The position numbers and the translations under genes are program-made. From an uncultured delta proteobacterium (lineage in GTDB: Bacteria > Desulfobacterota > Syntrophia > Syntrophales > UBA2185), in NCBI GenBank assembly GCA_963729715.1, contig CAVSPA010000005.1:640001-704000 (forward strand): 64,000 nucleotides of DNA, given 5' to 3'. Under the pieces are notes generated by a model, which did no database searches, had not been told where the DNA came from, and saw nothing but the letters and a program-made list of their open reading frames with translations. Positions 1 through 64,000 of this stretch are shown piece by piece (the first letter of the stretch is position 1; each line of letters starts with the position of its first letter).

Positions 1-561
1 TAAGGTTATTGTCATTCTCGAAGCCTGTACACCGCGCATTTTAATAAGATTCATGCGTGTATCTATATTATTTTCGGCCTTCGTACGGATATCACGCAAC
101 GCTGTGGCCATATCTTCAATGGCTTTTTGACTATCCGCTTCGGAAATCTTGGTTGCATCCTCTATGTGATTGCCATTAACAAGTGTTACGGTCTGATTAA
201 AAAGGTCATCATACTGCTTATGCAGTAATGAAATTGTCGATAGTGTCTTTGCCATCCCGGGGATATCATTCTTCCTTAGATTGTCAAGACTGTCACTGAA
301 TTCATGGCTTCGCGACCAGAACAGCTCTGCGATTGACGGGTCTTTAAGAATAAGATATCTTTTCTCTGCGCTTTCCTGGGCAAGGAGCGCATCCATCATT
401 GTCTTGCTCGTATCGACAACAATGAAATCCTCATCGATTATTGCATATGCCAATTCATTGAGATTATGAAGGCTGAAGATCGCGTAGGCGCTTGCCAGAA
501 TGGCAAGCAACGCCATGGCCAAGTAACTCGCGAGCAATTTTCCGCTTATTGTAAATTTCAT
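1..561 (-). CDS. Partial membrane sensor protein (histidine kinase or chemoreceptor N-terminus with periplasmic helical-bundle domain); runs off the left edge
   Basis: Manual translation from ATG at 561: MKFTISGKLLASYLAMALLAILASAYAIFSLHNLNELAYAIIDEDF...ALLAQESAEKRYLILKD; TM helix then helical sensor, no stop before position 1. Not in ORF track. Confidence 0.75.
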   Translation of the reverse strand, partial: MKFTISGKLLASYLAMALLAILASAYAIFSLHNLNELAYAIIDEDFIVVDTSKTMMDALLAQESAEKRYLILKDPSIAELFWSRSHEFSDSLDNLRKNDIPGMAKTLSTISLLHKQYDDLFNQTVTLVNGNHIEDATKISEADSQKAIEDMATALRDIRTKAENNIDTRMNLIKMRGVQASRMTITL

Positions 562-729
562 TACCCTTACCGCTATTCAGTTCTCCTCGTATACGGCAGA
601 GCATCAAGTACCATATCCCGCCGATTTCCGCAAAGCAGAAAATCTCCTTCCGTGCCTAATGTTTGTTGCCCCCTGTATTAAGTTTTGGTATATTAGAAAA
701 AATCTTAGTGCAAAGTGGAGGCGATATCG

Positions 730-2037
730 ATGATATATAATGAAGATTTCGAAACGTTGCCCCGCGAGGTTTTAGAAACCCTGCAGTTGAAGAGGTTGCA
801 GCAGGTTGCGCAGCGTGTCTATCATACGGTTGGCTTTTACAAAAAGGCTTTCGATAAGGCCGGCGTGCAGCCGGATGACATCAAGACACTGCCGGACATA
901 AAGCGGCTTCCCTTCACGACGAAGCAGGACCTGAGAGATAACTATCCTTTCGGGCTCTTTGCTGCACCGATGAGCAGTGTGGTGAGGCTTCATGCTTCTT
1001 CCGGCACAACCGGCAGGGCGATCGTCGTCGGCTACACGAAAAGGGACGTTGATACATGGTCGGAGCTGATGGCCAGATGCTTTGTGGCCGCCGGCCTGAC
1101 CAAGAATGACATCATCCATAACGCATACGGATATGGCCTCTTCACCGGCGGTCTCGGCGCCCATTACGGCGCGGAGAGGCTTGGCGCCAGCGTAATACCC
1201 ATGTCAGGCGGCAATACAAAGAGGCAGATAATGATCTTGCAGGACTTCGGCCCCACGGCAATCTGCTGCACGCCTTCTTACGCGCTGAACCTAGCAGAGC
1301 AGGGTACGGCCATGGGTGTTGACATGCGGTCACTAAAGCTCCGTGTCGGCATTTTTGGCGCCGAGCCGTGGTCTGAAAATATGAGGGACGAAATAGAGGG
1401 TAAATTGAATCTTGCCGCTCTGGATATCTACGGCATCTCGGAGGTTATGGGGCCCGGTGTTTCCATGGAGTGCATGGAAGGACGTTCCGGCATGCATGTA
1501 TTTGAGGATCACTTCATCGTGGAGGTGATCAATCCGGAAACGGGCGAGACATTGCCATACGGCGAAGAGGGAGAACTGGTCTTCACCACCATCACGAAGG
1601 AGGCATTCCCTATCATCCGGTATCGAACCCGCGACATATCCCGCCTGATCGCCGAACCCTGCCGCTGCGGCAGGAGCCACATCAAGATGGCCCGGGTCAC
1701 CGGCAGGAGTGACGACATGCTTATTATCAGAGGCGTAAATGTCTTCCCGTCTCAGATCGAGGCAGTTCTCGTAGGCATCACAGGACTCGAACCGCATTAT
1801 CAACTAATTGTGGACAGGGTCGGCGCCATGGACACCCTGGAGGTCCAGGTTGAGGTAAGCGAAAAGGCATTTGCAAACGCAGACGAGATCCGCTATCTGC
1901 AGAATTTAGAAAAAGGCCTCGCCAAAGACTTGAAGGACTATCTCGGCGTGACAGCCAAAATAAAATTGGTAGAACCCAAATCCTTGCAGCGTTCTGAAGG
2001 TAAGGCCAACCGGATAATTGATAAACGAAAGATGTAG
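730..2037 (+). CDS. paaK: Phenylacetate-CoA ligase family protein
   Basis: [50 protein letters not shown] motifs; ATG 730 after GGAGG. Confidence 0.92.
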
Positions 2038-2086
2038 GGGAAGCTCTCACTTACTCTTTTTCCCTCGAAATCAATTAGGAGGACAT

Positions 2087-2518
2087 ATGAAAGTAGAACA
2101 GATATCCATATTCCTGGAGAATAAACCAGGAGCGCTCGAAAGCGTCATGCGGCTGCTGAAGGATGCTGATATTAATATCAGGAGCCTCTCTCTTGCTGAT
2201 ACGTCCGATTTCGGAATCCTCCGGCTGATTGTGAATGATACAAACAAGGCACTCAAGGTGCTGAATGACAATGGTTTGAGAGTCAGCCGGACAAGCGTAG
2301 TGGCTGTGGAAGTCCCTGACCGTCCGGGCGGTCTTCACCGTATCCTGGCAACGCTGGCGCAGCATGGAATCAACGTGGAATACCTGTACGCGTTCATCGA
2401 AAAAAGCGGCGAGAATGCTGTGATCATTTTCCGTTTCGATGCTCCGGATGATGCCGTTGAGGTCCTTTCAAAAAATGGGTTTTCTGTCCTGCCCGGAGAG
2501 AGGCTGTATTCTTTTTAA
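2087..2518 (+). CDS. Tandem ACT-domain protein typically paired with paaK
   Basis: [17 protein letters not shown]...[10 protein letters not shown]...[18 protein letters not shown] before ATG 2087. Confidence 0.9.
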
Positions 2519-2586
2519 GTATGATAATCCCGTAACAAGGTGTCTGGTCCAAGAATGAAAAATCTAGTAGAAAAGGAGGTATTTGC

Positions 2587-3288
2587 ATGAAGACACAGAC
2601 TCGCTCACTAAACCAGTTGGTTGATAAACAATTGAAAAGCTGGCAGGGCGCAACCGTGGAGCGGAAATCTGTGAAGTCAAAGCCTGGTCCTGTTATCACC
2701 GTCTCGAGAGAGCCGGGGAGCGGCGGCAGCGAGATATCGAGAAGGCTCGCGGAAAAACTGAAGATGGACCTCCTAGGCGCGCAAATCATACAGAAGATCG
2801 CGGAAAGCGCCAATATGAGTGCAAAGGTTATCGAGTCGCTCGATGAGAAGGAAGTCACCAGGCGCGATGACTGGTTGAGCGCTCTATTCGAAACACGCCA
2901 CCTTTGGGTAGATGATTATCTTCACCACCTCACAAAGGTCATCGGCACATTCGGAAGGCAAGGCAACATGATCATCGTAGGCAGAGGCGCTCAGTATATC
3001 CTGCCTCCTGACGACACTTTCAGATTGCGTTTCATCGCCCCCATGGAAACCAAAATTGAAAATGTGATGCACCATTCCGACTGCACCAAGGAAAACGCGA
3101 AAAAATACGTCATAAAGACAGATTCAGACCGCCGTGCATACTTGCGCAAGTACTTCAACGCCGATGTAACGGACCCTTCACACTACGACATGGTTCTGAA
3201 CACTGGGAAAATCGGCATAGACGGTTCTGTCGAAGCGGTTGCTATTGCTTTCACTTTGTGGAAACAGAAGCGCGACCGCAACCCGTAA
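2587..3288 (+). CDS. Cytidylate kinase-like family protein
   Basis: VITVSREPGSGGSEI, IIVGRGAQYIL, DxxRRAY, YDMVLNT. Confidence 0.88.
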   Translation: MKTQTRSLNQLVDKQLKSWQGATVERKSVKSKPGPVITVSREPGSGGSEISRRLAEKLKMDLLGAQIIQKIAESANMSAKVIESLDEKEVTRRDDWLSALFETRHLWVDDYLHHLTKVIGTFGRQGNMIIVGRGAQYILPPDDTFRLRFIAPMETKIENVMHHSDCTKENAKKYVIKTDSDRRAYLRKYFNADVTDPSHYDMVLNTGKIGIDGSVEAVAIAFTLWKQKRDRNP

Positions 3289-3441
3289 TGGGCATGACCT
3301 GCTGCCGTAGTCGTCGTTCCCGTCCCGGAGAACGACATCCGGAGGCACCCTCCCGCAGACACCGGTGCATTCAGTTTTGATAAACTATCAAAATAGATGA
3401 AGCAACCAGATGATATTGGATAGCAAAAGCGACGTTCAAAC

Positions 3442-4281
3442 ATGAAGAAGATCGGTATAGCCCTGGGTGCAGGCGGCGCCAAAGGATTGGCACATGTGCT
3501 GATACTCGAAGCACTGGATGAACTTGCATTAAAGCCATCTTATGTCACGGGAACCAGTACCGGCGCCATTGTGGGCGTTCTATATTGTTCGGGATTGAGT
3601 GCGAAGGACTTAAGGCAGGTTATCAGCCATATAAGTATTGGTGAAAACGATACACTGAAAGACGTTATGACCAAGAAACATATGTTCAAGTGGCTCAATT
3701 TTATGGCGCCACAATTTGACGGCCATGGTTTCCTAAATGCGGAACGGTTCATAAACTATCTCTTCGAATCCATCGGGGCGAGGACTTTCGAGGAGCTCGT
3801 CATTCCTTTGCGGGTCGTCGCTTCAGATTTTTGGACTCGCGAGCAGGTGGTGCTTGACAAGGGAGAATTGGTGCCGGCCATACAGGCAAGCATGTCGCTA
3901 CCCGGAGTGTTCACTCCCGTCACCATGGGGGAGAATGTCTTAATCGATGGCGGAGCGGTTAATCCCGTGCCCTTTGACCTCTTGCCAAGCGATTGCGATC
4001 TCACCATTGCCGTTGATGTTATCGGACGCCGTGACGCAGGACCGGACCGTATGCCGTCTCTGCAGGAAGCAATTTTTAACACATTCCAAATCATGGAGAG
4101 AAGCATCGTCCGCGAAAAATTGCGCAATTCATCGCCGGACATTTACATTGAGATTGAAATTTCAAATATTCGTGCGTTGGAATTCTACAAGGCGGACCAG
4201 GTGTTTAAACAGGCGCAAACGGCCAAGGATCAGCTTAAACGTGAATTGGAGAAGCGAATCTATTTCCACAACAGTTCCTAA
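3442..4281 (+). CDS. Patatin-like phospholipase
   Basis: LGAGGAKGLAH, GTSTG nucleophile motif, DGG motif. Confidence 0.9.
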   Translation: MKKIGIALGAGGAKGLAHVLILEALDELALKPSYVTGTSTGAIVGVLYCSGLSAKDLRQVISHISIGENDTLKDVMTKKHMFKWLNFMAPQFDGHGFLNAERFINYLFESIGARTFEELVIPLRVVASDFWTREQVVLDKGELVPAIQASMSLPGVFTPVTMGENVLIDGGAVNPVPFDLLPSDCDLTIAVDVIGRRDAGPDRMPSLQEAIFNTFQIMERSIVREKLRNSSPDIYIEIEISNIRALEFYKADQVFKQAQTAKDQLKRELEKRIYFHNSS

Positions 4282-4290
4282 TGCGGACTG

Positions 4291-5730
4291 TCACCCTTTG
4301 ATACATCCCAATGCCCGGAGTTTTGCGACCTTCCTGGAGATGCCGGATCTGTGAACTACATCCACTACCTGATCTAAATCTTTATACGCCTCTGGCAGCT
4401 CCTCGCTGAGGGTTCCTCTCCCCGTGGCCATGACAACGATGCCCTTGGCTGCCATTTCGCGCTCTATTGATCTCCCGCGGCTTGCTTTTTTCGCCTGGGT
4501 GCGGCTCATGACGCGCCCGGCGCCGTGGCAGGTGCTTCCAAAGGTCTCCGCAAAGGCTTTCTCCGTCCCCGCAAGCACGTACGAGCCCGTTCCCATATCG
4601 CCGGGTATTAATACAGGCTGGCCTATATGGGCGTGCCGCGCCGAAAGCGCCGGATGCCCGGGAGGAAAGGCCCGGGTAGCTCCTTTTCTGTGCACGCATA
4701 GCTTCGTTTCTTTGCCATCGACGATAAATGTTTCGATCTTGGCGATATTATGGCAAACATCGTAAAGCAATCTCATACCTAAATCGCGGGGACCTTTTTT
4801 CAAGGTACGTTCGAACGTCTCACGTGTCCAGTGCATTATCATCTGACGGTTGGCCCAGGCATAATTGGCGGCACAGGCCATAGCGGCAAGGTATTCCTTC
4901 CCCCGATTTGACGTGAGATATGCGCAGGCAAGCTGCCTGTCGGGAAGGGGAACCTCCAGTTCGCCAAGATGCTTGACCATCCTTGCCAGATAATCATCGC
5001 AGACTTGATAGCCAAGTCCCCGGGAACCGCTATGAATGAGAACGCAGATCTGATCCTCCTCAAGGCCAAAGGCAGCCGCGGCTTTTTTGTCGAAGATCTC
5101 CTCGACGACCTCGATCTCCAGAAAATGGTTACCCGATCCGAGTGTGCCCAGCTGCTCCCGTCCGCGCTCAATAGCCCTTGTGCTTATCATTTCGGGATCG
5201 GCGCCTGGTATCTTACCTCTGTCTTCCGTGGCCTCCAGATCATCATGTGTGCCGTATCCTCGCTCCACCGCCCATTTGGCCCCTTCGATGAGAACCTTTT
5301 TTTCTTCATTCGCGGAAAGCTTGAGGTCGCTCTTCGAGCCCACACCTGTAGGGATATGATGATACAGGCCGGTTATCAGATCCCTTAAACGATCCCTTAT
5401 GTCTTCATGCGCCAGGCGGGTCGTCACCAGCCTGCATCCGCAGTTGATATCATAGCCCACGCCGCCCGGAGAAATAACTCCGTCCTGAAGACCGAAAGCC
5501 GCAACACCGCCTATCGGGAAACCATAACCCCAGTGCATATCAGGCATGGCCAGAGAATATTTCACAATCCCGGGGAGCTGCGCTACATTGGCCACCTGCT
5601 TCGGGCTTTCGTCCGAACCCATTTCCCGGATGAGGCGTTCACTCGAATAAATGATCCCGGGAACCCTCATGTTGCCCGTCTGCGGAATCATCCACCGGCA
5701 ATCGTCAAGCTTCTTGAGTTCAGACATCAA
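4291..5730 (-). CDS. rtcB: RtcB RNA ligase (long, archaeal-like type)
   Basis: MPDMHWGYGFPIGGV, GYDINCG, GTLGSGNHF, HSGSRG, HNIAK, HRKGATRAF, STCHGAGR. Confidence 0.95.
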   Translation of the reverse strand: MMSELKKLDDCRWMIPQTGNMRVPGIIYSSERLIREMGSDESPKQVANVAQLPGIVKYSLAMPDMHWGYGFPIGGVAAFGLQDGVISPGGVGYDINCGCRLVTTRLAHEDIRDRLRDLITGLYHHIPTGVGSKSDLKLSANEEKKVLIEGAKWAVERGYGTHDDLEATEDRGKIPGADPEMISTRAIERGREQLGTLGSGNHFLEIEVVEEIFDKKAAAAFGLEEDQICVLIHSGSRGLGYQVCDDYLARMVKHLGELEVPLPDRQLACAYLTSNRGKEYLAAMACAANYAWANRQMIMHWTRETFERTLKKGPRDLGMRLLYDVCHNIAKIETFIVDGKETKLCVHRKGATRAFPPGHPALSARHAHIGQPVLIPGDMGTGSYVLAGTEKAFAETFGSTCHGAGRVMSRTQAKKASRGRSIEREMAAKGIVVMATGRGTLSEELPEAYKDLDQVVDVVHRSGISRKVAKLRALGCIKG

Positions 5731-6136
5731 AAATCACCCTTCCCGTCCACATGCCCCGATCTCCTCTCACGGCTGCCTGGTGATACGTTACCGCCTTGAT
5801 CTCCGTATTTATCGTATGCTTTGCGGGATCAAATGGCTCCCCCGCCACCTTCCCTTCCAAATGCCGCGGGTCGATATCAACCACGGAGAACTCTTTGAGC
5901 AAGAGTCCTTCGCCGTTATACATATAGAGAACCTCCCGCAGATAGTTCACCAGAAGATCTTCCCAGCCTTCACCATCAACAACTATTTTTCTTTCTACGA
6001 CTGGACTAACATGCGAGAGGTCGGCAAGAATGTCAAAGACGGCAAAGGCGGCATTGGCAAATAACTCATCTGCCGTTTTGCCGTATACCTCCACTCCTAA
6101 ATCCGCCGTGTGATCAAACAGCTTGTATCTATGCAT
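5720..6136 (-). CDS. Archease (RtcB activator)
   Basis: N-terminal DHTAD, EIKAVTYH, C-terminal IFDV; overlaps rtcB start. Confidence 0.93.
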   Translation of the reverse strand: MHRYKLFDHTADLGVEVYGKTADELFANAAFAVFDILADLSHVSPVVERKIVVDGEGWEDLLVNYLREVLYMYNGEGLLLKEFSVVDIDPRHLEGKVAGEPFDPAKHTINTEIKAVTYHQAAVRGDRGMWTGRVIFDV

Positions 6137-6246
6137 TTCGGGTAATCGCCGTTTTCGCAGTAAGCTACGGCAGGCTCCAGTAGGGGTCGTCTATGCATTT
6201 TGCAATTCCCGCGCTGCGCGGGCACTGCGTCTGGATTCTCGATCAA

Positions 6247-7985
6247 GAGACTGTGTCATAATCAGGTTAATTTACAAACGGGCTCTTCGGCAAAAAGATA
6301 TCAGGTTTAGGAGAAAAAGCTGTAACACAAGCCACATTGATATGATAGAGTTTTTCCGAAAGGAGAAACAGCATGGCATATCGAAGTGGCGATCGTCAGC
6401 AGATGAGTTTACTTCCCCAGAGCATTGAAGAATATGTGGCTGAGGATGATCCTGTCAGGGCCTATGACGCCTTTGTTGAAGCTGTTGATTTCCATGAACC
6501 GGGAATCAATATCAATCCGTACAAGGTAGGCCATGCCGAATACGATCCCCGGTCAATGCTCAAGCTGCTTGTATATGGCTATTCGTACGGCGTGAAGAGT
6601 TCCCGTAAGCTGGAGAGGGAGTGTTACCATAACATAGCCTTTATCTGGCTCATGGGCGGTTTGAAACCTGACCATAAGACGATAGCGGAGTTCCGGCGCC
6701 GGAACAAGAAAGCGTTGAAAAAGGTTTTACGACACTGTGCCCAGGTATGCATCAAACTGGAACTGATCGCGGGTAATATCTTATTTGTTGACGGTACGAA
6801 GATCCGTGCTAATGCATCACGTGACCGGACCCATAACCGGGCTTATTATGAAAAGCTTTTGGTCGATATAGACTGCCGTATTGAGCAGTTGCTCGCCGAT
6901 TGTGAGACTACCGACAAGTCAGAGGAAGGCACATCCTCTGAGGTTGCGATGGACAAAGAGTTGGCTAAGAATCAGAATTTGAAAGAGCGGATCAAGGAGG
7001 CCCTTAAATCTTTTGCATCAAGCGATAGGAAGCAAGTCAATCAGACTGATCCTGATTGCGCCATGATGCACAGTGTTCAGGGCAGTCATGCCGGTTATAA
7101 TGTCCAGAGCGTAGTGGATGATGAACACGGCCTTATCGTTCAGGCAGAAGCGGTAAGCGACGCCAACGATGTACGGCAGTTTGCCCGGCAGATCGATCAG
7201 GCCAATGAACTGTTGGAGGCGCCCTGCAAAGTGGCGTGCGCCGATGCCGGATATAGGGATACCGTTGAATTGGAGAAGATTGATCAACAGGAGATAAAGG
7301 TTATTGTTCCATCACAGCGGCAAGCATTACACGAGGCAGAAAGTCCATTCAGCAAGAGCCATTTTACCTATGATAAAGAGATGGATTGCTATATATGCCC
7401 GGAAGGACACAGATTGCTTTATAGTTTTACCAATAAGAGAAAAGGCAAGCGGCAATATCGGATGGAAGATAAGAAGTTGTGCCATCACTGTCGGCATTAT
7501 GGTCATTGTACCAAAGCCCGTAGTGGCCGTAATGTTATCCGGTTGCGCAATGAGGACGTAAAGATAAAACTGGAAGCTCAGTATGAGGAGGAATCATCTC
7601 AGAAGATTTACGCCCGCAGGAAAACCAGAGTCGAGCATCCCTTCGGCCATATTCGACGGAACTTAAAAACCGATGCTTTTCTTTTGCGAGGCCGAGATGG
7701 TGTTCAAGCCGAAACCTCACTTTTAGCAACCTGCTTCAATGTTGCACGCATGATTACGATCTTTGGAGTTGGGGTACTGAGAGAAAAGCTGGTAGCCTTG
7801 AATACGGTTCCAGTTGCCGCGTGATGTGACGGGTAAGTCTAACTGTGCATGCCACAAAGCAGACACGGATATGAGTTGACAGCGCCTGAAATCTTTTCAT
7901 GTTACAGCGCGTGACGATTTCCTAATATTTTTTTGTCAAAGAGCGCTTATGTTACAAAGTGCCTAATCTATTATGACACAGTCTC
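6247..7985 (+). mobile_element. IS1182-family insertion sequence
   Basis: Perfect 16-bp terminal inverted repeats GAGACTGTGTCATAAT (6247-6262, 7970-7985); CAA on both flanks (6244-6246, 7986-7988); one transposase inside. Confidence 0.92.
6373..7824 (+). CDS. IS1182-family DDE transposase
   Basis: YDPRSMLKLLVYGY..SSRKLE, PDHKTIAEFRR, VDGTKIRANA, TDPD, ADAGY, CPEG, VEHPFG. Confidence 0.93.
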   Translation: MAYRSGDRQQMSLLPQSIEEYVAEDDPVRAYDAFVEAVDFHEPGININPYKVGHAEYDPRSMLKLLVYGYSYGVKSSRKLERECYHNIAFIWLMGGLKPDHKTIAEFRRRNKKALKKVLRHCAQVCIKLELIAGNILFVDGTKIRANASRDRTHNRAYYEKLLVDIDCRIEQLLADCETTDKSEEGTSSEVAMDKELAKNQNLKERIKEALKSFASSDRKQVNQTDPDCAMMHSVQGSHAGYNVQSVVDDEHGLIVQAEAVSDANDVRQFARQIDQANELLEAPCKVACADAGYRDTVELEKIDQQEIKVIVPSQRQALHEAESPFSKSHFTYDKEMDCYICPEGHRLLYSFTNKRKGKRQYRMEDKKLCHHCRHYGHCTKARSGRNVIRLRNEDVKIKLEAQYEEESSQKIYARRKTRVEHPFGHIRRNLKTDAFLLRGRDGVQAETSLLATCFNVARMITIFGVGVLREKLVALNTVPVAA

Positions 7986-8063
7986 CAAGTCGGGAACGAC
8001 ACGTGGTCCTGTTGAGACTGCCACGCTTAATTTTTTCACTCTCAATGGCAAGCAAGAATTACG

Positions 8064-10583
8064 TCACACTTTTTCTTCATCGTCCGCAGATAATTCTAGC
8101 TCGTTTATGGTTTCTTCATCTGCATCTTCCTGCGGCAAGCCATTATCCTTTTCTTCCGGTTCCCTCTCGGCGCGGGCGACACCAACCAGCTTCTCTTCAG
8201 GATCAATCTCAATCAGTCTTACTCCTTGAGTACTTCTATGAAGGAGAGGAACTTCTGCAACCTTCAGACGTATGATCTTTCCGGCGTTGCTGATCAGCAT
8301 AATATCTTCATCGCCCGTAACCTGAAGGACCCCTGAAACATTTCCTACCTTGGAAACTGTTTTGAGATTTATAACCCCTTGGCCGCCGCGGCTTTGCCGC
8401 CGGTATTCTTCCACTTCGGTGCGCTTGCCATAGCCGTTTTCGGAAACTGTTATAATAGAATTGCCTTCCGATGGTATCTCCATCCCGACCACGGCATCAT
8501 CATCGTCCATGCGAATGCCGATAACGCCCCTGGCCGTTCTCCCCATATCCCGGACGTCATCTTCATGGAAAAGGATGGACTGGCCTTTTCTCGTCCCCAA
8601 AAAGACATCCTGATCTCCGTGGGTCAACTGGACGGCAATCAGCTCGTCTCCTTCGTCAATGGATATGGCGATGATTCCTCCGGACCGCGGGTTCGAATAG
8701 GCTGCGAGATCGGTCTTTTTTGCTATGCCTTTCCTCGTCACCATAATCACATACTTCCCCTCGACGAACTCTTGGACAGGAAGTATCGCCGCCACCCGTT
8801 CTCCCGGCGACAGATTGACGAGGTTGACAATTGCCTTTCCTTTCGATGCGCGTCCGGCCTGGGGAATCTGGTAAACTTTGAGCCAGTATACCCTTCCCAA
8901 GTTCGTAAAGATCAGTATATAGTTATGGGTGGAGGCGATGAATATCTTCTCGACAAAATCCTCCTCCTTGGTTCCCATTCCGACCTTCCCCTTGCCGCCG
9001 CGGCGCTGGCTTCTGTAAAGGCTCACGGCGTTCCTCTTAATATAGCCAGAGTGGGACACGGTCACCACCATGTCTTCTTCCACGATCATGTCCTCGATAT
9101 CAATATCCTCCACGCTTTCCACGATCTCCGTGCGTCTCTCATCGCCATACTTTTTCTTGATCTCTTCAAGTTCCGCCACGATGAGATCGAGCACCTTCTT
9201 GGTATCGTCCAGAATCCCCTGTAATTGGGCGACCAGCCGGATGAGTTCCGCGTACTCGTCATCGATCTTGGCCCGCTCGAGACCTGTAAGCCTCTGCAGG
9301 CGCATATCGAGGATAGCCCGCGCCTGGATCTCAGAAAGGCCAAACTTTTCCGTCAGGGCCTGCGTTGCCTCCTGGGGATTCTTGGATTTCTTGATGAGCT
9401 GAACTACGGCATCGATATTATTAAGGGCGATGATGAGTCCTTCCAGGATATGCGCCCGTTCCTTCGCTTTCCTGAGATCAAAGATCGTCCTGCGCGTGAT
9501 GACCTCCTTGCGGAAGTCCACAAATTTCTGGAGGACCTCTTTGAGATTGAGCACCTTCGGCTGGTTGCGGTCGATTGCGAGCATGATAACCCCGAAGCTC
9601 GTCCCCATCTGTGTATGCTTGTATAGCTGGTTGAGGATCACGCCGGAAGGCTCATCCTTCTTCAAGTCTATGACGATCCGTATTCCGTCCCGGTCCGATT
9701 CGTCCCTAAGATCGGAGATGCCTTCCATCTTCTTCTCTTTCACGAGTTCGGAAATCTTTTCAATGAGATTGGCCTTATTCACGAGGTAGGGGAGCTCAGT
9801 TACGACGATGCTTTCACGGTCGTTCCTCGCGTTTCTCTCGATGCTCGCCCTGGCCCTCATGCGTATGGAACCCCTGCCTGTAGTATACGCGGAGACGATC
9901 CCTTCCCTGCCGTTGATGAAACCGGCCGTCGGGAAATCAGGGCCTTTGATATGAACCATCAGTTCGGGAACCGTGATCTCCGGATCGCGGATCAGGGCTA
10001 TTGTCCCGTCGATGAGCTCGCTTAAGTTATGGGGCGGGATATTTGTCGCCACACCAACAGCGATCCCGGAAGTGCCGTTTAGCAGAAGCGCAGGCATACG
10101 CGCAGGCAGTACCGTAGGCTCCTCCATGGTGGCGTCATAGTTCGGAACAAAATCTACCGTTTCTTTTTCGAGGTCGGCAAGCATCTCCTCTGCAAGCCTC
10201 GCCATGCGGATCTCCGTGTAACGCATCGCCGCAGGCGGATCTCCATCGACGCTCCCGAAATTTCCCTGACCGTCAATCAGGGGATAGCGCATGGAGAAGT
10301 CCTGGGCCATGCGGACAAGGGTGTCATACGCAGCGGTATCGCCGTGAGGGTGATACTTACCGATGATATCCCCGACGATCCTGGCGGATTTCTTATAGGC
10401 CTTGTTCCAGACGTTCCCCATTTCCGACATGGCGAAGAGAACCCGGCGATGGACCGGTTTCATGCCGTCCCGAACATCCGGGATGGCGCGGCCGATTATC
10501 ACGCTCATCGCGTAATCCATGTAGGATTTTTTCATTTCATCTTCGATATTGATGGGGATGTTCTTCTGGAAAAGCTGCTCCAT
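8064..10583 (-). CDS. gyrA: DNA gyrase subunit A
   Basis: YHPHGD, AAMRYTE, GyrA box QRRGGKG, acidic tail; start taken at ATG 10583. Confidence 0.97.
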
Positions 10584-10768
10584 AATTTTCAAGTCCTCAC
10601 TATACGTTTTAGCTTCTAAAAACACCTGCAATTTCAAGCATTAACGTGGCAGGTATTCTATAAAATTTTATACCACTTTTTGCCAAATAAGTCGCGTTAT
10701 TTTTTATCTTTTTGCCGGGTTAAAAAGAGGGGATTTCAGGCACGGCTGCTCACTAGGACAGTGTATCC

Positions 10769-13222
<2,454 letters not shown>

Positions 13223-13223
13223 C

Positions 13224-13291
13224 TATTGCGAGGAGGGCTGTAGCCCGGATGCGCAGTCTCCGTGCCAACGGCGCTCTACACCTCGCGATGA
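13224..13291. repeat. Degenerate palindromic intergenic repeat
   Basis: TATTGCGAGG...CCTCGCGATGA imperfect inverted ends; related half copy CACTGCGAGGCG near 53436. Confidence 0.45.
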
Positions 13292-13302
13292 GGCACGGTC
13301 GT

Positions 13303-14427
13303 TTATTGAAGCTTCAACGGCATGACGATACACAGATAATCATCCTTCTCTGCAGGCCTTATAACGCCCGGTTTCATGCCCGTGCCTATCTCGAAGATGA
13401 CTGTTTTCTCATCGATAACCTCTATTGCATCGATCAAATATTTGACGTTATAACCTACGGAGAACTCACTGTCGTGATAGTCTACTTCAATCTCATCTTT
13501 GGCTTCTCCCACATCCGGATTTGCCGATTCTAACACCATTCTGCCATCATCCAGTTTAATTATTACTCCACTGTACCTTTCGCTTGATATAACACTCATC
13601 CTTCTCAAGGCATGTAGAATTCTGTCTTTATCGAATTGCACGAGGACCCCCTTCTCCGTGGGTATGACCCGCTTGTAGTCGGGATAATCTGCATCAACCA
13701 AGCTAACCTTTAACATCGTGCTGTCTGTCTTGATGACGCACATGCCTTGCCGCACGCCTACGAAGATATCCTCCGGTGCACTTTCGATGAGCCTTCTGAT
13801 TTCACCCAATCCCTTCCTCGGAATTATAACTCCCTTTTCCATCCGCAAGAACGGTGTCCCCTCCGTGTCCACATTAGCCATAGCCAGGCGATGACCATCC
13901 GTCGCGATCATGCGCAACTTATTCTTGCCACCATCATCTATAGTTTCAAAGAAGACTCCATTTAGATTTTTCCTCATTTCATCTGCCGACATGGCAAATG
14001 ATGTCTTACGAATTAATCTCTCAATCAATTGCCCTTTGATCTTATAGAAATTCAATTCACTGCGATCATCAACGACACTTGGGAAGTCGTCTGCCGGCAA
14101 ACCGGGTATCTTATAGATTATCTTCTGCGAGGTCAGTGTTACCCTATGGTTCTCGTTTGCTTCACACAGAATGGTATCACCTTCGATCTCTCTGATCATT
14201 TCATAGAGTTTTCTTGCAGAAACGGTCACATCGCCTTTATTTATGATTTCTGCTTGATGGTCTGCCACCAATCCTATCTCCCTGTCAGTCGCCACAATTG
14301 TTATTTTATCTTTTTCCGCCTTGATCAAAACATTGTTGAGGATCGGCATGGTTGTTTTCTTCTCCACGATGCTGAGCGTCTTTTGGATGCCTTCCAGAAA
14401 AGAATCTCTTTGTATACTAAATTTCAT
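13303..14427 (-). CDS. dnaN: DNA polymerase III beta sliding clamp
   Basis: TMPILNNVL, ATDGHRLA, IIPRKG, YPDYKRVIP, C-terminal IVMPLKL. Confidence 0.96.
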   Translation of the reverse strand: MKFSIQRDSFLEGIQKTLSIVEKKTTMPILNNVLIKAEKDKITIVATDREIGLVADHQAEIINKGDVTVSARKLYEMIREIEGDTILCEANENHRVTLTSQKIIYKIPGLPADDFPSVVDDRSELNFYKIKGQLIERLIRKTSFAMSADEMRKNLNGVFFETIDDGGKNKLRMIATDGHRLAMANVDTEGTPFLRMEKGVIIPRKGLGEIRRLIESAPEDIFVGVRQGMCVIKTDSTMLKVSLVDADYPDYKRVIPTEKGVLVQFDKDRILHALRRMSVISSERYSGVIIKLDDGRMVLESANPDVGEAKDEIEVDYHDSEFSVGYNVKYLIDAIEVIDEKTVIFEIGTGMKPGVIRPAEKDDYLCIVMPLKLQ

Positions 14428-14583
14428 TACCGTACCCTCCCTCTATTTTAAGTTATATTATTTATTAAATATAATAGTCATAGTAATAGTCCCTGTTACG
14501 ATTGTTCATAGGTAGACTTACTTATGTTGTCCCGCAAAGATAGACCAAACATCATTGTTGATAACCTGTGAGGCAAAAAGTTG
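14428..14583. other. Probable chromosomal replication origin (oriC unwinding site)
   Basis: AT-rich tract 14445-14474, trio-like run TAA TAG TCA TAG TAA TAG (14472-14489), TCCC, two degenerate box-like 9-mers (14494-14511), TTATCAACA on minus strand (14556-14564); lies between dnaA and dnaN. Confidence 0.7.
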
Positions 14584-15939
14584 TTAACTTCTCTGCTGCA
14601 AAGACTCCTCAATTTCTTGGACGATTTTTTTTAGATTTTTATCCTCGTCACAGCCTTTTTTCATCTTATTGTTGGCATAGATGACCGTAGAATGGTCCCG
14701 TCCGCCTATCTTTTCCCCGATGTCGGGGAATGATAAAGCAGTCAGTTTCCTCGCAAGATACATGGCAATCTGTCTTGCGAATACAAGATTTTTATTCTTC
14801 TTCTGCGATTTAATGTCTGATATCTTTACATTGAGTTTAGCGGCTATTGTTTTTATAATTTCCTCAATTGTGACTTCTTCCTTTTCAATTCTCTTCAGAA
14901 TCCTCTTTAAGACCTCTTTGGTAAGGTTTATATCAATCTCTTTACCGGTGAGAGAGGAGAAAGCGGAAATTCTTATGAGATAGCCCTCAAGTTCCCTGAT
15001 GTTAGATTCCACCTGGGATGCTACATAATGCGCAACGTTAGTCGGCAGAGTCAGATTATTTTCCTGGGCCTTTTTTTCCAGAATGGCGATTTTTGTCTCA
15101 ATCTCCGGGGGATGAATATCGGCGATAAGGCCCCACTCAAACCGTGAACGCAACCTGTTTTCCATGTTCGGTATGTCTTTGGGAAACTTGTCACTCGAAA
15201 CGACGATTTGTTTGCCGGAATCGTGCAGGGTATTAAAGGTATGAAAAAATTCCTCCTGCGTCTTTTCCTTCCCGGCAACGAACTGAATGTCATCGATGAG
15301 AAGACAGTCAATGTTTCTGTATTTCTCCCTGAACTTCGGCATCCTGTCATACCTGATCGAATTGATCAATTCGTTCATGAACTCTTCCGCAGAAACATAC
15401 ACAACGTTCATGTCCGGATGGCGCGAAAGCGCGCGAAGCCCGATAGCATTAAGCAGATGTGTTTTTCCCAGACCAACACCGCCATAGATAAACAGGGGAT
15501 TATAATTCTTGGCAGGCTGCTCAGCTACAGATACGGATGCTGCATGAGCGAATTGGTTGCACGGTCCCACGACAAATCTTTCAAAACTGTAATGAGGATT
15601 CAATGACTGATTAATTCCCGAGCGGACACGCTTGCTCTGAGAGCGTGTTTTTTCCTGGTGTTCCCCGTGACGGCGGACAGATGTTTGGCTTTTTTTCATT
15701 TCCTGGCCGATCTGAAGCTCTACTTTCAAGTCGAGGCCCGCCACCTTCGCGATGGCCTCCCTGATGACATATTGGTAGTTTTCTATCAGCCAGTCTTTGA
15801 AAAACTTATTGGGGACATTTAAGGTGACATTGTTACCCTCCAGGGAAGACATTTTGATGGGCCTAATCCAGGTCTCGAAGTTCTGCGGACTGACCTTTTC
15901 TTTAATGATTTGAATACTCTTTTCCCAAAGCATGTCCAA
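14584..15939 (-). CDS. dnaA: Chromosomal replication initiator DnaA
   Basis: YNPLFIYGGVGLGKTHL, LLIDDIQF, RLRSRFEWG, NIRELEG, GGRDHSTV; start TTG 15939 or ATG 15933. Confidence 0.98.
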   Translation of the reverse strand: MDMLWEKSIQIIKEKVSPQNFETWIRPIKMSSLEGNNVTLNVPNKFFKDWLIENYQYVIREAIAKVAGLDLKVELQIGQEMKKSQTSVRRHGEHQEKTRSQSKRVRSGINQSLNPHYSFERFVVGPCNQFAHAASVSVAEQPAKNYNPLFIYGGVGLGKTHLLNAIGLRALSRHPDMNVVYVSAEEFMNELINSIRYDRMPKFREKYRNIDCLLIDDIQFVAGKEKTQEEFFHTFNTLHDSGKQIVVSSDKFPKDIPNMENRLRSRFEWGLIADIHPPEIETKIAILEKKAQENNLTLPTNVAHYVASQVESNIRELEGYLIRISAFSSLTGKEIDINLTKEVLKRILKRIEKEEVTIEEIIKTIAAKLNVKISDIKSQKKNKNLVFARQIAMYLARKLTALSFPDIGEKIGGRDHSTVIYANNKMKKGCDEDKNLKKIVQEIEESLQQRS

Positions 15940-15950
15940 TGCTACTCACC

Positions 15951-15982
15951 TTATAGACAATGTTGTCAACACCTGTTGATAA
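15951..15982. promoter_or_regulatory. Cluster of DnaA-box-like 9-mers upstream of dnaA
   Basis: TTATAGACA 15951-15959, TTGTCAACA 15963-15971, TTATCAACA (minus strand) 15974-15982. Confidence 0.6.
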
Positions 15983-15988
15983 ATCAAT

Positions 15989-16861
15989 TTACCTGGAAAT
16001 ACGTTTACTGTCGACGACATTCATCAGTAATGTCACAAGTCGATTCAGTTCTTCCGCCGTCCTAAACTTGATATCTATAGATCCCTTGTTCTTGCGCTGG
16101 CGAATATGAGTTTCCGTCATCAGCTTCGAAGATAGCTCTTTTTCAAGATCGCGAAGGAACGGGTCCTTTTTCTTGGCCTTCTTTTCCGCGGGCGTTTTTC
16201 TCAGTTTTTGAATCAGGCCTTCTGTTTCCCGAACGCTGAGAGCCTTCTTCATGATGACATTGAGGAATCTGATCTGTTCTCCCGGCGAATCGAGCATGAG
16301 TATGGATCTGGCATGCCCGGAACTAATGGTTTTATTAATCAGAGCCGACCTGATTTCCCGGGGCAGTTTCAGCAACCTTAATGTGTTGGCAATAGTTGAG
16401 CGATCCTTCCCAACTCTCGAAGAGAGCTCCTCCTGCGACAGGCTGAACTTATTGATCAGAGTCTGGTAAGCCTCAGCCTCTTCCAGGGGGTTCAAATTTT
16501 CACGCAGAAGGTTCTCTAAGAGAGACAATTCTGCTGCCGCTGCGTCGGGTGCCTCTCTGATAATAACCGGCACTTCCTTAAGGCCTGCTTCCTGAGCGGC
16601 CCTCCAGCGCCTCTCCCCCGCTATAATCTCGTAGCCCGAAGCGGATCTCCGCACAACGATAGGCTGAATGATGCCATTCTTCTTTATGGATGCGACAAGG
16701 CGTTTCTGTTCCCTGTCATTGAAATCCTTGCGGGCCTGGAACCGGTTGGGGGAAAGCTCTTCAATTCCGCATACAATGTACGAAGGCCTTGTGCTGACAT
16801 TATCAAGCAGGTCGGGAAACAACGCCCCGAGCCCCTTGCCGAGGGAACTTTTTGGCTGCAT
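15989..16861 (-). CDS. parB: ParB/Spo0J chromosome partitioning protein
   Basis: LGKGLGAL, GIIQPIVVR, IIAGERRWRAA, ENLLRENLNPLEEA, GKDRSTIANTLRLL. Confidence 0.96.
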   Translation of the reverse strand: MQPKSSLGKGLGALFPDLLDNVSTRPSYIVCGIEELSPNRFQARKDFNDREQKRLVASIKKNGIIQPIVVRRSASGYEIIAGERRWRAAQEAGLKEVPVIIREAPDAAAAELSLLENLLRENLNPLEEAEAYQTLINKFSLSQEELSSRVGKDRSTIANTLRLLKLPREIRSALINKTISSGHARSILMLDSPGEQIRFLNVIMKKALSVRETEGLIQKLRKTPAEKKAKKKDPFLRDLEKELSSKLMTETHIRQRKNKGSIDIKFRTAEELNRLVTLLMNVVDSKRISR

Positions 16862-17632
16862 CTAAATCCTCCCGTTGACCAGGATTTCTCGAGCGAGGTC
16901 CATGTAGGAAACAGCGCCGCGGGACTTGATATCATAGAGAATGATGGGGAGACCATGACTCGGACTTTCAGATAACCTGACATTTCTCGGTATAATTGTA
17001 TTAAAAACTTTCCCCCCCAAATGCCTTCTCACATCCTCACTCACCCTGTGGGACAGCGAATTTCTCGTATCAAACATGGTGAGCAGAATGCCCCCCAGGG
17101 ACAAAGATGGATTCAGCCGTGCTTTAACAAGTTTGACGGTATTGAGTAAATATCCGAGGCCCTCCATAGCAAAATATTCACACTGCAGGGGGATGATCAC
17201 GGAGTCCGAAGCAACAAGGGCGTTTACCGTTAAGAATCCGAGAGACGGCGGACAATCGATAATGATGTAGTCGTACGCAATATCAAGGCTCTTCAACAGC
17301 TCGCGGAGCTTTTTCTCCCGGTTTTCAAGATTTACGAATTCTACCTCGATCCCTATCAAATCCTGGTTCGCAGGCGCCACGTCAAGGCAGGGCAACTGGG
17401 TACCAACAATTACCTCTTTTAAGGGAACCTTACCGATGAGGGAATGATAAAGATTTTTCTTGTTGATGGTTTCCCTGTCTATGCCCATGCCGCTCGACGC
17501 ATTGCCCTGAGAGTCGCAGTCGATGAGCAGGGTTCTCTTTTCCGCCGCCGCCAAGGTTGCGGCAATATTTATGGCAGTGGTTGTCTTTCCGACACCCCCT
17601 TTTTGGTTTGCTATGCATATGATTTTACGCAT
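16862..17632 (-). CDS. parA: ParA/Soj ATPase
   Basis: NQKGGVGKTTT, IDCPPSLG, PLQCEYFAMEGL, IPRNVRLSESPSHG. Confidence 0.96.
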   Translation of the reverse strand: MRKIICIANQKGGVGKTTTAINIAATLAAAEKRTLLIDCDSQGNASSGMGIDRETINKKNLYHSLIGKVPLKEVIVGTQLPCLDVAPANQDLIGIEVEFVNLENREKKLRELLKSLDIAYDYIIIDCPPSLGFLTVNALVASDSVIIPLQCEYFAMEGLGYLLNTVKLVKARLNPSLSLGGILLTMFDTRNSLSHRVSEDVRRHLGGKVFNTIIPRNVRLSESPSHGLPIILYDIKSRGAVSYMDLAREILVNGRI

Positions 17633-17704
17633 GATTTAGCAGAGCACACACCCGGCATTTTGAGACGTAAATTTTGGAGAGACGTTAGCATAAAACACGA
17701 ATCT

Positions 17705-18391
17705 TTAGAAGGAATATTTACCTTGTAAAGAAAGTTTTTCATAAATTATAATTCTTCGAAAATCACCGGTTATAGGCAATGTCAAATCATGGCTTCCGAT
17801 ATATTTTAGCCCCAGACTATGAGATATCGCGACGGCATCTGTCAGTTCTTGATCGGACATTTTCCCTTTCATTGCTATCAAGGAACCTTTCGGGGCAAGA
17901 AAAAATGCGCCCATTCGGAGGAATTCTAGTAGCTTAAAAGTGGCCCTCGATGTGACTACCTGATAAGAATCTTTGCACGTTTCGTCTTCCATCAGAGCTT
18001 GAGCCCGGTTATGGATAACCACAGTCTCTGCGAGGCCCAAACTGCGGATCACATGCTTCAGAAAAGACGTTTTTTTGCGTGATGACTCGAGGAGGAAGAC
18101 CTTCAGTGAATATACCGCGATCTTTAAAGGGATACCGGGGAATCCGGCTCCTGAGCCGATATCGAGAACCTGACAGGTTTCAGACTTGATATACGGCAAC
18201 AGCGTCAAGGAGTCAATGAAATGTTTTATGATAATGTCGCGTTCTGATTTCGTGGAGATCAGGTTTATCTTTTTGTTCCAGGCAAGAAGTTCATCGTAAT
18301 AGGCTGCAAACAGGCAAAGCTCTCCCTTTCCAAGGGCTATTCCCATTGCATTTGCAGCTTCGCAAAGTATTTGCGATATCCGCTCTTCCAT
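17705..18391 (-). CDS. rsmG: 16S rRNA m7G527 methyltransferase
   Basis: WNKKINL, KHFIDSL, LDIGSGAGFPGIPL, TSRA. Confidence 0.93.
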   Translation of the reverse strand: MEERISQILCEAANAMGIALGKGELCLFAAYYDELLAWNKKINLISTKSERDIIIKHFIDSLTLLPYIKSETCQVLDIGSGAGFPGIPLKIAVYSLKVFLLESSRKKTSFLKHVIRSLGLAETVVIHNRAQALMEDETCKDSYQVVTSRATFKLLEFLRMGAFFLAPKGSLIAMKGKMSDQELTDAVAISHSLGLKYIGSHDLTLPITGDFRRIIIYEKLSLQGKYSF

Positions 18392-18516
18392 TGATTAGTT
18401 CTTGCAGAGGTCGCTAGGCATGTCAACCTTTTCTTATCCTGTTTCGAATCGGCTGAACCGATGTCAATGCAAATTTTTAGTAGAAATAATATCCATTATC
18501 TAATAAATGCAACAAG

Positions 18517-19266
18517 GTGAGAGGGGAGGTGCCCGTGAGAGCAAAAAACGAGAAGATTACAATCGTTCTGAACAAGCCGAAATATCCGGGCAATGTCGGG
18601 TCCGTGGCGAGGTGCGCGAGGAATATGGGAATCGAGAAAATTTCTGTCGTGGGTAACAGAGACCTTGCCTCCGAGGAGATGAAACAGATGGCCACCCATT
18701 TTGCTGCCGGTATTGTGGATCGTATTCAGCATTTCGACGCCTTGGATGAAGCATTGGCGCGGTTTCAGTATATCGTCGGGACCACATCGAGGCGCGGCTC
18801 TGCAAGAGGCCCAGTTGTATCTCCGAGAGAGATGGCGGCACGTATCGTGGATGCATCCCAGGAGAATGAAGTAGCGCTGCTATTCGGACCGGAGGATACG
18901 GGATTGTCGAACGATGATCTCCGGTTTTGCCACCTGTTGGTAACCATACCCACATCCAAACATAACAAATCCATCAACCTTTCTCATGCGGCCATGATTC
19001 TCTGCTACGAGATCTTCGTGGCCCACATGGAGTCCCTGGAGTCATTTACACCCCGTCTCGCTCAATCAGCAGAGCTCGAAGGGATGTACGAACATGTAAA
19101 GGGGATATTGATGAAGATTGGTTTCCTGAATCCGGAGAACCCAGATTTTTGGATGATGCATATCCGCCGTTTCCTCTCCCGGACAAATCTCTTCTCCAGG
19201 GAGGTGAAGATTATCAGGGGCGTTTGCCGGCAGTTAGACTGGTATCTGAAAAACAAAAAGACTTGA
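18517..19266 (+). CDS. trmJ: TrmJ-family SPOUT tRNA methyltransferase
   Basis: PGNVGSVARCARNMG, LFGPEDTGLSN, SINLSHA; exact start uncertain. Confidence 0.8.
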   Translation: MRGEVPVRAKNEKITIVLNKPKYPGNVGSVARCARNMGIEKISVVGNRDLASEEMKQMATHFAAGIVDRIQHFDALDEALARFQYIVGTTSRRGSARGPVVSPREMAARIVDASQENEVALLFGPEDTGLSNDDLRFCHLLVTIPTSKHNKSINLSHAAMILCYEIFVAHMESLESFTPRLAQSAELEGMYEHVKGILMKIGFLNPENPDFWMMHIRRFLSRTNLFSREVKIIRGVCRQLDWYLKNKKT

Positions 19267-19318
19267 CTTTCCATCGACAGAAATTTATTACTCATTGAAA
19301 TTTCATGGGGGTGCAATC

Positions 19319-20479
19319 ATGTATAAGAATTTCTCCTTCACGGGTGCCAAGAAAATCATCTTTGGCAACGGTGCCATAGAGTCTCTAGTAGAGCATGTTC
19401 GTGAACTGAAGGCGAGCCGTCCCCTCATCGTCCTCGATAGGAACCTAGGCAAGACAGATCTCAAAGGGAAGGTCTTGGATATACTTGGTAACGGCGGTCT
19501 TAAGGCGACCCTGTATGATCAGAAGGTTGAAGCCGAGCCGAGGCTTGAGGTAGCTGATGAGGGAGTGAAAGCGGCCCAGAAAGGGAAATGTGACATCGTC
19601 GTGGGCATCGGGGGAGGAAGCGCCATGGATGTGGCAAAGGCCATTGCCGTCCTTGCAGCCAACAACGGCAGGGCCAAGGATTATTTAGGGCTGAATAAAG
19701 TGCCCGGACCCGGGCTTCCCAAGATCATGATTCCCACTACGGCAGGAACGGGAAGCGAGGTCACCTTTACGGCTGTCTTTGTCAGGCAGAACCTGAAGAA
19801 GAAAGAAGGGATGAACAGCCCGCACCTTTATCCCGAGCTGGCGATCCTTGATCCTACCCTCACACTTTCTCTCCCTGCTGTTTCCACGGCATCAACAGGT
19901 ATAGATGCCCTCTGTCACGCGATAGAATCCTACACATCAATTAATGCCTCTCCTATGAGTGAGTTGCTTTCCCTCGAAGCTATTTATTTGATTTCGTCGA
20001 ATCTTCGCACATGTGTCCATGATGGTAGCAACCTGGAGGCAAGGGGAAATATGCTCCTCGGGAGCCTTTATGCGGGTCTGGGTCTCGCCAACGCCGGTGT
20101 CGGCGCCGTTCATTCCCTCTCCTATCCTCTCGGAGGGAAATATGGTGTCTCCCATGGCCTCTCCAACACCATCATGCTGCCGCATGTGATGGCCTTCAAT
20201 CTGCCTGGGGCCCTCGAAAAATTTACTGTCGTCGCCGAAACGATGGGAGAGGTGATCGATACTCTGCCGCTCCGCGAAGCGGCGTTCATGGCCGTAGAAG
20301 CAGTACAGGCGCTGATTGAAGACTGCGGCATCTACACCACCCTCGAGGACTTGGGCATACCCGAGGAGGCGCTGCCTGAGCTTGCCGAAGTGGCGATGAC
20401 GGTTCTCCGGCCTTTGGAGAACAATCCTCGGAAATTGACCATAGAGGATGCCATAGATATATACGGAGAGGCATATTAA
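19319..20479 (+). CDS. Iron-containing alcohol dehydrogenase (possible KdnB-like role)
   Basis: GIGGGSAMDVAK, IPTTAGTGSEVT, DALCHAIE, VHSLSY, HGLSN. Confidence 0.88.
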   Translation: MYKNFSFTGAKKIIFGNGAIESLVEHVRELKASRPLIVLDRNLGKTDLKGKVLDILGNGGLKATLYDQKVEAEPRLEVADEGVKAAQKGKCDIVVGIGGGSAMDVAKAIAVLAANNGRAKDYLGLNKVPGPGLPKIMIPTTAGTGSEVTFTAVFVRQNLKKKEGMNSPHLYPELAILDPTLTLSLPAVSTASTGIDALCHAIESYTSINASPMSELLSLEAIYLISSNLRTCVHDGSNLEARGNMLLGSLYAGLGLANAGVGAVHSLSYPLGGKYGVSHGLSNTIMLPHVMAFNLPGALEKFTVVAETMGEVIDTLPLREAAFMAVEAVQALIEDCGIYTTLEDLGIPEEALPELAEVAMTVLRPLENNPRKLTIEDAIDIYGEAY

Positions 20480-20628
20480 GCGAAGGCCGTCGAGTGTCTT
20501 TTCGAGGTACATGTGTAGAACTAATCAAGCGAGTCATTTTGGAGGAGATTAGCCAAGCAAGAAATGACAGAAGAAAACTGCGACACGTTATCGATGCAGG
20601 ATGATAACAAGGTAGTGGAGGTAGTTAT

Positions 20629-21831
20629 ATGGCGGGCGCTGAGCTGATTGGAAAAGAAGAGATAAAAGAAATTATGGATGTCATGGAAACAGGCATCCTC
20701 ATGAGATACGGTTTTGACAAAGACAGAAAGGGCATCTTTAAGGTACGCGAATTTGAGGAAGACTTCGCGCGCTACTGCCAGGCAAAATACGCCTTGGGTG
20801 TTACGTCCGGCTCCACAGCGCTCAAAGTGGCCCTTGTGACTATGGATGTAGGACCGGGGGATGAAGTCATCGTGCCGGCCTTCACATTCATCGCCACGTA
20901 TGAAGCGGTATTGGAAGTTGGCGCAATTCCCATCATGGCTGACATCGATGAGACTTTGAATATGGATCCCGACGATATAGAAAAGAGGATAACACCTTAC
21001 TCGAAGGCCATTATTCCCGTGCACATGTGCGGTGCTCCGGCACATATCGACAGGATCATGTCTGTTGCGAGAAAAAATAAACTCCTCGTCCTCGAAGACA
21101 ATGCCCAAGCTTCCGGCGGCAGCTATCGCGGGAAAAAGCTGGGGACGTTCGGTGACATGGGCATCTTCAGTTTTGACTATTATAAGACCCTCACCACGGG
21201 CGAAGGGGGAATGGTACTGACTGATAATAAAGATTTCTATCTCCGTGCCGACGGGTACCACGATCACGGCCACGACCACAACCCCAATGTCAGCAGAGCG
21301 CTTGAAGGGCGGACGATTCTCGGCTTTAATTACCGCATGAACGAACTTCAGGGCGCCCTTGGCCTCGCCCAACTCAGGAAGCTTGATACGATTATTGCCG
21401 AGCAGAAAAAAAATAAAAAAGCGATTAAAGATGTCCTTAGCAAATGCAAAGGCATTAAGTTCAGAGAGATCCCGGATCCCGATGGAGATACGGCAACTTT
21501 TCTGGCGTTCAATATGCCGGACGAGAATGCCAAGGCGCGGTTTCAGAAGGCCCTCTCCGGCGAAGGAGTCGATACCGTCTGCTTCAAGAATAATCTCTGG
21601 CACTACCTTCCCAACTGGGAGCATTTTCTGGCGCGGTCAACAGCGAACTCAAAGAAGTATCCTTTTACAGATCTGTCATACAAAGGAAAGGTTAACTACG
21701 ACAGATCGACCATACCCCAGGCGGAGGATATACTTGGCCGGACTCTTGTAATGAATATATCAGTAAAGATGCCGGCAGAAAGATTTGCGAAGATCAAAGA
21801 AGGGATTGAGAAAGCGGCAAAGAGTCTATAG
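20629..21831 (+). CDS. kdnA: DegT/DnrJ/EryC1/StrS aminotransferase, KdnA-like (8-amino-Kdo synthesis)
   Basis: PLP Lys in SFDYYKTLTTGEGG; segments DHGHDH, LGLAQLRKLDTII, KNKKAIKD, FREIPDPDGD, WHYLPNW resemble Shewanella KdnA as recalled; adjacent to kdsB. Confidence 0.72.
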   Translation: MAGAELIGKEEIKEIMDVMETGILMRYGFDKDRKGIFKVREFEEDFARYCQAKYALGVTSGSTALKVALVTMDVGPGDEVIVPAFTFIATYEAVLEVGAIPIMADIDETLNMDPDDIEKRITPYSKAIIPVHMCGAPAHIDRIMSVARKNKLLVLEDNAQASGGSYRGKKLGTFGDMGIFSFDYYKTLTTGEGGMVLTDNKDFYLRADGYHDHGHDHNPNVSRALEGRTILGFNYRMNELQGALGLAQLRKLDTIIAEQKKNKKAIKDVLSKCKGIKFREIPDPDGDTATFLAFNMPDENAKARFQKALSGEGVDTVCFKNNLWHYLPNWEHFLARSTANSKKYPFTDLSYKGKVNYDRSTIPQAEDILGRTLVMNISVKMPAERFAKIKEGIEKAAKSL

Positions 21832-21842
21832 GGGAAAGTTTC

Positions 21843-22814
21843 ATGATCATCGTTACCGGCGGCGCCGGATTCATCGGGAGCGCCTTCGTCTGGAAGCTCA
21901 ATCAGGAAGGCATCGACGACATCTTAATAGTTGATGAACTCGGCGAGTCGGACAAGTGGAAGAATCTGGTGAACCGGCGTTACGTTGAGTACATACACAA
22001 AGATGTTTTCCTCAAAATGATCCGCAGCGAACAAATGCCCTTCACACCGCGGGCAATCATCCACATGGGGGCATGTTCCTCCACAACGGAACGTAATGCC
22101 GACTATTTGATGGACAATAACTACCACTATACGTGTCGGCTGGCAGAGTGGGCGCTGCCGAACAACATTCGCTTTATCTATGCAAGTTCAGCCGCCACTT
22201 ATGGCGATGGCTCGCAGGGATTTTCCGACGACAGCTCTGTAACGGGGAAGCTTCGCCCCATGAATATGTACGGGTATTCAAAGCAGGTCTTCGACCTCTG
22301 GGTTCTGCGCCAGCAGGTGGAAAAGCAGGTCTTGGGCATAAAATTTTTCAACGTCTTTGGTCCCAACGAGTACCATAAGGGCGACATGCGCAGCGTTGTC
22401 CATAAGGCCTTTGAACAAATCAGGGACACAGGGGAAGTCCGGCTCTTCAAATCTCACAAGCCTGAATACATAGATGGCGGGCAGATGCGCGATTTCGTGT
22501 ATGTAAAAGATTGCGTTGATGTCATGTGGTGGCTCTTTGAACATCCGGAGATAAACGGCATATTCAACGTAGGCACAGGCAAGGCCCGTACGTGGAATGA
22601 TCTTGTTCATGCGCTTTTTTCGGCCATGGAGATGAAACCCAAGATAGAGTATTTCGAAATGCCGCTGGAGATACGTGACCAGTACCAGTATATGACGGAG
22701 GCAAGAACGGATAAACTCCGCGCGACAGGATGCCCCGTCACATTTCGTCCCTTAGAAGATGCCGTGAAAGACTACGTGGTGAACTATTTAAAGAAGCCTG
22801 ATCCACACCTATGA
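21843..22814 (+). CDS. hldD: ADP-L-glycero-D-manno-heptose 6-epimerase
   Basis: MIIVTGGAGFIGS, HMGACSSTTE, YASSAATYG, YGYSK, FNVFGPNEYHKGDM. Confidence 0.94.
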   Translation: MIIVTGGAGFIGSAFVWKLNQEGIDDILIVDELGESDKWKNLVNRRYVEYIHKDVFLKMIRSEQMPFTPRAIIHMGACSSTTERNADYLMDNNYHYTCRLAEWALPNNIRFIYASSAATYGDGSQGFSDDSSVTGKLRPMNMYGYSKQVFDLWVLRQQVEKQVLGIKFFNVFGPNEYHKGDMRSVVHKAFEQIRDTGEVRLFKSHKPEYIDGGQMRDFVYVKDCVDVMWWLFEHPEINGIFNVGTGKARTWNDLVHALFSAMEMKPKIEYFEMPLEIRDQYQYMTEARTDKLRATGCPVTFRPLEDAVKDYVVNYLKKPDPHL

Positions 22815-23560
22815 AAGTCGTCTGCATTATTCCCGCCCGTTATGCATCCACTCGCTTTCCGGGGAAGGCCCTTTCGGATCTCTTGGGAAAGCCGATGATC
22901 CAGCACGTATACGAACGTGTGTTGAAGGCCGGCACTGTATCCGTTGCAGCCGTGGCGACTGACGATAAACGGATCGTTGCTGCTGTAGAAAGCTTCGGGG
23001 GCCGCGCCATTATGACAGCGGCGTCTCACAGGTCAGGAACAGACCGCATAGCAGAAGCCGTTTCCATCCTTGATATCGATGAATCTGATATTGTGGTTAA
23101 TATCCAGGGTGATCAACCCCTCTTTGAACCATCGCTGATTGACGCTGTGGCAAAGCCACTCTTGGACGACCCAGCCATTCCCATGTCCACCCTTATATAT
23201 AAAATCGTGAGGGAAGAAGAGATTACCCATCCCAATGCAGTAAAGGTCGTCTTTGATCGGGATCACTTTGCCCTCTACTTTTCCCGGTCAACCATTCCTT
23301 ATGTAAGAGACAGGGGCACAAAGGCGTCATATTATTATAAACACCACGGCATTTACGCCTACAGAAGGGCATTCCTAAAAGAGTTTACCGAACTCCCTGA
23401 AGGCATTCTCGAGAAAATGGAGGCCCTTGAGCAGCTGCGAGCCCTTGAGCATGGATACAAGATCAAGGTTGTAGAAACGCTCTACGACTCTGTGGAAGTT
23501 GATACCCGTGAGGAACTGGAGAGGGTGAGGCGCCTCCTCGAAGCGAAGGGGAAATCGTAA
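22811..23560 (+). CDS. kdsB: CMP-Kdo synthetase
   Basis: IIPARYASTRFPGK, SGTDR, VNIQGD, ALYFSRS, LEQLRALE. Confidence 0.95.
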   Translation: MKVVCIIPARYASTRFPGKALSDLLGKPMIQHVYERVLKAGTVSVAAVATDDKRIVAAVESFGGRAIMTAASHRSGTDRIAEAVSILDIDESDIVVNIQGDQPLFEPSLIDAVAKPLLDDPAIPMSTLIYKIVREEEITHPNAVKVVFDRDHFALYFSRSTIPYVRDRGTKASYYYKHHGIYAYRRAFLKEFTELPEGILEKMEALEQLRALEHGYKIKVVETLYDSVEVDTREELERVRRLLEAKGKS

Positions 23561-23573
23561 ACGGGAAGGATGA

Positions 23574-24509
23574 ATGATAGATATTGATTATTTAAAAAAG
23601 ATCAAGCTGGTAACTTCACCCCTGGGCCAGCAGCTCGTCGCGGCGTTATTGCTGTTTCCTAATTACCGTATCTTCGCTAAGGTCGACATTCAGATCGAAA
23701 ATATCGAGCTTATTCCACGCAACGAGAATGTGATCTTTGCCATGAATCACACAGATCGTTTCAATTACTGGCCGTTCCAGTATAAACTCTGGAGCATGAG
23801 ATGTTTTTCATATACCACGGTCTGGGTGAAGGGCAAGTATTACAGGAATGCGCTGCTTGCCAAAGGGCTTGACCTGTGCAATCTCATTCCCGTCCCCTCC
23901 ATGGGTTATTTGATCGAGGAGTTTTACAGAAAGAAATTGAAACAGCGGCTCGATAGGAACGTTTACAGGGCGATTAAGGATATCATTGACGGCAAGTATG
24001 AAAGTATTGAAGCCTACCCGAGGAAGGCAGCGGAGGTACTCAATGCATTAGGGGGACAATTTGTTGATCTTGTGAGAGGCCACTATGATCTCATAATGGA
24101 GCGGGTAGCGGAATTGAGCAGGACGGCCCTCTCTGAAAAAAAACTTAACCTTATCATCTTCCCTGAAGGTACGAGGGGAACCCAGCTCGGAGAAGGAAGA
24201 ACAGGCGTTGCGCAGCTTGCATTATCCACGCGGAAAAAGATCGTTCCAATCGGGTGTAACAATTCGGATGAGTTATATACAGGGAGCCTGCCTTTCGCGA
24301 AAAGCGGACGGATTGTCTATCGCGTGGGGGAACCCCTCTCTCTCGACAATCAATTGCGGGAATTCGCGATTGACGAACCATTCAAACTGTTTTCCAAGGA
24401 ATCGCAAAGGAAGTACAAGAAACAGTTCGAAGAGGTGACGAGAATTGTCATGGAAAACATCAACAAGCTCCTGGATGAGAAGTACAGGCGCGCCTTCACC
24501 GGGTCATGA
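23574..24509 (+). CDS. Lysophospholipid acyltransferase (PlsC-like) family protein
   Basis: IFAMNHTD block I variant and IIFPEGTR block III. Confidence 0.8.
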   Translation: MIDIDYLKKIKLVTSPLGQQLVAALLLFPNYRIFAKVDIQIENIELIPRNENVIFAMNHTDRFNYWPFQYKLWSMRCFSYTTVWVKGKYYRNALLAKGLDLCNLIPVPSMGYLIEEFYRKKLKQRLDRNVYRAIKDIIDGKYESIEAYPRKAAEVLNALGGQFVDLVRGHYDLIMERVAELSRTALSEKKLNLIIFPEGTRGTQLGEGRTGVAQLALSTRKKIVPIGCNNSDELYTGSLPFAKSGRIVYRVGEPLSLDNQLREFAIDEPFKLFSKESQRKYKKQFEEVTRIVMENINKLLDEKYRRAFTGS

Positions 24510-24563
24510 CGTTATAGAAATTTGCTCTCCAATCCATTTCACCAACTCGCAAGGAGGCGGCAT

Positions 24564-24968
24564 ATGAGCGCCATCGCGGTTATTCAAGAACTCATCAAGC
24601 CTTTGTTTCCCGGCCTGATGGGAATGCAGCTCACAGAAGTTACTCCTGAAAGAGTTATTGCGTCGATGGAGGTTCGTCCGGATTTGTGTACCGTCGGTGA
24701 GATACTTCACGGCGGCGCGCTTATGGCCTTTGCAGACACTCTTGGGGGTATCGCCACGTTTATCAACCTTGAAAAGGGCGCACGCACAACAACCATCGAG
24801 TCGAAGACCAACTTCCTCGGCGCCATGCCCGTTGGCACTCGTATCATCGGCGAGTGCACCCCCTTGCATCGCGGCAAGACCACGATGGTCTGGCAGACGC
24901 GCGTGAAGTCCGAAAACGGCAAGCTCTGCGCCGTTGTCATCCAAACGCAGATGGTGCTTCCCGCCTGA
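24564..24968 (+). CDS. PaaI-family hotdog thioesterase
   Basis: LHGGALMAFADTLGG, TTIESKTNF; RBS AAGGAGG before ATG 24564. Confidence 0.9.
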   Translation: MSAIAVIQELIKPLFPGLMGMQLTEVTPERVIASMEVRPDLCTVGEILHGGALMAFADTLGGIATFINLEKGARTTTIESKTNFLGAMPVGTRIIGECTPLHRGKTTMVWQTRVKSENGKLCAVVIQTQMVLPA

Positions 24969-25078
24969 TGTCTTTCCCCCTGTTGCAATCGGTCTGTTGG
25001 TGGCACCTATCATTTATATCCGGTGCGTCAGGTGGAAAGGCGTTCGTTTGAGACAGGTCTCAAATGAATACAGATTTG

Positions 25079-25144
25079 TCAGTTTCTTAAAATGGCGCCA
25101 GTACTTGCGGGGGAAACAAGTCCGGCATACCATGCTAGGCACCC
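25079..25144 (-). pseudogene. Degenerate duplicate of the last 22 codons of ilvD
   Basis: 51/66 nt identical to 25220-25285 (manual count); translates GCLAWYAGLVSPASTGAILRN* vs [21 protein letters not shown]. Confidence 0.85.
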
Positions 25145-25219
25145 GAGACGATAAGATATCCCCCTCCCTAAACGGGAGGGGGCCAAAGTGCATCATCGGT
25201 AGAATTATATTCGGGGCTA

Positions 25220-26881
25220 TCAATCCTTTAAAATGGCGCCTGTGCTTGCGGAGGTCACAAGTCCGGCATACCGGACCAGGTAGCCGCTCTTGACTGCAGG
25301 TGGCCGTGGTTTAAACTTAGCCTGTCTTTTCTTCAATTCGTCCGGACCGACCTTGAGAGAGATTGTCTTTTTCGGGATGTCGATAGCGATAATGTCGCCT
25401 TCCTTGACAAGACCGATGGGACCTCCCTCGGCTGCCTCCGGAGAGATGTGTCCGATGGCCGCCCCGCGAGTTCCGCCGCTGAACCTGCCATCAGTTAGGA
25501 GCGCCACCGTCGTATCGAGCCCCATACCGGCTATAACCGACGTCGGCGCCAGCATCTCGCGCATGCCCGGTCCGCCCTTCGGACCCTCATAGCGGATGAC
25601 GACGATATCGCCCGGTTTGATCTTCCCGCCGAGGATGGCGGCAATGGCATCGTCCTCAGAATCAAAGACCCGGGCCTTGCCTTTGTTGACGAGCATTCTT
25701 TCTGCGACAGCGGACTGCTTGACGACAGCGCCATCGGGGGCCAGATTACCCCTCAGGATAGCGATCCCCCCTTCTTTCGAATAGGGGTTGTTAAGCGGCC
25801 GGATGACGTCGCTGTTTAACACCACAGCCCCTTTCAGAGTGAAGCCCACCGCCTTTCCTGTAACGGTCAAGGCCTTCAGGTCAATGACGCCAAGCCGACT
25901 GATTTGCTTCATCACCGCCTGAACCCCGCCTGCCATGTCCAGGTCTTCCAGATGGTGTTGCCCCGCGGGGCTTAGCTTGCAGAGATTAGGGGTTTTCTTG
26001 CTGATCTCATTGAAAAGGTCGAGGTCTAGTTTAATTCCCGCTTCGTGGGCAATAGCGGGAATATGGAGGACTGTATTGGTCGAGCAGCCCAGGGCCATGT
26101 CCACAGCGATGGCATTCTTGAAGGCTGATAGTGTTGCGATTTTCCGCGGACGGATATCTTTTTTGAGGAGTTCCATGATCTTCATGCCGGCCTGCTTCGC
26201 CAGGCGCCGCCTGGCCGCGTGGACGGCAGGTACCGTGCCATTGCCGGGGAGGCCGAGGCCGAGGGCCTCGGTTACGCAGTTCATGGAATTGGCCGTATAC
26301 ATGCCTGAGCAGGACCCACAGCCGGGGCAGGCGCAGTCTTCCAAGGCCTTCAGATACTTTTCTTTCATCTGGCGGGATTTTACCTTTCCCACGCCTTCGA
26401 AGACACTGATGAGATCAACAGTCTTACCCTCCAGGGTTCCGGCCATCATGGGACCGCCGCTGATGAAGATGGTAGGGATATTCAGTCGAAGCGCCGCCAT
26501 CAACATCCCGGGAATAATCTTGTCACAGTTGGGGATCATGACGAGCGCATCAAAGGGATGGGCGACAGCCATGACCTCGATGGAATCGGCGATCAGCTCA
26601 CGGCTGGCAAGGGAGTATTTCATGCCTGTATGTCCCATGGCAATCCCGTCGCAGATGCCGATGACGGGGAATTCGACGGGCGTTCCGCCTGCCATGCGGA
26701 TGCCTGCCTTTACGTCTCCGGTGATAATATCCAAATGAATATGTCCGGGTATGATTTCATTGGCGGAATTCACCACGCCTATCAAGGGCTGTGCAATTTC
26801 TTTATCCGTATACCCCATGGCTTTGAAAAGAGATCTGTGGGGCGCCCTTTCAAGCCCCTTTTTCATCAGGTCGCTTCGCAT
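25220..26881 (-). CDS. ilvD: Dihydroxy-acid dehydratase
   Basis: [48 protein letters not shown] 26881. Confidence 0.96.
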
Positions 26882-26956
26882 GCTTTCCTCCTTATATTTT
26901 TTTCCAATGAGCGGAATGTAGAGAGCCGTATCGCAATCCTCCCATTTTGTCATTCC

Positions 26957-28003
26957 TTACTTTTTTCTTCGCTCCGGTCTCAATGAGCGAACCACTGCGC
27001 CCGCCAGCCACATTTCGCTATTCTTTATGGCTTCGAGTTCCTTTTGCAGTTTCTCCCTGTAGTCAGGGGCGGAGTTTACCTCGAGGACTATGGCTGTTTC
27101 CTTGCCGGATGCCACTCTGTCGTACAAGTTATCGAATACAGGCGCTACAGCATCACGAAATCTGTTTTTCCAGTCCAAGGCGCCCCTCTGGGCAGTTGTG
27201 CTGCAATTGGCATACATCCAGTCCATACCATTTTGCGCGACAAGCGGCATGAGGCTCTGGGTCAATTCCTCGACTGTTTCATTGAAGGCTTCACTGGGGC
27301 TGTGTCCATGCTTGCGGAGAACATTATACTGCGCCTCCAGGACACCGGCGAGACAACCCATGAGGACGCCGCGCTCACCCGTGAGGTCGCTGTAAACTTC
27401 CTGTTCAAAGGTGGTGGGGAACAGATACCCTGATCCTATGGCAATGCCGACGGCAAGTGTCCTTTCCAGGGCTTTTCCTGTGGCGTTTTGGAAAACGGCG
27501 TAACTCGAATTTATGCCGCTTCCCGCAAGAAAGTTGTCGCGTACCGTGCGTCCGGCACCTTTTGGCGCTACCAGTATAACATCGATGTCAGAGGGAGGGA
27601 TCACACCAGTCTGATCTTTATACACGATGGAGAATCCATGAGAAAAATAGAGGGCCTTTCCTTTTGTCAGTTGGAGTTTTAGTTCCGGCCACATGGCCTT
27701 CTGACCGGCATCTGACATCAGGTACTGGATGATTGTGCCGCGTTTTGCAGCCTCCATTGGTGGAAACAGCGTCTCGCCCGGCTTAAAGCCTTCGTCAATG
27801 GCCTTCTGCCAGTTGAAGTCTCCTTCGCCCACGATACAACGGATTCCGTTGTCCCTCATGTTTAGGGCTTGACCGCGTCCCTGTACACCGTAGCCAATGA
27901 CGGCAACCGTTTCATCCCTGAGCACTTTGCGCGCCTTTTCGAGGGTGAACTCCTCTGATGTGACAACCTCTTCCATGACCCCGCCGATGTTGATTTTAGG
28001 CAT
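26957..28003 (-). CDS. ilvC: Ketol-acid reductoisomerase, Bacteroidota/fungal Ilv5-like type
   Basis: IGYGVQG, FSHGF, VAPKG, SDLTGERGVLMG, EAFNETVEE, MYANCSTTAQRGALDW. Confidence 0.95.
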   Translation of the reverse strand: MPKINIGGVMEEVVTSEEFTLEKARKVLRDETVAVIGYGVQGRGQALNMRDNGIRCIVGEGDFNWQKAIDEGFKPGETLFPPMEAAKRGTIIQYLMSDAGQKAMWPELKLQLTKGKALYFSHGFSIVYKDQTGVIPPSDIDVILVAPKGAGRTVRDNFLAGSGINSSYAVFQNATGKALERTLAVGIAIGSGYLFPTTFEQEVYSDLTGERGVLMGCLAGVLEAQYNVLRKHGHSPSEAFNETVEELTQSLMPLVAQNGMDWMYANCSTTAQRGALDWKNRFRDAVAPVFDNLYDRVASGKETAIVLEVNSAPDYREKLQKELEAIKNSEMWLAGAVVRSLRPERRKK

Positions 28004-28082
28004 ATTAGTTCCTCCTTATTGTTATAAATTTAACGATCAATAGCATTGTGTGGTATGTACTCTGAATACCCCTCATTTACGA

Positions 28083-28580
28083 CTATTTCTGACGCTCCAC
28101 GGCGACAACCCCAGTTCTCGTAAAATCATCCATTCCCATCTTGTCCAAAAAAGCAAGGGCGTCGTCGATGTCCTTTTTACCGCCCGTTACTTCCAGTATG
28201 CAGGTGTCAGCATCCATCTTTACAATCTTCCACTTAAGCGTGTCAACAGTCTGCATGATTTTCACTTGATTCGCATCGGTTAATTTCATTCTCACCAGAA
28301 CCATTTCCCGGCAAGCCGCATTCGCGCGCGTCAGATCCTTCACTTCAAGGACATCAATAATTTTTGTCAGTTGCTTTTCAAGTTTGATGACAGTCTCCCG
28401 ATTACCGAGGGTGGTAATAACGATTCTGGTAAATTCAGGATTTCTCGTGATATTTGCCGAGATGCTTTCGATATTGAACCCCCGGCCACTGAAGGTTCCC
28501 GCGATCCTGGCCAGGACATCGGGTCTGTTATTTACCAGGATGGAAATCGTATTCTCTTTTACTTCCATAAGCTCATTCAC
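28083..28580 (-). CDS. ilvN: AHAS small regulatory subunit (Ile-leader operon)
   Basis: ISILVNNRPDVLARIAGTFSGRGFNIESI, REMVLVR, TRTGVVA. Confidence 0.92.
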   Translation of the reverse strand: MNELMEVKENTISILVNNRPDVLARIAGTFSGRGFNIESISANITRNPEFTRIVITTLGNRETVIKLEKQLTKIIDVLEVKDLTRANAACREMVLVRMKLTDANQVKIMQTVDTLKWKIVKMDADTCILEVTGGKKDIDDALAFLDKMGMDDFTRTGVVAVERQK

Positions 28581-28612
28581 CTCACAATAGATTTGATATA
28601 TTCCAATCCACG

Positions 28613-30301
28613 CTATTTGCGTAAGACCATATCTGAGATCGCCGCACCCGGTGAAACCATGGGGTAGACGCCTTCTTCTGGTTCAACATGGAAATCCATT
28701 ATGACAGTCTTTGGAGTATCGAGACCCTTCCTTAATGTGGCCTCCACCTCTTCGGGGCGTGTCGCCCGCAGGCCGACAGCGCCATAAGCCTCGGCAAGCT
28801 TCACAAAGTCAGGCACATTATTTATGTTGCTGTGGGAATAACGCTTTCCGTAGAAGAGTTCCTGCCATTGGCGAACCATGCCCAAAAATCCGTTGTTAAG
28901 GATGACGATCTTAACGGGAAGGTCATAATTAACAGCCGTTGCGAGTTCCTGTATGTTCATCTGGATACTTCCATCTCCGGCAATATCTACTACGACCTTG
29001 TCGGGACGCGCAACCTGAGCGCCGATGGCAGCCGGGAATCCATAACCCATTGTCCCGAGGCCGCCCGATGTAATAAATGAATTGGGGTAATCGAAATGAT
29101 AGAACTGCGCCGCCCACATCTGGTTCTGCCCCACCTCTGTCGAGATAATAGCTTTTCCTTCCGTGAGACGATAGAGTGTCTCGACAACGTATTGAGGTTT
29201 TATTTTATCAGACTGACAGTATGTCAGGGGGGCAAACTTTTTCCACTGGTCAATCTGATCGAGCCATGCCTTTGTTTGCTTTTCGGGCATTGCAAAACTC
29301 TTATCGGAAATCCACTTATTGAGCAGCTGCAGTACAGGCTTGCAATCGCTTGCTATCGACAGGTGCGTCTTTACAAATTTATCAATGGAAGCCGGGTCAA
29401 TGTCGATGTGAAGTACCTTGGCATGGGGCGCAAAGGCGTCAAGCTTCGATGTAACCCGATCATCAAAACGGACACCAAGCGCGATCAAAAGGTCGCAATT
29501 ACTGATGGCCATATTGGCGTAATATGTGCCATGCATACCCGGCATACCGAGCCAGTGTGGGTCGGATGCGGGGAATGCCCCAAGTCCCATAAGCGTCGAC
29601 GTGATGGGCACATTGAGCATTTTCACAAACGTTCTCAACTCGTCCCAGGCCCGCCCCAGAAGCACGCCACCGCCTGAGATGATGAGAGGCTTTTCGGCCT
29701 TCCTGATCATGTCGAGTGCCTTTACGCATGCGTCGTCGATGGAAGTCTTCTTGTTGTTATTAGGGAGACTTGATGTCCAGGATACAGCAGAATCTTCTAT
29801 AAGGGATCTAGTGATATCCTTGGGAATGTCGATAAGAACAGGACCGGGTCGTCCTGAGCGGGCAATGTCAAAGGCCTCCCTGACGATGCGTCCCAAGTCG
29901 TCAATCCGCCTGACCAGAAAATTATGTTTCGTGCATGGTCTTGTAATACCGGTGATGTCCACTTCCTGAAAGGCGTCACCGCCAATCAAGGAGGTCGCCA
30001 CCTGACCTGTCAGCACGACGACAGGAATGGAATCCATGAACGCATTTGCAATACCGGTTACCGTGTTTGTCGCTCCAGGCCCGGAGGTAACCAAGCATAC
30101 ACCAACCTTTCCGGAAACCCTCGCATATCCGTCGGCTGCGTGTATGGCGCCCTGTTCATGCCGTACTAAAATATTTCTAATCTTTCTTCTATACAGTTCA
30201 TCAAAGATGTCGAGTACGGCTCCACCGGGAAACCCAAAGATCGTATCGACGTTCTCCTTTTGCAAGGCCTCAAAAAGGACTTGTGCTCCTGTTAACTTCA
30301 C
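28613..30301 (-). CDS. ilvB: AHAS large subunit (Ile-leader operon)
   Basis: FGFPGGAVL, RHEQGA, TSGPGATN, RFDDRVT, GDGSIQMN, LGMVRQWQ; GTG start. Confidence 0.95.
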   Translation of the reverse strand: MKLTGAQVLFEALQKENVDTIFGFPGGAVLDIFDELYRRKIRNILVRHEQGAIHAADGYARVSGKVGVCLVTSGPGATNTVTGIANAFMDSIPVVVLTGQVATSLIGGDAFQEVDITGITRPCTKHNFLVRRIDDLGRIVREAFDIARSGRPGPVLIDIPKDITRSLIEDSAVSWTSSLPNNNKKTSIDDACVKALDMIRKAEKPLIISGGGVLLGRAWDELRTFVKMLNVPITSTLMGLGAFPASDPHWLGMPGMHGTYYANMAISNCDLLIALGVRFDDRVTSKLDAFAPHAKVLHIDIDPASIDKFVKTHLSIASDCKPVLQLLNKWISDKSFAMPEKQTKAWLDQIDQWKKFAPLTYCQSDKIKPQYVVETLYRLTEGKAIISTEVGQNQMWAAQFYHFDYPNSFITSGGLGTMGYGFPAAIGAQVARPDKVVVDIAGDGSIQMNIQELATAVNYDLPVKIVILNNGFLGMVRQWQELFYGKRYSHSNINNVPDFVKLAEAYGAVGLRATRPEEVEATLRKGLDTPKTVIMDFHVEPEEGVYPMVSPGAAISDMVLRK

Positions 30302-30390
30302 TTTTCTCTACCCCCTTTCAAAATCCCCTCCGTCAATGCCCTCAACCGATACGGGTTAAGCATGGGTAAAGCATGAAGGGAAATTTCTCC

Positions 30391-30425
30391 AAAAAAAAAC
30401 CGTTACCTTTTGGCTGGTAACGGTC
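30391..30425 (-). terminator. Attenuator terminator of the ilvB-ilvN-ilvC-ilvD leader
   Basis: Minus-strand ACCGTTACC-loop-GGTAACGGT followed by a T8 run. Confidence 0.88.
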
Positions 30426-30459
30426 TTTTGACTGCGAAATATGTGCTAAACGCAAACCA

Positions 30460-30537
30460 TCATCCAGCCCTCCTATGGAAGGGAATGATTATGCCGATAA
30501 TAATTATGATGGTGTTTGCGATACTAAATGCGTGCAT
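30460..30537 (-). CDS. Ile-rich attenuator leader peptide MHAFSIANTIIIIIGIIIPFHRRAG
   Basis: 25 codons, 9 Ile (8 within 9 consecutive codons), GAGGA RBS, directly upstream of antiterminator and terminator. Confidence 0.9.
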   Translation of the reverse strand: MHAFSIANTIIIIIGIIIPFHRRAG

Positions 30538-30564
30538 GTCGTTGTCAATCCTCACTGCGGGACA

Positions 30565-30593
30565 TTTTTAACAGCATCCCATCGTATTGTCAA
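30565..30593 (-). promoter_or_regulatory. Sigma70-type promoter of the Ile leader
   Basis: TTGACA-17 nt-TAAAAA on minus strand. Confidence 0.6.
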
Positions 30594-30612
30594 GAATATT
30601 TTATGATTTCTT

Positions 30613-31125
30613 CTAGATTTTTCTCTGGGGCTTCGTTCTCTCAATAGCAATTGACCCAGTTCTATTTATTTCCTCCACACCGAATGACTGAAAGAATTTC
30701 AGGAATGCCGCCGTTTCATCCGGCTGACCCGTCAACTCCAGGATGAAATAATCCGGTGTCATGGTGACGATTCTGCAGCCAAACAGTTCAATTGCCCGCA
30801 GGATTTCTGCATAGGCTCCCTCTTTGACGGTAACGCCGATCAACATTAACTCTCTCTGAATGTAGGACTGTCCTGAGACATCGGAGACATTGATGATATC
30901 TACCAGCTTGTCCAGTTGCTTTTTTATCTTTTCAGTAAAGTCAGGATCCGATTCGCTGGTCAGAGTGATTCTTGAAACGTCCGGGTTCGTTGTTTCTGCC
31001 ACGCAGAGGCTCTTGATGTTGTATCCATGGCGGCCAAACACGCCTCCCACACGGGACAGCACGCCCGGTTGATTGTTTACGAGAATGGAAATAGTCTGTT
31101 CCTGTTCGCGTGCCTTTCTTAACAT
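30613..31125 (-). CDS. ilvN: AHAS small regulatory subunit (Val-leader operon)
   Basis: ISILVNNQPGVLSRVGGVFGRHGYNIKSL, KQLDKLVDI, RELMLI, RTGSIA. Confidence 0.92.
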   Translation of the reverse strand: MLRKAREQEQTISILVNNQPGVLSRVGGVFGRHGYNIKSLCVAETTNPDVSRITLTSESDPDFTEKIKKQLDKLVDIINVSDVSGQSYIQRELMLIGVTVKEGAYAEILRAIELFGCRIVTMTPDYFILELTGQPDETAAFLKFFQSFGVEEINRTGSIAIERTKPQRKI

Positions 31126-31148
31126 AGTAGATCCTCCGCAGTTATTTC

Positions 31149-32822
31149 TTAGTCAAGTCTGTCGTACATCATCTCGATATTCGAGCATCCCGGCGGGATG
31201 ATGGGGTAGACATAGTTTTCCGGATCAACAACGGCTTCCAGGAGATATGGGCCATCAGCCTTTACCATAGCTTCGATGCCGGCCTTCGGATCTTTATCTA
31301 CGGCAATTCTGCTCCCTGGGATGCCGAAGCCGCGGGCCACCGTCACAAAATCAACCTTGCTTCCCAAATCAATAGTGGTAAAACGGGCATTGTAAAAAAG
31401 ATCCTGAATCTGGCGAATCATCCCCAGATGACCGTTATTGATGACGACAATCTTTATGGGTAAATGGTAGTAGCTAATGGTAGCCAGTTCCTGGATGTTC
31501 ATATAGAATCCTCCATCGCCTGTGATAGCGATGACCGCCCTCTCCGGAGCGCCTACCTTAGCGCCGATCGCCGCAGGCAGGCTGAATCCCATAGTCCCCA
31601 TGCCGCCGCTGGTGATGAGGCTGCGGGGACTGCGCGCCTGCCATGTGCGCACTGTCCATATCTGATTCAGCCCCACATCCGCAGTCACCGTTGTTTCGAC
31701 GGGCATGGCCTCCTGTAGCATGTGGATAAAATCTCCCGCCGATCCGCAGCCCGTGTCCGCGACTTTTCCGGTGATGGCGTCGCGCTCAGACTGGATTCTC
31801 TGGAGCCACTCCGACTTTTCCTTTGCATCTATCAGAGGCAGCAAGGCCGTCAGTGCATCGCGAATATCCCCGACGTAAGGCAGATTAATCTTGATGCTCT
31901 TTCCGATCGAAGTAGGGTCGATATCGATCTGGGCAATCTTTGCCAAAGGCGCGAATTCTTCTATGAGTGCGGTACTGCGATCTGAGAAGCGTGTACCTAT
32001 GGCCAGAATGAAATCACATTGATGCACCATCCGGTTTGCCAGCTCATTACCGTGCGTTCCTATCAACCCCAGGTTGTATCCATTGACGGAGTCAACGGAA
32101 CCGATGCCCATCATCGTAGTGACGAAGGGGATCTTCGCCTTTTCAATCAGATCGCGTATCAGGCGAAATGCATTGCTAAGTTTAACTCCTCCTCCGATGA
32201 TGAGGATAGGCCTTTCGCTCTGATTCAATGTCTTGGCAATCATCTCCAGTTGTTCACGATCTTCTTCAGTTTTGTAGTTCGTTTTCAACGCAGGGGCAGC
32301 TTTCTTTTCTGCCAGAGGGCATTTCGACGACAGAATATCGCGGGGGATATCCACTAAGACCGGACCCGGCCTGCCGGTCTTGGCAAGTTCAAATGCCTGC
32401 CTCAGTGTTGCCGCAAGATTATTCACATCATGCACCTGGTAACTGTGTTTTGTGATAGGCAAGGTTATGCCGATGATGTCTGTTTCCTGGAAGGCATCAT
32501 GTCCGAGAAGGCTTGTGCTCACCTGTGCTGTAAGGGCGACCATGGGCGTTGAGTCCATGAAGGCCGTGGCAATTCCCGTCACCAGGTTGGTCGCCCCCGG
32601 TCCCGATGTTGCGATGCAGACGCCTACTTTTCCGGTGGCACGAGCGTAGCCGTCGGCAGCGTGAGCCGCTGCCTGTTCGTGTCGCATGAGGTAGTGCCGG
32701 ACCTCGCTGTTTATCAACCGGTCATGAAGGGGAAGAGTGTTTGCCCCCGGGTATCCGAAGATTACATCAACTCCTTCCTCCTTTAAGATTTCTATGATTA
32801 TATCTGCGCCAATGGTTTCCAT
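31149..32822 (-). CDS. ilvB: AHAS large subunit, divergent paralog (Val-leader operon)
   Basis: FGYPGANTL, RHEQAA, TSGPGATN, RFSDRST, GDGGFYMN, LGMIRQIQ. Confidence 0.92.
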   Translation of the reverse strand: METIGADIIIEILKEEGVDVIFGYPGANTLPLHDRLINSEVRHYLMRHEQAAAHAADGYARATGKVGVCIATSGPGATNLVTGIATAFMDSTPMVALTAQVSTSLLGHDAFQETDIIGITLPITKHSYQVHDVNNLAATLRQAFELAKTGRPGPVLVDIPRDILSSKCPLAEKKAAPALKTNYKTEEDREQLEMIAKTLNQSERPILIIGGGVKLSNAFRLIRDLIEKAKIPFVTTMMGIGSVDSVNGYNLGLIGTHGNELANRMVHQCDFILAIGTRFSDRSTALIEEFAPLAKIAQIDIDPTSIGKSIKINLPYVGDIRDALTALLPLIDAKEKSEWLQRIQSERDAITGKVADTGCGSAGDFIHMLQEAMPVETTVTADVGLNQIWTVRTWQARSPRSLITSGGMGTMGFSLPAAIGAKVGAPERAVIAITGDGGFYMNIQELATISYYHLPIKIVVINNGHLGMIRQIQDLFYNARFTTIDLGSKVDFVTVARGFGIPGSRIAVDKDPKAGIEAMVKADGPYLLEAVVDPENYVYPIIPPGCSNIEMMYDRLD

Positions 32823-32854
32823 ATTCGCTTCTTGCTCCTTGCTGTTCAGAAAAT

Positions 32855-32886
32855 AAAAAGCCGCCAGTTCATTTGCACAGCGGCTT
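32855..32886 (-). terminator. Second terminator-like hairpin in the Val leader region
   Basis: Minus-strand AAGCCGC-loop-GCGGCTT then TTTATTTT. Confidence 0.6.
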
Positions 32887-32895
32887 GTAAGGCAT

Positions 32896-32928
32896 AAAAA
32901 AGCCGCGGGTTACAGGGGCCCGCGGCTC
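32896..32928 (-). terminator. Attenuator terminator of the Val leader
   Basis: Minus-strand AGCCGCGGG-loop-CCCGCGGCT followed by a T run. Confidence 0.88.
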
Positions 32929-32947
32929 TTTGTTCTATGTCATTCCA

Positions 32948-33037
32948 TCACAGAAACCGAGCAGCGGTCCCCCGAAGTACAGATACTACGACTACGGCTA
33001 CAATAAGGGTACTTGTGCTCAGGATGTAACGAATCAT
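32948..33037 (-). CDS. Val-rich attenuator leader peptide MIRYILSTSTLIVAVVVVSVLRGTAARFL
   Basis: 29 codons; 6 Val in 8 consecutive codons (5 GTA, 1 GTC); GAGGT RBS; upstream of terminator. Confidence 0.88.
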   Translation of the reverse strand: MIRYILSTSTLIVAVVVVSVLRGTAARFL

Positions 33038-33057
33038 CTGCTTACCTCTACTCATTA

Positions 33058-33085
33058 ATCTTATATAAGAAATCAGATTTGTCAA
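33058..33085 (-). promoter_or_regulatory. Sigma70-type promoter of the Val leader
   Basis: TTGACA-16 nt-TAAGAT on minus strand. Confidence 0.6.
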
Positions 33086-33106
33086 GGAATTTTTGGGCTA
33101 CTCTCA

Positions 33107-35149
33107 TTAACGGGAACCGTCTTTATTGAGCCTGTTGGTTTCTTCTTGCGTTTCCTTGATTTCTATAGGTACAGCGCGAGTCCCTGTCGTACCCTCGAGA
33201 AAGCTCTCGAATATGGCATCCTGGGTCGAGCGTGTAGCCGGAATACCTGTGTGAGGTTCTACCTTGATGAAAACAATTCCGTCCGGCACGGGAAAAACTT
33301 CTCTGGGCCTTCCCTGCAGGGCTTTTTCCATAAAATAGAGCCATATTGGAGCTGCCGCCCTGCCTCCCACTTCTTCTCTGCCGAGTGAGGTTTCCTGGTC
33401 AAAACCAACCCATACCCCGGCCACGAGAGACGGTGTAAAACCTATGAACCAGGCATCTCTCGTATCATCTGTCGTTCCCGTCTTGGCTGCCACGGGCCGG
33501 CCGATGCTCTTTACTCGCCTCCCTGTGCCGCTTTCCACTACATCCTGCATGACATAGGAAGTCATAAATGCTATGCGGGGGTCAATTACCTCCTCACTTT
33601 TTACCTGGGTCTCTTCAAAGACATGACCCGTCCGATCGACGATTTTCTTGATGAAAAAAGGAACGACCCTCTTGCCTTGATTTGCTAGGACACCGTATCC
33701 CCTCACCATTTCCAGCAGAGTGACTCCCGATGTTCCCAGGGCCAGAGAGAGGTTCTTTGACAAGGGAGAAGTTATCCCCATGTTCGTGGCATATGCGGCG
33801 GCATAGTCGACCCCGATCTCCTGGAGAATCTTTATCGTAATGATATTTCGTGACTGCACGAGGGCGTTTCTAAGAGTGGTCGGCCCATTGAATTTACCGT
33901 CGAAGTTTCTTGGTTTCCAGAAACCATCAGGAGATGCTCTATCTTCATACACAATGGGAGCGTCCAGTATGCGCGTAGAGGGTGTCATTCCCTTGTCAAA
34001 GGCGGCTGTGTATATAAATGGCTTAAATGCCGATCCGGGCTGCCTCCGTGACTGGGTGGCACGGTTGAATTCACTCTTCTTGAAATCCCTGCCTCCGACC
34101 ATAGCCGTGATAGCACCGGTCTTCGCCTCCATACAGAGAAGAGCCCCCTGAACAAGTCCCTTCTCATACTTCTCCCGGTCTTCCAATTCTTGAAGCCCCT
34201 TTTCTACTGCGTCCCGTGCCGCCTTCTGCATGTCTATGTTAAGGGTAGTATAGACCTCAAGACCTTCCTTGTAGAGCACGTCGCTCCCGTATTTTTCCAA
34301 AATGTATTTCCGTATGTTTTCGACAAAATAAGGGGCGATTTTTTCTTTGGGTCTGATGGACTTGAGGGCTACAGGCACTGCCAGGGCCCGTTCTTTCTCT
34401 GCTGCGGTAATGTATTCGTCTTCGACCATCCTCTCAAGCACGTATGCCTGTCTCTGGCGGGCACGGTCGAAATGAAGGAAAGGAGAATAGCTGCTGGGCG
34501 CTTTGGGAAGACCGGCCAGGAGTGAGGCTTCCGCGAGGTTCAGATGCCTGGCGCTTTTCCCAAAATATCCTTGTGATGCTGCCTCAATGCCGTAAGTGCC
34601 ATGCCCTAAATATATGTGGTTGAGGTATAAGTTCATAATTTCGTCTTTGGAAAGATACTTGTCAATCTTATAGGCTAAGAAGGCCTCCTTGATTTTTCTC
34701 ATGTAGCTTTTTTCCGAAGACAGATAAAGGGATTTTGCTACCTGCTGTGTTATGGTGCTTCCGCCCTGAACTATACGACCGGCTTCGATATTCTTATAAA
34801 AGGCCCTTGTCATGCTCACCAAGTCAAAGCCGGTATGCTGATAAAATCTCGCATCTTCCGCGGCCACAAAGGCCTGAACGACCACCTTTGGAACTTCAGA
34901 CAGCTTAATGATTTTTCTGTCTTCCATGAAAAATTCATCGATTAGTTCGTTATTGTCTGCGTACACCCGCGTGGCGATGCTGGGACGGTAGTCCTTTAAG
35001 GCGGCTATGCTAGGTAATTCTTGCTGAAGGACATAGTACAAGATACTGCTTACTATGATTGCCAGAACGACAAAGCACACTGTGGCTATCAGCAGTACTG
35101 TGCCAAGACGGGAGTGTTTAGGTTGCGTTTTCTTGTATTTGGGTCTCAT
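33107..35149 (-). CDS. mrcA: Class A penicillin-binding protein (PBP1A family)
   Basis: N-terminal TM; EDARF, GGSTITQQ, RKIKE; RQPGSAFKP, SRN, KTGTT. Confidence 0.9.
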   Translation of the reverse strand: MRPKYKKTQPKHSRLGTVLLIATVCFVVLAIIVSSILYYVLQQELPSIAALKDYRPSIATRVYADNNELIDEFFMEDRKIIKLSEVPKVVVQAFVAAEDARFYQHTGFDLVSMTRAFYKNIEAGRIVQGGSTITQQVAKSLYLSSEKSYMRKIKEAFLAYKIDKYLSKDEIMNLYLNHIYLGHGTYGIEAASQGYFGKSARHLNLAEASLLAGLPKAPSSYSPFLHFDRARQRQAYVLERMVEDEYITAAEKERALAVPVALKSIRPKEKIAPYFVENIRKYILEKYGSDVLYKEGLEVYTTLNIDMQKAARDAVEKGLQELEDREKYEKGLVQGALLCMEAKTGAITAMVGGRDFKKSEFNRATQSRRQPGSAFKPFIYTAAFDKGMTPSTRILDAPIVYEDRASPDGFWKPRNFDGKFNGPTTLRNALVQSRNIITIKILQEIGVDYAAAYATNMGITSPLSKNLSLALGTSGVTLLEMVRGYGVLANQGKRVVPFFIKKIVDRTGHVFEETQVKSEEVIDPRIAFMTSYVMQDVVESGTGRRVKSIGRPVAAKTGTTDDTRDAWFIGFTPSLVAGVWVGFDQETSLGREEVGGRAAAPIWLYFMEKALQGRPREVFPVPDGIVFIKVEPHTGIPATRSTQDAIFESFLEGTTGTRAVPIEIKETQEETNRLNKDGSR

Positions 35150-35916
35150 ATTTCCTTTTGATCGTCTTTCAAATCTTCTGCCTTGGGACGTTTCTTCTCA
35201 GCGAGCTTGGCTACGATTATACCAATCTCATAAAGGCCCATCAATGGTACAGCCATGATGATCTGGGTAATCGCATCAGGGGAAGGCGTCAGGATTGCAG
35301 CAGCGATAAATATTATAAGAATAGCGTAACGCCTGTTTCGCGACAGCGTTCTTGAACTTACGACACCGATTTTGGCTAAGAAAAAGATAACAACGGGGAG
35401 TTCAAAGGACACACCAAACGCAAGCAAGAGCTTCAGGGAGAGAGAAAGATACTCTCGCAGTGAAAACATGGGCTTAAGAAAGTCAGATGAAAATTCCACG
35501 AAAAAGCTGAATGCCGGAGGAAGGGCAAGATAATAGCCGAATAGTACGCCGCAAATAAACAGAATGGTGGAAGAGATAACGAAGGGAAGCATGTATTTCT
35601 TCTCTGACCTATAGAGACCAGGTGAGATGAATTTCCACAGTTGATAAAGGATGTAGGGGCTTGTAAGAAAAAGTGACGCGTAGAAGGATATTTTCATGTA
35701 GTTGAAAAACGCCTCGGGCAGGCTGGTATATATCATGAAGCTGTTCGGGGGTAGGACCTGGTATAGAGGCCTTGTAATGATCTGGAATAGCCATTCTTTA
35801 AAATACCAACAGACACCGAAACCGATAGCTGCGGCAATCATTATGCGGATGATTCTGGTCCGCAATTCTTCCAGATGATTAGTGAAGGGCATTTTTTCTT
35901 CTACAGGGTCTTCCAT
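35146..35916 (-). CDS. tatC: Twin-arginine translocase TatC
   Basis: HLEELRTR, YQLWKFISPGLY, FELP, AAILTPSPD. Confidence 0.95.
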   Translation of the reverse strand: MEDPVEEKMPFTNHLEELRTRIIRIMIAAAIGFGVCWYFKEWLFQIITRPLYQVLPPNSFMIYTSLPEAFFNYMKISFYASLFLTSPYILYQLWKFISPGLYRSEKKYMLPFVISSTILFICGVLFGYYLALPPAFSFFVEFSSDFLKPMFSLREYLSLSLKLLLAFGVSFELPVVIFFLAKIGVVSSRTLSRNRRYAILIIFIAAAILTPSPDAITQIIMAVPLMGLYEIGIIVAKLAEKKRPKAEDLKDDQKEI

Positions 35917-35970
35917 AGATTAATTATCAGCGTCTCCTCTTATAAATTGATTCTAACTCGAGTAGTGAAT

Positions 35971-36288
35971 TCAAGATTGAGCTTTAAAAGGGGAATCTTT
36001 GTGGGGGGGTTCTTTTGTTTCATCGCCGCCTGGCGGAGAATGCTTATGGTCATCCTGGTCATTTTTTTTAACATACAGCAGTGAAGCTTTAAAGTCATTG
36101 ACTTCTTTTTTTACATCTTCCGGCTTGAGAGTTTCCTTGATATTTTCCGTTACATCATCGGCCGCTCTGCGAAATTCGGAGAGACCGTTGCCGAAGGATT
36201 TTGCAAGATCTGGCAGCTTCTTCGGACCCACGACGATCAATGCGATAACTGCTATTACGATGAGCTCAGGCAAACCGATGCCGAACAT
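35971..36288 (-). CDS. Twin-arginine translocase TatA/TatB family subunit
   Basis: [26 protein letters not shown]; directly upstream of tatC. Confidence 0.9.
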
Positions 36289-36464
36289 GATTTCAACCTC
36301 TTATTCGCTAAAGCGGCTTGAATATATATCTATTTATGCATTTGTCAATGTTTTTCCAGGAGCAGAGAATGCCGTCGCCACGCTGGGAAACTTTTTGCGT
36401 TCTCATTGCTTTTGTGCTAAAAGCTTGTGCCTGTGTAGAAAAACCCTTCCAGGGATGGTGACCA

Positions 36465-37520
36465 ATGTCTCGAAAAACGGGTATTGTTAAGGATGAAAGG
36501 TATTTAAGGCATGACGCCGGATTCGGACATCCCGAATCACCACAGCGGCTTGGAGCGACCTACACTATGCTTGAAGCCTCTGGTATGGCCGGACAGTTTA
36601 TCGAAATTGAACCGCGTTATGCCACCCATGAAGAGATTGCAATGATTCATTCTCTTTCTTATATAAATCTTGTCGCCTCTACTGCAGGGAAGATATTTGT
36701 TCCCCTTGATCCCGATACGGCTGCCACACCGGAATCGTATGATGTTGCGAAGCTGGCAGTGGGGGGACTATTTAACGCTATCGACAGCGTTGTAGCGGGT
36801 GAAGTTGACAATGCCTTTGCCCTTGTCAGGCCTCCCGGACATCACGCAGGAGTATCCAATGCGGCCGGCTTCTGCCTTTTCAATAATGTTGCCATAGGAG
36901 CCATGCATGCTATTTCCAAGCACAAGATGGAAAGGATTCTGGTAGTCGACTGGGATCTACACCATGGCAATGGCACCCAAGCGCAATTCTATGAGGACCC
37001 GAGGGTTTTGTATTTCTCAACGCACCAGTATCCATATTATCCTGGCACAGGCGCCATAGAAGAAATAGGACGAGGGAAAGGTATCGGATACAACATCAAT
37101 ATACCCTTGAGACCCGGCACAGACAGCGCTCAGTATGTCAAGATTTTCAAAAAAATTATCTATCCTGTCTCTATGAAGTTTAAGCCGGAGCTGGTCCTTA
37201 TCTCGGCCGGGTTCGATCCTTACTACAAGGACCCCTTAGGAGGAATGAAGGTTACGCCCGCCGGGTTTGCCTGTCTGACACGTATTCTCATGGATATCGC
37301 TGATCAGTGCTGCGGTGGAAAGGTGGTTGCAACCCTCGAAGGCGGGTATCATATCAGCGGACTTGCAGAGTCGATAAAAACAGTGCTTATCGAAATGAGG
37401 GACGGCACGCATGTGACCGATGATGAGCTCGAGCGAATTGCAAAAGAGGCAGACAGCAATACGGATCCAGTAATCAAGAAGGTCATCGATCAGATAAATC
37501 CTTACTGGCGGCTGTCATGA
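36465..37520 (+). CDS. Histone deacetylase family amidohydrolase
   Basis: HPESPQRL, RPPGHHA, GFCLFNN, DWDLHHGNGTQ, SAGFD, LEGGY. Confidence 0.93.
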   Translation: MSRKTGIVKDERYLRHDAGFGHPESPQRLGATYTMLEASGMAGQFIEIEPRYATHEEIAMIHSLSYINLVASTAGKIFVPLDPDTAATPESYDVAKLAVGGLFNAIDSVVAGEVDNAFALVRPPGHHAGVSNAAGFCLFNNVAIGAMHAISKHKMERILVVDWDLHHGNGTQAQFYEDPRVLYFSTHQYPYYPGTGAIEEIGRGKGIGYNINIPLRPGTDSAQYVKIFKKIIYPVSMKFKPELVLISAGFDPYYKDPLGGMKVTPAGFACLTRILMDIADQCCGGKVVATLEGGYHISGLAESIKTVLIEMRDGTHVTDDELERIAKEADSNTDPVIKKVIDQINPYWRLS

Positions 37521-37550
37521 ATTCATTGTTGCAGTTATGAGGATACGGCG

Positions 37551-37838
37551 TTGAAGATCACAAAGGAAGAAGTTGAATACGTGGCTCATCTGGCGAGGCT
37601 CGATTTTAGCGAAGAACAAAAAGTGACATTTACCTCACAGCTAAACGATATACTGATGTATATGGATAAGCTCAATGAGGTGGACACAGCGGGCATCGAA
37701 CCAATGAGTCATGCCATTGCCCTTCAGAATGCCTTCAGAAACGATACCGTCAAAGATTCACTCAGTCATGAACTGTCCCTGTCCAATGCCCCCGAAGCAA
37801 GGGGCCCGTTTTTCCGGGTACCGAAAGTTATAGAATAG
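37551..37838 (+). CDS. gatC: Asp/Glu-tRNA amidotransferase subunit C
   Basis: VAHLARL...FRVPKVIE; upstream of gatA. Confidence 0.93.
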   Translation: MKITKEEVEYVAHLARLDFSEEQKVTFTSQLNDILMYMDKLNEVDTAGIEPMSHAIALQNAFRNDTVKDSLSHELSLSNAPEARGPFFRVPKVIE

Positions 37839-37850
37839 GATAGGGGCGGC

Positions 37851-39308
37851 ATGGAACTTCATCAGTTAACGATTCACGAGTTGCAGAAATTGATCAGGTC
37901 GAAGGAGATAAATTCCTCGGACATAGTTGAATCCGTGTACAAAAGGATTGATGCCGTAGAAGGCCGTGTTCATGCATATATCACCTTAATGAAGGAACAT
38001 GCATTTGCAGAGGCCACCAAAGCAGACCGCTGTATCAAGGAAGGAAATGTCCGGGCGCTGACGGGAATACCCATCGCCCTCAAAGATATCGTCTGCACGA
38101 AAAATTTCTTGACAACCTGCGGATCCCACATCCTGTACAACTACATCCCGCCTTACGATGCCACGGTGGTGGAGAAATTGAAGGAAGCCGGTGCGGTATT
38201 CACGGGCAAGACGAATATGGATGAATTCGCGATGGGCTCATCCACGGAGACCTCATATTTCGGGATAACCAGAAATCCCTGGGCTCTCGACAGGATACCC
38301 GGTGGGTCAAGCGGCGGGTCCGCCGCTGCTGTGGCCGGGGATGAGTGCATTGCCTCTATCGGTTCAGATACAGGCGGCTCCATCAGGCAGCCCGCAGCTT
38401 TATGTGGTGTTGTGGGAATGAAGCCAACCTATGGAAGAGTGTCCCGATACGGACTCATCGCCTTTGCCTCCTCCCTGGATCAGATTGGTCCTTTTACAAA
38501 AGACGTTGAAGACTGCGCTATCATGATGAATGTTATTGCCGGATATGATCCGAGGGAGTCTACATCTGTTCCTCTCGACGTACCCGATTACACGGCATTT
38601 CTCTCACGGGGGATTGATGGCTTCAAAGTGGGGATTCCGAAGGAGTACTTCATCGAGGGCATTGACCCGGAGATAACGGAGGCCATGAACGAAGCCAGGA
38701 AGGCCATCGAGGAACTGGGAGCAACGTGTGTCGAGACATCTCTTCCCCATACGGAATATTGCCTGGCCGTGTATTACATCATTGCTCCCGCGGAGGCGAG
38801 TTCCAATCTGGCCCGATATGACGGTGTGAGGTACGGATTCCGGGCGGAAGACTGCAGAGACCTTCTGGATATGTACAAGAAAACCCGCTCTGCCGGTTTC
38901 GGGGCCGAAGTAAAAAGGCGGATAATGATAGGGACGTACGCGCTGTCTTCCGGCTATTACGATGCTTACTATAAGAAGGCTTCCCAGGTGCGGGCGCTGA
39001 TTAAGCGGGATTTTGAAGAGGCATTGAAGCATTGCGATGTAATCCTTACACCGACGACCCCCACCCCTGCCTTCAAGATCGGCGAGAAGATGGACGATCC
39101 CCTGCAGATGTATCTCTCCGACATATTCACCATATCAACAAACCTGGCGGGCATACCGGGCATATCCGTGCCGTGCGGATTTACGCGGCAAGGGCTCCCC
39201 ATTGGCGCGCAGTTCCTGACAGGACATTTTGAAGAAGGGAAATTAATTCAAATTGCCGCTGCATTTGAAAAACATGCAAACCTAAAGCAGAGGAGACCGA
39301 CTCTCTGA
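37851..39308 (+). CDS. gatA: Asp/Glu-tRNA amidotransferase subunit A
   Basis: [43 protein letters not shown]. Confidence 0.96.
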
Positions 39309-40741
39309 TGGCATATGAACCGGTCATAGGGCTGGAAATACATGCCCAGCTTCTTACTAAATCAAAAATATTCTGCAGCTGCTCAACGTTGTTCGGGGCG
39401 GAGCCCAATACGCACACCTGTGCAGTGTGTATGGGGATGCCCGGTGTCCTTCCCGTCTTGAACAGGACGGTGGTTGAGTATACGATTAAAATGGCACTCG
39501 CGACCAACTGCGCAATAAATGAGTCATGCAATTTCGCGAGGAAAAACTATTTCTATCCTGACCTCCCCAAAGGGTATCAGATATCCCAGTACGCCCAGCC
39601 TCTTTCCGAGCACGGATATGTCAATATTGAACAGAACGAAGGAAGAAAAAGGATCGGCATAACGCGAATCCACATGGAGGAAGATGCAGGCAAAATGATT
39701 CACGATGAGCATATGCCTTCGAGTTACATTGATCTCAACAGGACAGGAGTGCCACTCATTGAGATTGTCAGCGAGCCGGATATGAGAAGCGCCGAGGAGG
39801 CATCCGCCTATCTGAGAAGACTGCATGAAATACTCGTTTATCTGGAGATCTGTGACGGGAATATGGAGGAGGGAAGCTTCCGCTGTGATGCCAATGTATC
39901 CATCAGGCCAAGAGGAGAAAAAGCCTTCGGTACGCGGACAGAACTGAAAAACATGAATTCCTTCCGGAATGTCCAGCGTGCACTAGATTATGAAATCAAG
40001 CGTCAGCAGTATATCCTGGAGAGCGGCCAGGCAGTGATCCAGGAAACGAGGCTGTGGGACGATTCACAAGGGGTAACCCTATCCATGCGGGGAAAAGAAG
40101 AGGCCCACGATTACCGATATTTTCCCGATCCCGATCTCGTTCCTATAGTAATAGATGAGTTTTGGGTGGAAGAGGTCAGAAAGAAAATTCCCGAACTTCC
40201 TCTCGCGAAACGGGAGCGGTTTATGAGAGATTATCAGCTCCCTTCCTATGATGCCGGTGTATTGACGTCAAGCCGCGTACTTGCTGATTACTTCGAAGAT
40301 GTGGCCAGCCTTTCCGGAAAACCGAAGGCAGCCAGCAACTGGGTCATGGGGGATATCCTCCGATTCCTAAATGAGGAAAAGCGGGATATAAAAGAGTGTC
40401 CCATTCTACCACAGTCACTCGCGGAGATGATTCAACTCATTGAAGATGGAACTATCAGCGGGAAGATGGCCAAGGATATTATTGAGGAGATGTACAGGAC
40501 AGGCAAGCCGCCGAAGACGATCATTGAAGAGAAGGGCATGATTCAGATTACCGATGAAGTTGCGCTAGCGAAAACTATTACTGAGATTCTGGCGAAAAAT
40601 ACGGCACAGGTTGAGCAGTACCGGGGAGGCAAAGAGAAGCTCTTTGGCTATTTTGTGGGTCAGGTGATGAAAGCAACCAAGGGAAAAGCCAATCCCCAGC
40701 TCATCAATGACCTTCTAAAAAAAATGTTAGCAGCGTCGTAA
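39308..40741 (+). CDS. gatB: Asp/Glu-tRNA amidotransferase subunit B
   Basis: [44 protein letters not shown]. Confidence 0.96.
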
Positions 40742-40829
40742 TCATCCGGAGCCTTGGTGGTAAGATTTCTCAGAATGAGTTTAGCGGGGCAAAAATCTTC
40801 TTTCCACCTTAAGAAGGAAAACTAATAAG

Positions 40830-41879
40830 ATGAATAGTGCGATCAGGACGATTTTCTGGAAGGATGATGCGGTCGTCATGATCGACCAGAAGGCCCTTCC
40901 CCAGGAAGAGCGCCACCTGAGGTTTACTGATTATCAGGATGTCATCGCGGCAATCAAGGATCTGACCGTCCGCGGCGCCCCGGCAATCGGAGTAGCTGCT
41001 GCAATGGGTATTGCGCTCGGCACGCTCCATTTTGCCGCCTCATCAAAAGAAGATTTCAATCTCGCGTTCCGCGCAATCTGTTATCAGTTCTCCCAGACCC
41101 GGCCCACAGCGCGGAATCTTTTCTGGGCCATAGAAAGGATGAAAAAGCGTTTTGACGAAGCGTCCGCAGCGCCTATGGATCAGATAAAGAGGGTTCTTGT
41201 GGAAGAAGCCATGCACATCTGTGAGGAGGATATTGCCATAAATGAGAGAATCGGTATTAACGGAAGATCACTGATTCAGGACGGCGATAAAATTCTCACA
41301 CACTGCAATGCCGGCGCCTTGGCAACGGCCGGTTGCGGTACGGCCCTCGGTGTTATCAGGGCCGCTTGGGAGGAAGGGAAGAAACTCCATGTTTTTGTCG
41401 ATGAAACGCGACCCGTCCTTCAGGGAGCGCGGCTCACAGCCTGGGAACTCATGAAAGAGAAGATCCCTGCGACGCTAATAGCTGATAATATGGCAGGTTT
41501 TTTAATGAAACAAGGAAGGATCAGCAAGGTTATTGTCGGGGCGGACCGGATCACCGCCAATGGCGATGTGGCAAACAAGATCGGCACATATTCTCTCGCT
41601 GTTCTGGCAAAAGAGCATAACATTCCTTTTTATGTGGCAGCACCCTTATCTACCATAGACGTGTCGCTTCAAAACGGCGATGAGATTCCCATTGAGGAAA
41701 GAGATGCGGAAGAGATCACGACGATTCGAGGAACAAGAGTGGCGCCTGAGGGCATGCATGTTTATAACCCGGCCTTTGATGTTACTCCAAATCGTCACAT
41801 CACTGCCATTGTAACTGAAATGGGTATTGTCTTTCCTCCTTATTGCATGGGAAAAGTAGCACGGCATCCTAAAAAATGA
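40830..41879 (+). CDS. mtnA: Methylthioribose-1-phosphate isomerase
   Basis: [50 protein letters not shown]. Confidence 0.94.
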
Positions 41880-41959
41880 TGAACGAGCTAAAAGGTTCTA
41901 TAAGCGGTTTTATACATTTCAGTTCATACACGGCTTCCTCAATGACACTGTAGTCTTTT

Positions 41960-41975
41960 CGGCACGTCTCTTGCA
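41960..41975 (+). promoter_or_regulatory. Sigma54 (-24/-12) promoter candidate upstream of the MCP gene
   Basis: CGGCACGTCTCTTGCA: GG-N10-GC, one mismatch to TGGCACG-N4-TTGCA. Confidence 0.55.
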
Positions 41976-42115
41976 CGTCATTTCTCTCATGATTTGATCT
42001 GAATTACTCCATTGCTAATCCTAAAAATTCTCTCCGGCAGAGCAGGGGATTTCTTTATGCGCGATTGTTCGAATCTCTCTGAGAGCAAATTTTGTCAGCA
42101 AATACAGAATGCTCC

Positions 42116-42142
42116 TAAAGAAAGAAGAGAATTATCCGATTT
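42116..42142 (+). promoter_or_regulatory. Sigma28 (FliA) promoter candidate upstream of the MCP gene
   Basis: TAAA-15 nt-TCCGATTT vs consensus TAAA-N15-GCCGATAA. Confidence 0.5.
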
Positions 42143-42190
42143 AATGAAAAGCATCTCGTTGTCACAAAAAATTAATTCTGTGAGGTAACT

Positions 42191-43705
42191 ATGAAAAATG
42201 CAAGATTAAGTCTCAAATTAATCGGGGGGTTTATGATTGTTGCCTGCCTGCTCCTGGTGGGCGGCTTTGCCGGGTGGTACAGTGTTACTCTCCTCAGTAA
42301 CTGCATTGAAGAAGTCAATAGTAACCGTATACCCGATATGAGAGGGCTTGCGATGATTAGTGAAGCCCATGTGGCGATTCAGAAGGGCGAGCGCAGTCTG
42401 TTGATTCCCGAGTTCTTCAAAGATGATAACGAAAAGGCTCAACAGATGAACAATCTCGCGAAAGACTGGAAAGTTGCGGAGCAGGGTTTCAAGATGGTCG
42501 ATCCCTTGCCCCGGACAAAGGAAGAGACCGAAATCTGGAACAACTTCAAGATTGCATGGCAAAACTGGCAAAGGGAGCACAATCAGGTTATCGAACTTCT
42601 CAAAATGGACAAGCGTGACGAGGCGCTCGCCCTTTCTTCGGGCAAAACGAGAGGAGTAATCAGAGTTGTTGAGAATCTCTTAGGTGAACTGATCTCAGTC
42701 AATACGAAATTGGCAGCGGCAGAAACTGAAGCCACAGCGCTGACAGTAAAATGGACTAAGGTTGTGACCTCCATAGGAACAGGGATCGGTATCCTGGTTG
42801 CTTTTTTGCTTGGGATTTTCTTTGCTAACTATATTACAAAACCAATCAATCACGTCATTAAGCGCCTCATCGAAAGCGCAGATCACGTGGCGACAGCTTC
42901 GTCGGAGGTGACTGCTGCCAGCCAATCCCTTGCCGAAGGGGCTTCCGAACAGGCGGCTGCTGTTGAGGAAACGTCTTCATCCCTCGAAGAGATGTCTTCC
43001 ATGACGAAGAACAATGCCGATAATGCACAACAGGCCAGTCTGCTCATGTCGCATGACGCCAAAGTAAGTTACCGCGTGATAACTGAAAAAATGACTCAGA
43101 TGAAGGAGGTTATCAACGCGAGTGTCGAAGCGAGTCTGGAGACAGCAAAGATAATTAAGACCATCGATGAGATAGCCTTTCAAACGAATCTGCTTGCTTT
43201 AAATGCTGCAGTAGAGGCCGCGAGGGCCGGCGAAACAGGCGCCAGTTTTGCCATCGTGGCTGAGGAGGTACGGAATCTGGCTATGCGATCGGCGGAAGAG
43301 GCAAAAAATACGGAAACCCTGATCGCAGGCTCCACCGCGAAAATACAAGAGGCATCTACCCTCTTCGAACAAATTAACACTGAGTTGTCAAGCAATCGTC
43401 AAATTGCCAGAAAAGTGACGGAACTTGTCGGCGAAATTGCGGCAGCGTCTCAGGAGCAGGCGCAAGGTATAAATCAGATAAATAATGCCGTCATGGAGAT
43501 GGATAAGGTGGTGCAGCTGAATGCGGCGAGCGCCGAAGAATATTCCGGTGCCTCGGCGGAGATGAATACACAGGCAAAATATCTGAAGAATATTGTTGGA
43601 AATCTGAAAGATTTGGTCGAAGGTCAATCGAGGGACATTGCAAGTACAAGAGAAATGGATTCCGACGCTCACAGACTTAAGGCATTAATGGCAGATAAAA
43701 CGTAA
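42191..43705 (+). CDS. Methyl-accepting chemotaxis protein
   Basis: Two TM helices around a helical sensor; [24 protein letters not shown] signalling hairpin. Confidence 0.95.
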
Positions 43706-43888
43706 CTCGGTGAAGCAAAGACTGCATAGCTGCGGCCGTAATGAACTGAATTCTAAATGTTGTATAATGAAGTACATTAATTCCAACGATATGGGTAAAG
43801 GTTAATATTATTAAGTCTGTTCAAGAAACCTTGGTATATTGAAAAAAAGTGAAATAAACCTTGACTTTCAGCTTTGATCGTACTAAAT

Positions 43889-44005
43889 GTACTTCAACAT
43901 TTGCACCCCTTAGAAATGATAGGGTGCAGTAGAAGTTGGATCAGACATATTGAAGTGCAAAGGTTGGCCACCATGCCCTTTAGGTCTTGGTGGCCTTTTT
44001 CTTTC
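43889..44005 (+). ncRNA. Structured leader RNA with terminator-like hairpin upstream of csp (candidate)
   Basis: Stem 43889-43900/43947-43958, hairpin TGCACCC/GGGTGCA, hairpin GGCCACCA/TGGTGGCC followed by TTTTTCTTTC. Confidence 0.5.
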
Positions 44006-44059
44006 TGTCAAAACGGCAATCCGACTGTGAGAAAATTTTGAGAAAGGAGGATTCAAGCG

Positions 44060-44260
44060 ATGCCAGAAGGTAAAGTAAAGTGGTTTAATGAGCAGAAGGG
44101 CTTCGGTTTCATCGAAAAGGATGACGGTGGTGATGTGTTTGTTCATCACAGCGCGATTCAAGCCGAGGGCTTCAAGACGTTATATGAAGGTCAGCGAGTG
44201 AGCTTCGACGTTCAGCAGGGCAAGAAAGGCCCGGCAGCAGACAACGTGAAGGCCCTGTAA
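44060..44260 (+). CDS. Cold-shock protein (CspA family)
   Basis: [42 protein letters not shown]. Confidence 0.96.
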
Positions 44261-44280
44261 AAGCACGATTGCCAAGAAAC

Positions 44281-44331
44281 AAAAGAGGCACTCAGGTCTA
44301 TAGGCAACTATAGACGAGTGCCTTTTGCTTT
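44281..44331 (+). terminator. Terminator downstream of csp
   Basis: AGGCACTC..GTCTATAG-GCAA-CTATAGAC-GAGTGCCT then TTTGCTTT. Confidence 0.7.
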
Positions 44332-44449
44332 GTATGAGACTACACGCAAATAGCGCCATTGTAACTCATTTCAGTTACGACTTGGGATCGGTCATAAACG
44401 ATGAGTCCGGCTCCTTAGGCGGGCAGCTCGAGATGCAGGAGAATAAATC

Positions 44450-45022
44450 ATGCACAAACTTTCAATTTCTCTTTTCGCGGCTATTACTATTATTCTTATG
44501 ATAGCACTGAACTATGAATACAGATTTGTAGGGGACACTTCTTTATATCAAGAAGCCCGTGACAACAGAATAGAGAAGGCTATAGTGAAATCTGTAGTAT
44601 GGGCTACCGACGAACAGATTCGCAGATTGGCTCTGATTATAGAGAAGAAATATGGCAGCCAAATCGAGCAGATTTCAAGAAAGTATTACGCTTCCCCGGA
44701 AGATATCAAGGCTATTGCTATTGTCGAGTCTTTGACTGATGAGAATGCCGAGTCTAGTGTCGGCGCTGTAGGCCTGATGGGAGTTAAGCGAACAACGGGC
44801 AAGGAAATGGGTTTTGATAATATCGAGGGTCCCCTAAATAACCTTAAGGCCGGAACAAAATACTACAAGATGTTGCTCAAAAAATTTAAGGACCGAGAAC
44901 TGGCTTTGGCAGCCTATAACCTTGGTCCAGGTGAAGTGGGAAACAGATTGAACAATGGATTTGACCCTGAAACAATCGCCTATATCTGGAAAATCAGAAG
45001 AGTAAGCCGGCTCGTTATTTGA
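44450..45022 (+). CDS. Lytic transglycosylase (SLT domain) with N-terminal membrane anchor
   Basis: AIAIVES (catalytic Glu), GAVGLMG, NLKAGTKYY, ALAAYNLGPG. Confidence 0.88.
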   Translation: MHKLSISLFAAITIILMIALNYEYRFVGDTSLYQEARDNRIEKAIVKSVVWATDEQIRRLALIIEKKYGSQIEQISRKYYASPEDIKAIAIVESLTDENAESSVGAVGLMGVKRTTGKEMGFDNIEGPLNNLKAGTKYYKMLLKKFKDRELALAAYNLGPGEVGNRLNNGFDPETIAYIWKIRRVSRLVI

Positions 45023-45088
45023 AAGATGTGATGGGCTTCCCTCGCACCAACTTTCTTTAGGTCCTTAACCATTCCCCTTTGATTTCAT

Positions 45089-45220
45089 TTAGCACTTGAT
45101 TTCTGTATGGTAAGCTTGCAGGGATTTGGCATGGCCGTGTCCCTCGCGATTGGCCGCTATCCCCTTGGCAGCGGCAATGGCTGCCGCCACCGTAGTAATG
45201 TAGGGGATCTTGTGCTTGAT
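45089..45220 (-). pseudogene. Orphan C-terminal fragment resembling carbamoyl-phosphate synthase large subunit
   Basis: Translates IKHKIPYITTVAAAIAAAKGIAANREGHGHAKSLQAYHTEIKC*, like the CarB MGS-domain end (PYxTT, KSLQxYH); no upstream gene body. Confidence 0.75.
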
Positions 45221-45229
45221 TTCCCGGTA

Positions 45230-45258
45230 TTGACACCCCTACCTTTATTCATTATACT
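45230..45258 (+). promoter_or_regulatory. Sigma70-type promoter of the ABC-F gene
   Basis: TTGACA-17 nt-TATACT. Confidence 0.7.
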
Positions 45259-45296
45259 CCCCAGCCTGAAATATAGTTAATATCGGTATTTAATCA

Positions 45297-47330
45297 GTGA
45301 TTTATCTAAACAACATCTCCTTGTCCTTCGCTGACAACACGATCTTCGATGGCATCACTTGGATGATTCCGGAAAAAAGTAGGATCGGACTCGTAGGGGA
45401 TAATGGCACCGGGAAGACCACATTGTTCAGGGCTATCCTGGGGATGGTAGATATAGATCAGGGCAGCATAGAGATTCCGAATAGAAGGAACAGGACAATC
45501 GGCTACCTGCTCCAGGATCTGGTAGAACTGGAGCCCTTCCCCCTGATTGACTATCTCAGGAAGAAAAGTGGCATAGACGATATCGAACATACTCTGAAAG
45601 ATCATGAGAGGCGCATGTCCCAGTGTGATCCGGACTCGGCCGAGTATCAGGAGATAATGAAGGCATACGAAGTCGCGACTGCCCGCTATCAGGCCGCCGA
45701 AGGATACCGATTCGACGCAAAGGCGAAACAGATACTAAACGGCTTCGGGTTCCGGGAAAAGGATTTCTCTAAGAACTGCACTGAATTTTCCGGTGGCTGG
45801 AAGATGCGCATCCTGATAGCGCTGATCTTACTATCCGCCCCGGATATCATGCTCCTCGACGAGCCGACCAATCACCTCGATACGGAAAGCATGGAGTGGC
45901 TGGAGAGCTATCTGAAAAATTACCACGGTACTCTGCTTGCGATTGCCCACGACCGCGTGTTCCTCGACAAAATGGTCCATCAGATCGTCGAGCTCGCCAA
46001 TCATCGACTCACCGTATACAAGGGAAACTACTCTTACTATCTCGCGGAAAAGGAACGGCGTCTGGAGGCCCTGAAAAAGCAGATGGCCCTTCAGCGTGGA
46101 GAGATCAAGAAGACACAGGAATTCATCGAGCGGTTCCGGTATAAAGCCACCAAGGCCAAGCAGGTCCAGAGCCGCATCAAGATGCTCGAACGGTTTGAAG
46201 TCATTGAAAGTGAAAGAAGCAGGAGGCAGGTTCATATCAGATTTCCCGAAGCGCCGAAAAGCGGCAGGGACGTTGTATCTGCAAGGCGGGTCTCCAAGAA
46301 CTATGGGGACCTCTCAGTTTTCAATCCCTTTGACCTGACAATCTACAGGGGTGAAAAGATCGCTCTTGTTGGTGTCAACGGGGCAGGTAAATCCACCTTG
46401 GCCAGGATTCTCGCCGGTACGGAAGATCCGTCTTCCGGTATGGTTACCTATGGCCTCAACGTGAGCATGGCCTTCTTTTCTCAGGAAAGCGCAGAGAATC
46501 TCGACTATGGGCGTACCATCTGGGACGATGTCTCTCTGACCGGCCGTCGCAGTAATGATCAGGGAAAAAGGAACCTCTTGGGGACTTTTCTCTTCTCCGG
46601 GAATGACATCTATAAGGATATTTCCGTGCTCTCCGGCGGAGAGAAGTCGCGTCTTGCCCTGCTGAAAATTCTTCTCCAGGATTCCAATTTCCTGATCCTC
46701 GACGAACCCACCAATCATCTCGACCTCAAGACGAAAGAGATCCTCCAGAATGCCCTGCTCGGGTACACAGGCACGGTGGTAATAGTTTCCCACGACCGTT
46801 TCTTCCTGGATCGCCTCGTCACCAGGGTGATCGAGATTCGCGATGGGCGATGCTACGAATATCTTGGCAACTACTCCTACTTCATCCAGAAGCGCGGTGA
46901 AATGGCCGCGGCGATCATGGGCACAGACGGCGCCTCAGTAGCCGGTAATCCACCTGCAACGGCTTCACCGCCTGAAGTGAGTGAGACGACGCCCGGCCGG
47001 AGGCCCTTTAAGACGAAGGACGAAAAACGGCTGGAGGCTGAGGAAAGAAACCGGCTTTCGCGAATTATGAGCGACTTTAAAAAGAAACTGAAGGCGCTGG
47101 AGAATCAGATTATCCAGCTCGAAGAGAAGAAGGCGGATAACGAAAAGATTCTTTGTGAGCCTAACATTCACAAGGAACCGCAGAAGATCAAAATGCTGAA
47201 TCAGGAGCTGCATGATATCACCAGGGAACTCGAATATCTGTATGTTTCATGGGACACTGTTACACAAGAAATTGAAGCCCACGAAGCCGAAGGCGGCGTC
47301 ATCATACAGGATAGTTGCTCAGGACTGTAA
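45297..47330 (+). CDS. ABC-F family ATPase (ribosome-associated)
   Basis: Two NBDs (GDNGTGKTT, FSGGW, LLDEPTNHLD; GVNGAGKST, LSGGEK), no TM, C-terminal coiled coil. Confidence 0.93.
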   Translation: MIYLNNISLSFADNTIFDGITWMIPEKSRIGLVGDNGTGKTTLFRAILGMVDIDQGSIEIPNRRNRTIGYLLQDLVELEPFPLIDYLRKKSGIDDIEHTLKDHERRMSQCDPDSAEYQEIMKAYEVATARYQAAEGYRFDAKAKQILNGFGFREKDFSKNCTEFSGGWKMRILIALILLSAPDIMLLDEPTNHLDTESMEWLESYLKNYHGTLLAIAHDRVFLDKMVHQIVELANHRLTVYKGNYSYYLAEKERRLEALKKQMALQRGEIKKTQEFIERFRYKATKAKQVQSRIKMLERFEVIESERSRRQVHIRFPEAPKSGRDVVSARRVSKNYGDLSVFNPFDLTIYRGEKIALVGVNGAGKSTLARILAGTEDPSSGMVTYGLNVSMAFFSQESAENLDYGRTIWDDVSLTGRRSNDQGKRNLLGTFLFSGNDIYKDISVLSGGEKSRLALLKILLQDSNFLILDEPTNHLDLKTKEILQNALLGYTGTVVIVSHDRFFLDRLVTRVIEIRDGRCYEYLGNYSYFIQKRGEMAAAIMGTDGASVAGNPPATASPPEVSETTPGRRPFKTKDEKRLEAEERNRLSRIMSDFKKKLKALENQIIQLEEKKADNEKILCEPNIHKEPQKIKMLNQELHDITRELEYLYVSWDTVTQEIEAHEAEGGVIIQDSCSGL

Positions 47331-47375
47331 CTGTGCCGATACAACAGAACATATCAGCGCGGGTGGATACTACCT

Positions 47376-47759
47376 GTGAAGACTCTAAAGCTGAGCGAGA
47401 CGGAAATTGATCGGGCTATAAAAAGGGCGATTGCACGGATCCCATCAGAAATAAAGCACCATCTGAAAAATGTCGTCATTTCCGTTCAGAAGCGTCCTTC
47501 TAAGGAAATTCTCGAGGAGATAGGCCTCCATCGGAATGAACCTTTGCCCGGCATGTACAGGGGTACGGCACTCGTGGATCGTTCCGTGTTCTATCCGCCT
47601 CTTTACCCGGACGCCATTATTCTGTTTCAGGAGCCTCTGGAAAAAATGTGCAACACGATAGACGAACTTGAGGAACAAATAGAAATTACCGTGGTGCATG
47701 AAATCGCTCATTTTCTGGGGATGAGCGAGGAAAGGCTTGCGGAGCTCGGATACGGCTGA
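47376..47759 (+). CDS. Minimal zincin-like metallopeptidase
   Basis: GMYRG, PDAIILFQEP, TVVHEIAHFLG, LAELGYG. Confidence 0.88.
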   Translation: MKTLKLSETEIDRAIKRAIARIPSEIKHHLKNVVISVQKRPSKEILEEIGLHRNEPLPGMYRGTALVDRSVFYPPLYPDAIILFQEPLEKMCNTIDELEEQIEITVVHEIAHFLGMSEERLAELGYG

Positions 47760-47857
47760 GCCACTGCTTCTGCAGTCAGACGAAATGGAGAAAAGAAAAG
47801 GCGGTCGAAGAATCCTCCCACCGCCCGTGAAATCGATCAATCACCTTGTTCTGAGAA

Positions 47858-48294
47858 TCACACCAACTCAACTTTAATAGGAGTTACACAGGCGAGATTA
47901 TCCGATACAGGACACCTGCTTTCTATTTCATGCACGAAGGCCTCTTTTTCCTCCTTCGTCATCTCGGCATCGATGCTTAACGTAACATTTATACCCTCGG
48001 CTCCGGGCCTGTTCTCCTTGCTCTTGCCAAGTATCGTCTCCTGATCAAATGTCCCCTCAACCCTCATCTGCATGCCGTTCAATTTGTACCTCTTCTTGAT
48101 GGCAATGATTCTTGCCACCGTGGCGATGCAGCCCGCGAGGGACGTGAACATATATTCGATGGGGTTCGGTCCCGCATCTTTCCCGCCGCTGTTGTCGGCT
48201 GGTCGACGTAGAGAGTATGGTTTCCCGCCTTTACTTCGCCCTTGAATCTATCATCAGACTTTGCCTCGATGCTTACTGTTTTCATCTTTGCCAT
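47858..48294 (-). pseudogene. OsmC/Ohr-family protein split by a frameshift near 48180-48190
   Basis: 5' frame ...HTLYVDQPTTA continues in the -1 frame as GGKDAGPNPIEYMFTSLAGC...RCPVSDNL; both catalytic Cys in the second frame. Confidence 0.85.
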
Positions 48295-48341
48295 GGTATT
48301 TTCTCCTGACGTTATTTTTTATGTCGCGCTTGGTCGTTCCA

Positions 48342-49271
48342 TCAGAACGATCCGCTGAGCCTCTCTGCAAATTCCTCAGGACCGAACCTATAGTCCTGCG
48401 TTCCATAAGTCTCCACGGCAAAGGAGGCGCAAACGCTCCCCATCCTCGCGCACTCTTCGATATCCTTGCCTTGAATCAGTCCGCTTATCAGCCCGCCCCT
48501 GTATGAATCACCGGCGCCTGTCGGGTCTTCCACCTTCCTCGGCTTAACGGCGGGAATATTTATTTCACCGCCCAGCGTGAGAACCTGCGAACCTTTCTCC
48601 CCCAAGGTGACAATAACAGTCCCGGCCCGCCGTATCAAATCCTTCCTGTCTAAGGCGGTCTTGCACATGATCAGGTCCAGTTCATAATCATTGGATATCA
48701 GTATCCGGCAACCATCTATGGCATTTGCAATATCCGCGGCAGCGAGCACTGGCAGAGATTGTCCGGGATCAAAGATGTAGCCGATTCCTCTTTGCTTGCA
48801 GATACGCGGATAGTTCACCATGTCTCCAAGATTACCGGGAGAGATGATGGCGATGGTATCCTCAGGATTGAGCTTGTCGAAATCGAGAGATGAAGAATGC
48901 TTCATGGCGCCGGGATTAAAGCCGGTAATCTGATTGTCGGCAAGGTCGGTGGTTATGTAAGCGCATGCGGTGAATTCATCTTCTATGATTTTGATGCCGT
49001 CCGTGGAAATATCATTCTTCGCCATCCAGTCGAAGTATCTGTGATGATCATGACCGATAGCAGCGGAGATGTCCGGCTTTTCGCCTACGAGAGACAGGGC
49101 GTAGGCAATATTTCCCGCCGTACCGCCGAATTTCTCCCTCATGCCGTTGACCTGGAAGCAAACGTTCAAGACGTGTATCTTCCCGGGAAGGATGTGATCC
49201 GAGAAGTGTCCCGGAAAATCCATGATCCTGTCATACGCCAGTGACCCGGAAACGATTATCTTCATATTCAT
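48342..49271 (-). CDS. PfkB-family kinase (adenosine kinase-like)
   Basis: SGSLAYDRIM, FGGTAGNIAY, FDPGQ, NDYE, DPTGAGDSYRGG. Confidence 0.9.
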   Translation of the reverse strand: MNMKIIVSGSLAYDRIMDFPGHFSDHILPGKIHVLNVCFQVNGMREKFGGTAGNIAYALSLVGEKPDISAAIGHDHHRYFDWMAKNDISTDGIKIIEDEFTACAYITTDLADNQITGFNPGAMKHSSSLDFDKLNPEDTIAIISPGNLGDMVNYPRICKQRGIGYIFDPGQSLPVLAAADIANAIDGCRILISNDYELDLIMCKTALDRKDLIRRAGTVIVTLGEKGSQVLTLGGEINIPAVKPRKVEDPTGAGDSYRGGLISGLIQGKDIEECARMGSVCASFAVETYGTQDYRFGPEEFAERLSGSF

Positions 49272-49278
49272 GGGCCTC

Positions 49279-49653
49279 TTAAATCAAGTCGAAGTCGCCA
49301 TCATGGATGCAACGTAACCACTCGTGCGCACTGGGTTCAGTTGATGGGAACCGGGACATCTTGGAATCGTCGATGATCTGATCAACTGTGATGATACACA
49401 CAGGCCAGCCGGGAAAGCCGTGCCGGACATGACAGTTATCATTTATCCGATAGGCGAGGAATTTCTTCCTGCTGCAGAATATCCGGTATCTCCTGTTACG
49501 GCGCTTGATGCGGAGTGTCTGATCGAGCCATCCGTTACTTTCAAAAACGCCGACAAGATTCTGGAGCACTTCCTGCGATTTAATTTCTCCATGATCGCTA
49601 AGCGGCTTATTTGTAGTTATCATGTTCACTATTCCGTTCTTTTGGTAATTCAC
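49279..49653 (-). CDS. Hypothetical protein
   Basis: Fills the gap, co-oriented and 7 nt upstream of the kinase; no recognised motif; start uncertain. Confidence 0.55.
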   Translation of the reverse strand: MNYQKNGIVNMITTNKPLSDHGEIKSQEVLQNLVGVFESNGWLDQTLRIKRRNRRYRIFCSRKKFLAYRINDNCHVRHGFPGWPVCIITVDQIIDDSKMSRFPSTEPSAHEWLRCIHDGDFDLI

Positions 49654-49880
49654 TTCTGCCCAGAGAAGTAAATAAAATGCATTTGAATGTCAAGGGCTAT
49701 TTGGGAAGATCAGATATAGCGCTATCGCGGACGCAGCTCAACTGCCGTCATATTCCGATTGAGAAAGCCCGTTGCAATCCCAAACAAAATTGACCGTTTA
49801 TAAAAAAGGTGATAACCTCATTCGCTCGTTGCAATTGTAGGCGGAACCGTTCAGATAGACGTGGGAGGTATTGTTTATCC

Positions 49881-50561
49881 ATGACGAGTGCGAAAGCTAT
49901 CTTTGACGAATGGCCTGAAAAATATGACCAATGGTTCACGACCCCTATCGGTTCCCTCGTAAGAAAATATGAAAGCGAACTGATATTGGACTTCTTGAAA
50001 CCGGCTTCAGGAGAAATGATCCTTGATGCAGGCTGCGGCACAGGGGTGTTTACGCATGATATCGTTTCGTCTGGATCACAGGTCATAGGGCTCGATATAT
50101 CTTTTCCGATGCTCAGGCGCGCAAGGGAAAAATCCGGAGGCGTTCGCTTCTATCCCATACGGGGCGATATATCAACCCTGTCCTTCCGTGACGAGTCCTT
50201 TGACAAGGTTGTTTCCGTTACTGCCCTTGAGTTTATTGACGATGCCAAGGGCGCTGTGGTCGAGTTGTTTCGCGTTGCGAAAAAAGGCGGCATCGTTGTC
50301 GTGGCAACACTCAACAGCCGGAGCCCTTGGGCAGCGCGCAGAAAGGAGGAGGCAAGAAAAGAACATGCCATTTTCAGTAAGGCCGTCTTGAGATCTCCTG
50401 ACGACTTGCTTGCCCTTTCACCCGCCCGTGGCGTGGCGAGAACGGCCATCCATTTTCATAAAGGCGATTCGCCTGAAAAAGCTGTGGAGACGGAGCGTGA
50501 AGGTCAGACCATGGGATCGATGGCAGGCGCGTTTGCCGCGGTGCAATGGCTCAAGCCCTGA
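49881..50561 (+). CDS. Class I SAM-dependent methyltransferase
   Basis: YDQWFTTPIG, ILDAGCGTG, GLDISFPML, SFDKVVSVTALEF. Confidence 0.9.
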   Translation: MTSAKAIFDEWPEKYDQWFTTPIGSLVRKYESELILDFLKPASGEMILDAGCGTGVFTHDIVSSGSQVIGLDISFPMLRRAREKSGGVRFYPIRGDISTLSFRDESFDKVVSVTALEFIDDAKGAVVELFRVAKKGGIVVVATLNSRSPWAARRKEEARKEHAIFSKAVLRSPDDLLALSPARGVARTAIHFHKGDSPEKAVETEREGQTMGSMAGAFAAVQWLKP

Positions 50562-50758
50562 GGCATAAATCCATTCCCGTTTCAGGAAATTATCTTGCCG
50601 AAAAAATCCCGCACCCGCGGGAACAGTTTTTTTAGCAGAACGTTCATTTTTTTCTATACCGTGATTGAGAAAAGAAGTATGTATAAGCCCGCGACGGAAA
50701 GAAAAGGAAAGTCGCACAAATTACGGCTTACCCAAAGCAATGGAAAGAGAGTTTATAA

Positions 50759-52849
50759 ATGCAGAATTTTTTTGACCCTTCTTCAGTGGCTCTCATTGGT
50801 GTCCCCCGCAACACCGGCAGCGGGACCTTCAACAATGCGGAAGTAATGATGCGTTACGGCTATGAAGGGAAGATATTCCCCATAAATCCAAACGCCAGCG
50901 AGATCTGCGGACTCAGGGCATATCCTTCCATAGCCGATGTCCCGGAAGTGGTAGACCTTGCGGTGATATCCGTTGGCCGAGAACGGGTCATTCCGATGCT
51001 GGATCAGTGCATTGCCGTGGGTGTAAGCCGGATCATCATAATTACCCAGGGTTTTGCCGACGCAGACGAAAAAGGTAAGAAGCTGCAGGAAGAGATTGTA
51101 AGGCGGGCAAAAGCGAACGGCGTGCGCATTCTGGGTCCCAATACAATGGGTGTTCTCAACAATTTCAAAAAATTTACCACCTCTTTTATCGATGTGGTTT
51201 ATCCAGAGACGTTTTCGCCTGTCTCGTTGATTGCACAGACGGGGCTCTTCCAGGTCGCATCGCAGGACATGGCATATAAACATTGGGGCAAGGCAGTCGA
51301 TATAGGCAACGGTTGCGACATCGATGAGGTGGATGCCCTCTCGTATCTAGCTGACGACCCGGAAACCAAATTTATTGTCGTTCATATGGAAGGGATTAAA
51401 CGGGGTGCCGATTTTCTGAAACTTGCGGCACGGACAAGCTGCAAGAAACCGGTTATTCTGTTCAAGACGGGCCGCAGCCAGGCCGGAGCAAAGGCGGCGC
51501 TCTCTCATACAGGGTCTTTGGTGGGGGAAGATCATGTCTTTGACGCCGTCTGCAGTAGGGCTGGTTTGATCCGGGTAAGAGGCAGTGCTGAATTGAAAGA
51601 TGCGATTCGAGCCCTCGTTCAGATGGGGGAGATGGAAGGCTCGCGGCTCGGCGTGGTGACAGCTTCCGGGGCGTTCGGTATAATGACGGCGGACGCCTGC
51701 GAAGATTACGGCCTGGAGTTGGCGAGACTTCCCGATGGCCTGGCAGATAAACTTTTAACAGGCTTGCCGGACTGGATCTCTGTAAGCAATCCGATAGATA
51801 TCTGGCCCATCGGCATGATAGGCGGCAATTACACCGGCGCATACGGCACAGCGCTGAAGGAACTGCTCCGCTCCCGGGACGTTGATGGAGTCCTGGGCGT
51901 ATTGCCCGTGCCGGACTCTCCACTCCATCGGAATCTCAACATGGTTGAATGTATAAAGGATGCAAGGAACAACTCAGGCAATATGAAGCCCCTGGCACTT
52001 TGGCCATATCTGGATGTTTCCTCTTTCATCGATAAATTTGAGAGCGTTCCGGGTGTGGCCTGTTTTGATACCGTGGAACAGGCTGTCAAAGGGCTTGCAT
52101 TCTGCTACAGATATCACCAGGCGAAGAAGCGCAACACTCCCGTTCAGAGGCAGTTTCCCGTCGATCTTGAGAAGCTGCGGCCTCTCGCCGAGAAGGGCAG
52201 ATCGCAGAAACTGTTGGTCGGAGATGAAGCGCTGATGCTCTTGGATCTCTTCGGTATCCCCGTTGTCAAGAGCGACATCGCCAGAAGTCGCAAGGATTTG
52301 GAAAACATCGCATCGTCAATGACCTACCCGCTTGTACTGAAGTTGACCGGAGCCGCATTCCTGCACAAGACGGAGTGGGGAGGCGTTGTTACGGGAATCA
52401 GGGATTTGAAAGATCTCCAGCGTGCGTTTGACCGGATCGTTCATAATGTCAGCACGCGTCAACCGGATGTGAAAGTTGAAACCGTTCTGGTTCAGGAACA
52501 GATCCATGGGCACGAATTGCTCCTGGGTTTGAAGAGGGACCATGAATTCGGCCACGTTATCGCCTGCGGCCTTGGCGGTATTTATACTGAAGTTTTCAAG
52601 GACATCAGTCGGTCAATTGTCCCTGTCGATCAGGAAGAGGCGGAAGGTATGCTCGCGTCTCTCAAGATAGCGCCCATATTGAAAGGCCTGAGGGGTGAGG
52701 CAGCGATTGACTGGACGGGTCTCGTGGAAATTTTGGAAAGACTATCGTTTCTTGCAAGCACACTATCGGATATCTCGGAGCTGGACATCAATCCTGTTAT
52801 AGCGACAAGCAGCAAATGTATTGCGGTGGATGCCCGGATATTGTGGTAG
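50759..52849 (+). CDS. ADP-forming acyl/acetate-CoA ligase family (CoA-binding plus ATP-grasp fusion)
   Basis: FFDPSSVALIG, RILGPNTMG, SHTGSL, NPID, HKTEWGGV, ELDINP. Confidence 0.9.
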   Translation: MQNFFDPSSVALIGVPRNTGSGTFNNAEVMMRYGYEGKIFPINPNASEICGLRAYPSIADVPEVVDLAVISVGRERVIPMLDQCIAVGVSRIIIITQGFADADEKGKKLQEEIVRRAKANGVRILGPNTMGVLNNFKKFTTSFIDVVYPETFSPVSLIAQTGLFQVASQDMAYKHWGKAVDIGNGCDIDEVDALSYLADDPETKFIVVHMEGIKRGADFLKLAARTSCKKPVILFKTGRSQAGAKAALSHTGSLVGEDHVFDAVCSRAGLIRVRGSAELKDAIRALVQMGEMEGSRLGVVTASGAFGIMTADACEDYGLELARLPDGLADKLLTGLPDWISVSNPIDIWPIGMIGGNYTGAYGTALKELLRSRDVDGVLGVLPVPDSPLHRNLNMVECIKDARNNSGNMKPLALWPYLDVSSFIDKFESVPGVACFDTVEQAVKGLAFCYRYHQAKKRNTPVQRQFPVDLEKLRPLAEKGRSQKLLVGDEALMLLDLFGIPVVKSDIARSRKDLENIASSMTYPLVLKLTGAAFLHKTEWGGVVTGIRDLKDLQRAFDRIVHNVSTRQPDVKVETVLVQEQIHGHELLLGLKRDHEFGHVIACGLGGIYTEVFKDISRSIVPVDQEEAEGMLASLKIAPILKGLRGEAAIDWTGLVEILERLSFLASTLSDISELDINPVIATSSKCIAVDARILW

Positions 52850-52937
52850 ATTATAGAAGCTGTTGTAGATACCTTAACGCGGATTAAAATCGCTGTCCCT
52901 GGTATTTCCAAACATCTCCCCAAAGGAGGAATGAAGT

Positions 52938-53423
52938 ATGAAAAATTTGGAATGGAAGAATCCACCTGAAATGCAGATTGACCCGGCCAAGAAATACAAG
53001 GCCGTCATTGAAACGGGGAGAGGTGTTATTGAATTGGTGCTATTTCCGCAACATGCTCCGAAAACCGTCAACAACTTCGTCTTTCTCGCGAAACAGGGTT
53101 TCTATGACGACGTATCCTTTCATCGGGTAATCAAAAATTTCATGATACAGGGCGGTGATCCGACAGGCACGGGAAGGGACGGTCCCGGCTATAAGTTTGA
53201 GGATGAGTTTAAGAAAAATCCCTTGAAACATGAAACAGGAGTGATCTCCATGGCGAATTCCGGGCCGAACACGAACGGAAGCCAGTTCTTCATCACGCAT
53301 TCCCCGCAGCCGCACCTGAACAGCAGACACACTGTATTCGGCAAGGTGGTAAGCGGTCAGAATGTAGTCGATGCAATTCAACAGGGAGACAAAATGCTCC
53401 GTGTGGAAATACAGGAGATATAG
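52938..53423 (+). CDS. Cyclophilin-type peptidyl-prolyl isomerase
   Basis: [46 protein letters not shown]. Confidence 0.95.
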
Positions 53424-53432
53424 AAAGCACGC

Positions 53433-53647
53433 CGCCACTGCGAGGCGCGCCGTGCCGTAGCAACCTCTCTCATTCTTGAACGTAGTGCAGACCTTCAGGT
53501 CTGCTGTAGCTGATATCCAAAACCAGTCGTCATTCTAATGCAAAGACTGTACTGCAATTCTCTTTATTGTCATTTCGAGAAGCGAGAAATCTTTGTTTAA
53601 CCTGAAAAAAGATCTAAAAGATTCGTCACACTCATTCGGATTGATAT
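53433..53647. repeat. Cluster of degenerate palindromic repeats
   Basis: GCAGACCT-TC-AGGTCTGC hairpin within 53481-53504 (related to 59726-59779); TGTCATTTCGA...TTCGGATTGATA element; CACTGCGAGG half element. Confidence 0.5.
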
Positions 53648-53699
53648 TGTTTTCGCCTCTTAGATGGGAATCTATGCACCGCTTTCGTAAAGACAGATT

Positions 53700-54293
53700 A
53701 TGCTTTTCAAGAAAAAAGACAGAATGACCAGAGACGCAGGCGTTGCCGATATCTCCGGCATTCAAGAAGAATATGGACTCAGGATTGCGACCATTATCGA
53801 TAATAACGATTGGGTGAGAACCAAGGCGCGGGAAATAGATCTGGATAAAGAACTGCATTTGGTCAAAGACCTCGATAAAATCATGAGACACATGAAAGAC
53901 CTGCATAAGTTTGTGGGCGTCAGCTCTAATAATATATACTGGAACTTGACACAGGCGCCAATCAGGCAAATACTCATTCCGACAACGGAAAGAAAATATA
54001 TCTCCCTTATAAATCCGGAAATTCTGAAGCTGGAGGGGCAGGAGAATAGCTACGTGGAGGCATGCGGTTCAGTGCCCAACAAGGTCTATATAGTCAGGAG
54101 AAAGCCGTATGTATTGATCTCCGGGTATACAACCGGGAAAGAGCGTATTGAATTGGAATACGGATCAAAGGTCTTTTACGCGGGGGAGGATCCTATATGC
54201 TCGTCATACAGCAATCCGGAATGGGTTATCCAGCACGAAATGGATCACCTTGATGGGATAACAATCCAAGACAAAGGAGCCGTCTTGATCTGA
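53700..54293 (+). CDS. Peptide deformylase-like protein, divergent
   Basis: LINPEI, EACGSV (cf. EGCLS), QHEMDHLDG; motif 1 degenerate. Confidence 0.82.
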   Translation: MLFKKKDRMTRDAGVADISGIQEEYGLRIATIIDNNDWVRTKAREIDLDKELHLVKDLDKIMRHMKDLHKFVGVSSNNIYWNLTQAPIRQILIPTTERKYISLINPEILKLEGQENSYVEACGSVPNKVYIVRRKPYVLISGYTTGKERIELEYGSKVFYAGEDPICSSYSNPEWVIQHEMDHLDGITIQDKGAVLI

Positions 54294-54448
54294 AAAGTCC
54301 TTTGTCTGCAACGTCCTGAGAGATCCCTTTATCCGACGTCTATTGTGTTACGCATAACGACTGGTAATCAATAAAAAAAGCAGAGCCATTTCTGATCGTG
54401 CCCTTTGTATTAATGACTTGATATGGTCTGATCAATTTGCAGCCTTAT

Positions 54449-55273
54449 TTAAAGGTGAAATACCCTCTCTGCATTTTGATGTAGAAAAAGCTCCTTCCCC
54501 TCCTCATCCAACCCCAATGAATCAAGATCCTCAAGACACTTGCTTGGTAAAATCATGGGGTAGTTTGTACCAAAAAGAACTTTCTTACGGCCATTTGTTT
54601 TCATGCAAGTTACGAGCTCTTTAGGATACCGTTTCGCAGTATATGCTGATGTATCGATGAACACATTGGGATGCTTCGTGGCGACGGCAATCATTTCGGT
54701 CGTCCATGGATATCCGATATGACCACACACGATCTTCAGTTCCGGGAACTCGATAGCTACGACATCTATATAGGGGATCGGGCGACCCGGCTCAGAAGGA
54801 CAAAGAGGGCCTGTGTGTCCTACCTGAAGGCATACAGGGATGTCCAGGTTGACACATTCGGCAAAAAGTGGATAGTAGCGGCGATCGGTCGCGGGCAGAT
54901 TCCACAGCCATTGTACCATGCGGAGTCCGCGGAACATATAGTCAGTAACATATCTTCTCAATTCTCGGACGGCTTCCAAGGGCTGGTATAGATTTACTGA
55001 TGCAATACCTATGAAACGATCAGGATGCTTCCTGACAATCGCCGCCACTTCATCGTTGGAAATCAACGGTCCTTGCGGTCCCCACCATGCACAAATCAAC
55101 CCCCTCTGGACGCCGCCCCTGTCCATCGCGTCAATTGTAAATTCGATCGGTATCTCTTCCGTCACTTTTTTTACTCCTCCTGTCCATCGCCGGAGCGAAT
55201 CGAACATGGGCTGATTGATGAACCTCATTGTCGGATGCTGCATCCACACATCAATAATGACATTAGTTCTCAT
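54449..55273 (-). CDS. Amidohydrolase 2 family protein
   Basis: IIDVWMQHP, QVGHTGP, CGHIGYPW, IDTSAY, LFGTNYPM. Confidence 0.9.
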   Translation of the reverse strand: MRTNVIIDVWMQHPTMRFINQPMFDSLRRWTGGVKKVTEEIPIEFTIDAMDRGGVQRGLICAWWGPQGPLISNDEVAAIVRKHPDRFIGIASVNLYQPLEAVRELRRYVTDYMFRGLRMVQWLWNLPATDRRYYPLFAECVNLDIPVCLQVGHTGPLCPSEPGRPIPYIDVVAIEFPELKIVCGHIGYPWTTEMIAVATKHPNVFIDTSAYTAKRYPKELVTCMKTNGRKKVLFGTNYPMILPSKCLEDLDSLGLDEEGKELFLHQNAERVFHL

Positions 55274-55527
55274 CGTGCTTCCCCTTTTCTATTTGCCTTC
55301 AGATTCTTCTGTATCCTTTAAATAAATCGTCAGTCTGTGAACAATATTGATAATTCCTGTAGCGATAGTCAATAGATAAATTCGGCATAAATAACTGTTT
55401 CAAGCAAGAATTACGATTTAATGCATTTATCAGTTTCAAGGTGCCGGAACATAGCTATAGCGTCTCTATTTCATTTAACCGGTGGAGGAGAAAAATATTG
55501 AAATGCAGGGGTTGTCCCAATCTGCCT

Positions 55528-55556
55528 TTGACACATAGAGCCTTCCATTGTATGGT
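55528..55556 (+). promoter_or_regulatory. Sigma70-type promoter candidate
   Basis: TTGACA-17 nt-TATGGT upstream of 55628. Confidence 0.5.
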
Positions 55557-55627
55557 TTTTCGTCACTCATAGTCATGTCTTATCAAAACGAATCAAGCGG
55601 GCAAATCAAATCGAAGGAGGAAGCTCA

Positions 55628-56284
55628 ATGAATCGCAATACACTCTGGATCGGTTCCGTGGTGCTCGCCGTTGCCATTGGCTTTGGTGTAGCGAATTTTG
55701 CGAATTCGCAGACAGGCGAGAAGCCGAAGCGTTTTCCCCAGCTCACGATGGACCAACTCAATGACCAGCAGCGGCCTCTCGGCGAAAAGATCATGAAGAT
55801 TTCAAGCGTCGGTATCGGGGGACCTTACAATCCGCTGCTGCGCAGCCCGGTCCTGGCGCAGCGCATGTATGATCTGCTCGATTATCTGCGCTGGAATTCT
55901 TCGCTGTCGCGGCAGTTGACCGAATTCGCGATCCTGATCGTGGGGTGGCAGTGGCGGAGCCAGATTGAATGGTATGCGCATTATCCGCTGGCACTGAAAG
56001 AGGGCCTGCCGAAACAGGTGGCCGATAACATCAAGGCCAACAAACGGCCGCGGGGCATGACGCCCCAAGTGGAAGCCGTCTATGACTTCTGCATTGAGCT
56101 CTCCACGAAACACGAGGTTTCCGACGCGACGTTCAAGCGGACTAGAAAATTCCTCAGCGATCAGCAAATCGTGGATCTGACGGTGCTCAGCGGCACCTAT
56201 GTGACGCTGGCCATGGTGCTGAGCATGGCGGAGGAGAGCGTGCCGGTCGGCAAGGAGCTGCCTTTCAAACCCGGCGAGCCTTGA
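55628..56284 (+). CDS. Carboxymuconolactone decarboxylase/AhpD-like protein with signal peptide
   Basis: Signal-like N-terminus; GPYNPLLRSP, EFAILIV, EWYAH, VSDATF, IVDLTVLSGTY. Confidence 0.8.
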   Translation: MNRNTLWIGSVVLAVAIGFGVANFANSQTGEKPKRFPQLTMDQLNDQQRPLGEKIMKISSVGIGGPYNPLLRSPVLAQRMYDLLDYLRWNSSLSRQLTEFAILIVGWQWRSQIEWYAHYPLALKEGLPKQVADNIKANKRPRGMTPQVEAVYDFCIELSTKHEVSDATFKRTRKFLSDQQIVDLTVLSGTYVTLAMVLSMAEESVPVGKELPFKPGEP

Positions 56285-56412
56285 GAGTTGTTGCTACCGA
56301 CGTCTATCCGGGAACGCGCCGATGCGCGTCCCGGATGGGCCGTTGCGCCTTCAGAACTATACCTTTGCATAGGAGATCACAAAGCTGCAAGGGATGGTAG
56401 AACGCCGTGTCT

Positions 56413-58275
56413 TTATATCGTGAATAGTTCCTCCGCCATTTCAATGGGTGTCCTGTCTCCGACCTTTATCGCTTCGCACCGGGCTTTGACTGTAGAAAGA
56501 ATATTCAGCGCGAAGAATCTGGCCGCGGCGATCTTCCCGTTATAGAAGGCAACGTCCTTGTTTTCACGGATAAGCGCCCGCTGTTTTGACTTCGATCCCT
56601 TTGCATCCTTATCCGTATAGATGGTGTTCAGCTTTTCATTGGCAATCGTAGCCGCCTGCATCAGGAGCGATCCGACGGCAACGTCGCCGAAGAGCTCCAG
56701 ATATGGAGAAGCGTTAAGGACGGGGATCAAAAAGCTTGCGCCCCTGCCCAGCCGGTAAAAATGTGTTGTCAGATCGGAGAAGGCCTTCAGGGCCTCTTCC
56801 AGGTAGTTACACGGGACGGTCAGATCTTCAAACCCCGTGCTCCTTGTTATTACACTGTAAACTTCACTGTAGAGGCTCATCATGAACTCGCCTCTTTTCT
56901 GCGCGAGTTTTCTCCCGACAAGGTCAAGGGCCTGAACCGCGTTCGTTCCCTCATAGATGGTAGTGATCTTGCAGTCGCGCATGTACTGCTCCACGGGATA
57001 TTCGCTGCAATAGCCGTAGCCGCCGTATACGTCGATGGCCTTCGAACAAACCTGCATGGCCTTATCTGAGGAATAGGCCTTGCAGATGGGAATCAACAGT
57101 TCCGCCAATCCCTGCCATTTTGACTTGTCTATCTTGGTTTCTGAGACATCCGCCATATCAAGGGAATAGGCCGTATAATAAAGCAGTACCCTTATCCCTT
57201 CCACGTGGGCCTTCATCCAGAGAAGCGTTCGTTTGATGTCGGGATGCTGGATGATGGGCACGGGCTTGGCATCCGGATTCTTCATATCCCATATGGCGAC
57301 GCCCTGAATTCTTTCCTTGGCATACGCCACGGCATGTTCGAAGGCCGCCGTTGCAACGCCCAGCGCCTGCACACCGACCTCAAGCCTGGCATCATTCATC
57401 ATCTGGAACATGATTGACATGCCAGCCCTCTCTTTTCCGAGGAGCTCGCCGATGCATCTTGCGTCGTCGCCGAAATTGAGGGTACATGTGGCGGAGCCCT
57501 TGATCCCCATCTTGTGCTCGATGTTTCCCGTGCGGACGTCATTGAACTCGCCCATGCTCCCATCGTCGTTGACGCGGTACTTGGGGACGATGAATATGGA
57601 GATACCCTTCGTTCCCGGCGCATCCCCTTCGATCCTCGCGAGAACGGGATGGACGATATTCGGGCAGAGGTCATGGTCTCCGCCGGAGATGAATATCTTG
57701 GCCCCCGTGATGCTGTATTTCCCGTCGGGCAATCTCTTCGCCGTTGTCTTCAGGGCGCCAACGTCTGTCCCTGCTCCGGACTCCGTGAGACACATCGTTC
57801 CGCCCCACTCGCCGGCAAACATCTTGCACATGTATTTGTTCTTCTGCTCTTCCGTGCCGAAACGTTCTATGAGAGAGGCGGCCCCGGTCGTAAGGAGCGG
57901 GTACATGAGGAGGGGGTAGTTTGCGGCCTGAAAAAGTTCAAAGCAGGCAGTGGAAACGCTTATCGGCATTCCCTGTCCGCCCACCTCGGGGTCTTTTATC
58001 GCGCACTGCCAGCCGGCTCCGACAAACTTCTTGTATGCGGCGTGGAAGCTCTTCGGCACGTAGACTTTTCCGTCCTTGAACGTGCATCCTTCCCTGTCCC
58101 CGTCCACATACGTAGGCAGGATCACATCGATGGCCATCTTCTCCGCTTCCGTAAGGATCATGTCCACGGTCTCTTTCGCGTAGTCCGCGTACTTGGCCTT
58201 GAAAATATCTTCTATGCCGAGCTGTTCATAAAGGACGAATTGCTGATCTCTCGTGTTCACCAATAAGTTGCTCAT
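56413..58275 (-). CDS. Acyl-CoA dehydrogenase (long type)
   Basis: GTMCLTESGAGTDVG, KIFISGG, EHKMGIKGS, GGYGY, IYEGTN. Confidence 0.94.
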   Translation of the reverse strand: MSNLLVNTRDQQFVLYEQLGIEDIFKAKYADYAKETVDMILTEAEKMAIDVILPTYVDGDREGCTFKDGKVYVPKSFHAAYKKFVGAGWQCAIKDPEVGGQGMPISVSTACFELFQAANYPLLMYPLLTTGAASLIERFGTEEQKNKYMCKMFAGEWGGTMCLTESGAGTDVGALKTTAKRLPDGKYSITGAKIFISGGDHDLCPNIVHPVLARIEGDAPGTKGISIFIVPKYRVNDDGSMGEFNDVRTGNIEHKMGIKGSATCTLNFGDDARCIGELLGKERAGMSIMFQMMNDARLEVGVQALGVATAAFEHAVAYAKERIQGVAIWDMKNPDAKPVPIIQHPDIKRTLLWMKAHVEGIRVLLYYTAYSLDMADVSETKIDKSKWQGLAELLIPICKAYSSDKAMQVCSKAIDVYGGYGYCSEYPVEQYMRDCKITTIYEGTNAVQALDLVGRKLAQKRGEFMMSLYSEVYSVITRSTGFEDLTVPCNYLEEALKAFSDLTTHFYRLGRGASFLIPVLNASPYLELFGDVAVGSLLMQAATIANEKLNTIYTDKDAKGSKSKQRALIRENKDVAFYNGKIAAARFFALNILSTVKARCEAIKVGDRTPIEMAEELFTI

Positions 58276-58538
58276 GAAGACCTCCTGAAAAACGGTGGAT
58301 TAAAGACCCGGGAAATTTTGGAACGCAATGCCTGGATGAAGGCCGATACAATGCCAATATGAGTCTGTTTTTATACATAACAAGGGCGGGCTTTGCAAGG
58401 ATTCCTTTGTGAAGATTGATCTTTCTTGCGGCTCCAGTTCTCGCCCCTGACTGTTATTGAAAATTTATAAATTTTATGAGATTAAAAGCAACTGAATACA
58501 ACGCCGCCGGAATTATCTCGGTTGAGAAGGAGAGTGAC

Positions 58539-59648
58539 ATGAAAAATTTATTGGAAAACATCGAGGAAATCCTGCTCATGGGCCCCGGCCCTTCCTGCGT
58601 ACCCCCGCAGGTCTACAAGGCCCTTAGCCGGAAGACCCTGGGACACCTGGACCCTTATTTCCTGACCATCATGGATGAGCTTATGGAGATGCTTCGCCGG
58701 ATCATGAATACGAAGAACAGGCTCACGATCCCCATATCGGGAACGGGTTCCGCAGGCATGGAGGCGAGCTTCGTGAATCTCGTGGAGCCGGGCGACAAGG
58801 TTCTTATCATCACGAACGGCGTCTTCGGCGTGCGGATGCAGGACGTAGCTGGTCGGCTTGGCGCCAAGGTCGACGCGCAGGAGTTCCCCTGGGGAACGCC
58901 GGTAGTGCCGGAGGCGGTAGAAAAGAAGATCAAACAGGATTCCTACAAGATAGTCGCCGTGGTCCATGCCGAGACCTCGACGGGTGTGATGAATCCGGTT
59001 GCGGAAATCGGTGCGCTTCTCAAAGGCAGTGACGCCATCTATCTGGTGGATACAGTCACGAGTCTGGGCGGCATCGAGGTCAGGATGGATGACTGGAACA
59101 TCGACGCTCTCTACAGCGGTACGCAGAAATGTCTTTCCTGCCCGCCGGGACTTGCGCCCCTTTCATTTTCCGACAAGGCCCTGGCGAAGCTGAACGGGCG
59201 CAAGACGAAGGTGCCCAACTGGTATCTCGATATTTCCATGATTGCGAACTACTGGGGGAAGAGCCGCGTCTACCATCATACGGCGCCCGTGAACATGATC
59301 TACGGCCTGTATGAGGCGCTGTACGTGATCTTCGAGGAGAAGCTGGAGAATGTGTTTAAGCGGCATAAGGAAAGCCATGCGGCTCTGGTGGCAGGGCTGA
59401 AGGAGCTGGGCGTGAAGATGCTGGTGGAGGAGCCGTATCGCCTTCCTATGCTGAATGCCGTCTCTGTGCCTGAGGGCGTGGATGAGCTCGCTGTCAGGAA
59501 GCGCCTGCGAAGCGAATTCAAGATCGAGATCGGCGCGGGCCTAGGACCCCTGGCCGGGAAGATATGGCGTGTGGGGTTAATGGGGCACACGGCGAGAAAA
59601 GAAAACGTTGCGAGATTCATTGCGGCCCTGAAGAAGGTTCTGAAATAA
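58539..59648 (+). CDS. Alanine-glyoxylate/serine-pyruvate aminotransferase family (class V)
   Basis: LMGPGP, VHAETSTG, VDTVTSLGG, SGTQKCL, YHHTAP, WRVGLMG; ATG 58539. Confidence 0.92.
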   Translation: MKNLLENIEEILLMGPGPSCVPPQVYKALSRKTLGHLDPYFLTIMDELMEMLRRIMNTKNRLTIPISGTGSAGMEASFVNLVEPGDKVLIITNGVFGVRMQDVAGRLGAKVDAQEFPWGTPVVPEAVEKKIKQDSYKIVAVVHAETSTGVMNPVAEIGALLKGSDAIYLVDTVTSLGGIEVRMDDWNIDALYSGTQKCLSCPPGLAPLSFSDKALAKLNGRKTKVPNWYLDISMIANYWGKSRVYHHTAPVNMIYGLYEALYVIFEEKLENVFKRHKESHAALVAGLKELGVKMLVEEPYRLPMLNAVSVPEGVDELAVRKRLRSEFKIEIGAGLGPLAGKIWRVGLMGHTARKENVARFIAALKKVLK

Positions 59649-59654
59649 TTAGTG

Positions 59655-59822
59655 TGTCACTCCCGCGGAGGTGGGAGTCCAGTTCTTTGAATCTTGGATT
59701 CCCACTTTCGTGGGAATGACAGAAGGTGGTGCGTACCTTTAGGTGCGCTGTATTGGCGGGACTAAAGTCCTGCACTACGGTTGTCAAGAAATCCCGCCGC
59801 ATCCCCCTTTAGGAAAGGGGGA
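59655..59822. repeat. Mosaic of three palindromic REP-like elements
   Basis: TGTCACTCCCGCGGAGGTGGGAGTCCA...TGGATTCCCACTTTCGTGGGAATGACA (59655-59721); GTGGTGCG...TGCACTACG (59726-59779); TCCCCCTTT-AGG-AAAGGGGGA (59802-59822). Confidence 0.75.
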
Positions 59823-59916
59823 TGCGCGCACGGCGAGTCTGTTGTTGACATCCTTTTTTTGCAAAATATAATTTATTATATAGAGTCTGAACAGGATGCA
59901 TAGAAAGGATGTCGTT

Positions 59917-60487
59917 ATGGAACAACCGCTCAAGATAGTATATCGCAATATACTGCCGGCGCATAAAGATGTCATTGATCCGATAATGAGGGAGCACGCC
60001 GTTAAACTGGACAAGTACTTTCCCAAGATAATCAGTTGTCGTGGTGGAAAAGACACAAGGGCGGCATCACGTAGGCGATCTCTACAGAACAACCATAACG
60101 CTTACAGTGCCGCATAGAGAGATCGTCGTGAATCGCGAGCATCCCCGTAACCACAGTCACGAAGACATGGTTGTTACGGTAGGCCATGTTTTCGACGATG
60201 CGGCGCGGCAACTTGAAGAATATGCACGGATGCGGGGGAAGGAGCTAAAAGACCACGATCTACTGCCTCACGGTGTGATCCATAAACTCTACCTTAAGGA
60301 TGGTTATGGATTTATACAAGGATCAGGCGATAGGGAAATTTACTTTCACCGGAACAGTGTGATCGACGGGTTCGATAACCTTGAGATCGGGACAGCGGTC
60401 CGTTTTGAGGAGGAGGAAGAGAAGAAAGGCCCGCAGGACAGCACCGTCAAGATTGTGAGGAAGGAGCACACCCATCACAGGCATTAA
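59917..60487 (+). pseudogene. HPF/RaiA-like plus cold-shock-domain fusion protein, frameshifted near 60040
   Basis: MEQPLKIVYRN...KIISCR continues in another frame as VVEKTQGRHHVGDLY...DGYGFI...IYFHRNSV...KGPQ. Confidence 0.85.
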
Positions 60488-60552
60488 GGTTTCGTGAATT
60501 GCAAGGCCGGCGGCCGTTATGTGCATGCATTATTTCGGTTAGGATACTAAGT

Positions 60553-60843
60553 TCACCGCGCTGCTGTGGCAGCGGCTCTCTTGCGTCCGTTTTTCTTGAC
60601 ATCCTTGAAAGGCACCTTCCCACGGGAAGGGCGCAGCACTTTTTCCGAAAGGTCTTCTTCGATAGGCACTTCTTTCCCGAATTCAAGGACCTCCATCAGA
60701 GGCTCTTCGTTTTCGTAATCGCCGAGTTCCCAGATCATCTCATCGAGGTCCCCGTCGCGGTATCTATCCCTCCCGCGTTCAAATTCCCTCGTAATGTCGT
60801 TGAGAAATGTGTCGAGCGGTTTCACTCTGTCGTAATATGCCAT
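60553..60843 (-). CDS. Hypothetical protein, acidic body and basic tail
   Basis: Strong RBS GAGGAGGG before ATG; no recognised motif. Confidence 0.65.
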   Translation of the reverse strand: MAYYDRVKPLDTFLNDITREFERGRDRYRDGDLDEMIWELGDYENEEPLMEVLEFGKEVPIEEDLSEKVLRPSRGKVPFKDVKKNGRKRAAATAAR

Positions 60844-61101
60844 TTTTCCCTCCTCGGTATTTTCGAATTATAGATAAAATCTAAGCCGGATAAAAAATTA
60901 CATCCATCATAAAATTCATAAAATCCAGTTTTGAAAAACCTGAATTTTACATAAGGGAATGGATGATAGGCGCGGTTTATTTGGCCTCTCTTTCTGCGAC
61001 AGCAATTCTTACCCATTGACACACCCACCCCCTTTCTTTTATGCTCCCTGTGTGACTCTTTTACGCAAGACTGACAACTCTTTTTGAACGCAACTACAGT
61101 T

Positions 61102-64000
61102 ATGCAGGGTAAATCAGAAACAGAAGAAGGCCGTTTGCGGATCAAATGTATAGAAGAACTGGTTCGCCGAAGGGGGCTGGACGAAGGGGAAGCGCTGGTA
61201 ATCGACGAACGCCTGCTCGCACTGATGCAGATTATCTCCACGGGACTGGGAGATGATATTCATCTGAAAATTGCCCCCGGCAGCAACTGGAGATATAACA
61301 GTGAAACAAACGAAATGGTATTTCCCGTAGGATTGCTGTTGTCCTCTTCGGCAGAAGAGGTCATCGCCTTTTGCGCCCATGAGGCGGGACACAGGCAAAT
61401 ATCCCGCAGGAGCGTGAGAAAGGCGGTGTTCAAGACATTTTCCGCGACTGAATCCACCAGGCTTCTCTTGACTGCCTTTGAAGACAGCCGTGTAGATAAC
61501 TGGCTGACAAGCGTCTTTGCGGGAATAAAACACTACCTGGATATTGCCTATGACGAGATGCTCCCCCGTGATTTGTCGAGATCGTCGTACGTGGATTATC
61601 TGAAGGGTGAAATCTCCAAGAGGGCGAGTACCTGCTGCCATCCGTATCTCCTTTACCCACATCTCGAATACCTTCTCGGAATGCGCTATTACTGGCTGTA
61701 TGGCCGCCTTCCTACGCAGTTGATGAATCCGGAAGTAGGCGCTGCCCTTGCCCGGACACACGGGGATTTTGCGGAGATCTTCAATCACTATCCTCCCGGG
61801 CGGGTCTCGGAGAATGAGAATCTGAGATTTGCGGAAGAAACGGCCTTGATGGTGAGGGACAAAATCCTTCCGGAGTATGAAAACCTTGTCCTGCTCGCGA
61901 TTACAAAGCTCGCAGAGGCCATAAAGGACGGCCAGCTCCAGGTCAAGGACAAGAAATGCGCCCCGGAGGATTTGAGCCCGGATGAGATCGAGGAAGCGGC
62001 GAGAAAATTATTAGAGCTAAAAGCGAGGGAGCTGGCGGACAAGTTATCTCCCAAGACGGAAAAGCGCACCGGGAAAACAGAGGAATACAGAAAGGAAACC
62101 CCTGAAGAAACAGCTCCGCGCAGAGCGGGCGGAAAATCCGCCGGGGAAAGAACGGCGCCGTTGCCCACAGAGACTCTCCGCGACCTCATCAAGAAGCAGC
62201 GAAGGATAGACCGCGACGAGAACACAAAGATAGGTGAGTACGAAAAAGTCTTCAGGCTGATCTCGAATCTGGTCCAGGCCTTAAGCGGGGTTTTGGAAAA
62301 TCACTTCGCGAAAAATAAGAGGCCTTCCTTCAAAGGCTATTTCCCTTCCGGCCAGAAGCCTGATCTGCGGAGGGCCATGGAGCTTTCCCGGAAATTGAGC
62401 GAGGGTATTCCCGTGCAGGATAGGGATCTCAAGGTCTTCTTGAAGAGGAGGCTTCCAACACAGAGGGACCACAAAATCATCCTCGCGCTCGATGAATCGG
62501 GTTCCATGGACGAACCCAAGAGGACATCCGCCCTCGCAGGTCTTCTCATCTTTATGGAGGCCCTCGATCATATCGGCATCGACTACGGGGTGATAGGATT
62601 TTCCGATAGCCCCATTATGCACAAGGAGTTGGGCGTGAAACTGGATAACGCAGGCCGGAGGGTATTGTTCGACGAGGTCTCCCTGTGCATACCCGGAGGC
62701 TCCACCGCAGATGCAGATGCGCTCCAGTTGGCGACGAATATATTAAAGGATCAACCCGAAGATTCATCAAGGTGGATCATCATGGTGACGGATGGAGAAG
62801 GAAACGTGAATACAACCGGTAAGACGTTTGTCGAGCTTCAGAAGGAGGCTCTCGATCAAAAGATAGAGGTGCTCGGTGTGGGTCTGGGAGAGGAGGTAAC
62901 GGAGGTCATAAGGAGGTACGCAAGCGGCATGCAGATTAATGCGGTGGAAGAACTCCCGTCCGTCCTCTCGGGCATACTGGAGGAAAAACTTGTTACGCAG
63001 GATGCATACTGGGACAGTTTTCTCACGCCCCGCCATGAGGCCCATATAGAGAGGGAAGATCCCGATGTGTCCCTGCCCCCGGATTTGTCGGTGCTCCTCG
63101 CGTCTCTCTATCTTTATCTGAAGGAAAACATTCCCGCTTTCAATGTTAGGCATCTGAAGAGGGCATCGGAGCTCCTAGGATTTTTGCTGAACCGGGGTTA
63201 TCCGGGAAAAGAAGCGTTCGGAAGGAGCCTGAAATACGCCTTTGTTGATACACAGGAACAGTCCCAGCGGGTAAAAGAGCTCATCCTCGAAAGGATTGAA
63301 GACATGCGGAAGGTATTTCCGGACATCACCCGGGAAGACTTGCCGCAGGAATTTCACCAAGCGTCTTCACGGGCGGACGTTCCCGTGTCTGCGATCCCGC
63401 ATGACCTGGCTTCTGTCCTGGATATTTTAATGAAGAACAGCGCTCATCCTCGGATCGAAAAGGCCCTTTCATTGTTGAAGGCGCTCATCAGTTCCTCTGA
63501 CACGGCATTCGTGAGCATCCCCGGAATGGAAGCGGCGTTCCGGGTTATTGACGACGAACTTCTAAAGGAAATAGCCATAGAGGAGATCGAAAAAAAATTA
63601 GAGGATAAGAGCTGGGCTGTCCGCCAGCCCGCAGCCTTAGCCCTGGGCCGGGTTTATCTCGCGCTCGTCAAGCAAGGAAAAGATGTCGACTTGAGTCTGC
63701 TTGAGGAAATGCTGAAGGATGAAGATCCGTCCGTCTGCCGCGCCGCCGCACAGGCCCTCAGTCGGATCTGGTATCACTATCATGGGAAGGGAAAAATAAC
63801 GCTGGGGGCATTGGAGCGCCGACTGGGAGATGAAAACTGGGCCGTCCGCCAGGCTGCGGCAAGGGCTCTCGGAAGGATATATCCTCTACTTATGGAACAA
63901 GGACTGAATGTGGACATCAGCAAATTGGAAGGAGGGTTGTGGAATAAAAACTGGTTTGTCCGCCAGGCCGAGGCCGAGGCCTTGGGGGAGACCTACGGCG
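61102..64000 (+). CDS. Large multidomain protein (partial, >966 aa): zincin-like HExxH domain, vWA domain, HEAT repeats
   Basis: Manual translation shows no stop from 61102 to the edge; HEAGH (aa 93-97), EDSRVD (aa 127), DESGS (aa 464), GGST, VTDG (aa 563), four repeats of Lxdx(S/N)WxVRQAAAxALG type from about aa 827. Confidence 0.88.
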   Translation, partial: MQGKSETEEGRLRIKCIEELVRRRGLDEGEALVIDERLLALMQIISTGLGDDIHLKIAPGSNWRYNSETNEMVFPVGLLLSSSAEEVIAFCAHEAGHRQISRRSVRKAVFKTFSATESTRLLLTAFEDSRVDNWLTSVFAGIKHYLDIAYDEMLPRDLSRSSYVDYLKGEISKRASTCCHPYLLYPHLEYLLGMRYYWLYGRLPTQLMNPEVGAALARTHGDFAEIFNHYPPGRVSENENLRFAEETALMVRDKILPEYENLVLLAITKLAEAIKDGQLQVKDKKCAPEDLSPDEIEEAARKLLELKARELADKLSPKTEKRTGKTEEYRKETPEETAPRRAGGKSAGERTAPLPTETLRDLIKKQRRIDRDENTKIGEYEKVFRLISNLVQALSGVLENHFAKNKRPSFKGYFPSGQKPDLRRAMELSRKLSEGIPVQDRDLKVFLKRRLPTQRDHKIILALDESGSMDEPKRTSALAGLLIFMEALDHIGIDYGVIGFSDSPIMHKELGVKLDNAGRRVLFDEVSLCIPGGSTADADALQLATNILKDQPEDSSRWIIMVTDGEGNVNTTGKTFVELQKEALDQKIEVLGVGLGEEVTEVIRRYASGMQINAVEELPSVLSGILEEKLVTQDAYWDSFLTPRHEAHIEREDPDVSLPPDLSVLLASLYLYLKENIPAFNVRHLKRASELLGFLLNRGYPGKEAFGRSLKYAFVDTQEQSQRVKELILERIEDMRKVFPDITREDLPQEFHQASSRADVPVSAIPHDLASVLDILMKNSAHPRIEKALSLLKALISSSDTAFVSIPGMEAAFRVIDDELLKEIAIEEIEKKLEDKSWAVRQPAALALGRVYLALVKQGKDVDLSLLEEMLKDEDPSVCRAAAQALSRIWYHYHGKGKITLGALERRLGDENWAVRQAAARALGRIYPLLMEQGLNVDISKLEGGLWNKNWFVRQAEAEALGETYG

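Follow-up and report, generated by a model that had tools for sequence, protein, structure and literature searches.

Two ribosome-read attenuators probably divide the control of acetohydroxyacid synthase (AHAS), which catalyses the first step in making branched-chain amino acids, between Val(/Leu) and Ile in a syntrophic bacterium, each gating the isozyme suited to it. The twin-operon arrangement was confirmed in the window (the whole 64 kb stretch of DNA analysed), where two AHAS pairs, ilvB1-ilvN1 and ilvB2-ilvN2, each lie behind a leader of their own. AHAS works in two parallel pathways, and keeping valine from causing isoleucine starvation is a classic problem that, to our knowledge, has been worked out essentially in enterobacteria so far. 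An unrelated anaerobe seems to have come to this solution again, with a cleaner layout whose leaders are each almost pure for a single amino acid: a Val/Leu-leader isozyme, predicted to be of low specificity and valine-sensitive, stands against a Trp/acidic isozyme with an Ile-only leader, the Ile sensor being common to citramalate synthase.

Organization of the tandem ilv operons

All features were encoded on the minus strand (Table 1) in the order P1, leader 1, terminator 1, ilvB1-ilvN1, P2, leader 2, terminator 2, and ilvB2-ilvN2-ilvC-ilvD, in agreement with the original prediction of two tandem ilvB-ilvN pairs, each with its own leader ORF and terminator. A separate promoter had also been claimed for each pair, and promoter-like sites were located at both places, with P2 beginning 20 nt past the ilvN1 stop codon and its TTGACA and TGTTA retained in all four of the spacers from relatives that were compared; the promoter scan itself was weakly enriched (11 sites versus 6.0 +/- 2.7 in shuffles) and is weak evidence taken alone. 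The promoter scan list included no promoter-like site in the gap between ilvN2 and ilvC. Long ORFs beyond ilvD were present on the plus strand (23574..24509 and 24522..24968) and the minus strand (24504..25013).

Table 1. Features of the two AHAS operons (positions in the window).
Feature	Position	Strand	Description
P1, TTGACA-16-TAAGAT	33085..33058	minus	promoter scan, 10/12 matches
Leader 1 ORF	33037..32948	minus	29 codons, encodes MIRYILSTSTLIVAVVVVSVLRGTAARFL
Attenuator 1 region 2 (GGGGACCGCTGCTC)	32959..32972	minus	predicted partner of terminator 1 5' arm in antiterminator
Terminator 1, G+C-rich hairpin + 6 T	32927..32896	minus	intrinsic terminator
ilvB1	32822..31149	minus	557 aa; AHAS large subunit, Ile472 at Trp464 site
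ilvN1	31125..30613	minus	170 aa; AHAS small subunit, Gly21 in IlvH G14 column
P2, TTGACA-18-AAAAAT (TTGACA ... TGTTAAAAT)	30593..30564	minus	promoter scan
Leader 2 ORF	30537..30460	minus	25 codons, encodes MHAFSIANTIIIIIGIIIPFHRRAG
Attenuator 2 region 2 (GGCTGGATGATGGT)	30456..30469	minus	predicted partner: Ile-codon region or terminator 2 5' arm + loop
Terminator 2, 14-bp G+C-rich hairpin + 9 T	30425..30391	minus	core of covariance model R1
ilvB2	30301..28613	minus	562 aa; AHAS large subunit, Trp479
ilvN2	28580..28083	minus	165 aa; full-length AHAS small subunit, Asp21 + Asn43
ilvC, ketol-acid reductoisomerase	28003..26957	minus	starts 79 nt past ilvN2
ilvD, dihydroxy-acid dehydratase	26953..25220	minus	closes second operon

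Both large subunits passed the curated cut-off of the biosynthetic AHAS large-subunit model TIGR00118 (NCBIfam; 538.35 bits), IlvB1 with 660.9 and IlvB2 with 812.1 bits, and both scored far under the cut-off of the AlsS model. The small subunits likewise passed TIGR00119 (NCBIfam; cut-off 56.9 bits) with 164.9 bits for IlvN1 and 126.6 bits for IlvN2, each covering model positions 2-157 of 158, and their alignment to 2f1f and 2pc6 ran full length.

Specificity and feedback residues

The motifs noted earlier were re-read in the sequence, namely LGMIRQIQ with I472 in IlvB1 and LGMVRQWQ with W479 in IlvB2, together with NQPGVL with G21 in IlvN1 and NRPDVL with D21 in IlvN2; a preset alignment test placed I472/W479 and G21/D21 in the columns of W464 and G14, as had been expected. 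The large-subunit column is occupied in E. coli by IlvG W464, IlvB Q480 (the Gln of AHAS I, 6lpi), and IlvI W484, and corresponds to W574 in the plant enzyme, a site known from mutants. The GMVRQWQ motif of IlvB2 was identical to that around W464 in E. coli IlvG. Among 69 copies of B1 orthologues the site held Ile (38), Met (23), or Leu (8) and never Trp, and Trp was present in 34/34 copies of B2. As described in the available part of one source, this Trp plays a key part for 2-ketobutyrate, AHAS I has Gln in its place, and AHAS II loses the preference once the residue is changed to Leu; AHAS I is without 2-ketobutyrate preference and fully valine-inhibited, and AHAS II is insensitive to valine and prefers 2-ketobutyrate most strongly (PMC5727371).

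In the small subunits, G21 of IlvN1, D21 of IlvN2, and G14 of IlvH shared one column, in which IlvM has Glu, and the residue was Gly in 64/64 N1 and Asp in 34/34 N2 sequences. Asn43 of IlvN2 lay in the IlvH A36 column, and N18, P20, D21, V22, L23, A24, R25, N36, A42, and N43 were each conserved in 34/34 members of the N2 clade. The D-type small subunit was confined to its own order among the top matches (14/14). The single G14D change in E. coli IlvH reportedly removes valine feedback. AHAS III has been made valine-insensitive by changing the conserved Gly, according to the part of the source available (PMC5727371), and ilvH G14D+S17F and ilvN G20D/V21D/M22F were feedback-resistant in a study whose available part includes resistant Gly-to-Asp changes only in double or triple mutants (bioRxiv 10.1101/2020.12.01.406439).

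Leader peptides and predicted attenuators

Leader 1 contained six Val, four Leu, and three Ile codons, with GTA used for five of the six Val, and a Val- or Val/Leu-rich leader 1 was conserved in 65/71 sources. The earlier description of this leader as Val-specific held for the six Val and has to be relaxed for the Leu and Ile codons and for the many relatives in which the leader is Leu-rich. Terminator 1 was paired in 88.4% of cells (45 sequences) with both sides changed at four pairs, and antiterminator 1 in 95.6% of cells (45 sequences), versus 42-68% when slid, also with both sides changed at four pairs. The unconstrained folds of both leader RNAs gave a protector hairpin plus terminator, and when the fold was constrained by a ribosome halted at Val codon 17, the antiterminator displaced terminator 1. 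The covariance model of leader 1 (R2) had a single match in the genome.

Leader 2 contained nine Ile codons and neither Val nor Leu, and was Ile-rich in 27/30 tandem loci; the terminator motif was seen in 30/30 of them and the whole leader 2 fold had a z-score of -5.26. Pairing of region 2 with the Ile codons would form the protector helix and its pairing with the 5' arm and loop of terminator 2 the antiterminator, which was paired in 96.3% of cells in register versus 25-62% slid and was nearly invariant, with both sides changed at one pair. In attenuator 2 the terminator persists in the MFE fold when a stalled ribosome is imposed, and the predicted switch must therefore be kinetic. Among the Rfam leader families the best match was Thr_leader on leader 2, which at 25 bits (E 0.37) was below the gathering score of 55, and leader 1 was without any match. 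A six-frame scan of the 64 kb window identified three ten-residue stretches with at least seven Ile or at least six Val, two of which are these leaders.

Co-variation across the Syntrophales

Leader type and residues were compared in 70 Syntrophales loci together with the window, with leader make-up expressed as mean residues in the best 12-residue stretch. In tandem loci the leader before B1 had V 6.2, I 0.9, and L 2.0 (n=28) and that before B2 V 0.9, I 7.2, and L 0.2 (n=29), and the leader of B1N1-ilvC loci had V 4.8, I 0.4, and L 3.8 (n=21). Val(/Leu) leaders were associated with I/M/L and Gly and Ile leaders with Trp and Asp, the co-variation on which the original prediction had been staked as a preset test, and the unlinked B2N2 of two genomes retained W, D, and the Ile leader. 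The regulatory split is not universal, as in four Syntrophus loci the internal leader was missing and both pairs had one mixed Ile/Leu/Val leader (V 2.0, I 5.25, and L 2.25). No B2 or N2 was found anywhere in three of the five relatives with a B1N1-ilvC locus, which are MAGs of unstated completeness.

The Ile-leader model R1 also matched the leader of cimA (citramalate synthase) in the genome to which the window belongs (39.5 bits, E 2e-7); R1 matches occurred in 55/61 genomes of the order, and 19/20 secondary matches were upstream of CimA orthologues. A Leu-rich leader preceded leuA-leuC-leuD. At the sequence level, the division-of-labour reading is supported, having passed every test run.

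Proposed mechanism and alternatives

From these features we infer that both leaders are translated and act by attenuation. Scarcity of Val-tRNA, and partly of Leu-tRNA, would stall the ribosome in the VAVVVVSV run of leader 1, so that GGGGACCGCUGCUC becomes free to bind the terminator 1 5' arm and transcription reads through into ilvB1-ilvN1. IlvB1 would form mostly acetolactate, the Val and Leu precursor, because it lacks the Trp of 2-ketobutyrate preference, and IlvN1 would be shut off by valine because it has retained the Gly typical of small subunits that respond to valine. The same switch with the Ile-codon run as sensor would gate ilvB2-ilvN2-ilvC-ilvD, where the Trp of IlvB2 would favor 2-ketobutyrate and so yield acetohydroxybutyrate for Ile, and IlvN2 would be blind to valine because of the Asp at the Gly site, comparable to the feedback-resistant mutants and the Glu of IlvM. 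Citramalate synthase is the isoleucine-specific entry enzyme, and since its gene and operon 2 share an Ile-type attenuator, isoleucine shortage would raise the 2-ketobutyrate supply and its consumer IlvB2N2 jointly.

The predicted substrate ratio and valine insensitivity follow from single residues, which leave kinetic constants unfixed. Pair 1 is apparently biased rather than restricted and B1N1 can apparently supply isoleucine too, since three relatives seem to manage without pair 2. The ilvC and ilvD products are required for valine as well, and because both genes lie behind the Ile attenuator without a promoter-like site of their own, valine shortage alone would leave them unraised.

The two pairs could instead be regulated differently and yet be catalytically and allosterically equivalent, with I/M/L and Asp as lineage marks without function. 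This is consistent with B1N1 alone seeming to be enough in three relatives, with both large subunits passing the biosynthetic AHAS model, and with a tandem ilvBN duplicate without such differences in another family of the phylum. It is nevertheless unlikely, as both residue states are fixed order-wide despite protein divergence to 45-65% identity, co-vary with leader type, coincide exactly with the two sites whose mutation alters specificity and feedback (PMC5727371, in its available part), and form a pairing that arose separately in E. coli. An Asp21/Asn43 pocket in IlvN2 that is retuned to another effector (isoleucine or leucine, say) rather than blind, so that feedback is not by valine, also seems improbable. 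The strictly conserved N2 pocket (N18, N36, A42, and N43, each 34/34) would fit a retuned as well as a dead site: a disabled site needs no such conservation, and the small IlvM dropped N11 and N29 too, but the pocket residues also shape the interface of the ACT dimer, through which the catalytic subunit is activated, and their conservation need not mean ligand binding. An equally doubtful, broader proposal is that the Syntrophales have three ribosome-read channels (Val(/Leu), Ile, and Leu), a matched AHAS pair that evolved independently of the enterobacterial one, and an IlvN2 Asp21/Asn43 pocket retuned, e.g., to isoleucine; if true, transcription, catalysis, and allostery would all be isoleucine-specific, with an AHAS feedback specificity undescribed so far.

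Catabolic acetolactate synthases are not known to carry the Trp, and its absence from IlvB1 along with a TIGR00118 score under that of pair 2 (660.9 versus 812.1 bits) might suggest that pair 1 is such an enzyme or another carboligase outside branched-chain synthesis. This is very improbable given that IlvB1 exceeds the biosynthetic cut-off and reaches 312.7 bits against an AlsS cut-off of 551.1, and that pair 1 has a regular small subunit, a Val/Leu leader upstream, and ilvC directly downstream in 22 relatives. It is scarcely credible that the short ORFs arose by chance or encode small hydrophobic peptides, with the hairpins as ordinary terminators of upstream genes. Translation and attenuation of the leaders are predicted features and all Rfam families were under threshold, but the 64 kb holds only three such stretches, conservation throughout the order extends to the ORFs, what they are composed of, and the alternative helices, the second hairpin sits behind a conserved promoter and not behind a gene end, and the same element is found upstream of cimA.

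The reading of two attenuators that each gate a suited isozyme would, as a natural case replicated throughout the order, back the roles that mutagenesis has given to W464 and G14. It would also offer candidate natural feedback-resistant, substrate-biased AHAS variants for valine and isoleucine production strains, and a compact system for asking how sharply a leader-peptide attenuator can single out one among three similar amino acids.

Comparison with known systems

The large-subunit tree (27 rows) placed E. coli IlvB as sister to IlvG (99/97) and B1 in a separate clade (100/100). IlvB1 as an orthologue of enterobacterial IlvB was ruled out by this separation, and since IlvB groups with IlvG apart from B1, the tree indicates an origin of the Syntrophales isozyme pair independent of the E. 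coli arrangement. Pair 1 displayed three sequence features of AHAS I (no Trp, Gly, and a Val/Leu leader), and resembles E. coli ilvBN/ivbL in its Val/Leu leader (ivbL is rich in Val and Leu without Ile), in a large subunit without Trp (Q480 in E. coli), and in a small subunit with Gly. It differs in that IlvB and IlvB1 share 39% identity with Gln in the former and I/M/L in B1, and in that E. coli IlvN has 96 aa compared to the 170 aa of the full-length two-domain IlvN1. The E. coli ilvBN operon is under cAMP-CRP control.

Pair 2 displayed both residue features of AHAS II (Trp plus an acidic non-Gly residue at the G14 column), and operon 2 resembles E. coli ilvGMEDA in the Trp motif, in the acidic residue (Glu in IlvM and Asp in IlvN2), and in pathway genes downstream within one operon. 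However, ilvL is a mixed Ile/Val/Leu leader compared to leader 2 with Ile and no Val or Leu, IlvM consists of one ACT domain of 87 aa in which N11 and N29 are gone compared to the 165-aa IlvN2 that keeps both, IlvB2 is nearest to IlvI (50%), and the Syntrophales have their two operons in tandem, unlike ilvGMEDA. IlvN2 scored 35.8 bits against the IlvM model NF008362 (cut-off 68) and aligned end to end with IlvH instead. The original description of enteric ilv leaders as mixed applies to ilvL and fails for ivbL, which is Val/Leu only. Its suggestion that the paired logic is new was overstated: the logic is already known from E. coli, where AHAS I (Val/Leu leader, Gln, and Gly) and AHAS II (Trp and Glu) have the three-part arrangement, as far as the available part of the source extends (PMC5727371).

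The ilvBNC operons of Corynebacterium and Actinobacteria have a leader peptide with branched-chain codons and alternative hairpins ahead of ilvB, as here, in the available parts of the reports (PMC11857589, PMC10272879, PMC1262725); they differ in having a single AHAS and a single leader for three amino acids, with neither isozyme pair nor split. The feedback-resistant alleles (IlvH G14D, IlvN G20D/V21D/M22F, and C. glutamicum M13) carry Gly-to-Asp in the column of the IlvN2 Asp, and whereas these alleles are of laboratory origin and mostly multiple, the Asp of IlvN2 is natural, clade-fixed, and paired with Asn at the A36 column.

Organization of the tandem AHAS operons

All features of the locus were carried on the minus strand from 33085 to 25220, where two leader-terminator-ilvBN units (pairs 1 and 2) were followed by ilvC and ilvD. 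The original prediction of two tandem ilvB-ilvN pairs, each with its own promoter, leader, and terminator, was confirmed by open reading frames (ORFs), profile scores, and hairpins with T-runs, the promoters (P1 and P2) being taken from a scan of the window that showed weak enrichment. The same scan assigned both attenuator hairpins solely to the plus strand, their stems being palindromic, and the minus-strand T-runs of both terminators were taken by direct reading of the sequence. Both pairs exceeded the curated cut-offs for the large (538.35 bits) and small (56.9 bits) subunits of biosynthetic acetohydroxyacid synthase (AHAS).

Features of the tandem ilvBN locus, with positions in the window
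Feature	Position	Strand	Evidence or remark
Promoter-like site P1	33085..33058	-	Sequence scan
Leader 1 ORF	33037..32948	-	29 codons, MIRYILSTSTLIVAVVVVSVLRGTAARFL
Terminator 1	32927..32896	-	G+C-rich hairpin and six T
ilvB1	32822..31149	-	660.9 bits, biosynthetic AHAS large-subunit model
ilvN1	31125..30613	-	164.9 bits, small-subunit model
Promoter-like site P2	30593..30564	-	20 nt beyond the ilvN1 stop
Leader 2 ORF	30537..30460	-	25 codons, MHAFSIANTIIIIIGIIIPFHRRAG
Terminator 2	30425..30391	-	14-bp hairpin and nine T
ilvB2	30301..28613	-	812.1 bits, biosynthetic AHAS large-subunit model
ilvN2	28580..28083	-	126.6 bits, small-subunit model
ilvC	28003..26957	-	
ilvD	26953..25220	-	

No further AHAS pair was found in the source genome of the window; an AHAS-related third thiamine-diphosphate enzyme (C16:25890-27479, locus L003) scored 334.9 bits, below the cut-off, with no small subunit found beside it. 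Stretches of ten residues with at least seven Ile or at least six Val occurred three times in the six frames of the 64-kb window, and two of these were leaders 1 and 2. The third, IGVVVVAVIV at ~21288, was the only other Val-rich 10-mer and lies within the coordinates of a 367-aa ORF (20521-21624, minus strand); neither this ORF nor those at 23574-24509 and 24504-25013 had an NCBIfam match. Five of the six Val codons in leader 1 (32948-33037) were GTA, a codon that eight neighbouring genes use for 20% of their Val. An Rfam search of positions 24000-36000 (E threshold 10) returned no family at threshold, the best match being Thr_leader on leader 2 (25 bits vs. 55) besides two noise hits. The same-strand upstream neighbours (33107-36288, minus strand) were ordinary, comprising a PBP1A-family penicillin-binding protein, tatC, and a tatB/tatA-type gene.

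Predicted attenuator folds

In the free leader RNAs, a hairpin joined the region of the regulatory codons to a downstream segment and was followed by the terminator, with z-scores of -2.2 for attenuator 1 and -5.26 for attenuator 2. With the ribosome set on Val codon 17 of leader 1, a constrained fold paired GGGGACCGCUGCUC, which codes for the conserved leader tail RGTAAR, with the 5' arm of terminator 1. This antiterminator helix was 95.6% paired in 45 aligned relatives compared to 42-68% when slid, and four pairs showed changes on both sides, as did four in terminator 1. For attenuator 2, GGCUGG..GAUGGU paired either with the Ile-codon region or with ACCGUU.CCAGCC (the 5' arm and loop of terminator 2), and this antiterminator was 96.3% paired in register vs. 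25-62% slid; the helix is nearly invariant, such that conservation and hardly any covariation stands behind it. Because it was also not the minimum free energy fold, switching would need to be under kinetic control, as it is in classical cases. The two elements are very probably amino-acid-specific attenuators, with leader 1 predicted to sense Val along with some Leu and Ile. Transcripts from P1 reading past ilvN1 would run directly into attenuator 2. The predicted Val and Ile channels are not symmetrical, because ilvC and ilvD are downstream of the Ile attenuator and have no promoter-like site in the scan.

Diagnostic residues of the two isozymes

Alignment to solved structures placed Ile472 of IlvB1 in the column of the Gln in E. 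coli AHAS I (6lpi) and the Leu of the plant W574L mutant, and Trp479 of IlvB2 in that of plant W574; the E. coli residues in this column are W464 in IlvG, Q480 in IlvB, and W484 in IlvI. An AHAS isozyme study describes the Trp as the key site, occupied by Gln in AHAS I, at which Trp to Leu abolishes the preference, and indicates that AHAS I at cellular substrate levels would yield acetolactate almost exclusively and that AHAS III becomes valine-insensitive when its conserved Gly is altered (PMC5727371). A Gly to Asp exchange is reported in further papers as part of feedback-resistant multiple mutants (e.g., bioRxiv 10.1101/2020.12.01.406439).

Gly21 of IlvN1 and Asp21 of IlvN2 aligned with IlvH G14, the Gly of IlvN, and the Glu of IlvM, and the predicted correspondence of the diagnostic residues to W464 and G14 was thus borne out against IlvG, IlvB, and IlvI, against IlvH, IlvN, and IlvM, and in the structure alignments. 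AHAS II, which has IlvM as its small subunit, is valine-insensitive, and the Glu of IlvM is a natural precedent for an acidic residue at this column that was absent from the original prediction. The IlvN2 clade had fixed Ala24, Ala42, and Asn43, the latter at the IlvH A36 column, another valine-resistance site, and retained Asn18 and Asn36 (IlvH N11 and N29), both lost in IlvM. Because of these fixed and retained residues, the predicted ligand pocket of IlvN2 is remodelled yet strongly constrained, which is compatible both with a change of effector and with valine binding having simply been lost.

The site was covered by 147 of the 150 top-ranking representatives of 50%-identity clusters, with Asp in 12 that were all the closest relatives of IlvN2, and the remainder with Gly (151 aligned stretches), Asn (4), or Ser (2). 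The best 14 matches in 401 sampled genomes of the phylum were the source genome and 13 of the same order, all with Asp, while the next 16 came from other orders and had Gly (15) or Ser (1).

Co-variation of leader type and residues in relatives

A scan restricted to one genome for each species recovered 78 loci: 70 with an orthologue of IlvB1 at 63-96% identity, under labels such as Syntrophales, Syntrophaceae, or Syntrophus, and eight with a distant Trp-bearing AHAS from other phyla. A separate IlvB1 homologue search returned at least 120 close relatives, all at least 70% identical among the matches listed. Across the window and the 70 loci, where two IlvB1 copies end before the Trp site and small subunits were counted when full-length, the Trp-site residue of IlvB1 was Ile (38), Met (23), or Leu (8) and never Trp, compared to Trp in 34/34 IlvB2; the G14 column held Gly in 64/64 IlvN1 and Asp in 34/34 IlvN2. 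The layouts comprised 30 tandem loci in which the ilvN1-ilvB2 spacer is long, four tandem loci in which it measures 41-69 nt (Syntrophus, S. buswellii DM-2 among them), 22 of the form ilvB1-ilvN1-ilvC, and 15 truncated by contig ends.

Leader composition in relatives (mean residues over the best 12-residue stretch)
Leader	Val	Ile	Leu	n
Before ilvB1, tandem loci	6.2	0.9	2.0	28
Before ilvB2	0.9	7.2	0.2	29
ilvB1-ilvN1-ilvC loci	4.8	0.4	3.8	21
Syntrophus loci without internal attenuator	2.0	5.25	2.25	4

Internal leaders had at least six Ile in 27 of 30 cases, the exceptions being L012 (an N-masked record), L040 (three Ile), and L052 (five Ile), and a single leader serving both pairs was of mixed composition. 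Two genomes with an unlinked ilvB2N2 retained the Trp, the Asp, the Ile leader, and the same terminator. These results show the anticipated co-variation of leader type with residues. Three of five genomes with ilvB1N1-ilvC (completeness not given) showed no ilvB2 or ilvN2, and pair 1 is probably able to feed isoleucine synthesis too.

No Val leader was found within 300 nt of ilvB1 in a Syntrophus aciditrophicus MAG (L046), where two to three copies of a ~60-nt repeat (cccgaatg..ttctatcggg..atatggtttt) were present upstream of the gene (L046:3700-4000). The gene just upstream of one unlinked Ile-leader ilvB2N2 (L131:4501-5016) resembled a shikimate-kinase-like homoserine kinase (159.7 bits vs. 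a cut-off of 197), an enzyme of the threonine branch. Another family of the phylum had a tandem ilvB-ilvN duplicate (L186, G021:C1:2307000-2319000) with ~50 nt between the pairs, Trp in both large subunits, equal small-subunit scores, and no spacer signals; tandem duplication alone does not imply specialization.

A probable isoleucine regulon and a Leu-rich leader

Scanning the source genome for short ORFs that carry a run of one residue and precede a terminator gave five hits: both ilv leaders, one leader rich in Leu, and two that were unconvincing. The Leu-rich ORF (..NAILILALLRLL.. / ..NAILILALLRLLPNGRRPSFLGSP) and its terminator (L132:132-320, C7 ~102431-102620) precede leuA-leuC-leuD (leuA 803.4 bits vs. 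a cut-off of 532), and constitute a putative third one-amino-acid attenuator. The source of 2-ketobutyrate is most likely citramalate, because the genome encodes citramalate synthase (cimA; 716.4 bits vs. a cut-off of 450) and gave no match to the threonine dehydratase model ilvA_1Cterm (TIGR01127) at E 1e-30.

The region upstream of cimA contains a TTGACA promoter, a 20-codon Ile-rich ORF MRSTYTIRPIGIEGIIRLIT, and a terminator like terminator 2 (L133:1240-1470, C6 ~45960-46190). A covariance model trained on the leaders of 24 ilvB2 genes matched this cimA leader with 39.5 bits (E 2e-7) and the two unlinked ilvB2 leaders with 80.9 and 48.1 bits, compared to 18.3 bits for the Val and 19.3 bits for the Leu leader. 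Of 61 genomes sampled from the order, 55 gave a match to the model. For 19 of 20 chosen lower-ranked matches (20 genomes), the gene immediately downstream coded for a CimA orthologue (66-94% identity) and an Ile-rich mini-ORF was present, the remaining match being upstream of an IlvB2; the corresponding Val-leader model occurs once in the source genome. Through the Ile-type attenuator shared by cimA and ilvB2, isoleucine shortage would appear to switch on 2-ketobutyrate supply and the Trp-bearing AHAS together. In three relatives (L171, L178, and L181), the gene directly after cimA is an orthologue of leuA (68-76% identity across the portion present), and both would thus be behind the Ile leader.

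The full chain of a division of labour between a Val-responsive and an Ile-responsive AHAS is supported by all sequence tests and is likely to hold, with less confidence placed in the predicted kinetic and allosteric properties of the isozymes.

Comparison with the E. coli isozymes and origin

In E. coli, the ivbL leader has Val and Leu without Ile and is paired with IlvB (Gln) and IlvN (Gly), and the mixed ilvL leader with IlvG (Trp) and IlvM (Glu). The same three-part pairing thus already exists in the E. coli isozymes, and its principle is known. The suggested novelty of the paired layout stood in part: a literature search, with most subscription journals outside its coverage, yielded no account of the Syntrophales arrangement, but its principle is that of AHAS I and AHAS II.

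A tree of 27 rows (12 of 69 IlvB1, 8 of 34 IlvB2, four outgroups, and three E. coli proteins, with one chosen row left out as incomplete) recovered IlvB1 as its own clade (100/100) and E. coli IlvB as sister to IlvG (99/97), with the root and long branches as caveats. This separate placement, and that of IlvB with IlvG, ruled out IlvB1 as an orthologue of enterobacterial IlvB.

The Syntrophales arrangement differs in having leaders nearly pure in one amino acid, tandem operons, a full-length IlvN2, an aliphatic residue at the Trp site of IlvB1, an Ile sensor common to cimA and ilvB2, and an apparently separate origin. On these comparisons, the Syntrophales arrangement is apparently a convergent variant of the enterobacterial AHAS I and AHAS II arrangement.
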